Source: Macrostomum lignano
Lineage: Eukaryota
Length of the DNA: 64,000 nucleotides
Assembly: GCA_002269645.1 (NCBI GenBank)
Contig: NIVC01000109.1
Coordinates: 248,001-312,000 of the forward strand
Direction of reading: 5' to 3'
Within the stretch, counting starts at the first letter, position 1. Each line of letters opens with the position of its first letter. The notes beneath the pieces are model-generated. The model was not told where the DNA came from and searched no databases. It saw only the letters and a list, made by a program, of their open reading frames with translations. This document shows, in pieces, positions 1-64,000 of this stretch. A program made the translations under genes and the position numbers.

Positions 1-2271
1 GTTGAACCTGACTTGACAAGTCAACTCTTAAGTACGCAATACTAACTCTAGCAAACTCTCGGCCGCTCTGTCTCACTCCTCTGAGAAGTAAACTGCCAGT
101 CTGCGAAGAAATTACAGCGAGTTACCTCCGCTTAAATTTCTTGGGCAAATTGCCTACGGGAGCTTTCGAGTTGTGGGTTTCAGGGACGGACCGGCTCAGT
201 GTGTCGACGCGATCTCACGCTCAGCTATTGCAGTCAGTCCGGCCAGCGGGATGAAGGGATTCTGTGACACACTAGATCTGGCCTAGACTCAACAATACAA
301 CGCCCTTTGAAAAAAATTAATAGTGTTAGAGAATCGCCGAGTTCAGTGCTAAAACAGTAGCACTGGCAACTACGTGTGTTATTCTTTATTTTAAATTGAA
401 CTTTTAAACACAAATGGGCCTGTTAACCCAAAGCAAGGCTCCGGACTGAACCAACCTTGAATCTAGATTATTACCTCGAAACATTTTGCTAGAAACACCG
501 AGACGTCTCATCCAGGTCTCCTGAGTAGGTCAAACTAGGGCTCTAAAAGAAAACTGCAATTCACAAATTGATGTGTATTTGAGTGAACTATTAAGAGCGA
601 TTTGAGTTAATCATTTCAACAAAATATACAAATACTTTTAGTTTGAAGTATAAAGATTGTGAGCAAACATGCTCGCATATAAACCTTATGCCTGTTTACT
701 TACAGAAAGAATCATAATGGATTGTAGTTTCTTTGAACTCCCATCGTTTGGGTCGTTCTTAAGTTGTCCTTGGGCGAATATTGGCACCCTAAGCTGGAAG
801 TGCTACCAAGTTGATCAAGTTGACTTTCCATTTTGCATTGCAGTAAAATCTCCGTGGGATGTCTTTCCTGCTCGCCGTGAAAGCTTGCAGAATCCTACGG
901 CTTTATTGAACAAAAAAACACAAATCGACGTTCATCTTCCTCTACCTCTAGCCTCGCCTGGTACCTGCAAACCGGGAAAATTCTGAACGTGTTTACTTAG
1001 CCGCGAACACCGGTTTCCAAGCAGAAAATGTTGGAAATCGATAGCAGCTCAATAGCTAGGCTAAAAATTCTGCTCTATTGTCTTGCGCGCTTCTTTTATT
1101 TCTGCTCGCCAGCTGCGCTTTCATTCAGGCTCGCTTCCTGAAGCGGGTCTAGAGATGGATGCAGGATGCGTATAGCTGCATGGGGGACAGAATGGTTGCA
1201 TATCTGCCCTGTACTAGCTATAAATGCGTGCTTGTATTGTGGCGAGACATTTAGCTAGAGAGGTGCCGCAGACAAATACCCGTTAGTGACCAGTGCAGCC
1301 TCTGTCGCCCTCGCACTTGACAGTAAACAACATTGCCATTAAACTCTGCATGGGGTCAAAGCGCCTAAGCTGGCTAAAGTCAATTACGTATGACAGAATG
1401 ACAGAAGACCCAAACACCCACAGGGGCTTTAGATTTAAATCGAAGATAGTCATCCAGTGAATCATAAATACGGCTCAACACACGGCTCTGTCTGTGACCA
1501 TGCATAGATATTGTAGATAGTCTGCTTCCCACTGAGAAATCGATGCATCTTCAAAAATAGGCTTTTCTATGCAAGCGACAAGTTTGCCGTCGGCTCTTTA
1601 ACTCTCTCCCACGGCTGGAGCAGATGCAGAAGGAAACGAGCAAAGCCTATTGTTCCCGCATCCCGTGGCAAAAATAAAGATAATGGATGGGAAGGAAGTC
1701 AAGAGCGGCAGGTCTCGGCCTGTCTCACTCATCCCAGAGGGGCCCGCGTCTCTGCCTATTCTTAATCCAAGCTCTGCCAGCCCCGCCTCCTCCCAGTTTC
1801 CAGAATTGCAGCCGCTCCCACTGCTTTTTTGCTTTCCATGTAGTTCCAGTTGCCATGGCTACCAGCCTCTGTTGTTTTCCTCTTTTTCTGTCCCCCCACC
1901 ACCTCCTTCTGTCCCACTGCTCTGCCGGAGGTTGGGAGAGGAGCGAGAGAGGGGAAGCCTGGACAAAAGCGGGCGGGGGGTTTGACGACAGTATGGACGG
2001 CGAGCCCAGCCTTCTCCCCTCTGCTTCCCGTGTTCCCACTTCCCGCAGCAAACACGGGATTCCTATCCCCAAATTTTTAGCTAAGATTCCTAATCCTCTC
2101 CCCCTGCCACCCCGTTCCATTCTCTGCCCCAGTCTCCAATCCCCAGACTGGGCGAATCTCTGTCTTGCGATGTGAGCTCGGGCAACAATGCAGCAGCAGC
2201 AGCAGCAATTGGCAAAACTGGATGTGGGACGGCGTCCTCACCTGCTCTCCCCCCAAACCCAACTCACCTGC

Positions 2272-2278
2272 TATAAAA
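2272..2278 (+). promoter_or_regulatory. Candidate TATA box of the secreted-protein gene
   Basis: TATAAAA ~150 nt upstream of the ATG at 2421; position only, no transcript data. Confidence 0.3.
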
Positions 2279-2420
2279 CTCTCGATCGATCCTCGGTTTA
2301 ATCCCCTCTCCGCTTCTCTCCGCCGTCTCAAAGTAACTTTCGAACTCAAACAGTTCGGCAGTTCTTCGTTTCCATCCCCTCAGCAGCCTTCGAGACTAAC
2401 TGCAGAGAACTTCGAGCTAA

Positions 2421-18387
<15,967 letters not shown>

Positions 18388-19238
18388 TCCGCGGCCTTCG
18401 AAAGGATTTCACGAAGCAAGGGGGAAAAACTCTCGTGTTGAAACATTGAACCAAAAGTCAGTGTTATAATCGATGTTAAACTTCATGGGTGTCCAATATT
18501 TTTCAATATTTTATTCATCTTTGCGCCTATCTGTCTTTGTCAGACAAAAGGATTTTTTTTGCTATTTTTCTCAAAAAGCAGTTTTCTCCTATCAAAAAAA
18601 ATTTCTGCCAAATCCCCCATACTTGTACACCTGCTCCAACCGTCCTGTAGTGCAAGGGTCTTTGTTCACGTCTTTGTCCTAAGAGCACTGGAAACAAACT
18701 GAAAACTAGCAATTTGTATGCAATATTTGCAGCGACTGACACGTGAATGAAGATACTGTAGTGTCTGCAATCTTTTTTTAATCAAGTAAAACAAATAATT
18801 ATGAAAACCGTTTAAACTACCCAAACATCGCAAATATAAAACGCCAACCGACTTCTAATCTACTGCCTTGTTCAAGCAGCCATATCTGTTTCCGGAGTGA
18901 GTTTTTCTCGCTTTCTTTAATCCTCGTCGTGCGATGATTTCCCGAGATTAACGACGCCGGCTTGTTGGCGGATTAGCAGGCCGAATGTCGCAGGCCAGGC
19001 GACTCTCAGCTTTTCAGCGCTGAAATCCGGGACCCCCCCTCCCTCCACCCGCCACCGAGCTCTGGAGCTCGCGAGCAGCCAATCCTGGCTCCTCATCCAG
19101 CCTCGAAAAACGACTTGGCAACAGTCTTCTCGAGTTTCTCGAGCTCGAACCCTACCACCCCCCTCTCAGCAACCAGGACTTAAAAATCAGCATCTTGCAA
19201 GAGAGTCGATCTCTGATTGAGCCAGGAACTGAGCAACC

Positions 19239-28823
<9,585 letters not shown>

Positions 28824-30725
28824 TCAGCAAACTGCACTTATTGGTACATTTCAATAGCTTATAACTAATAATGCAGTTATCAGATATTTTCATTCCACTC
28901 GGTGTCCAAAAGCTTTTCCAATAGATATGCGCTTTACGAGAATGAAAAAATAAAAAAATTAAAAAATTCACCGCGAAGTTTTCCGCGAAATTGATGCAGT
29001 CTAACGTATAGTCCTATTGGGACGCCAATAATTTCCGGTTTGAGGAAACGAAACTTTCTAAGAAATTTCTTCTTTTCAATTCTGACAATTGCTTTCTGAT
29101 CCTTTTACTTTTAGTAGTAAAACAAACGTGTTTTAATATAAATTTTGACAATTTTAATTAATCAGCGCTTATTTCGGAAAGTAGAAAACCAGCTGGGCTG
29201 TGCACAATATTTTTTTTACATATGTGACATGATGACATGAAGAAGTAATGCTATGCTTATGAAACAACAAAATAGAAAAAATAATGCAAATTATTACAAC
29301 AATTAATTAAGGAAGCGGTTTAAGAGCAGGAACGTTACATTAGGAGAGCTTTTTGAGTTTGAACTTTAAAAGTCGAATTGTTCCAGATTTCATTTGAAAT
29401 AAATAATTTATTATAGGAATTAGGGCTTTAAGATTACAGCTCTTTCGATTTTCTTTTGATCACTCTATAAAAATAATTCAGAAAAATAATGAATACTTTT
29501 TTAGTCTAACTAACACGAGAACTACCAAGGGAGAACTCCCCCTTGATAATGCTTGATAATGCTTTGCTGTGCACCTTCTCAAACAAGAATCAAGTCGCCA
29601 GCCCTCCGGACCGTCGAGATATTCAATGATACTGCCAGAAGGTCAGATATGTCCCACAAGCGCCAGTGTATTCAGTACACCTTCAGTGCAGTCTTGCCAA
29701 GCCTCCAAATTTCTACATGTGCCTGCATCAGCTCTGACTTCGTTGGTCACTGGCCTTCACCCACGCGGAGCTTCTGGACCTTCAACAGGTGGCACCAGGT
29801 GACTATGGATACACTGATCCGAATTTCTCTAGTATCGCTGATCAAGCCTCGACAATGGGCAAATCACAACTGCTGGACATCCTCAGTTGGTCTCTCAAGC
29901 ATTCGTCATAACCCCGACGCCGTCGGCACCTTCAAAAGATGGCACCAGGTGACTATGGAGATCCTGATGCAACTCTGTCAGATTTTTTATTAAGCTTCAA
30001 TAATGGGGCAAAACTCTGAAGCCACCTGTTGAAGGTCCAGAAGCTCCGCCTGGGTGAAAGCCAGCGACCAACGAAGTCAGAGCTGACGCGGAGTGCTGAC
30101 TGGAGCACAGGAGTGTACTGAATACACTGGCGCTTATGGCGAATATCCGACCTTCCGGCAGAATCGTTGAATATCTCTTGGCTCTATGGCGACTTGATTC
30201 TTGCTTGAGAAGGTGCGCAAAAAATTTAGCCCGTGTTCTTGAATTTCGTGTGCCTGCGTACAGACGTACAAATTTAAGCAAATGATAAATTAATGATTTA
30301 TACTAAAAAACTAATTTAGTCTAACTTGTAATTTCTAATACAATATTGAGATAGACTAATATTAAAAAACAAACTATATAAACTAACTAACTAATTAATA
30401 TATAAAACAACTTCAACTCCAGTTCGATACGATCAAGAATATAAATTCAAACAAATTAGTTATTACTTTTGAGTAACAAAAGTCTTCATCAAAATATGGT
30501 TTATCAATTTGACGATATGCTAAGATCCAAAAACCCAGGCGCGATCTACAACAAAACATTTTTTCTATGCCACGAAAAAAGTCAACCATCACGGAAAATA
30601 TAAAAATGCAAATAACTATAAGACGTTTGGAGGCCGACAAGGTTTCTTTCTACTCACACGCTTCATTGGCCAGCTGATGGAAATGCAGTCGCTGCAGTTG
30701 ACCCGTCTCTCTAGCGTCAAGTAAG

Positions 30726-33700
30726 TCACTTTAAAGGCCTCTTCAAAGAACGCCCGACTCCTGCAACTTAAATACTCGCAAATTGAAAAAAATGATTGAT
30801 TTACTGAATTGAATTTTAGAAAGTGTCAAATATTTGCGTCCTCACCCAGATTTGGTGGAAAAGATTGTCGGAAAAAAACGATGTCAAGCAGTTTGCTGTT
30901 GAATCCGTTGCTAAGGACGCTAACCTCAGCCTTAAGCCGGTCATTTGTAGTTTCGTGCCGGACGTCGGGTGATTTCACGAGTAAAATGTGCTGGAGGAAC
31001 AGCAGTTGGAAGCATCAAAAGTGAGTAGGCACAGAATTTATGCAGACTCCCAAACCTTATTCAAACTGACCGTACCTTCCTCAGTTCGTGCACGTCGCTA
31101 ACGAAGACAACGCGCTCTCTTTTGATATCGTTGAAGCACGAGAAGTGGACTTTTACTTGACCTTTTTGAATTCCTAAAAAGTTTAAAATATTTTACCTGC
31201 AATTTTAAGTCAATTTTGAGAGTGCCTGGCCTAAAACAAATAGCGACGTTCGATCGTTTCGTAGAATAGATTATTCTCGTACAAATACCCTCGTTGGGTC
31301 TAAAACATTTGGAACTTTGAACATAGTGCTACCATTTCTACTAAAACTTTTCAAGACACTAACTGCCCCGTCCATCTACTACTAGTGGTCCTTGATCAGA
31401 CCTGCGGTGGAGGCCTTAGTGTGGATGGCGATCGTGCAGCCGCCATCCATTGGCGCTTCCGCCGGATTCAACGCGATGACGTCAATGTTCTTCTTTTCCT
31501 CTAAAACACACATTTGTGGAATCATTCTGTACATGAACAGAACAACATGAGTCGATCAGAGTATCACAGAAACTCACTGTCACTGACGATCTTGTCACTA
31601 AACACTGTGCTAAGCAGCCATTCTCGATAGAAAATATCGCAATAGGTGAGCGAGAATGCCAGACGAATCTGAGCCAAGTTGGTCTGGGTGTACTGAGCTG
31701 ACGGCCCTGTAGGACAATCGCTGGGGGTCGGCACATCCCTGAGTCTGGCTTCCATGGCTTTCTCCATGCTCGCTTTGTTCTTCTTTGGCACACAGATCAC
31801 GGACAGCCTGTCGAAGCTGAAAAATTCAAGTGCGTGGGAAACTTCGAGCATGCCTGCAAATCACTATAAGCAACCCTGTACAACTAAACTGGAGCGACTC
31901 TTCCTAGGAAGCCTCAATGTTCAATTCGCTTCACTCCTTAGGAACAAAGCGAGGAGCGTAGCGAACATAGAGGCATCCTTGACTCTTTGCAAATAGTTTC
32001 TTCACTCTAATAGATAAACAACATTTCATTTTAAGTAGAGGCGGGTTGACAGTATATACTAATGCTGATATTGCCAATGAAATGCTAATTCACGACCGTA
32101 GATAGGCTATAATTGACAACAAATTTCATCGTTTCCGAGTCAGTATAAAAAAATATTTCTCTCGAACGAGTTTGTCTATGGTAAAATCCTATTTCCCAAG
32201 CGTAAATGAAAAAAGCTGATCTTTGCGAAATCTGTTTGTTGTTAAATAGGGCTAGCAGCTAAAGCTTGGCGTGCTCTTGAAGAGGCTGGGTGTACCAACT
32301 TTTATTATTTTCACGGCTTGACTCATCGTCAGTCCAGCTTGGTGTACTTGCGGGCGCAAAACTACCCCCCCCCTCAGACAGGGTCGACCGTGGGCTTCCA
32401 AGCTCAACCAGATCAGCACGAACTCCCTAACATGTATTATACATGAGGGCAGCGAACATTTGATCTCACTCCAACGTGCTAAAGTGAGAGCCAGTCGACA
32501 AGCGGTAAACGCACTTCTAGGCTTAGGATCCCCAGAGGCATGATGCCTTTCCAGGCGGTCCATTTACCAGATAGGTTCATCTAGCTCATAGGCAGCTGAT
32601 CTACCTAAATCAACGGTCATCTACCTGAAAAACGGGCAATTGAGTCTCTGGCAGGGACACACTAGAAACTTCAGGGCGAAAACTGTTCCTGTCCCTGAAA
32701 TCTGTTCAGGGAGCACGATTTTGCAGTGGAAACCAGCCCTCCCGTGGCCCAGTCGCTCCTCGTGCCACTCACCAGATGTCCCAAACTGCTTTACCATCCA
32801 ATGCATCAACAGGCTTCTTCAGCTGGAAATATCCGTTACTGCAGTGGTCTCCGTGCAGGTAGTACGGATGAGGAGCATTCTCCTCGGCGCTCACGGTGCA
32901 CACAGTCAGCTGCAGCTGCGAGTGCACAGCTGGGTCGATGTCGCTGACGCGAACTCTCATGAAGCTCTTGTTGCCATCGGTGGAGCTCCTGCCGAGCAGC
33001 AGGCCACCAACTCTGCCGCTGTCCTTCTCGATCTCCGACTCGTAGCGAAATCGGTGATACAGAGCCGGCTGCTCCTCGATGGTCAGCGAAGGCGGCTGCA
33101 ACTCAGCAATGTAGAGGAGCTCAGCAATTCCAGTGTTGACGGGGGGTCCGAGAGGCCCGGAAAAGGTCGATTGATACTAGAAACGTTCATAGAGCAGTTG
33201 TTGTGGTTTTTCATGCACGCTTTGCTAATTTCACATTTTAATTTTTTAGCTTTGTGAAATAATCCACTAATTATAATGCGCTCTGGATGAGGCTTCCATT
33301 CTTGAACCAGCTTCCACTACAGGTCTGCCTGCTTCCACTAAGTTAGAAATATATTGAATACTACTTCTTTTCTGCTCTTTTCTGTGAAAAAACGCAAATG
33401 TAAGGCCAGCAGCAATAACACTGCTTTTGCTGTACGAGATTCCTAACTGACGCTGTTTCTAAAAATAGCTCAGTGCAGTCCCTGTGTGTTCATTTTAAAG
33501 CGCTTTTTTGGCACGGCCAGGGAATTTCCGGGGATTTACTCTCTGCAGATTACAAGGAACTTGCAGCTAACTAATGTTTTAACTTAGATGTCTTTTGTCA
33601 ACCTAAACCAAAATAAGTAGGTTTCATTTCTGATTCCTTACCGAAAAATCAATTTGTATTATCTACAAGAGTCAAGTTAAAACATTACTTTTTGCTCCGG

Positions 33701-34367
33701 CCCTGCTTGGATTCAACCACAGGGACATCAGGGCGGTGATCATGGCCCTCTCAGGCCCTGGCTCCTTTGACAGGCATCGTTATCTTCAGGGAATAGAGAT
33801 CTGCCTCTCCGATGTCGAGAAGGCGAAGCAAGGGCTATCGGGCGAGCGACCATCCACCCTTCTGGACTCTCCAGAGGGGGGCCGCACTGCGGGCACCGGC
33901 ACCACTGGATCTCCTGGCAATCACGCCGCAGCACCAGCTGTCTGTGATTGCCAGGAGCCAGCAGAATGGGCTGCAACGCCTCCTCGCTGTATCCGGCCTC
34001 CCGGAGCCCCCAATGCCCGGAGCTATGTCAAGTTACTTAAAGCTTTCAACTTTTAACTTCAGTTAATAGCTTTCAACAGTTTACTGGAAATATTAATTTT
34101 TTTAGATTTACACAGAGCTACATAAGATTTACACCTGTAAAAAATTTAAAAACTTCATTAAGAAACGTCTTCAAAACCAGTTTTAAATGAAAACTTTTGC
34201 CAAGAAATCAAAATGAATGAGAAGCAATACTTACGATTGTCCACTGGGCCATTGATTATTTATCAAAGCAAACAACAAGGACTTACTAGAATATAACGAA
34301 GTGTTCCTAGTGGTCCTTTACAAACAAATTTTCCTAAACTATCCGATTCACTAGTGTCCATCTCCAT
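30726..34367 (-). CDS. NF-kB/Rel-like protein copy A (RHD + IPT + basic tail, no ankyrin repeats), ~340-366 aa
   Basis: Exons (minus): putative first exon 34367-34287 (MEMDTSES..., uncertain), 33176-32773, 31816-31578, 31500-31402, 31173-31076, 30990-30846, 30760-30726 (TGA). Motifs: LTIEEQP..YHRFRYESE, GLLLGRSSTDGNKSF, PHPYYLHGDHCSNGYF, FDRLSVICVPKK, QIRLAFSL, VFSDKIV, GIQKGQVKVHF, LLVKSPDV, KRPLK-stop. These align by eye with RelA/p50 EQP..RFRYxCE, PHPHELVGKDCRDG, FQNLGIQCVKK, VRLCFQ, VQKDDIEVRF, IVFRTP. Confidence 0.8.
33520..33529. promoter_or_regulatory. Perfect kB-consensus site GGGAATTTCC upstream of the copy A RHD exon
   Basis: Exact match to GGGRNWYYCC. Several degenerate-consensus matches are expected by chance in 64 kb, so function is unproven. 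Confidence 0.25.
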
Positions 34368-34468
34368 GCTAAAATATAATAATAAAACGGATTTTAATCC
34401 GTGGTTGGACCACGGTAAATCCGGGGGAATTCTCGTGGACAAAAGTTGTACGGAGAGACAGAGACGGT

Positions 34469-34688
<220 letters not shown>

Positions 34689-35200
34689 CAAAAAGCGGAC
34701 ACCCGATATGTACACCCGAAAGTAGCTTCCCGACAGAAATAGCACTGTACAGTACAGTATACAGATGCACTGATGCACAGATCAGGGGCTGTTTGTACAG
34801 ATGGAGTTGTGCTTTGAACCGCGGGGAAAGAAAGAAAGCACGACAAATAGTGGCTGGAAGCAAAACTTTTAGGTGAACCAAAACTTGCAGACGAATTTAT
34901 TGTACGGTGGAGGAAAAAGTAAAAGAAAAAAACTGAGCAGCAAACAAGACATCTAGATAGGCTGACCCATCCCACCAAACTCATACTAAATTAGTATTTT
35001 ATTAAGTACTAAATAAACTTCGCTTATGCAAAAACCAAAATCCTATGCATCATTTTTTTCATAGACGCTTGCACATGTACGATCCATGTATAGAGGCTTT
35101 GAATATCAGACTTGAGTCATAATGTTCATAATCAAAGACTGTCTTGAATGAAAGTCAACGCTTATATTTAAGAGCTTGACGTCAGCTGCTTACGTCATCA

Positions 35201-37195
35201 TTATCGTCGCAGCCTCTTCAGAGAAGTTCGGGATTCTGGCAGAAACACAATACAGAGGCTCTCGCTTTTGAATCCGTCGCTATGGACAGTGACCTCGCAT
35301 TTCATCCGGTCCTTGAAACCTGAACTCCTCACATCGGGCGTCCTCACTAGCAAAAAGTGCTGGAAAAAATTAAATTTACTATTAAAAGTGCTCCTGTAAT
35401 GCAGAACATATAAAAGGGTTTGCGTTTACCTTCTTAACCACCTCGACGTCCACCACGAACTCAGTTTGGCTTCCAGTGGCTATATTGGTAACTGCAAAAT
35501 GCACCTTTATGTTACTCCTACAAATGCCTGCAATAGAAGCATTTTAGTTTGAAGGATCAACATTAAATTCAATGTAAAAGTAGCTGAAATATCTTGGATA
35601 GCTTCGAAACAAGGCGCACCTGTTGTAGGGGTGGCGGTGTGGATCGCCAGCATGCTGCCATCCCCCATTAGTACTTCCGTTGGATTCAGACAATCGATCT
35701 CAATTCTCTTTTTTAGATCTGAAATTATTTCGAGATATTGATAAAAAATCATCAACTGAGAGTTGAAGACAGAATCGAGAAACTCACTTTCACCGACGAT
35801 CTCGTCGCTAAACACCGTACTCAGATGCCATTCTCTACCGAAGACATCGCTGAATGAGAGCGAGAACGCCAGACTAATGCGATCCAAGCTTTTGCTTGTG
35901 TATCGAGTTGATGTAGCTGTGGGATCTGAAACAGCACAAAGTTGCCAAAGTTGCAAGCAAAAATTTCTTTTTGATCAAAAACTCTATGTACATCCTTATG
36001 TGACGTGGCACACAAAAGTGGAGGGTCAAACCTCGCGCAGGCACACCGAGACCGAAGGCTTGTTTGCCTTTGTCAGTCAGCAATAGCCACACCCCGTCAT
36101 CTCCCACCACTCTTAGAGCGCACAGACGTTTCTTTAATGCTGCCATTTCTTTTATGGCGACATTTTTCGAGCTATGTCAAGATTTGACGATTTAAATCTT
36201 TATTCGGCTACTTTCCAAAGTAATCTAAATTTAATCTTTAGTTAATAATTAGGAAAGCCACAAGCAGACCAAAAATCAGCCAAAAAGGACTTCAGATTCC
36301 TTTTTTACACCCAGTCTCAACGAAAGGGGCCCAAGAAAAAAAATAGTCAATTTTAAAGTCTCTAAACGAAAAAATGGTGTCACGACACAGCATCTGTTAA
36401 AAAAACCTTTGGTTTAAAAATTAGAGTACTCATTCCTTAGTATATCATTGATTTCTCAGCGAATTCACCAATTCAGAAAGCAAAAATGTCTCACAATCTC
36501 TGAGCTGCGGAAAGCTTCTGCGTCTGTCTTCCAGGCTTTTCTCGATTTCCTTTTTCCTTAACTTTGGCACGCAGATGACAGCCAGTCTGTCAAAGCTGGA
36601 AAATGAGAAATCGTTTTCGTCTTGTATTGTTTAAAATGAAACTACCGGAACTGCTAAAAGAAAAGTGAATATACAACTATATTACGAAAACCATAATTAG
36701 AAGCTTGTTTTAGCTTAGTTTATTGACTCACGTGATCTCCCATTCACCACCAGAATCTCTCAATGCATCAACAGACTTCTTCAGCTGGAAATATCCGTTG
36801 CTGCAGTGGTCCCCGTGCAGGTAGTACGGATGAGGAGCCTTCTCCTCGGCGCTCACGGTGCACACAGTCAGCTGCAGCTGCGAGTGCACAGCTGGGTCGA
36901 TGCCGCTGACGCGAACTCTCACGAAGCTCTTGTTGCCATCGGTGGAGCTCCTGCCGAGCAGCAGGCCGCCAACTCTGCCGCTGTCCATATGGATATCCGA
37001 CTCGTAGCGATATCGGTAGAACCGAACCGGCTGCTCCTCGATGGTCAGCGTCGGCGGCTGCAGCTCCTTCAGGCTGAGGATCTGGGGCTCCTCTTGAAGC
37101 AGAAAGTCTCTGCCAATCACCTGGGTCGTCGTTGCCTTCAAAACGAGTAGAGGCTGGCTTGAACTTTCCATTTTTACATCTCGAAACGTCAGCAT
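35201..37195 (-). CDS. NF-kB/Rel-like protein copy B (RHD + IPT + NLS), ~352 aa
   Basis: Exons (minus): 37195-36732 (in-frame ATG; a further 5' exon is possible), 36595-36495, 35925-35788, 35718-35620, 35527-35430, 35359-35201 (TAA); phases consistent. FYRYRYESD loop, FDRLAVICVPKLRKKEIEKSLEDRR, LDRISLAFSL, LLVRTPDV, ends SLKRLRR-stop. Confidence 0.85.
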
Positions 37196-37899
37196 TGATC
37201 GATGCGTTTCAGCGGCATTAAAAAGTAATCTTGCCTACTTGTTACTGACGATGATGCCGAAGGCATTGTACCAGGGTACCCGCAACACTCCAGCAAATAT
37301 TAATGACATTATCACTGGTAACTCTATCTAATCGTCCTTTCAAATATACATCACATGGTGGCACAGCTACATGTAAGTTATAAACCCTGATAATTAAGTA
37401 GCTGAAGGCCTGTCATGAGTAAGAGTACATTTTTGAATTTTTGAATTTCATAAACCCTAGCCTAGAACAGTTATGCAATATCGAGTCGAAAAAGAGGTCT
37501 GGATAATGCATGACCTGTCTTAGATCACATGAAACAATTAGCTAGCTCTTGGCCAGGTGGAGTATCAACCTGGAAATTGGTTGAAAACTATTATCCAGCT
37601 ATTATATTGGCAGAAAGCAACTCACCATCTTGTCTGTAAATTTCAATAAGAAACAAATTTAATAGATTTCACGAGCAATTGATCTTGATAGTCAGGATAA
37701 GGTACCAAAATGCATTTTATGCCCGCAGGGCGAAGTACCTTGTACGATTGTGAATTGCAGTGTAGTGGCCGTAGGAGCGCACCCCACTGCGAGCCTTTCA
37801 CGAACGCTCGTAGCAAACATTGTCCCTTCTTTCAACTTCTATAAATAAATTTGACGTAAGAATTAAATTCTGGTGTGCACAACAAGTGTGCCGCACGCT

Positions 37900-38570
37900 G
37901 GAAAAATTCTGCCAGAGCAACAAACATAACCGCGGCGCAGACGGGCAGAGGACCACGCTCGCACGCTGCTTGCGGTTCACCTCGGCGGTCTTGTGCCCCA
38001 CGTGAAAGAGGACCTCCGACGGCGCAGAGGACTTGCCTGGGCGGCCTTCCATTCGATTTGGGTCGTCCTCCAGTCCGAAGCGCTGCCCGACCGCCAGAGA
38101 GCTCGGCTGTGGCCTGGCGGTGGTCGAAACCGTCCTGCATACTAAGCCGAGACGTGGACGCTGACGGCTACGCTAATCACGGCTGCTACGCGCGGCCTTT
38201 CGAGCTGTCGAGAGCGTCGGGAAAGAGGCTCTGTACCTCTGTACAGCTTATAGAATTTCGAGTGCAATTTACAGGTGGATTCTGGGCAGCTGCAGCGCCC
38301 GTCCATCATCCATCATCCATCATCATCGGCAACTTCAACTTGCGGGCCACGTGATCCAGTCCGAGGGCTACTGCCCCCAACCTGTTCAGGACGCCCTGCT
38401 GCACATCTTGCAGGGCCCGTTCAGGCAGGCTCAGGCCCAAACCCGCCGATACATGAACGTGGACTGCTTGCTGTGCGACGCAGGGGCACCCGACACTGCC
38501 AAAGGGGCGGACTTTCGAATTCCGCTCTCAAGCTCTGCGGCGCGCCATCTGACGCACCCTCACTGTGACC
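37900..38570 (+). mobile_element. Degenerate RTE-type non-LTR retrotransposon fragment (RT C-terminal region)
   Basis: Frameshifted translation LGGLVPHVKEDLRRRRGLAWAAF..VLQSEALPDRQRARL..VVETVL...ETWTLTATL and RQLQLAGHVIQSEGYCPQPVQDALL...RY..VDCLLCDAG, the pattern of RTE/LINE ORF2 ends. Confidence 0.7.
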
Positions 38571-39198
38571 TTACATGCGGGGCCGCGAATTTATCTCCAT
38601 CAGCATCACTATTGGAATTATCCCTGCATCACCACAGGGATCTCCATCAGCATCACCATTGGAATTAACCCTGCATCACTATTGGGATCTCTTTTGCCGA
38701 AAAAGAAATTAAACCGAAATTCACTCGAACTTTATTGAAGGATCGATTGATTGATTGATCGAACTTGATTGATTTACCACTACTTGATTGATTGAAGGAT
38801 TGAAGGAAATCCTGGCTATAAGATTTGTGTTGGGTAGTGGTAAATAAGCCTGTCATAAAACAGAAGAAGGATTGATTTTTCGTGATAGCGCTTTCTTTAG
38901 AAAATCGGCACAATCGAACTCACGATGGTCAAATTTACGATCAAATTAATACACGAGCCATTGATACATGAGTCATGCAGAAAATCTTTAGGCAGAAAGA
39001 ACATCTCCGTGATTTCGAACCAGTGCAAAATAATATTATAATAAGAATATTAAAAACCTGTTTATTAACTATTAAAAAACTTTAAAGGCTAAAAGCCTAC
39101 TGAGAAACAAAACACTTTTTTCGCAGCTTATAGAATTTCGAGTGCAATTTACAGGTGGATTCTGGGCAGTTACACAAAGCTTCAGCTCATTAGCTGTG

Positions 39199-40911
39199 TC
39201 AAATTGGCCGCGCTCTCTTCACAGCAGTTCCGGATTCTGCAACAATCCAAAAGTGTGTTGAAAAATAAATTTTAAAGCTCGCAAAGGAAAAACTAAATGT
39301 TTGCTAACTTTGAAACTTTCTTAAAAACATAACGTGGAGGTGTTCCGGTGTTCCACTTAAAGCTGTTGGGCAGATCTCTTAGAAACACAATGCTCCGCTC
39401 CTCACTCTTCCATTCATGGCTGTGGACAACAACCAAACATTTCTGCCGTTCATTGACAGTTGCGTTCCTCAAATCGGGAGTCCTCACAAGCAGTAGATGC
39501 TGGAAATTAAACGTGTCAAAAGGAATTAAAATTACACAACTTAAGCAACGAATGAACACTAGCTACATCTTCATAAAATAGTCCTTTCTGTACTATTTAG
39601 ATACGAGCGTAGAAGCTAAGCATATTACCTTTTTAACTTCTTTGACATCGGCAACGAACTCAGTTCGGTTTCCCGTGGTTTCATTGGTGACAATGAAATG
39701 TACCTTTATGTCACTCTTCTGAATGCCTGAAATTCGAACAGTAGGAATCACGGTATTTATTTTGTGCGAGAATTTCAGCAGAAAATTAGTTATTAAATAG
39801 TGTTGAAACCGAGCGCACCTGTTGTAGGGGTGCTGGTGTGAATCGCCAACATGCTGCCGCCCTCCTTTGGCACTTCCGCTGGGTTCACACAATCGACCTG
39901 AATAAGCTTTATTTCCTCTAAAAATTGTGAAACGCATTAACTAATAACCAATATTGACTGAGAGTTCAGAACGAAACTGAGACACTCACTCTTACTGACG
40001 ATCGGGTCGCTGAACACAGTGCTCAGCTGCCCTTCTCTACCAAAGAAATCGACGAATGAGAGCGAGAACGCCAGTCGAATGCGACCCAAGTTTTTGGTTG
40101 TGTATTGAGTTGATGGAGCTGTGGGACCTGAAACAGCGCCAAATTTTTATGTGAGCTTCATTAAATTGGACTTCAACGGCGAAAACGAGACGATATTAAA
40201 AGATAAATGCTCACAATTTGGAAGCTGAGGAACATTTCTGCGTCTGGCTTCCATGTGGTCATCGATGTGCTTCTTTGTGGTTTGAGAGACAGCCAGTCTC
40301 TCAAAGCTGAAGAGTCAATCATGAATTTTCGCTGCTTTAATTCGAGAATAAAACTGACTGTACACTCAAGTTCGACAATTAATAAATTAAATGTTGTCAC
40401 CGAAAAATATTGAACTGACGTTTCATGTGTCACCATGAATTTTTACTCACGTGATCTCCCATTCACCACCAGAATCTCCCAATGCATCAACAGACTTCTT
40501 CAGCTGGAAATATCCGTTGCTGCAGTGGTCCCCGTGCAGGTAGTACGGATGAGGAGCCTTCTCCTCGGCGCTCACGGTGCACACAGTCAGCTGCAGCTGC
40601 GAGTGCACAGCTGGGTCGATGCCGCTGACGCGAACTCTCACGAAGCTCTTGTTGCCATCGGTGGAGCTCCTGCCGAGCAGCAGGCGGCCAAGGTGGTAGC
40701 TTGCTTGCTGAGACTCGTAGCGAAATCCGTAGAACCGAGCCGGCTGCTCCTCGATGGTCAGCGACGGCGGCTGCGGCTCTTTCAGGCTGAGGATCTGGGG
40801 CTCCGCTTGAAGCAGAAAGTCTCTGCCAATCACCTGAGTTTCGTCTGAAGCTGCTACAGTTCCAGAATATTCGCAGTACTCCACTTCACTTGCTACGATT
40901 TCATTTAGAAG
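39199..40911 (-). CDS. NF-kB/Rel-like protein copy C (RHD + IPT + NLS), at least 363 aa; start codon exon not resolved
   Basis: Exons (minus): 40911-40451, 40306-40215, 40127-39990, 39917-39819, 39726-39629, 39499-39334, 39236-39199 (TGA); all phases consistent. FYGFRYESQ loop, FERLAVSQTTKK, LGRIRLAFSL, VFSDPIV, GIQKSDIKVHF, LLLVRTPDL, VKRARPI-stop. Confidence 0.85.
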
Positions 40912-42164
40912 CTAAAATCGAATCGGTAAGATCGGAAAGAGTGTTGTTTTTCGACCAGGGTAATAACCCACCTTTATTAAAATTTACAGCAAAACTTCTA
41001 TTTTTACGTGGTGGCAATATTAAACAGAGCCAAAGTTGCAGATAAGATGGCTTGATTTAATGGATTGCCTTCTTGAAAAGAACTGATGCCCGGCATTGCG
41101 CCAGGGTACCAAAACCCCTCCTGTGTACATTTATTACCATGGTAGCTCTATCTAATCGTCCTTTCAGATGCATATACGTACAAAGTACATCGCATGGTGG
41201 CACAGCTAAGCTATAAATCCTGATAATTCAATAGCTGAAGGCCTGTCACAAGTGTGCGAAGGAGGATCAGTGTGAAGCTTTGACAGTGTGAAGCTTCTGA
41301 ATTCTAGTAACCCTAGAAAATGTCAAGCTTTTTCATGTAGCAAATGAGGTCTGGATAACGCATGACCTTGTCCAGGGACTACTCAAACACTACTCAAACA
41401 TGTTTGAGTAGTCCCTGACCTTGTCTTGGGAAATCACATGAAATAATTAGCTAGCTCTTGGGCAGGAGAAGTATCAACTTGGAAAAGTTTCTTTAAAATT
41501 TTTAAAGCTATTAGTTTGGCAGGAAGCAACTCACCATTTTGGGCTCGTAAATTTTAAGTTTGGCTTTGATAGTTAGGATAAGGTACCAAAGATGAATCTT
41601 TATGCCCTCAAGGCGAAGTAAGTACCTTGTGCGAGCTACCATTGAGTGTACGAGTGTGAATGTGCAGTGTACTGGCCAGAGCAGCGCGCCACTTCTATAA
41701 ATAATCTTGACGTAAAAATTAAACTTCGATTTGCACATGTGTGCCGTACGTAGGACACTTAGTTACGAGATGAGCAAACAAAAATAACGAATTTGTGCAT
41801 ACTTCTTGTATATTTCTTCCATGCAATTCAACCCAGAAGCGTCATAATTTTTGTAGGAGAGAATATTATGAGAATATTATAAATTTTACCAGCAACTTAA
41901 TACACGAATGCTGGCAATTGCTACTCACAAAATATTTTAGGCAAAAAACGGCTCAATGATTTAGGCAACAATAAGTTCCAATCTACGAGAAATGGAACCA
42001 ACGAAAATATGCAATAATGAGAGTGTTAATAGTCAGCTCATTTATTATTTGAAAAATTCAAGTCATCAAAGCAATTTTTCATGGCTTTTAAACTTTCGGA
42101 AACGAGTGCAATTTACAGGCGGATTCTGGGCAGTTTCACGAAGCCTTCAGTTCATCAGGAAATG

Positions 42165-42954
42165 TCAACTTGGCGGCGCTCTCTTCACAGCAATTCCGGA
42201 TTCTGCAACAATCCAAGAGTGTATTTAATAATTAATTTAAAAACTCGCGAAGAATAAAGCACAATTTTTCTAACTTAAAATTTTCTTGAAGCATAAGAAC
42301 GTACTTGGCGGTGTTTCGGGGTTCCTCTTAGAGCTGTTGGGCAGATCTGTTTCAAACTGAATGTTGAGCTTTTCACTCTTCCCTCCGTGGCTGTGAACAA
42401 CTACGAAGCCTTTAAGTCGTTCATTGGCAGTTGCGCACCTCACGTCGGGTATCTCCACCTTCAGTAGGTGCTGGAAGTCAAACGTGTCAAGAGCATTTTA
42501 CAATTTAACTACTTGTCGGTGACAGACAAGGAAAACGCCAGACAGTAACAACATCAACTGGTAAATTGAAAAGCACGTGAAGGCATTTAAAGTTTCATTA
42601 CTAAAGGATCTTGCGAAGCCTATACGAGCGTAATAGTCAGGCAAAATTTTTCTTTATGTACTGGAAGATAAGCATATTACCTTTTTAACTTCTTTCACGT
42701 CGGCAACGAACTTAGTTTCTGTGGCTTCATTGATGACCGTAAAATGAACCTTGATGTCACTCTTCTGAATTCCTGAAATTCAAATAGCGTGTTTAGCAGC
42801 ATGTATTTAGCGTGATTGATTAATTCAGTTGAGATAGTTTTGAAACCGAGCGCACCTGTTGTAGGGGTGCTAGTGTGGATCGCCAGCATGCTTCTGCCCT
42901 CCATTAGCACTGTTGCTGGGTTCAGACAATCGACCTTAATAGTCTTATTTTCTT
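42165..42954 (-). pseudogene. NF-kB/Rel-like copy D: IPT and NLS exons only; RHD exons absent where the Helitron array begins
   Basis: Exons 42954-42856, 42772-42681, 42470-42305, 42202-42165 are open and orthologous to the last four exons of copy C (GIQKSDIKVHF, HLLKVEIPDV, VKRAPPS-stop). No RHD exon is recognisable between 42954 and the Helitron end at 43292. Confidence 0.75.
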
Positions 42955-43354
42955 CTGAAAAAGATGAAACGCATTGACTAATGGTAGATTCTATATATGG
43001 TTTAATTACTTGAATAATGATTACAGTCACAAGTGGCGAAGCTTAATAAGCTCACTTTATAGCATAGTTTATAGCGTTGTTAATGCTCAAACAGAAACGA
43101 TAATTTTTATGACCATGCACTAGTGTATATGGGTTCATAATTGAATAATGATCAGCAGCCACACTATTAAGTAACGCGATGTTTTTTTGCACCATAGACA
43201 AATTTTCTACTGCCAGCGGCTTGGTTGATTTAGGAAAAACATTGGATTACGGGGCGTTTAGTTATACCATAGGCTAAAGATCAGTGAATAACTAGCAATC
43301 CGGCCCGTTCAGGGAGTGCGAAAATGAAAATGAAAATATTTCTAAAATATTAAA

Positions 43355-44320
43355 GAATAGACCCATGCTTCCAGTAAGCCTTGATGTCTCAGTAACTCCC
43401 CCAGCTAAGCCTTGAAGTCTAAGAAATTTCCCCACTAAGACTTGACATCACAGCAATTCCCTTAGCTGCAAGCCTTGACATCTCAGCAATTCCCCTAGTA
43501 AGCCTTGACATCTCAACAATCTCCCCGTAAGCCTTGACATCCAGTGATTCCCCCTGTAAGCCTGGACATCTCAGTAATTCTCCATAAGCCTTGAAATCTC
43601 AGCAATTCCCCCAGTTGTAAGCCTTGAAATCTCAGCGATTCCCCCAGCAATAAGCCTTGACATGCATCTCAGCAATTCCCCCAGCTGTAAGCCTTGACAT
43701 CTTAGCAATTCCTCCCAGTTGTAAGCCTTGACATCCCAGCAATTCCCCCAGTTGTAAGACTTGACATCTTAGCAATTCCTCCTAGTTGTAAGCCTTGACA
43801 TCCCAGCAATTCCTTCAGCTGTAAGCCTGTCATGGTCTTAGGTCTTTAGTCTTAGCAATTCCTCCCAGCTATAAGCCTTGACATCTCAGCAATTCCCCCA
43901 GCTATAAGCCTTGACATCCCAGCAATTCTCCCAGCTGTAAGCCTGGACATCTCAGCAATTCTTCCAGCTGTTAGCTTTGACGTCTTAGCAATTCCCCTAG
44001 TTGTAAGCCTTGACATCCCAGCAATTCTCCCAGCTGTAAGCTTCGACGTCTTAGCAATTCCCCAAGTTGTAAGCCTTGACATCCCAGCAATTCTCCCAGC
44101 TGTAAGCTTTGACATCTTATCAATACCCCCAGCTGTAAGCCTTGACGTCTTAGCAATTCCCCCAGCTGTAATCCTTGACATCCCAGCAATTCCCTCAGCT
44201 TGTAAGTCCTGAAAAAGACATCTTAGCAATGCTCCCAGTAACCCTTGGCATCTCAACAATCCCCCATAAGCCTTGACATCTCAGCAGTTCTCCCAGTAAG
44301 TCTTGACATCTTCGCAATTT
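43355..44320. repeat. ~30-33 bp minisatellite GTAAGCCTTGACATCTCAGCAATTCCCCCA(GCT) inside H1
   Basis: About 30 copies. Confidence 0.95.
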
Positions 44321-44439
44321 CCCTATGAATTTTTTGTTTTACAAGATGCTTCGTTTGTGCTTGAAATTATGCCTCTTTTATGTTTAGCATGATGCTTTTT
44401 CACATCACATGGTGGTCCTTTTTGTAAGCTTTAATCATG

Positions 44440-44530
44440 AAGATTCAAAAATACTAACAAATTATTCTAATGAACTTCGAACTCAGTTGCTGCTTTAGCA
44501 GCTCTGTCTGTTTGCATCTAGGCTAGCTTT
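44440..44530 (-). ncRNA. tRNA-like Pol III module in H1 (putative)
   Basis: TAGCCTAGATG (A-like) ... CTGCTAA loop ... GAGTTCGAAG (B-like), T5 downstream. Confidence 0.3.
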
Positions 44531-44608
44531 CATTTATATGTGCCCATACATTCATTGATATATGGCCATACTACAATTCAACACTCACAGCACGTCAGTT
44601 AGAGTCAA

Positions 44609-45053
44609 AGATACTAGAATAACTAGATGGTCCACTCTGGCATATATACTTGGCAAAACAGCTTTCTACTTTCAGTTCAGTAGCAAAGAAGAATACATAA
44701 GCTATTTTATAAGAATAAGGCAGCTGAGATGACTTCGATAAGTTTAGAAGCCAAGCTTGCAGACGTAAACAGCTTGCTAATTAGTTCAGCCAAAATGTAC
44801 ATTAGCCACTGAAATGTACAAGGCAGATTTAGGCTGGAACAACCGAAGAAGGTAATAAAATTAGGTCGCGGACGGGGGTAGAGGTTCTATGAGGAGTTTG
44901 AGGGTTTAATAGCTTGGGGGGTAAGAGCCAATACGAGCTAAATAAGCTTTGTCTTTAAAAATACATTAAAATGCTTCAGTTTAACTTACTACTGAACTGA
45001 AAGTAGCTGGCACGCAAATGTGCCGAGTGGCCCATCTAGTTATTCTAGTATCT
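44609..45053. mobile_element. MITE (~445 bp) nested in H1
   Basis: Perfect 22 bp TIR AGATACTAGAATAACTAGATGG / CCATCTAGTTATTCTAGTATCT, extended imperfectly, plus a subterminal IR CTACTTTCAGTTCAGTAG (44666-44683 vs 44989-45006). H1 sequence resumes on both sides. TSD not resolved. Confidence 0.8.
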
Positions 45054-46019
45054 GTGGTTAGAGTAAAAGTCATGACGTAATGTATTTCTCAGTCAGTCAG
45101 TGTCTGTTACCATTAAAGTTAGCAATTCAATTACGCAATATCAATCAAGTCTTGTGCTATATACTTCAGACTGGCGCAATTCAAGTCAGTGTGAACATTC
45201 AGCAATGTAAAAAACGACAATAAGTAAAAAGTTTGTTGTGATGCAATCTTTATCAGAATCAGAATTTAGTCAGTCAGTTTTGTCTCTAGCATTCTTACAA
45301 TACATTTAAAGTCGAAAAGTTTACTTGACCTTTGCAAAAAAGCATATCCTTACGACACAGAAAAAAAGCATGTTTTTCGAATATTTAATCCCTTTAGCAT
45401 TGAGCAATTTCTTAGCCACGACCCCTGTACCGTCACGGAAAAATTTCTGATCGAATGGTGCAAGTTTGGTGGAAATCGGTTGAGCCGTTTTTTCTATTAT
45501 CGATCGCACAGACAGACAGACAGAGACAGCTCAGATTTAGATATATACTAGCAATCTAGCGCCCCCCTTCGGGGTGGCCAATAAGCAAGGGACGAATCCT
45601 TTAAAATGAAAAGAATTCTTAGGGAGGGGGGCTAGGAATCGAATTCTCATTTTAATTCTGGGGCTTATGTGCTAATAAAACATGCTTGTGTAGAACTGAC
45701 AATTCAACCATACTTGCCTTCTTTCAAAGCAATAGCGTACTACTTCTGTAGCGGTGCAAGCAGTACGCTCGGCAATGGCTGGAAAAGCAGCTACAGCAAA
45801 AAATATTGTTACCCAAAGGCAACACAGTTGCCTATCATGCAAAGGCATCACTGGTGTTAAACACCAATTCCTTCTTCACTTTTTAAAATCACCTTATTCA
45901 TGTAAAATTGTCACGGACAATGATATTTGCTATGAATGTCTTTTTTTCTAAAATTAACAAACCGACAACAAAATATAGCTTTCACAAAAATAACAGACAT
46001 TCCACCTAAATAGAAAATA

Positions 46020-47950
46020 TTCCCAAGACAGCAAGTATCCCTCCAGATAGCAAGCACCCCCTCCAAAAGTAAGCAACAACAGATAGCAAGCATCCCTTAG
46101 TACACGTAGCAAGCTTCACCCCAGATAGCAAGCAACCTGCACATAGCAAGCATCGCAAGATACTGTAGAAGCATCCACCCAGATAGCAAGCATCCTGCAG
46201 ATAGCAAGAATCCCTGAATAGCAAGCATCCCTGGATAGAAAGAATCCCATACATGTAGCCAAGCTTATCAAGTGCTGTAATCCTTGGTTTGCTAAGTGCA
46301 ATAATCCTTGGCTTATCAAGAGCAATAATCCTTTGCTTATCAAGTGCAGTTATCCTTGGTTTATCAAGTGCAGTAATCCTTGGTTTATCGAGTGCAGTAA
46401 TCCTAGGTTTGCCAAGTGCAATAATCCTTGGCTTATTAAGAGCGATATGTCTTGGTTTATCAAGTGCAGTAATCCTTGGTTTATCGAGTGCAGTAATCCT
46501 AGGTTTGCCAAGTGCAATAATCCTTGGCTTATCAAGCGCAGTAATCCTTGGCTTATCAAGCGCAGTAATCCTTGGTTTATTAAGAGCAATAATCCTTGGT
46601 TTATCAAGTGCAGTAATCCTTGGTTTGCTAAGTACAAAAATCCTTAGCTTATTAAGAGCAATAATCCTTGGCTTATTAGGAGCAGTAATCCTTGGTTTGC
46701 CAAGTGAAATTACCCTTAGCTTATTAAGAGCAATAATCCTTGGTTTATCAAGTGCAATAATCCTTAGCTTATTAAGAGCGATAATTCTTGGTTTATCAAG
46801 TGCAGTAATCCTTTGCCTATCAAGCGCAGTAATCCTTGGTTTATTAAGAGCAATAATCCTTGGTTTATCAAGAGCAATAATCCTTGGCTTATCAAGAGCG
46901 ATTTGTCTTGGTTTATCAAGTGCAGTAATCCTTGGTTTGCCAAGTACAAAAATCCTTAGCTTATTAAGAGCAATAATCCTTGGCTTATTAGGAGCAGTAA
47001 TCCTTGGTTTGCCAAGTGCAATATCCCTTAGCTTATTAAGAGCGATAATTCTTGGTTTATCAAGCGCAGTAATCCTTGATTTGCCAAGCGCAGTAATCCT
47101 TGGTTTATCAAGTGCAGTAATCCTTGGTTTGCCAAGTGCAATAATCCTTAGCTTGTTAAGAGCGATAATCCTTGGTTTATCAAGTGCAGTAGGTTTATCA
47201 AGTGCAGTAGGTTTATCAAGTGCAGTAATCCTTGGTTTGCCAAGTGCAAAAATCCTTAGCTTATTAAGAGCAATTATCCTTGGCTTATAAAGAGCAATAA
47301 TCCTGGGTTTATCAAGTGCTATAATCTTTGGTTTATCAAGTGCAGTAATCCTTGGTTTATTGAGAGCAATTATCCTTAGCTTATTAAAAGCGATAATTCT
47401 TGGCTTATCAAGTTCAGTAATCCTTGGCTTATCAAGCGCAGTAATCCTTGGTTTATTAAGAGCAATAATCATTGGTTTATCAAGTGCAGTAATCTTTGGT
47501 TTATTACGAGCAATAATCCTTGGTTTATCAAGTGCAGTAATCCTTGGCTTATTAAGAGCAATAATCCTTGGTTTATCAAGTGCAATAATCCTTGGTTTAT
47601 CAAGTGCATTAATCCTTGGTTTATCAAGAGCAAAAATTCTTGGTTTATCGAGTGCAGTAATCCTTTGCCTATCAAGTGCAGTAATCCTTGATTTGCCAAG
47701 CGCAGTAATCCTTGGTTTATCAAGTGCAGTAGGTTTATCAAGTGCAGTAATCCTTGGCCTATTAAGCGAAATAATCCTTAGCTTATTATGAGAAATAATC
47801 CTTGGCTTATTAAGAGCAGTAATCCTTGGTTTGCAAGTGCAATAATCCTTGGTTTATCAAGTGCAGTAATCCTTGGTTTATTAAGAGCAATAATCCTTGG
47901 TTTATCAAGTGCAGTAATCCTTGGCTAATCAAGTGCAGTAATCCCTGGTT
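46020..47950. repeat. 18 bp (GATAGCAAGCATCCCCCA) then 24 bp (TATCAAGTGCAGTAATCCTTGGTT) minisatellites inside H2
   Basis: 18-mer ~46020-46250; 24-mer ~46260-47950, about 70 copies. Confidence 0.95.
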
Positions 47951-48006
47951 TATCAAACACGGTGATCTAAAGGTTTTTAATTAGTCTTTTAATAAAAGCT
48001 TTCAAT

Positions 48007-48100
48007 AAAAAAAATTACATTACTACTTTTACACTACTTAGATTCGAACCCTGGTCGCTGCATTAGCAATCCAGTCTATTCAGCTCTAGGCTAGCTCTAA
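48007..48100 (-). ncRNA. tRNA-like Pol III module in H2 (putative)
   Basis: TAGCCTAGAGC ... CTGGATTGCTAATGCAG ... GGGTTCGAATC, then T8 about 25 nt downstream. Confidence 0.4.
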
Positions 48101-48701
48101 TTGAAGTTATAAATGAATTTGTAGCACTTATATAATTCAACACTCACACCAAGTCAATTGAGTAAAAGTTACACAAAGCAGTTATGACATAATCAATTTT
48201 TTAGGCAAGTCAGTACCAGTCTCTATTAAAGTTAGCATTGTGGTTAAGCAATATAAATCAAGTATTGTGCTATGCTTCCACACTCAATCTTGTGACGCAA
48301 TTCAATTGAGTGTCAAAATTCAGCCAGTACACAGACAATAAATAAAAAGCCTATTGTGATGCAATCTATTTCAGAATCAGAATTCAACCAGTCAGTTTTT
48401 TCTCTAGCATTCTTACAATGCATTTCAAGTCGAAAAGTTTGCTTGACCTTTGCAAAAAAGTATGTTTTTCGAATATTTAATGCCTTTAGCATCGAGCAAT
48501 TTCTTAGCCACGATGCATGTACCGTCACGGAATAATTTCTGATCGAACAGTGCAGGTTCGAAGAAAATCGGTTCAGCCGTTTTTGCTAAAATCGATCACA
48601 CACACACACACGCACGCACGCACATACAAACAGACCATTTTTAGTATATTAGACAAGCAAGATTTTCATTTTTAGTATATTAGAGATTTAGTATATTTAG
48701 A

Positions 48702-51700
48702 CTAGCAATCTTCGCCCCCCGATGGGGGACATCTGGATAGAATCCTTGTTCTTTACAAATAAGAAATAGACCGCGAAATAAAGCCTTCATAAAAAACAAC
48801 AGACATTCCCTCTAAAAAAACATCCCAAGACAGCAAGCATCCTCAGACAGCATTCAAGCATCGATGCCCAGATAGCAAGCATCCCCCAGACCGCCAGCAA
48901 CCCCTGATAGCAAGCATAACCTGGATACAAATGGTCCTGATAGATAGCTAGCAACCGCCTCTCAGGTACCCTCCACCTCCCAAGGGCAAGCATCTCCCAA
49001 TAGCAAGCATCCCCCAGATAGCAAGCATTCCCCAGATAGCAAGCATTTCCCAGATAGCAAGCATCCCCAAGATAGCAAGCATCCCCCAGATAGCAAGCAT
49101 CCCCCAGATAGCAAGCATACCTTATATAGCAAGCATCCCCCAGATAGCAAGAATCCCTCAGATAGCAAGCATCCCCCAGATCGCAAGCATCCCCCAGACC
49201 GCAAAATACCCCAGATAGCAAGCATAACCTGGATACAAAGAGACCTTATGGATATCTAGCAACCCCCTCTCAGAGAGCATCTCCCAATAGCCAGTTACCC
49301 CAGTAGCAAGCATCCTTCCGATAGCAAGCATCCCCCCAATAGCAAGCATCCCTCGGATAGCAAGCATCCCCCTGATAGCAAGCATCCCCCTGATAGCAAG
49401 CATCCCCCTGATAGCAAGCATCCCCCTGATAGCAAGTATCCATCCTTAAAAGCAAGCATCCACTAGAGAACAAGTAGCTAGTGCAACAATTTTCTTAGCT
49501 TTATAGTGGCTCCATTTCGTTTGGCATGACACTTCTTTTTATGTTTAAAACGGTGTCTCTTTTATGTTTGCAATGGTGTCTCTTTAATGTTTGACATGGT
49601 GGCTCTTCTTTGTTTGACATGGTGTCTCTTTTATGTTTGACATGGAATCACCTATATGTTTGACAAGGTGGCGCTTTAATGTTTTACATGGAGTCAGTCA
49701 CGTATATGTTTGACATGGTGGCTCTTTTATGTTTGATATGTAGGCTCTTTACTGTTCGACATGGTGGCTCTTTTATGTTTGGCATGGTGGCGCTTTTATG
49801 TTTCACATGGTGGCTCTTTATTGTTCGACAAGGTGGCTCTTTAATGTTCGACATGGTGGCTCTTTTATGTTTGGCATGGTGGCTCTTTCATGTTTGACAT
49901 GATAGTTCTTTTATGTTTGACATGATAGCTCCTATATGTTTGACATGGTAGGTCTTTATTGTTTAACATGGTAGCTCTTTTATGTTTCACTCAGTGGCTC
50001 TTTAATGTTCGATATGGTGGCTCTTTAATGTTCGACATGGTGGCTCTTTTATGTTTGGCATGGTGGCTCTTTAACGTTCGACATGGTGGCTCTTTTATGT
50101 TCGACATGGTGGCTCTTGAATGTTTGACATAGCGGCTCTTAAATGCTTGACATGGTAGGTCTTTTATGTTTGACTTGGTGGCTCTTTAATGTTTGACATG
50201 GTGGCTCTTTTATGTTTGGCATGGTGGCTCTTTCATGTTTGACATGATAGCCTCTTTCATGTTTGACATGGTAGGTTTCTAATGTTCGACATGGTGGCTC
50301 TTTAATGTTCGCCACGTTTGTTTTCAGGTTTTTCATGTTTGAGTCACGTATATGTTTGACATGGTGGCTCTTTAATGTTCGCCACGTTTGTTTTCAGGTT
50401 TTTCATGTTTGAGTCACGTATATGTTTGACATGGTGGCTCTTTATTGTTTGACATGGTGGCTCTTTAATGTTTGATATGGTGGCTCTTTTAGGTTTGTCA
50501 TGGTACCAAATAAAGCCTTTACAACAAACATTTAAGAGCCACCATGTCAAACATATATGTGACTTTATGTTAAACATTAAAGAGCCACCATTAAGAAAAT
50601 AAATCTGGCATGATGTTAAACGTTAAAGTGCCACCATATCGAAAATTAAAGAGCCACCATGTCTAACAGTAAAGAGCCACCATGTCGAACATCAAAGGGC
50701 CACCATGTAGAACATTAAAGAGCCACCATGTCGAGCATTAAAGAGCCACCATGTCAAACATAAATCTTGCATGATGTCAAACATTAAAGTGCCACCATAT
50801 CGAACATTAAAGAGCCACCATGTCTAACAGTAAAGAGCCACCATGTCGAACATTAAAGGGCCACCATGTCTAATATTAAAGAGCCACCATGTCAAACATT
50901 GAAGAACCACCATGTCGAACATTAAAGAGCCACCATGTCAAAAATAGAAGAGCCACCATGTCAAACATAGAAGAGCCACCATGTCTAACATTAAAGAGCC
51001 ACCATGTCGAACATTAAAGAGCCACCATGTCTAATATTAAAGAGCCACCATGTCTAACAGTAAAAAGCCACCATGTCGCCTGCTATCTGGGGGTGCTTGC
51101 TATTTGGGAGAGCCTGCTATCTGGGGGTGCTTGCTATTTGGGAGAGCCTGCTATCTGGGGGTGCTTGCTATCTGGTGGTGCTTGCTATCTGGGGGTGCTT
51201 GCTATCTGGAGGTGCTTGCAATCTGGGGTGCTTGCTATCTGGGGGTGCCTGCTATCTGGGGGTGCCTGCTATCTGGGGGTGCTTGCTATCTGGGGGGTGC
51301 CTGCTATCTGGGGGGTGCTTGCTATCTGGGGGTGCCTGCTATCTGGGGGGTGCTTGCTATCTGGAGGTGCTTGCTATCTGAGGGGATGCTTGCTGTCTTA
51401 GGATGTTTTCTTTTTACATTGCACTTCATCTGAGCAGTTTTTCTATTGACTATGTGAAGGCTTTGTTTGGCCATCTTATTGATACTTGTAGAGAACAGAG
51501 ATTCTATCCAGATGTCCCCCATCGGGGGGCGAAGATTGCTAGTCCTTCCTATATACTAAAAATGAGTTGTCTGTATGTGGGTAGGTATGCGATAGATTTC
51601 AGAAAAAATGACATAATCAATTTCTCAGTCAGCCAGTATCAGTCTCAATTTAAGTTAGCAATATGGTTACGCAATTTAAATCAAGTCGTTTGTGCATTTC

Positions 51701-52009
51701 TTTGGCACTGTTTTCAACTTTTTGTGATGCAATCTTTATCAAAATCGGACTTCAGCCAGTCAGTTTTTTCTCTAGCATTCTTACAATGCATTTCAGGTCG
51801 AAAGAGCTGCTTGACCTTTGCAAAAAATCATGTTTTTCGAATATTTAATCCCTTTAAAATTGAGCAATTTCTTAGCCAAGATGCATGTACCGTTCCAGGA
51901 AAATTTCTGATCAAATGGTGCAAGTTTGAATAAAATCGGTTGAGCCATTTTTTCTGAAATCTATCGCATACCTACCCATATACAGACAACTCATTTTTAG
52001 TATATAGGA
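48702..52009 (-). mobile_element. Non-autonomous Helitron H3, interrupted by an inverted Helitron segment (~50520-51604, +)
   Basis: 3' end GATGTCCCCCATCGGGGGGCGAAGATTGCTAG (CTAG 48702-48705); 5' end TCCTATATACTAAAAATGAG at 52009. The same 3'/5' junction occurs on the + strand at 51511-51604 (CTAG 51539-51542). Confidence 0.75.
48820..51395. repeat. 18 bp and 22-23 bp (ATGTTTGACATGGTGGCTCTTTT) minisatellites in both orientations
   Basis: 18-mer 48820-49470; 23-mer 49550-50500; reverse 23-mer 50530-51075; reverse 18-mer 51078-51395. Confidence 0.95.
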
Positions 52010-52154
52010 CTAGCAATCTTCGCCCCCCGATGGGGGACATCTGGATAGAATCTCTGTTCTCTACAAGTAACAAAAAGACAGCCAAAAAATCCTTCACAAA
52101 GACAACAGACAAACTGCTCAAATGAAGTGAATTGCAATAAGAAATCTTCCCAAG

Positions 52155-55100
52155 ACCACAAGCATCCCCCAGATAGCAAGCATTCCCCAGATAGCAAGCA
52201 TCCCTCAAATAGCAAGCATCCCCCAGATAGCAAGCATCCCCCAGATAGCAAGCATCCCCCAGATAGCAAGCATCCCTCAAATAGCAAGCATCCCCCAGAT
52301 AGCAAGCATCCCCCAGATAGCAAGCATCCCCCAGATAGCAAGCATCCCCCAGATAGCAAACATTCCCCAGATAGCAAGCATCCCCCAGATAGCAAGCATT
52401 CCCCAGATAGCAAACATTCCCCAGATAGCAAGCATTCCCCAGATAGCAAGCATCCCTCAGATAGCAAGCATCCCCCAGATAGCAAGCATCCCTCAGATAG
52501 CAAGCATCCCTCAGATAGCAAGCATCCCCCAGATAGCAAGCATCACTCAGATAGCAAGCATCCCTCAGATAGCAAGCATCCACCAGATAGCAAGCATCCC
52601 TCAGATAGCAAGCATCCCCCAAATTGCAAGCATCGCCCAGATAGCAAGCATCCCCCAGAAAGCAAGCATCCTCCAAATAGCAAGCATCCCCCAGATAGAT
52701 AGCATCCCCAAATAGCAACCATCCACCAGACAATAAGTAGCTAGAGCGACAATTTCCTTAGCTTTATAGTGGCTCCTTTAAATTGGCATGGCGCTTTATA
52801 CCTTTACATTTGAAATTGTATATCTTGAATGTTTGACATGGTGGCTCTTTTATGTTTGACGTAGTGGCTCTTTTATGTTTGACATGGTGGCTCTTTTATG
52901 TTTGACATGGTGGCTCTTCTATGTTTGACATGGTGGCTCTTTTATGTTTGACATGGTGGCTCTTTTATGTTTGACATGGTGGCTCTTTTATGTTTGACAT
53001 GGTGGCTCTTTTATGTTTGACATGGTGGCTCTTTTATGTTTGACATGGTGGCTCTTTTATGTTTGACATGGTGGCTCTTTTATGTTTGACATGGTGGCTC
53101 TTCTATGTTTGACATGGTGGCTTTTTAATGTTCGACATGGTGGCTTTTTAATGTTCGACATGGTGGCTTTTTAATGTTCGACATGGTGGCTCTTTTAGGT
53201 TTGAAATGGTGGCTCCTTAATTTTCGAAATGGTGGCTCTTTTATGTTCGACATGGTGGCTCTTTAATGTTCGACATGGTGGCTCTTTAATGTTCTTAATG
53301 GTGTCTGTTTTATGTTTGACATGGTGGCTCTTTATTGTTCGACATGGTGGCTCTTTAATTTTTAACATGGTAACTCTTTTATGTTTGATATGGTGGCTCT
53401 TTTATGTTCGACATGGTGGCTCTTTAATGTTCGACATGGTGGCTCTTTAATGTTTGACATGGTGGCTCTTTAATGTTCTTAATGGTGTCTGTTTTATGTT
53501 TGACATGGTGGCTCTTTATTGTTCGACATGGTGGCTCTTTAATTTTTAACATGGTAACTCTTTTATGTTTGATATGGTGGCTCTTTTATGTTCGACATGG
53601 TGGCTCTTTAATGTTCGACATGGTGGCTCTTTAATGTTTGACATGGTGGCTCTTTAATTTTTGAAATGGTGGCTGTTTTATGTTTGACATGGTGGCTTTT
53701 TAATGTTCGACATGGTGGCTCTTATAGGTTTGAAACGGTGGCTCTTTAATGTTTGACATGGTGGCTTTTTTATGTTCGACATGGTGGCTCTTTTAATGAT
53801 CGACATGGTGGCTCTTTAATGTTCTTCATGTTGGCTCTTTTATGTTTGACATGCTGGCTTTTTTATGTTTGACATGGTGGCTCTTTTATGTTCGACATGG
53901 TGGCTCTTTTATGTTCTACATGGCTGGTCTTTTATGTTCGACATGGTGGCTCTTGAATGTTCGACATGGTCGCTCTTTTAGGTTTGAAATGGTGGCTCTT
54001 TAATATTTGACAAGGTGGCCCTTTAATGTTTAACATGGTGGCTCTTTAAATTTCGAAATGGTGGCTCCTTAATTTTCGAAATGGTGGCTGTTTTATGTTT
54101 GACATGGTGGCTCTTTAATGTTCGACATGGTGGCTCTTTAATGTTCTTAATGGTGTCTGTTTTATGTTCGAAATGGTGGCTCTTTAATGTTCGACATGGT
54201 GGCTCCTAAATTTTCGAAATGGTGGCTCCTTAATTTTCGAAATGGTGGCTGTTTTATGTTTGACATGGTGGCTCTTTTATGTTCGACATGGTGTCTGTTT
54301 TATGTTCGACATGGTGGCTCTTTTATGTTCGACATGGTGGCTCTTTAATGTTCGACATGGTGGCTCCTTAATTTTCGAAATGGTGGCTCCTTAATTTTCG
54401 AAATGGTGGCTGTTTTATGTTTGACATGGTGGCTCTTTAATGTTCGACATGGTGGCTCTTTAATGTTCGACATGGTGGCTCTTTAATGTTCGACATGGTG
54501 GCTCTTTAATGTTCTTAATGGTGTCTGTTTTTTGTTCGACATAGTGGCTCTTTAATTTTTAACATAGTAACTCTTTTACATGTATGTTTGATATGGTGGC
54601 TCTTTTATGTTTCACATGGTGGCTCTTTAATGTTCGACATGGTGGCTCCTTTAGGTTTGAAATTGTGGCTCTTTAATGTTTGACATTGTGGCTCTTTAAT
54701 GTTTGACATGGTGGCTTTTTAATGTTCGACATGGTGGCTCTTTTAGGTTTGAAACGGTGGCTCTTTAATGTTTGACATGGTGACTCTTTAATGTTTGACA
54801 TGGTGGCTCTTGTATGTTCGACATGGTGGCTCCTTTAGGTTTGAAATGGTGGCTCTTTAGTATTTGACAAGGTGGCTCTTTAATGTTCGACATGGTGGCT
54901 CTTTAATGTTTGACATGGTGGCTCTTTTAGATTTGAAATGGTGGGTCTTTAATGCTTGACAATGTGGCTCTTTAATGTTTGACATGGCTGCTCTTTAATG
55001 TTCGATATGGTGGCTCTTTAATGTTTGACATGGTAACTCTTTTATGTTTGACATGGTGGCTTTTGAATGTTCGACATGGTGGCTCTTTAATGTTTGACAT

Positions 55101-55830
55101 GGTGGCTCTTTTAGGTTTGAAATGGTGGCTCTTTAATGTTCTACATGGTAACTCTTTTATGTTTGATACGGTGGCTTTTTAATGTCTGACATGTTGTCTC
55201 TTTTATGTTTGACATGGTGGCTCTTTTATGTTCGACATGGTGGCTCTTTAATGTTCGACATGGTGGCTCCTTTAGGTTTGAAATGGTGGCTCTTTAATGT
55301 TTGACATTGTGGCTCTTTTATGTTCGACATGGTGGCTCTTTTAGGTTTGACATGGTGGCTCTTAAATGTTCGACATGGTGGCTCTTTAATGTTTCACATG
55401 GTGGCTCTTTAATATTTGACATAAAGTCACATATATGTTTGACATGGTGGCTCCTAAATGTTTGACATGGTGGCTCTTTATGTTTGACATGGTGGCTCTT
55501 TTATGTTCGACATGGTGGATCTTTTTTGTTCTACATGGTAACTTTTTTATGTTTGATACGGTGGCTTTTTAATGTCTGACATGTTGGCTCTTTTATGTTT
55601 GACATAGTGGCTCTTTAATGTTCGAAATGGTGGCTCTTTAATGTTCGAAATGGTGGCTGTTTTATGTTTGACATGGTGGCTCTTTTATGTTTGACATGGT
55701 GGCTCTTAAATGTTTGACATGGTGGCTCTTTAATGTTCGACATGGTAGCTCTTTAATGTTCGACATGGTAGCTCTTTTATGTTTGACATGGTAACTCTTT
55801 TATGTTCGATATGTTGGCTCTTCTATGTTT
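52155..55830. repeat. 18 bp array (52155-52730) and ~3 kb 22-23 bp array (52830-55830) inside H4
   Basis: Direct reading. Confidence 0.95.
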
Positions 55831-55886
55831 GACATTGCGCTTCTTTGATGTTTAGCAGTTTTGTTGTGTTTTTAAGGTGTTTTAAT

Positions 55887-55970
55887 AAAAAAAATCTTTT
55901 TGCACTACTAAGATTCGAACCCAGGTCGCTACATTAGCATTCCAGTCTGTTCGCATCAGGGCTATCTCTT
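55887..55970 (-). ncRNA. tRNA-like Pol III module in H4 (putative)
   Basis: TAGCCCTGATGC ... CTGGAATGCTAATGTAG ... GGGTTCGAATC, then T8. Confidence 0.4.
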
Positions 55971-57369
55971 TTCAATTGGAGAACATGAATTGTGGCCCTT
56001 ATAATTCAATTCTTACAGCAAGTCAATTGGAGTAAAAAGTTACGACATAATCAATTTCTCAGTTAGCCAGTATCAGTCTCACTTCAAGTTAGCAATATGG
56101 TTACGCAATTTAAATCAAGTCGTGTGTGCATTTCTTCGGTACTGTTTTCAACTTTTTGTGATGCAATCTTTATCACAATCGGAATTCACTCAGTCAGTTT
56201 TTTCTCTAGTATTCTTACAATGCATTTCAGGTCGAAAGAGCTGCTTGACCTTTGCAAAAAAGCATGTTTTTCGAATATTTAATCCCTTTATCATTGAGCA
56301 ATTTCTTAGCCAAGATGCATGTACCGTCCCAGGAAAATTTCTGATCGAATGGTGCAAGTTTGAAGAAAATCGGTTGAGCCAATTTTTCTGAAATCTATCG
56401 CATACCCACAGACAACTCATTTTTAGTATATACGAGGCCAACTCCTCCTCCGGAGGAGAAAGGGGAAGAACTCCCATCACCGGAATCCCATAACCGGAAT
56501 TCCATTCCCTGAAATCCATCAGCTGAATCTCATGAGCTAAGTCAGTCAGAGTAAGAGTCACACAAAGCATTTATGACGTAATCAATTTATCAGGCAGTCG
56601 GTGTTAGGCTCATTATAAATTAACTATAAGGTTACGCAATCCAAATCAACCCTCCAATACGTACACAGCGACCTACACTTTCAGTACACAACGCGCAATT
56701 AGAAATCTAACTAACGCATCCATTCCTATCAGGTAGTTATACTTCTGTGTCTCCGTTAAATATATTAAAAAACTAATTCAAAGACATCATTGGGGGTGCG
56801 CAGGAAACGACCAAATTAAAGGGATAGTATAAGCACGGGTCATTGGCTAAGTATTGCATAATTGTTAATTCAGAATTTATGTGCATGTAATACCTTTTCA
56901 TTATTTATGATGTTTACTAATAGCCTATGAATCGACTGGCTCGTTTGTATTCTGAATCCTGCGCACCCCGAGTACAGTATGGCATATATTTTTTATTAAA
57001 GCTCTTTCCAGCAATAAATTGTGTTATAATAGGGGTGCAAGCAAAGGTGGGGAGAAAGTGGAAGAAACCTAATAACTTAACTGACAATACTAAATGTGTG
57101 AATTGGCCGTTAATATTACACGTGTAACAAAATACATAAATAATTACGAACGGCTACTTTGTACATTAAAAAGATTCAGAAAAAATAAGTACGGCAATTG
57201 AATCTAAATTGCTTGGAGCCTGAGCATTCTTAGAAGCTCCCCTTATATGAGCAACTCTATCAAGAAACAGTTTTGCCACTACCTAATAGTTTATGTTAAA
57301 AGATTTATCAGTCTCATTATTTGTCGCACTCTCAATTTGGCACTCAATGTGGCATAAGTATTTTCGCTC

Positions 57370-57890
57370 GTGAATTCGTCACTCTCAAAATTTATGACTC
57401 ATAATTTGTCTCTCATAATTTATCACTCTCATAATTCGTCACACTCAATATGACATCCTGAATTTTGCACCCTCATAAGTATTATCGCTCTCAAATTTGT
57501 CACTCATAATTTTTCACTCCCTCTCATGATTAACCACTCCTTCTCATAATTTTTCACCCACTCGCTCCCATAATTTGTCACTCACTCTCATAATTTGTCA
57601 CTCACTCTCATAATTTGTCACTTACTCTCATAATTTGTCACTCACTCTCATAATTTGTCACTCACTCTCATAATTTTTCACTTACTCTCATAATTTGTCA
57701 TTTATTCTCATAATTTGTCACTCACTCTCATAATTTGTCACTCACTCTCATAATTTTTCACTTACTCTCATAATTTGTCATTTATTCTCATAATTTGTCA
57801 CTTACTCTCATAATTTGTCTCTCACTCTCATAATTTTTCTCTCACTCTCATAATTTATCACTCACTCTTATAATATGTCACTCATATTAT
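57370..57890. repeat. 20 bp minisatellite CTCACTCTCATAATTTGTCA in the Helitron 3' region
   Basis: About 20 or more copies. Confidence 0.95.
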
Positions 57891-57929
57891 ATTTCTGTCA
57901 TTTGAGTCTGTTAATTCAATTGAGTCTAA

Positions 57930-60900
57930 TCAGTTCTGCTTGCCGATAAGCTGGCGCAGCACGATGTTCCGCGTCCGTCCGCCTGGAGCCCGAACTTTAA
58001 CGCCATCGGCACTCCGCGCACGACTCAGAGCCACGTAGAGCTGGCCATGCTGAAAGCAAGCCGTCGTCAGGTCGACGGCGTAGGTGCCCAGCGACTGGCC
58101 CTGGCTCTTGTGGATGGTCATGGCGAAGCACGGCCGGATCGGGAACTGCAGACGGCGGAAAACAAACGGAACCTCTGTCGGACTCGGCTCCTGCGGGATC
58201 CGCGGGATGAACACCTGCCGCGAACGGTAGACGCCGGTGGTTACCTCCGCTAGCAGGACGTTGTCACGCAGTTCACGCAGCAGCAGCCGAGTCCCGTTGC
58301 ACAGCAGCGGTGGGTCCAGATTCCGCATCATGACGACCGGCATGCCGACCTTCAGCTCCAGTCGGTGATGCGACATACCGCTGGGGTCCAGCCGGTTCAG
58401 CAGCTCCGGCGGAAAATTGGTCGCTGCCGTGTCGTCATTCGGAATCGAGTCGACAGATAAGTAGAGTCGGCTCTCACCGGGGAAGAGCGCTAAGCAGGCG
58501 GCGTTGGCCTCGTCCACCGTCCTGTTGAGTGGCGCCAGGATGCTCCGCTCCGCGAACATCTGGTCACGCTGCGCACTCGGCTCAAAGGACGGGTAAACGT
58601 GCCGGATGAGCTGCTCAGTGGTTGTGTCCTCGGGCAGAAGGATCTCGCTAGGCAAGGAGACCATGCCCTCAACGTCCTCTGGCAGCTCCCCGTTGCCAAC
58701 CTGACGGTGAAAAAGTGGAATGAAATTTTACAATTTTTTCCTTCAATTCGCATGCTTAATGAGAGCATAGAAACTCCAGAGATTCTCACCTGCATAAGAA
58801 AATCCGCGTAGCTTTGGAGAGCCGAGCCGCCCTCCAGCCGCAGATTCCTTGTGAGCTGGTGCTGCCGGAAGTGCGGCCACAGCACCGACCGATTCAGGCA
58901 GGCTTCGATCGTGTTGGCCTGCGTCCCTCCGGGCACAACAGCAAGCAACTGCCGAAAGTCGCCAGCCAGCACCAGCAGCGCTCCCCCGAACGGCTGCCCA
59001 CCGTGCAGCAAATCCCGCAGAGTCCGCTCGACGATCTCGAGGTCTTTGCGGTGCGTCATCGGAGCCTCGTCCCACACGATGAGGCGGGCGTTCCGCAGAA
59101 TCTCCGCCAATTTGCTCCGCCTGCCGATGGAGCAGAAGGCGCTGTCCTGCCGTACAGCGCAGACGGGGATCTTGAACCTGTAGGCAGGTATCGCGAGGAT
59201 GGTCAATTGTGATGATAAATAAGGGATGACTTTCTGTGCTTAAAAACTAACAGTTTATAAAAATATTTATGCGGACACAAAACTCACATCGAGTGGGCGG
59301 TCCGACCTCCGGGTAGAATAGTCGCCGCGATGCCCGATGACGCGACGGCAACAGCGATTTGACGTCTTGCTCGAACCGACTTCAGCAGAAGTGTGAGCAG
59401 GAACGTCTTGCCTGTGCCTCCAGGAGCGTCAATGAAATGCAGCCCGCCGCCACCGGCCGTCAGATTGGACTGCACGGCCTCGAAGACAGCTCGCTGCTCG
59501 TCAGTCAGGGTAGCGACCAGCGCATCCACTTCGGACTGCAGCTCAGCAGCTTCATGGGGCGTCGGCAGGCAGTCAGAAAGAAGCCGAGTCTGGATATTGA
59601 AAAGTGGCTGTCATCAGTTAGCAAATAAAGGTAAAAAAAATTAACAGTCAGTGCATAGAAGTGATTTTATTTACCTGATCCGGCTCTGCCAGTGGTTGAG
59701 GAAGGCCGTAGGCAGACAGCTCGGATCCGCCCATCCGCTCCAGCCGCTTCTGCAGCGACCGCAGCACTTCGGCCATAGCAGCCTCGGCGCTCAAGCCCTG
59801 GTGCAGCAGGTCGCCAGCCATCTCGCGGGAAAACTCCTCCCAGAGCTTCACGGGGTCGCTTGGATCGCCGTGCGCCAAAATTGCGGCAAAAAGTCGGCGC
59901 AGAGCAGCAGGCATCCGCGTCTGGGCAGCTTCGGACAGACACAGCTGCCAGTGCCTGTCGTCTTCCAGCAGTCCGCGAGCCTGGCAGGCGGCCTTGAAGG
60001 TCGGCAGCAGGACTCCATCGACAGTGCGCAGAGCCTCGAACGAAGTCGGGCCGCGCACATTCACCAGCAGCAGGCGCAGGTAAAAACAGTCGCCCATCCG
60101 TGGACTGACTGTGTAGATGCGGCCGATGTTGCTGGTCGTCAGAACATCGGCTGGCTGATCAGCAGCGACTCGGCCGCGACCTGCGCGATGCCACTGGTGC
60201 GCACTTCTGTCCCAGGTGAAGTGCCGGGGCACCTCCTGGTACAGCAGCCCTCGGGCGATATCGTCATGGCGACAAAGCTGGGCGGGTAAGAATAAGAACA
60301 GGAATTAACAGGAAGGAGGAAAAAGTTGAAAAATTGCACTTTTTCTGCAAAACTCACATCGAAGAAGGCGGTCAAAGTCGTGGCCTTGGGCGTAGCAGCA
60401 ACAGCCTGAGCCGTCTCGTCTGTGAAGAAGACCCGCTGCTCGTCCTTAAGATGAACCGCGAGCCTGATCACAGGGGGGTATCGGCTGTGAACCTCAAAGC
60501 CCAGGATGGTGTTGACCGCCTCCATTGGACCGATGAACCTGCCCAGTAGGTATTCGTCGATCTCATCGATCTTGTGTCGCTTTGCGGAAGTCGCAGCAGC
60601 AGCAGCAGCAGTCCCAGTCGACGTGGACGGACCGGCGATCGCCAGTGGTCCTTCAGTGGCCGAATCAGCGCTGGCATTCGCAGCAGCCGCCGATTCCTTA
60701 CGGATCTGGTATGCTGCCATGTCGCTACCCTTGGTGATGTACTTCACCACGTACTTGATGGCCCGAACTGTCGCGCAGATCTCGACATTCAGGTGACAGC
60801 GAAACTCGCGCAGCAGCGCTGGGCAGTACGGCACCACCCAGCGGTTGTCAAAGGTGAACATCACCCTCTGACCGCCACGCAGCTTTGCGAGCTTCGTCAC

Positions 60901-63628
60901 CGTGAAGCCGCCCATCTCGACGGATCTGCGGCAGTAATGCGGGTAGCCATCCTCCTCCACCTTCGTGGCGGCCAGGAACTCCCTCGGGTAGCGCTTGCTG
61001 CACTTGCCTTTCTCCATGCACGCCGCGGCAGAGTTGAGCTGCTGCCCACAGGGACCGTGCAGCATGTTCTCCGCCACCAGCTGATGCAGGTCGGCGTCGG
61101 CGACAGGGTCCGGGATCTCCGCGCTGATGACGGCGTCGTACTGATCCGGCTTCAGCTTGTTCGCCAGCCACAGCAGCGCGTGCACGTGGGGAAGACCTGG
61201 TTGTGGATAAAATTTATTGATAATTGATCATCAATAATTTTATTGAAATTTACGAAGTTATGGAGCCAACAGTTAATGCTACAGTTTAAAGCTTAAAAGT
61301 ACACTTGCCTCGCTTCTGGTACTCCAGCGAGCAGACTCGAGCCAGAGTATCTCCAAACAGACTCTTAAGCCTGTTTAAGAAGGCCTTCTTCTTCAGCTCG
61401 AACACCCGGGCGGTGATGTCCGGCCGATCGACGGCAGTCTGCCCTGGAAGCAGCTCGGCCAGAATTTCCGGCCACTTCGGGTTGCATGTCATCGTCAGAA
61501 ACAGGTCTGGGCGGCCAAAGGCGTGAACATACGCCATGGCATCCTGCTGACGCTCCAGACGGTACCGTGGACCTCCCACGTAGCTGGAAGTAAGAATGAC
61601 ACGCTTCCCGACTTCTTCCGGCCTGCCGTCGTCCTCGTGCAGCGCATCGCGGAGACCCCGAAGACTTTCGGACACCAGATCCGTTTGGTGCTGCCGGATG
61701 TACGTAAGTCGCTCGGACTCGATCTTGGCAGCCTGGTCCACCAGGAACTGCTGGAAGAGCCGGCGACCGTACAGCAGGCTGTTGAACTGGCCTGGTCGCA
61801 CCTGGATCAAGTAGGCGTAGTATTTCATCATGGTGATGCCTCGATCCTTCTTGAGCCCAATGTGCCAGCCGTCCTCGCCGTACGGAAGCAGCAGCACGTA
61901 CTCCAACGGATCGTAGGAGCGATGGGTCTCAGAGATCTCCTGGAGGCCTGTGGATGCAGTTGGGTAATTTAATTCTAAACTACAGTTCAAAAGCAACCAA
62001 AATGTACACCTGAATAACCCAAAACGTTTATTTTATTATCTAACTTTACAATGCAACCCAAATTTTAAGTCTTTTAAGACGCTTAAAGTACTTACCACCA
62101 CCTCTCAGACGCAAAACCACGCTCCGCCATTGCGCCTGAACTACGCCATCAGCATCGCCAAGGTCCGTCAGGATGCCGACCTCACTGCACTCGGGCAAGT
62201 TGAAGCGTCGGACATGCTCCCCAGATGGGCGGGCATCGGGGTTGATGACGACCCTGGCGCTCTGCAGCTGCGGGTCGCTGCGCAGCAAGTCGACTGCGGA
62301 CTTCAGGCTGCGCACGTAGCTGTTGCAATCATGCAGAACAGCTTGCAGCTCCTGCAGCAAAGTGTCGTTGAGACCTGCTGTCCATTGCAGTCTGTTCTGC
62401 AGCTCTTGGTCCACAAAGAAGACCTGGCAGAACCTGGCCGCATCCCCTGGGTCCGGCAACAGGCTGCCGATCCGATGGTGCATCTGACCATGGAGGATGA
62501 AGCTGGGGTTCCACCCGGGCTGTTCACGCTGCCTGGAACCAAGCGAGGTCATATGGAGCGCGCCGTTATACTTCCTGATGTCCTTCAGGAACTGCGAGCT
62601 GAACGGATGCTCGCCAGTCAGCAGCCGCTTCAGAACATCAGGCGGGTCTCGGCGCTGCTCCAGGACGGTCTGTCAGTGTTAGAAAAAAAACTGAAGTAGC
62701 TTTTATGCGGAGACGGGCTGCAGCAAATCATGCAATTGTCGATGACTCCATAGGTGGTCAGAGGCTTGATACAGTACAGGAGGCATAAATGAGGCAGCAA
62801 TTCAAGTAAACTAAAACAATAAATATCAACTCACCTTTCCAGCATGGCAGCAAATGCTAGCTGGCTCGTCCGTCCAGCGTAGCGCGCTGCAGTGAGGGCA
62901 TTGGCGGTCCATGCGACCGAGAACATGTGGCTGGTGTGCCAGCTCCAGCAGCCTGTGGTAATGAAATAGAGTATTTTAATCAGGAATTCTTGAAAATCCA
63001 GATCCACATGCAGAAAATTTAATAGTCTCAGATTATGAGCTACCACACATAAGAATAGCAGAATAAAATTTTATATAGGAACCCTACCTGTCTCGGCGCC
63101 ACTCTGCCTGTGCGTGTACACGGCGGTCGTGGTCCTCAGCGGACTCAGCCGCGCGATACTGGACCTGGCGCTGCCGCTGCGCCTCCAGGCGATGCAGATG
63201 GACTGCCTCCTCCTCGGCTTCACGGCTTTCGACAGCACGCAGCCGGTCGTGGTCGAGCCGATTCTGGCGTTCCACCTCGCCTTCAGCATCCCGGCTTTCA
63301 GCTAAGCGGAGTCGATTGCACTCAAGGCGATGCTGGCGCTGCACTTCGCCTTCGGCCTCACGGCTTCCGGCTGTGCGCAGTCGATTGCACTCAAGGCGAT
63401 GCTGGCGCTGCACTTCGCTTCGGCCTCACGGCTTCCGGCTGTGCGCATTCGATTGGACTCGAGGCGATTCTGGCGCTCCACTTCGCCCTCGGCTCTCTCG
63501 GCCCTATGCTGCCGCTCCCGCTCAACGCGCGCTGCACGCTCATCGGGTGTCTCCGACGCCCTGCGCTTCTTGGCATCCGATGCAGCGCGTGTAGAGCGGG
63601 AAAGGCTTCCTCGACCACGTTTTGGCAT
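57930..63628 (-). CDS. Helitron RepHel transposase (HUH Rep + PIF1-family helicase), 9 exons, ~1591 aa if repaired; 1-nt deletion near 63418
   Basis: Exons 63628-63088, 62952-62835, 62669-62096, 61947-61309, 61196-60358, 60277-59675, 59589-59288, 59177-58790, 58700-57930. Zn-finger-like CPHC...ICC; Rep motifs PDLFLTMTCNPKW, EYQKRGLPHVH, KYVVKYITKG; helicase motifs DAPGGTGKT, WDEAPM, GDFRQL, AMTIHKSQGQS, HGQLYVALSR. Confidence 0.93.
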
Positions 63629-64000
63629 TATTATAGTAAGCAAATAGGGAATAGCAAATGGGCAAAAAAGCAAAAAGCAAATGACAAAAAAATAAGGAAA
63701 TAGCTCAATCGGAATATTAGACAAATTCTATTCTGATATCGAAGGAAATGTAACTGAATTGGAATTTCGCGCTATTAAGTAAGAGTTCAGTGTAAGTAAA
63801 GGCCCAGTGTACGTGATTTTAGTCAAAAAAATAACTTGAGCCTCCACCCCCCCCCCCCGACTCCTCAAATACTGAAATTACTCCAAATGATAGCTGGCTT
63901 AAATGTGCGAACGCAATCCCCCAATTTTATCTGAAAGTTAAAAATAAGGTTACGCAATCTTAATAAACCCTCCAATACACAGCGACCGACCCCCCTCCAA

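Follow-up and report, generated by a model that had tools for sequence, protein, structure and literature searches.

Concerted evolution of tandem duplicates by interlocus gene conversion, with mosaic tracts, is known from the human G-gamma/A-gamma globin genes and from RHD/RHCE. The primate opsin genes OPN1LW and OPN1MW are homogenised by conversion but remain distinct at their spectral-tuning sites, and it has been demonstrated that the retained residues have a functional effect and are under selection. Among Rel proteins, the base-contact residues of NF-kB are Arg33, Arg35, Tyr36, Cys38, and Glu39 (PMC9223357), and the choanoflagellate Acanthoeca spectabilis has three heterodimerising RHD-only NF-kB-like proteins (bioRxiv 10.1101/2021.03.15.435342).

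The window analyzed here, a whole stretch of 64,000 nucleotides of Macrostomum lignano DNA, contained three intact genes, A, B, and C, and one 5'-truncated copy, D. The analysis indicated that these very probably belong to a tandem Rel-like array whose RHD exon has a core subject to concerted evolution by patchy non-allelic gene conversion that spares islands encoding the recognition loop L1. The part of the array within the window was as follows.

Array D-C-B-A, minus strand: tandem array, about 3.8 kb per unit.
30726..33104, minus strand: gene A, RHD-only Rel-like, spliced ORF open; exons 32773-33104 (RHD exon), 31578-31816, 31402-31500, 31076-31173, 30846-30990, and 30726-30760.
35201..37628, minus strand: gene B, ORF of 333 aa; ATG mini-exon 37626-37628 (donor GTGAGT), RHD exon 36732-37135, and exons 36495-36595, 35788-35925, 35620-35718, 35430-35527, and 35201-35359 (stop).
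39199..41537, minus strand: gene C, predicted spliced model open, 363 aa; ATG mini-exon 41535-41537, RHD exon 40451-40911 (acceptor TTTTAG|CTTCTAAAT), and exons 40215-40306, 39990-40127, 39819-39917, 39629-39726, 39334-39499, and 39199-39236.
42282..42961, minus strand: copy D, dimerisation-domain exons only (equivalents of exons 4-6), located by tblastn and self-BLAST.

Gene A showed about 97% identity with UniRef A0A1I8HPJ5, had an intact ortholog on L001, and lacked the intron between exons 2 and 3 of B and C; neither the 5' limit nor a start codon was found for its RHD exon. The architecture of gene B was that of its annotated ortholog BOX15_Mlig012767g1 (P0003, 97% identical), the exons of which mapped exactly on L001. 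Orthologs of gene C were present on L001 and L006, and the ATG mini-exon is probably its first exon. ATGGTGAGT occurred twice within the window, once upstream of B and once upstream of C. Copy D was nearest to C (77-78% identity by self-BLAST), and the absence of an RHD-N exon upstream of it indicated a 5'-truncated fragment; its counterpart on contig 475 (X) still has the RHD exon. Minisatellites were present upstream of copy D.

Judged from their sequences, A, B, C, and D are members of an M. lignano-specific family of small RHD-only Rel/NF-kB-like genes, and the close matches to the array proteins were M. lignano RHD proteins only. The RHD exons of A, B, and C each matched Pfam RHD_DNA_bind (PF00554) above the gathering score, also as exon-only queries, and the spliced proteins scored 60.7, 49.4, and 50.4 bits, respectively (cutoff 27; profile positions 1-166 of 169), with E-values of 2e-16 for A and 3e-13 for C. 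The solved structures nearest by sequence were RelB, p65, and c-Rel. The sequence match to RHD_dimer was weak (E = 0.018 in C) and under the Pfam cutoff; however, the AF2 model of the C-terminal domain was confident (pLDDT 76-91) and superposed on the NFAT1 C-terminal RHR (TM 0.80, 2.7 Å) and also on the dimerisation domains of p50, p65, and RelB (Rel dimerisation TM 0.77-0.80). All of the top 50 matches in a structure search with this domain were of the Rel family, which places the C-terminal domain among the IPT/TIG dimerisation domains of the Rel type. The pLDDT of the N-terminal domain model was below 50. Each protein combines an N-terminal RHD with an IPT dimerisation domain and ends in a basic, KR-rich tail (KRLRR, KRARPI, KRPLK), with no sequence past it. 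Features of class I NF-kB (p100/p105/Relish type) were not found: Pfam detected no ankyrin domain, and the proteins stop 10-25 residues after the IPT domain. We infer that the array proteins act as DNA-binding dimers. No description of this Rel-like array family was found in the literature searched.

The segment shared by the RHD exons comprised the following features.

36761..36964, minus strand: homogenised core of B, 68 codons, LLLGRSS...VDAL.
32799-33002 and 40480-40683, minus strand: core equivalents in A and C, respectively.
36726..36966 in B and 40445-40685 in C, minus strand: near-identical B-C tract, extending from the loop's 3' edge through the whole GTGAGT donor.

The preliminary description of this DNA had proposed that gene conversion keeps the RHD exon uniform between B and C while the recognition loop diverges, and its central observation was reproduced: 36731-36966 of B and 40450-40685 of C differed at a single one of 236 nt, position 36760 (T vs. 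C). Within the core, B and C differed at no position (dS 0) and the A-B and A-C pairs at 6 positions each (dS 0.044), whereas downstream dS was 0.55-1.35. None of the 48 synonymous core sites differed between B and C (downstream B-C pS 0.39), and their downstream exons were clearly diverged, as had been described (74.7% identity, dS 0.55, dN 0.25). In a GENECONV-type test on the coding alignment, the longest identical B-C run was 206 nt, compared with a maximum of 69 in 10,000 permutations, and the permutation test gave 0/10,000 for seven pairs (B-C, A-B, A-C, B-P8, C-P8, 475 B-C, and 1505 B-C). Similarity was regained upstream of the loop, reaching 93% between B and C in the identity profile, and the upstream flanks of the two genes were partly alignable, at about 71%.

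A false identity, arising where one paralog had been corrected with the reads of another during assembly or polishing, is very unlikely to account for this pattern. M. lignano is a repeat-rich neopolyploid and hard to assemble (PMC10733133), and the 1/236 difference between B and C in the window compares with about 7 differences in contig 475 and about 10 in contig 1505, as an artefact might produce. However, the mosaic recurs in three other contigs, in about 20 copies carrying private singletons, and in proteins predicted from an independent assembly of older date (P0009); moreover, loop islands and sharp, reproducible boundaries are not expected from an artefact. Consensus polishing could, however, have made the latest B-C event look somewhat stronger than it is.

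The comparison was extended to about 20 copies, taken from three public contigs as well as from the window, and pS was averaged between paralogs and between orthologs over 14 genes. In the core, a GC-rich segment of about 200-300 nt of the RHD exon, pS was 0.046 between paralogs and 0.026 between orthologs, whereas in the downstream exons it was 0.512 (reaching 0.80) and 0.062, respectively. The core of the P8-type genes was homogenised too, despite a pS of 0.8 elsewhere. Alleles common to different ortholog groups were present at 7 of 9 informative core sites, 25 of 91 pairs of core sites failed the four-gamete test, and a gene had an ortholog as its nearest neighbour in only 4 of 12 cases in the core but in 12 of 12 downstream. 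Core variants common to paralogs against orthology showed recurrent interlocus gene conversion, and the B-C case noted first was one instance among about 20 copies in at least three array versions. The core of B was identical to that of C in the window, while window C differed from 475_C and 1505_C; a B-to-C event in the window lineage, rather than in an ancestor shared with contig 475, was specifically supported by just one core site (AAG vs. AAT). The donors of the converted patches varied, 475_C having a P7-type QRNKSVDS patch together with a B/P8-like 5' end. GC3 was 72-73% in the core and 48-60% in other exons, and rare core variants changed G/C to A/T 16 times and the reverse 4 times, as expected under GC-biased conversion. 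No hotspot motif explaining the confinement of conversion to the core was identified.

Without any exchange, the core might in principle stay invariant because some functional element overlaps it, for example a structured RNA, the target of a small RNA, an antisense ORF, or a splicing or regulatory code. An antisense ORF was open over the exon in all three copies and the core was unusually GC-rich, but an Rfam search gave no match and a Pfam search of the antisense ORFs gave no domain. Such an element would not account for variable core sites that paralogs have in common against orthology and that do not pass the four-gamete test, nor for orthologs that are unlike at sites where paralogs agree. 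In addition, the homologous segment evolves freely in non-array relatives of the same genome: the core equivalent of a second M. lignano RHD cluster was 42% identical and that of a dispersed relative 54%, compared with 93-94% within the array. The explanation was thus largely refuted and is extremely improbable. Intrinsic constraint on the core was rejected from the same two identities outside the array and from the N:S ratio of the residual core differences, which was roughly neutral.

The tracts had been described as exon-bounded, which was only loosely right, since it applies to a single B-C boundary. Identity between B and C did end at the donor, dropping to 45-53% or becoming unalignable beyond the GTGAGT consensus, and the introns were mostly unalignable; the intron of B is unrelated to that of C, which explains why the tract ends there. 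The other tract ends departed from this rule. The A and P8 tracts terminated 25-40 nt inside the exon, the similarity of A to B and C being lost about 25 nt before the A donor, at 32798. In C' of contig 475, B-like sequence extended over about 450 nt of the upstream intron, and among C-group paralogs about 90% similarity persisted in the intron.

The loops bordering the core were as follows.

36965..37027, minus strand: L1 loop island of B, VRFYRYRYESDIHMDSGRVGG; 6 nt from the family consensus, all nonsynonymous.
40684..40740, minus strand: L1 loop island of C, ARFYGFRYESQQASYHLGR; first Arg of RxRY replaced by Gly, and Glu by Gln.
33003..33065, minus strand: L1 loop of A, ALYHRFRYESEIEKDSGRVGG; consensus except LYH replacing RFY.

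The three loop peptides were exactly those given in the preliminary description, C with a 6-nt deletion, and the role that it ascribed to the loop in NF-kB, base contact, was correct, the segment aligning to L1 of p65 and RelB (RFRYxCE). The R-x-R-Y-x-x-E motif read RFRYESE in A and the consensus paralogs, RYRYESD in B (Glu to Asp), and GFRYESQ in C, which has neither the first Arg nor the Glu. Divergence of the loop held for B, for C, and for three residues of A, but most paralogs have one consensus loop, ARFYRFRYESEIEKDSGRVGG. The B-type loop, with R replacing H, was found in both orthologs, 475_B and 1505_B; the C loop, two codons shorter than the array consensus, was the same in 475_C and 1505_C, and a related C-like form, QRRNSYELGR, was present in 109_c. 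The B and C types were thus stable over three orthologous array versions, and 475_A had the same loop version as A.

In the reading favoured here, about 200-300 GC-rich bp of the large RHD exon, corresponding approximately to p65 residues 19-105 (L1 plus the N-terminal Ig-like domain's first half), evolve in concert. Short, patchy non-allelic conversion events with various donors repeatedly overwrite the core in all array members, so that it is nearly identical everywhere while the rest of each gene retains its old divergence. The 235/236 identity of B and C represents the freshest conversion tract, with its 3' end at the donor, where B/C homology stops, and its 5' end at a heterologous island of 30-60 bp encoding L1, whose paralog-specific B and C alleles have survived in three array versions despite exchange of both flanks. 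The comparisons above show that conversion took place, that it spans the family, and that the loop types persist. The persistence of the islands probably reflects either selection for different DNA specificity or heterology that blocks or restores the heteroduplex.

Selection acting on a scaffold homogenised by conversion is possible; it would maintain or diversify L1, so that B, C, and the consensus paralogs would read different DNA sites. The retention of each loop type between exchanged flanks is consistent with this, as are the B-specific changes (6/6 nonsynonymous) and a paralog pN of 0.177 in the loop compared with 0.034 in the core. Two residues equivalent to the base-contacting Arg33 and Glu39 of p65 are absent from C, and Glu is replaced by Asp in B (PMC9223357). 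Furthermore, the point changes in the B loop are scattered, so that a weak physical barrier to conversion would be expected. On the other hand, the consensus loop common to most paralogs indicated that the loop is not generally hypervariable, and loop dN/dS was 0.7-1.5 on 18-21 codons with very few synonymous sites (paralog loop pS 0.143), so that diversifying selection and altered DNA specificity can only be suggested. A rough tally of apparently independent loop changes in reliably aligned lineages, about 17 nonsynonymous to 3 synonymous, was indistinguishable from the neutral expectation of about 78:22. The C loop has the length found in non-array relatives and is therefore more likely an old allele that conversion spared than a recent novelty. 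It is plausible but unproven that selection favoured a new DNA specificity of the loop.

It is also quite possible that the islands are passive relics, in which local heterology (the indel and about 50% mismatch in C, the mismatch cluster in B) stops or reverses the heteroduplex and the loops change by neutral drift or under relaxed constraint; C, missing two canonical base-contact residues, may then be a weak or non-canonical DNA binder. The divergence of the C loop (dS 0.27-0.61, dN 0.41-0.44) equalled the background of unconverted exons, loop dN/dS was about 1, and other tract ends likewise matched losses of homology (at the unrelated intron of B, and where the exon tails of A and P8 diverge). 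However, a stretch of about 100 nt 5' of the island was homogenised as well, which requires either very short independent tracts or tracts spanning an island that was then restored. Passive persistence is also hard to reconcile with the B loop, which has 6 scattered mismatches in 63 nt and yet was kept in all three versions, and with the array genes as a whole, in which ORFs were intact and downstream pN/pS was about 0.5-0.6.

The stronger claim that selection actively protects the L1 islands from conversion, making the array a combinatorial Rel code, seems rather unlikely from these sequences. If it were so, Rel factors sharing one body that conversion maintains, and hence able to dimerise with one another and compatible in their partners, would read different half-sites through the consensus, B, and C types, the last without two canonical base contacts, and a combinatorial Rel code would exist in a phylum where clear NF-kB homologs are hard to find.

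Compared with class II NF-kB/Rel proteins (RelA/p65, RelB, c-Rel, and Dorsal), the array proteins share the RHD N-terminal domain, the predicted Rel-type dimerisation fold, the RxRYxxE L1 in A and the consensus paralogs, and a basic NLS-like tail after the RHD. They differ in having about 20-30% identity, a 3-5-residue insertion after L1, Ser replacing the redox Cys (RFRYESE), a C loop short of two base-contact residues, a length of about 315-450 residues, the lack of a recognisable transactivation domain and of an ankyrin or GRR region, and an RHD_dimer match below the Pfam threshold by sequence. Lineage-specific multiplication of short NF-kB-like proteins without ankyrin repeats is a feature shared with the choanoflagellate RHD-only paralogs, but the lineage is another one, and a tandem-array conversion mosaic was not reported in choanoflagellates (bioRxiv 10.1101/2021.03.15.435342). 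The M. lignano proteins are known here from sequences and models, and their heterodimerisation and DNA binding are putative. The homogenised flanks around a few conversion-resistant residues, the pattern first proposed for this locus, resemble OPN1LW/OPN1MW; in M. lignano, however, most paralogs have the same loop, and both a functional effect of the retained residues and selection on them are putative. The array shares with the globin and RHD/RHCE genes tandem paralogs with one near-identical block, synonymous sites included, in genes that are otherwise old, sharp tract boundaries, and variants common to paralogs. It differs from them in the number of participants, about seven types of paralog in each of at least three versions of the array, and in a tract of about 200-300 bp that lies inside one exon and encloses an unconverted island. 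The M. lignano Rel array is thus a clear case of concerted evolution, and mechanistically an ordinary one.

The window was eukaryotic and contained GT–AG introns and microsatellites. Three exons in it were translated to Rel-homology sequences, each of which matched Pfam RHD_DNA_bind above the gathering score:

About 32773–33104, minus strand, RHD exon of gene A
36732–37135, minus strand, RHD exon of gene B
40451–40911, minus strand, RHD exon of gene C

Spliced models of A, B, and C were built with annotated proteins as guides, and codons were mapped by exact-match exon chaining and exon-by-exon projection. The B model (333 amino acids) consisted of an ATG-only mini-exon at 37626–37628 and six further exons, and matched the annotated ortholog BOX15_Mlig012767g1 in architecture and in 97% of its sequence. 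The C model was open across eight exons if the ATG/GTGAGT mini-exon at 41535–41537 was joined to the acceptor at 40911, and the A model was open across six exons; no first exon of A was found. D (42282–42961, minus strand), the 5'-truncated copy, had dimerisation-domain exons only. A (31578–31816) lacked an intron that splits the matching region in B (36495–36595 and 35788–35925) and C (40215–40306 and 39990–40127), and B (35201–35359) lacked the last intron, which is present in A and in C (39334–39499 and 39199–39236). Two alternative first exons were found in the family, the ATG-only mini-exon (B, C, and the paralog P8) and a 42-codon MQ...PMIAATSTQA exon (the array paralogs P4–P7, X, 109_c, and 109_f). 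In both the window and contig 1505, the RHD exon of C kept a 5' extension of the kind that normally goes with the long first exon, yet C carries the mini-exon. First-exon sites were as follows:

Window, 41529–41537 and 37620–37628, minus strand
Other stretches, L001:1363, L004:10001, L004:20386, L006:6544, L006:12001, and others

The full-length models covered positions 1–166 of the 169 of the RHD_DNA_bind profile, and the closest solved structures by sequence were those of RelB, p65, and c-Rel. Pfam recognition was weak in the C-terminal third of the proteins. In an AlphaFold2 model based on 7 aligned sequences, pLDDT values were below 50 throughout the N-terminal domain, and only the confident C-terminal domain (pLDDT 76–91) was used; it superposed on Rel-family dimerisation domains with TM values of 0.77–0.80. 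No ankyrin repeats were found in the array proteins, which carry a basic KR-rich tail at the C-terminal end. The only close database relatives were Macrostomum lignano proteins titled 'RHD domain-containing protein'. A deep HMMER search retrieved M. lignano proteins exclusively down to an E-value of about 1e-17, followed by insect Dorsal-like proteins at about 1e-7, which indicated a lineage-specific Rel-like expansion. The array proteins belong to the RHD family and come closest to the class II Rel proteins, from which they are set apart by high divergence, an RHD-only architecture, and an extended L1 loop. Their nearest architectural analogue is the RHD-only paralogs of choanoflagellates (bioRxiv 10.1101/2021.03.15.435342). 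The same search recovered a second clade of RHD-only genes in M. lignano, also clustered; this clade and dispersed relatives, all on other contigs (protein models P0011, P0013, P0015, P0016, P0021, P0022, and P0071), bring the Rel-like genes of this species to dozens. These proteins had the L1 motif [YH]HRFRYE[SKT]E and lacked the homogenised core described below. For flatworms, planarian workers report trouble in recognising clear NF-kB homologs (PMC13563047); the literature searched contained no description of this M. lignano family.

The preliminary description had reported that B and C are nearly identical over part of the RHD exon, and the count was borne out: 36731–36966 of B and 40450–40685 of C differed by one mismatch in 236 nt, at 36760. 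In a 60-nt sliding comparison of the entire B and C gene regions, identity along the RHD exon was 93, 73, 88, 100, 100, and 98%, the other exons were 62–87% identical, and the introns were mostly below 50% or unalignable. Beyond the donor, only the GTGAGT consensus was common to both. The core dS within the window was 0 for B–C and 0.044 for both A–B and A–C, and the downstream-exon dS was 0.55, 1.19, and 1.35 for B–C, A–B, and A–C, respectively.

We retrieved the DNA around annotated relatives, comprising about 47 kb of NIVC01000475.1, two stretches of NIVC01000109.1, and one of NIVC01001505.1; the tandem arrays there added 17 RHD exons. The A–B–C region of the window was collinear with contigs 475 and 1505 (non-coding DNA 94–98% identical), so that A, B, and C were each available in three orthologous versions, in agreement with the documented neopolyploidy of M. 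lignano (PMC10733133, PMC5704211). The array comprised about seven paralog types in at least three versions. When all 20 copies were aligned, the nucleotide sequence between about PPSLTIEEQP and VDAL was near-invariant, even in the P8-type genes, which were the most diverged copies outside it. Synonymous differences had the same distribution, indicating that the gene conversion proposed for B and C was correct but understated, being a family-wide pattern.

pS in 14 genes of the array
68-codon core: paralogs 0.046 (maximum 0.118); orthologs 0.026
Downstream exons: paralogs 0.512 (maximum 0.80); orthologs 0.062

Evidence of exchange was also found in the distribution of variants. The longest identical runs exceeded all 10,000 permutations in seven gene pairs in a GENECONV-type analysis. 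At core positions 1–186, the minor allele of seven of the nine informative sites was scattered across several ortholog groups and covered none fully, and all four gametes were present at 25 of 91 site pairs. The nearest neighbor was the ortholog for 12 of 12 genes in the downstream exons vs 4 of 12 in the core. Donors varied between conversion events: in the C ortholog on contig 475 (475_C), the core ended 3' in a P7-type patch (QRNKSVDS), and the 5' side was B/P8-like as far as about 450 nt into the upstream intron. Outside the array, identity in the core was far lower, which shows that the segment is not intrinsically invariant.

Amino-acid identity in the core and in the rest of the protein
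Array member P8 vs other members: core 93%, rest 48%
Dispersed relative P0071 vs array members: core 54%, rest 34%
Within the second M. lignano RHD clade: core 42%, rest 29%

An overlapping functional element was also rejected as the cause, since the core matched no credible Rfam family and its antisense ORFs contained no protein domain; intergenic GC-rich ORFs between the paralogs gave no Pfam matches. Assembly collapse, raised as an objection in the preliminary description, cannot account for the mosaic, because three contigs with their own private variants showed it again, as did protein models of an older assembly (P0009). An artefact could at most inflate the final step from about 97% to 99.6% B–C identity in the window. 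Homogenisation of the core, on these comparisons of sequence, is the product of exchange by gene conversion and of neither constraint nor artefact. A very recent B-to-C event specific to the window was favored at a single diagnostic site; the alternative is an event in the ancestor shared with contig 475, and we regard the recent timing as a downgraded proposal. GC3 was 72–73% in the RHD exon of B and C vs 48–60% in the remaining exons, and rare core variants were predominantly G/C to A/T changes (16 vs 4); both agree with long-term GC-biased conversion.

The tract had been described as exon-bounded. This held for the B–C pair at the donor, where the tract stopped because the introns of B and C are unrelated, but in other pairs the boundaries lay off the exon edge. 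The A and P8 tracts stopped 25–40 nt inside the exon, one contig 475 tract entered the upstream intron, and C-group paralogs had intron similarity of about 90%. At the 5' side, a start of B–C homology exactly at a shared acceptor was rejected: the annotated acceptor of B is at 37135 and homology begins at 37126, and the C exon reaches 40911, about 70 nt 5' of the homology with B. Tract ends coincide with the limits of homology and not with exon borders as such.

The variable segment aligned to loop L1 of RelB/p65 (RGMRFRYECEGRSAGS) with a 3–5-residue insertion; the aligned p65 residues Arg33, Arg35, Tyr36, Cys38, and Glu39 hydrogen-bond DNA (PMC9223357). The loop peptides given previously were exact, and the 6-nt deletion in C was present. 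Divergence of the loop was evident in B, C, and three residues of A, but most paralogs shared the single consensus loop ARFYRFRYESEIEKDSGRVGG, and the loop was not generally variable in the family. B departed from the consensus at 6 nt, and every change was nonsynonymous (F>Y, E>D, E>H/R, and K>M). In C, the first Arg was replaced (R>G), E>Q was present, the loop was two codons shorter, and a stretch of about 27 nt was unrelated. The one departure in A was LYH for RFY. Each loop type was the same in all three orthologous versions, indicating that these islands persisted during exchange of both flanks, and a related C-type loop (QRRNSYELGR) was found on contig 109. The C loop had the length of that in non-array relatives and shared with them the Leu before Gly, which indicates that the two-residue insertion was derived in the consensus loop and spread through the array; in C, an old allele was probably retained without ever being overwritten. 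The loop dN/dS was 0.7–1.5 on about 20 codons, and a rough tally of apparently independent events in reliably aligned lineages gave about 17 nonsynonymous to 3 synonymous, indistinguishable from neutrality. Selection for new specificity is plausible, especially for the B loop, because mismatches as few and as scattered as those of B should be no bar to heteroduplex formation. A purely mechanical explanation, in which heterology ends or restores conversion tracts at the loop, is about equally likely.

Other features of the locus were recorded. Many minisatellite arrays with periods of 17–33 nt, including one array of 23-nt units of about 3 kb, were located in the window as follows:

2725–3232, 10688–12746, 14176–18297, and 24673–26048
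43374–44323, 46265–47956, 48986–55853, and 57503–57884

Families of 24 and 23 nt also bordered the RHD array on contig 109 (L003, 18.8–22.5 kb). X, the contig 475 counterpart of D (L001:1721–5700), retained the RHD exon and the MQ...STQA first exon; in the window, minisatellites occupied the place of the sequence 5' of D, so that this version of the array is truncated or has been rearranged. Long (GA)n microsatellites lay at 34478–34685, between A and B, and at 21660–21743. A 46–51-nt element lay closely downstream of the C and D stop codons (39124–39174 and 42103–42133) and also stood alone between C and B (38244–38294), where it may be what is left of the 3' end of an array member since lost. 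A perfect kB-consensus site, GGGAATTTCC (33520–33529, plus strand), was found about 430 nt upstream of the A RHD exon, directly followed by GGGGATTTAC (the pair spanning 33520–33539, plus strand). Autoregulation of A through this site was considered and rejected, as the window showed no excess of the kB motif (3 occurrences against an expected 5.1); the site may be a chance occurrence. Exon 2 of the C ortholog on contig 1505 (L006:17045–17147) was 11 nt longer than that in the window and P5/P6/P7-like (FERLAVICVIRKTKKDIEDG), and the projection was frameshifted there, reflecting either an error in the projected boundary or a conversion patch whose frameshift is genuine, which would make the contig 1505 version a pseudogene. 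The P8-type genes of contigs 475 and 109 (L004:1746–6933 and L002:10001–15632) had identical coding sequences (pS 0) and arrays of different gene content downstream, which suggests a very recent segmental copy or haplotig overlap.

The observation in the preliminary description was confirmed and its conversion inference was right, with the exon-boundary and specificity-diversification parts partly supported. For this family, phylogenies and ortholog assignments based on the RHD exon will give false results, and in situ probes, RNAi, or short-read mapping directed at the core will match every paralog. What makes the locus of interest is mainly the undescribed expansion of Rel genes in this flatworm, which is large, lineage-specific, and RHD-only and includes the second cluster, together with the natural experiment of conversion vs island. 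It is an unusually clean case of a short conversion tract around an unconverted, function-defining island, and the three orthologous array versions serve as internal controls for tract limits and for selection vs homogenisation. The mechanism itself is not new, as gene conversion among tandem paralogs is textbook knowledge. The array can be likened to gamma-globin and RHD/RHCE, in which concerted evolution proceeds through non-allelic gene conversion, and its unconverted island resembles the spectral-tuning sites of the red/green opsins.

Follow-up and report, generated by a model that had tools for sequence, protein, structure and literature searches.

Given earlier descriptions of NF-kB as missing from flatworms, a cluster of four Rel-type genes in Macrostomum lignano raises the question of which class of factor such genes encode, and which of them still work. 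The claim of absence is itself partly out of date: for Platyhelminthes, a 2024 survey gives no p50/p105 and leaves the phylum off its list of those having c-Rel (PMC11432056), and a 2026 paper describes seven Rel-homology genes in Schmidtea mediterranea, highly divergent, on long branches and with no clear NF-kB orthologue (PMC13563047). The original prediction concerned a 64-kb stretch of contig NIVC01000109.1 (hereafter the window), and read three open genes (A, B and C) and one IPT-only copy (D) as a lineage-specific expansion of p50-like factors. Our analysis confirmed the observation itself, and supported its interpretation in part.

A tandem array of Rel-homology genes

Joining exons through GT..AG sites rebuilt A, B and C as open frames, and D as a 5'-truncated copy holding only the second (IPT) domain and the tail, all on the minus strand (Table 1). 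The intron positions, predicted to be shared, are so only partly: the intron splitting exons 2 and 3 of B and C is absent from A, and the last small intron, common to A, C and D, is absent from B. Copies A-D are the far end of a larger tandem array, which continues on the same contig with further copies at record positions 351-389 kb and has a parallel on contig NIVC01000475.1 (contig 475). A class C receptor, a cadherin and a Helitron lie in the neighbourhood of the array.

Table 1. Positions of the gene copies and neighbouring features in the window (splice models; the last exon of each copy includes the stop)
Feature	Position	Strand	Exons or equivalents	Remarks
Copy A	30726..33176	minus	33176-32773, 31816-31578, 31500-31402, 31173-31076, 30990-30846, 30760-30726	six exons, predicted
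Copy B	35201..37628	minus	37628-37626 (ATG), 37135-36732, 36595-36495, 35925-35788, 35718-35620, 35527-35430, 35359-35201	no separate last mini-exon
Copy C	39199..41537	minus	41537-41535 (ATG), 40911-40451, 40306-40215, 40127-39990, 39917-39819, 39726-39629, 39499-39334, 39236-39199	frame open
Copy D	42165..42954	minus	42954-42856, 42772-42681, 42470-42305, 42202-42165	four exons; 5'-truncated, second (IPT) domain and tail only
Homogenised tract, exon 1 of B	36723..37116	minus	~32798-33104 (A), ~40440-40836 (C)
Satellite arrays	43.4-57.9 kb, from 43374			~14 kb, flank D
Helitron	57.9-62.6 kb			beyond the satellites flanking D

The copies correspond to unnamed proteins already deposited, and are part of a larger species-specific family. 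Copy A, a 339-codon open frame, is 97% identical to the UniProt fragment P0009; on contig 475 it has an intact counterpart whose splice sites are the same. Exon 1 of A opens at a TTCTAG acceptor and has no in-frame ATG, and no upstream coding exon was identified for it, so that translation would depend on a putative spliced-leader or upstream-exon splice. In B, an upstream exon terminates in ATG at a GTGAGT donor (with further in-frame ATGs at 37195 and 37171), and a homologous exon, likewise ending in ATG, precedes C. The exon structure of B is the same as that of GenBank protein P0001 (Mlig012767g1) on contig 475; deposited support thus comes from a model at the parallel locus for B, and from older automated UniProt fragments for A and C (P0009, P0008 and P0002). 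In 32165-52952 of the window the deposited gene table calls D alone, whose 130-aa model equals GenBank PAA90470.1 (Mlig016889g2, partial) at 130/130 residues. D has no start codon, an ATG supplied by a spliced leader would not be in frame (MKKIRLLRSIV, then stop), and its first-domain exons were not found anywhere in the window. We take the Mlig gene models to be derived from transcriptome assembly.

All three open copies passed the curated cutoff of Pfam RHD_DNA_bind (E 2.8e-16 for A, 6.9e-13 for B and 4e-13 for C), whereas the best RHD_dimer score was 15.4 bits against a cutoff of 28.3, and the assignment of the second domain therefore rests on predicted structure. The AlphaFold model of P0001, the B counterpart (pLDDT 86.6, pTM 0.72), superposed on RelA, RelB and c-Rel over both domains in Foldseek (E 4e-20 to 7e-17, 300+ columns), followed by p50/p52 and then by NFAT. 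By the Pfam scores and this modelled fold, the family is one of Rel-homology genes with DNA-binding and IPT dimerisation domains.

Class, recognition loop and end of the frames

A profile search of solved structures matched RelB at 7e-11, c-Rel at 8e-9 and p65 at 1e-7, whereas p50 reached no better than E 0.02 and matched in the initial part of the domain only; the best matches beyond M. lignano were RelB, Dorsal, Dif and c-Rel. By sequence affinity, then, the family sits with Rel/Dorsal (class II), and not with p50/p105 or NFAT, as the original prediction had it for NFAT; its label "p50-like" applies to architecture alone, because the sequence affinity lies elsewhere. "Highly divergent" likewise holds against the Rel proteins of other animals (20-26% identity), but not among the copies, whose exon 1 is near-identical. 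In the tree, all 13 M. lignano proteins tested fell into one long-branched clade, its branch about twice the vertebrate-insect spread; the expansion, so far seen in Macrostomum lignano only, appears lineage-specific.

Across 76 sequences, the recognition loop shows almost no variation at its Arg, Arg, Tyr and Glu columns. The array family keeps Arg-x-Arg-Tyr...Glu, with Ser in place of the redox-sensitive Cys and a five-residue insertion. The IPT interface strand KKHLLxVRTPD does not vary across six aligned family members encoded at other loci, and reads KKHFLLVRTPD in copy B. RRPS of p65, presumably its protein kinase A site, has by eye no counterpart in the array family.

As predicted, every frame stops just after a C-terminal basic cluster (...GVGRSLKRPLK in A, ...SRTSLKRLRR in B, ...SGTAVKRARPI in C and ...SGIAVKRAPPS in D), of which KRPLK and KRAPPS fit the classical import consensus poorly. 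Deposited relatives terminate in KRARPS, KRARPI or KSLRR. In B, C and D an AATAAA lies 118-197 nt past the stop (197 nt in B, 132 nt in C), but A has none within 400 nt of its stop. No ankyrin-repeat motif occurred in any frame of the window, the ORFs that separate the copies or lie past A gave no Pfam domain, and no glycine-rich region was seen in the array proteins.

Beyond the original prediction, we observed that a sister M. lignano set (P0011, P0013, P0018-P0021) keeps a 20-60 aa acidic/hydrophobic tail past the import motif, whereas the array family is tail-less and carries an acidic/hydrophobic N-terminal extension (GRDFLLQEEPQIL, EAEYFEYSGS). Because the sister set keeps the tail, the array family would truly have lost a C-terminal part. 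Activation domains are usually disordered; the extension, predicted to be so (AlphaFold, pLDDT 51-59), resembles the sister tails DDLLGFLYD, DLSDLLTSF and EDFMAFL. Thus, the claim of no activation module stands for the C-terminus, but is not established for the protein as a whole.

Gene conversion, constraint and decay

Gene conversion, a feature not previously noted, homogenises exon 1 with the exception of the recognition loop, the sole divergent patch within the tract. The tract covers the first half of the DNA-binding domain (LTIEEQP...GYFQLKK); its dS is 0.05-0.13 versus 0.46-1.25 across the remaining coding sequence, and DNA identity among A, B and C is 94-100% there but falls to ~40% in the intron beside it. 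The A/B boundary of the tract lies ~40 nt inside the exon, and exon 1 of every contig-475 copy matches A, B and C at 88-96%.

With the converted tract left out, dN/dS between copies was 0.33-0.51. Compared with its contig-475 counterpart, A is constrained (dN/dS 0.31; 15 nonsynonymous vs 14 synonymous changes, binomial P 0.002), B less clearly so (0.54, not significant), and C neutral (1.06). The recognition loop of C, RFYGFRYESQQASYHLG, is damaged, with Gly in place of Arg, Gln in place of Glu and a loss of two residues; exon 2 lacks three residues (ICV) of a core strand, and in the contig-475 counterpart of C, 10 extra nt in exon 6 shift the frame of the tail. D has no DNA-binding half. Two or more of the four copies thus look decayed, and although the frames of the three "open genes" are indeed open, their function was overstated.

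These features could mean that most of the window copies are duplicates without function, sitting at the array's edge, and that the working genes lie elsewhere (on contig 475 or at 351-389 kb). That the only called gene here is a truncated fragment, flanked by satellites and then a Helitron, fits this explanation, as do the state of C and the lack in A of an identifiable start codon or canonical poly(A) signal. However, A and B are open with every splice site intact on both contigs, A is significantly constrained, the inter-copy dN/dS is low and the B counterpart is a deposited gene model; we regard this explanation as rather unlikely, if a serious one. Somewhat more doubtful is the proposal of genetically encoded p50-like factors without an activation module, acting as constitutively nuclear repressors or obligate dimer partners in an immune pathway. 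It is true that nothing follows the basic cluster of the array proteins, where the sister family has a tail, and that ankyrin exons are absent from the window, but the affinity with class II Rel, the missing glycine-rich region and the tail-like N-terminal extension argue against it, and nothing among the neighbours ties the locus to immunity.

The true proteins would be longer if transcripts continued beyond the stops by splicing to activation or ankyrin exons, as the missing AATAAA of A might hint; this is very improbable, since six independent deposited family models share the same end, the deposited stop of D is the predicted one, B, C and D have their AATAAA within 200 nt with the next copy 1.2-2 kb downstream, and the intervening ORFs and the region past A hold no further domain. 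An NFAT/NFAT5 identity is close to refuted: the loop Glu-Ser-Glu after Tyr is faintly like Glu-Thr-Glu, which we take to be the NFAT form, and NFAT structures were found by fold search (E about 1e-15), yet they ranked below all Rel/NF-kB chains (TM 0.35-0.45 vs 0.5-0.56), no NFAT chain was matched by sequence at E<=10, and the RFRY motif is Rel-type.

Taken together, these results make it likely that the locus is a duplicating, converting and decaying tandem array of transcription factor genes of the Rel class (Dorsal/RelB/c-Rel-like). Each complete gene would encode an N-terminal extension that is short, disordered and acidic/hydrophobic, the two domains of the Rel homology region and, directly ahead of the stop, a basic cluster at the position of the nuclear import signal in Rel proteins; ankyrin repeats, a glycine-rich region and a C-terminal activation tail are all missing. 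The modelled IPT domain suggests homo- and heterodimers, which, going by the recognition loop, may bind kappaB-like DNA; if they activate transcription at all, the N-terminal extension or partner proteins would have to supply that function. The array would have evolved by duplication, gene conversion holding exon 1 near-identical, intron loss or gain, and decay, leaving A and probably B functional, C open but degenerating, and D presumably a transcribed remnant.

Comparison with known Rel and NF-kB proteins

Class II Rel proteins (vertebrate RelB, c-Rel and RelA/p65; insect Dorsal/Dif/Gambif1) match the family best, in sequence and in fold, along both domains, sharing the Arg-x-Arg-Tyr...Glu loop, a PHP..L.G..C motif, the RTP dimer-interface strand and the terminal basic cluster. 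Unlike them, the array proteins are short (333-446 aa in total) and have no C-terminal activation domain, Ser for the loop Cys and five extra loop residues. Processed p50/p52 similarly consist of a Rel homology region and an import signal, nothing more, but are made by processing, whereas the array form is encoded directly, without a glycine-rich region or ankyrin precursor part and with marginal p50 similarity.

Nv-NF-kB of Nematostella vectensis is also encoded without a C-terminal ankyrin-repeat domain, yet it is a single NF-kB-like gene (PMC5700166), in contrast to a multi-copy array closest to the Rel/Dorsal class. For the Schmidtea genes, compared by description only, neither tandem order nor a stop right past the import motif is described (PMC13563047). 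The proteins of the sister M. lignano set are likewise short (340-390 aa) but only 25-29% identical to the array family: the set's loop, HRFRYE.E, is like that of the array family, five of its models have consecutive GenBank accessions on one contig, its Rel homology region begins at the N-terminus, and it is closest to c-Rel/p65.

Gene models, starts and ends of the four copies

On the minus strand between 30.7 and 43.0 kb, the ORF listing and three-frame translation revealed four series of short open segments. By enumerating GT/GC..AG junctions and scoring the joined peptides against related proteins, we obtained three complete coding sequences with open frames (A, B and C) and a fourth copy, D, with the last four exons only. 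The junctions are GT..AG throughout, with pyrimidine-rich acceptors, and intron phases agree between copies. The tails read in the original prediction (KRPLK, KRLRR, KRARPI and KRAPPS for A, B, C and D, each followed by a stop) were the same in the rebuilt models, and the intron positions it took to be common proved so in part: a single exon of A (31816-31578) is two exons in B and C, and B is without the final mini-exon. The spliced model of D equals its GenBank protein, PAA90470.1 (Mlig016889g2, 'partial'), at 130/130 residues, independently confirming its junctions and stop. A locus retrieved with protein P0010 is 100% identical to positions 32165-52952 of the window, which places the window on GenBank contig NIVC01000109.1 (positions 248001-312000, assembly GCA_002269645.1). 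A search for transcript contigs carrying P0010, P0001, P0003, P0004, P0006 or P0007 yielded GenBank genome contigs only, none of them RNA-derived.

Features of the window, by position
Feature	Position	Strand	Remarks
Cadherin-domain exon	3417-3875	+	Farther upstream than the class C receptor gene
Class C (metabotropic-glutamate-like) receptor gene	19239-26822	+	ANF_receptor and 7tm_3; interrupted by microsatellites
Rel-type copy A	30726-33176	-	
Rel-type copy B	35201-37628	-	
Rel-type copy C	39199-41537	-	
Rel-type copy D	42165-42954	-	
Upstream exon of B, ending in ATG	37628-37626	-	Equivalent of the ATG exon of P0001; ATG followed by GTGAGT
Upstream exon of C, ending in ATG	41537-41535	-	Homologous to that of B; in-frame join to 40911
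Homogenised exon 1 tract	A ~32798-33104; B 36723-37116; C 40440-40836	-	94-100% DNA identity between copies
Antisense ORFs opposite exon 1 (205, 114 and 137 aa)	32640-33257; 36806-37150; 40435-40848	+	No Pfam match
(GA)116 microsatellite	34453-34684		Between A and B
GC-rich inter-copy stretches	37832-38668; 33736-34066		ORFs on both strands; no Pfam match
Satellite arrays, ~14 kb	43374-57884		Periods of 17, 18, 23, 24 and 33 nt
Helitron-type element	57930-62552	-	ORFs matching Helitron_like_N (E 2e-52) and PIF1 helicase (E 6e-33)

In P0001 (Mlig012767g1, 333 aa), the deposited counterpart of B on contig NIVC01000475.1 (contig 475), the first coding exon is an ATG alone, followed by GTGAGT. B and C have corresponding upstream exons, which end with the start codon, so that the first coding exon supplies the methionine only. 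A spliced-leader origin for the N-terminal methionine of P0001 was rejected, the deposited model having the same small upstream exon as the window. For C, an upstream coding exon of the type seen in P0003-P0006 (MQQLQ...STQA) was sought by lax tblastn and not found in the window; the exon homologous to that of B takes its place.

Exon 1 of A, which like its equivalents encodes the first half of the DNA-binding domain, contains no in-frame ATG and starts directly after a TTCTAG acceptor, and no upstream exon of the B/C type was found for this copy. In M. lignano, where trans-splicing affects 30% of genes, the spliced leader has ATG at its end (PMC8629364); a leader-derived start for A would be in frame, which we offer as a hypothesis only. 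In both A (33177-33179, TTCTAG) and C (40912-40914, TTTTAG), an in-frame stop ahead of exon 1 on the minus strand doubles as the splice acceptor, and trans-splicing at either acceptor would give an in-frame start. The four copies share a strand and are spaced at 1.2-2 kb, an arrangement that may be operon-like.

Several observations bear on where the proteins end. Six deposited relatives terminate one to six residues after the basic motif, B, C and D each have an AATAAA 118-197 nt beyond the stop, ORFs between the copies or downstream of A contain no Pfam domain, and the ankyrin core motif is absent from all frames of the 64-kb window, with no Pfam ankyrin match in the proteins or inter-copy ORFs. 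This makes read-through into ankyrin or activation exons unlikely, and the frames, which stop after the basic cluster, bear out the claim that an IkB-like ankyrin part is missing. The C-terminal ankyrin repeats and glycine-rich region of class I proteins are thus not found in the window family (A-D and close relatives), nor is the C-terminal transactivation domain of class II, one to six residues lying beyond the basic motif.

The further claim that these proteins have no activation module held for the C-terminus alone. In a sister M. lignano family (P0011, P0013 and P0018-P0021), the Rel homology region begins at the N-terminus, and the import motif is followed by an acidic/hydrophobic tail of 20-60 residues (DDLLGFLYD, DLSDLLTSF, EDFMAFL). 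The window family has no such tail, yet its N-terminal extension contains motifs resembling these (GRDFLLQEEPQIL, EAEYFEYSGS), and the absence of an activation module is therefore not established.

Domains, fold and class of the proteins

As the original prediction had proposed, the Pfam profile RHD_DNA_bind (PF00554) was found in A, B and C (E 2.8e-16, 6.9e-13 and 4e-13; profile positions 1-166/169), above the 27-bit cutoff. The second, IPT domain was less evident by sequence, with RHD_dimer (PF16179) below cutoff for C (15.4 bits) and without a match in A, B or D. We therefore turn to an AlphaFold model of P0001, which differs from B of the window at 11 residues, built from a 76-sequence alignment. 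The model has a mean pLDDT of 86.6 and a pTM of 0.72, with low confidence in the N-terminal 20 and last 13 residues and a pLDDT staying at ~90 or above across most of residues 220-320, the IPT domain. Searched against the PDB with Foldseek, it matched RelA, RelB and c-Rel chains best (E 4e-20 to 7e-17); these alignments exceed 300 columns, indicating that both domains match Rel. Next came p50/p52, and then NFAT1 and TonEBP at 1e-15 to 4e-13 with lower TM-scores. Moreover, the family profile aligns with RelB as far as chain residue 285/296. By its predicted structure, then, the second domain is of the IPT dimerisation type.

Comparison of the family profile with solved structures gave RelB (7e-11), c-Rel (8e-9), p65 (1e-7) and the Dorsal homologue Gambif1 (2e-3). 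p50 reached E 0.02-0.3, over profile positions 83-171 only, in the first part of the domain, and no NFAT chain appeared at E<=10. HMMER, run exhaustively against 1.84 billion representative proteins, returned 101 matches; among the top 21, the 20 identified entries are all from M. lignano, as is a further match, P0028, and they are followed by vertebrate and insect RelB, Dorsal, Dif and c-Rel, at E ~1e-10 and weaker. Every named non-Macrostomum match that we looked up was RelB, c-Rel, Dorsal or Dif. On the strength of these Pfam, Foldseek, profile and HMMER matches, the family is, as judged from sequence and modelled fold, of Rel/NF-kB type and closest to class II (RelA, RelB, c-Rel, Dorsal, Dif), not NFAT, the class II affinity being drawn from profile, HMMER and fold matches. 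The preference for Rel/NF-kB over NFAT in the original prediction is thus upheld, NFAT ranking below all Rel/NF-kB chains by fold as well, whereas its term p50-like fits the architecture only, p50 scoring far below RelB by sequence. P0021 of the sister family had no match among solved structures.

The recognition loop was judged against R-x-x-R-x-R-Y-x-C-E-G, with its DNA-contacting Arg, Arg, Tyr and Glu. The loops of A (HRFRYESE) and B (YRYRYESD) appear to keep Arg, Arg, Tyr and Glu/Asp, and these columns are nearly invariant in the 76-sequence alignment; the family has Ser in place of the Rel Cys, followed by five inserted residues. In C, Arg is changed to Gly and Glu to Gln, and two residues are deleted. 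All copies have a basic cluster where the Rel homology region ends, within a C-terminal tail for which disorder is predicted; as putative import motifs of the form K-K/R-x-K/R, KRLRR and KRARP fit, and KRPLK and KRAPPS fit poorly.

Family size and evolution of the array

Close protein matches are all from M. lignano and labelled 'RHD domain-containing' or 'hypothetical'. Further genes, of 359 aa and 395 aa, lie on the same contig at record positions ~351-389 kb, separated from the four of the window by the satellites and the Helitron. Contig 475 carries a colinear array, 94-98% identical, with at least five more copies upstream of the counterpart of B. M. lignano has been called a hidden polyploid (PMC10468722), and the second array is therefore probably a homeologue or second haplotype. 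The two arrays differ in structure, as there is a ~1.9 kb insertion in intron 1 of A's counterpart (positions 15625-17578 of the contig 475 locus, L001) and a full-length copy, only 79% identical to D, at the place of the truncated D. The sister family, 25-29% identical to the window family and closest to c-Rel/p65, has five models on another contig whose GenBank accessions run consecutively, and near-identical members of its clusters occur on two further contigs. Among the best matches, at least 16 clusters (50% identity) are labelled M. lignano. By neighbour-joining, 13/13 M. lignano proteins formed one group against 63 Rel/Dorsal proteins in 200/200 bootstraps, at a mean distance of ~2.1 substitutions per site from them vs 1.05 among the others. 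The result is limited by long-branch attraction and by a set containing no other flatworms.

Within the array, the exon 1 core (LTIEEQP...GYFQL) shows a dS of 0.05-0.13 between copies, as against 0.46-1.25 for the remaining coding sequence (dN/dS 0.33-0.51). B and C are 98-100% identical over ~250 nt and ~40% just beyond the exon-intron boundary, the A/B tract stops ~40 nt short of the exon end, and introns are not alignable between copies. Tract ends specific to each pair and near-zero dS argue for conversion rather than constraint on the protein alone, and at the sequence level the identity looks like exon-limited gene conversion. The sole divergent patch within the homogenised tract is the recognition loop. 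Opposite exon 1, the antisense ORFs are probably a by-product of composition and homogenised sequence, dual coding over the exon being the possible alternative.

Comparisons with contig 475 counterparts, all on small counts, set the copies apart: A has 15 nonsynonymous and 14 synonymous changes (dN/dS 0.31, binomial P 0.002), while the counts are 11 and 6 for B (0.54, not significant) and 33.5 and 9.5 for C (1.06). C also bears a three-residue deletion in a core strand, and in its counterpart an excess of 10 nt in exon 6 shifts the frame of the tail. Given these changes, its dN/dS and its altered loop, the most fitting view of C is of a copy in decay whose frame is still open. D wholly lacks the DNA-binding domain, its first-domain exons were not found anywhere in the window, it adjoins the satellite array, and a start from the spliced-leader ATG is ruled out as out of frame; D is a truncated remnant, though deposited as a partial gene model.

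The neighbours of the Rel array, which offer no link to immunity, are the class C receptor gene, the cadherin exon and the Helitron, which is probably decayed, since its ORFs are split across several frames. Some 23-mer satellite arrays are oppositely oriented (49537-50504 vs 50525-51077). In the UniProt model P0008, pieces of 37975-38467 are joined to exon 1 of C and B, which suggests an artefact of gene prediction on an older assembly. An Rfam scan of the window gave no match.

Proposed function and relation to known Rel proteins

From sequence and modelled fold, the family proteins would be dimeric, kappaB-type DNA-binding factors of the Rel class, imported by the C-terminal basic cluster and deriving activity from the N-terminal extension or from partners. 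A more elaborate reading, which we consider unlikely, is that of a combinatorial set of Rel-class dimer partners that lost the C-terminal activation tail and carry an activation-like motif at the N-terminus, conversion keeping the DNA-binding exon scaffold identical while the loop and dimerisation domain diversify; D-like, IPT-only transcripts would perhaps be dominant-negative, and A would perhaps start at a spliced-leader ATG in an operon-like arrangement. Were this so, one array would offer a flatworm-specific route to many DNA and dimer specificities.

The locus shows that Rel-class genes cut down to little more than the Rel homology region form a sizeable family in M. lignano, and exon-limited conversion with a divergent recognition loop makes a neat case of concerted evolution. 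The species is amenable to RNAi and transgenesis, and it offers a way to study how a Rel protein works when both ankyrin inhibitor sequences and a C-terminal activation domain are missing, and whether Rel factors have any part in flatworm immunity. It is also said to serve the study of regeneration and stem cells (PMC10468722). Recent surveys of flatworms are at odds: in one from 2024, Platyhelminthes have no p50/p105 entry and are not counted among the phyla with c-Rel (PMC11432056), whereas in the planarian Schmidtea divergent, hard-to-place Rel-homology genes only are described (PMC13563047). Our literature search found no paper on Macrostomum Rel genes or Mlig gene identifiers. The sequences are already public as unnamed, uncharacterised proteins, and the locus is thus a lead for characterisation rather than new sequence.

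Among known systems, NFAT and NFAT5 stand apart, an NFAT-type region being marked by a RAHYETEG loop and closest similarity to NFAT sequences, which is not what the window family has. The closest known proteins are the class II Rel proteins, and in architecture the family resembles processed p50 and the ankyrin-less NF-kB of Nematostella (PMC5700166).
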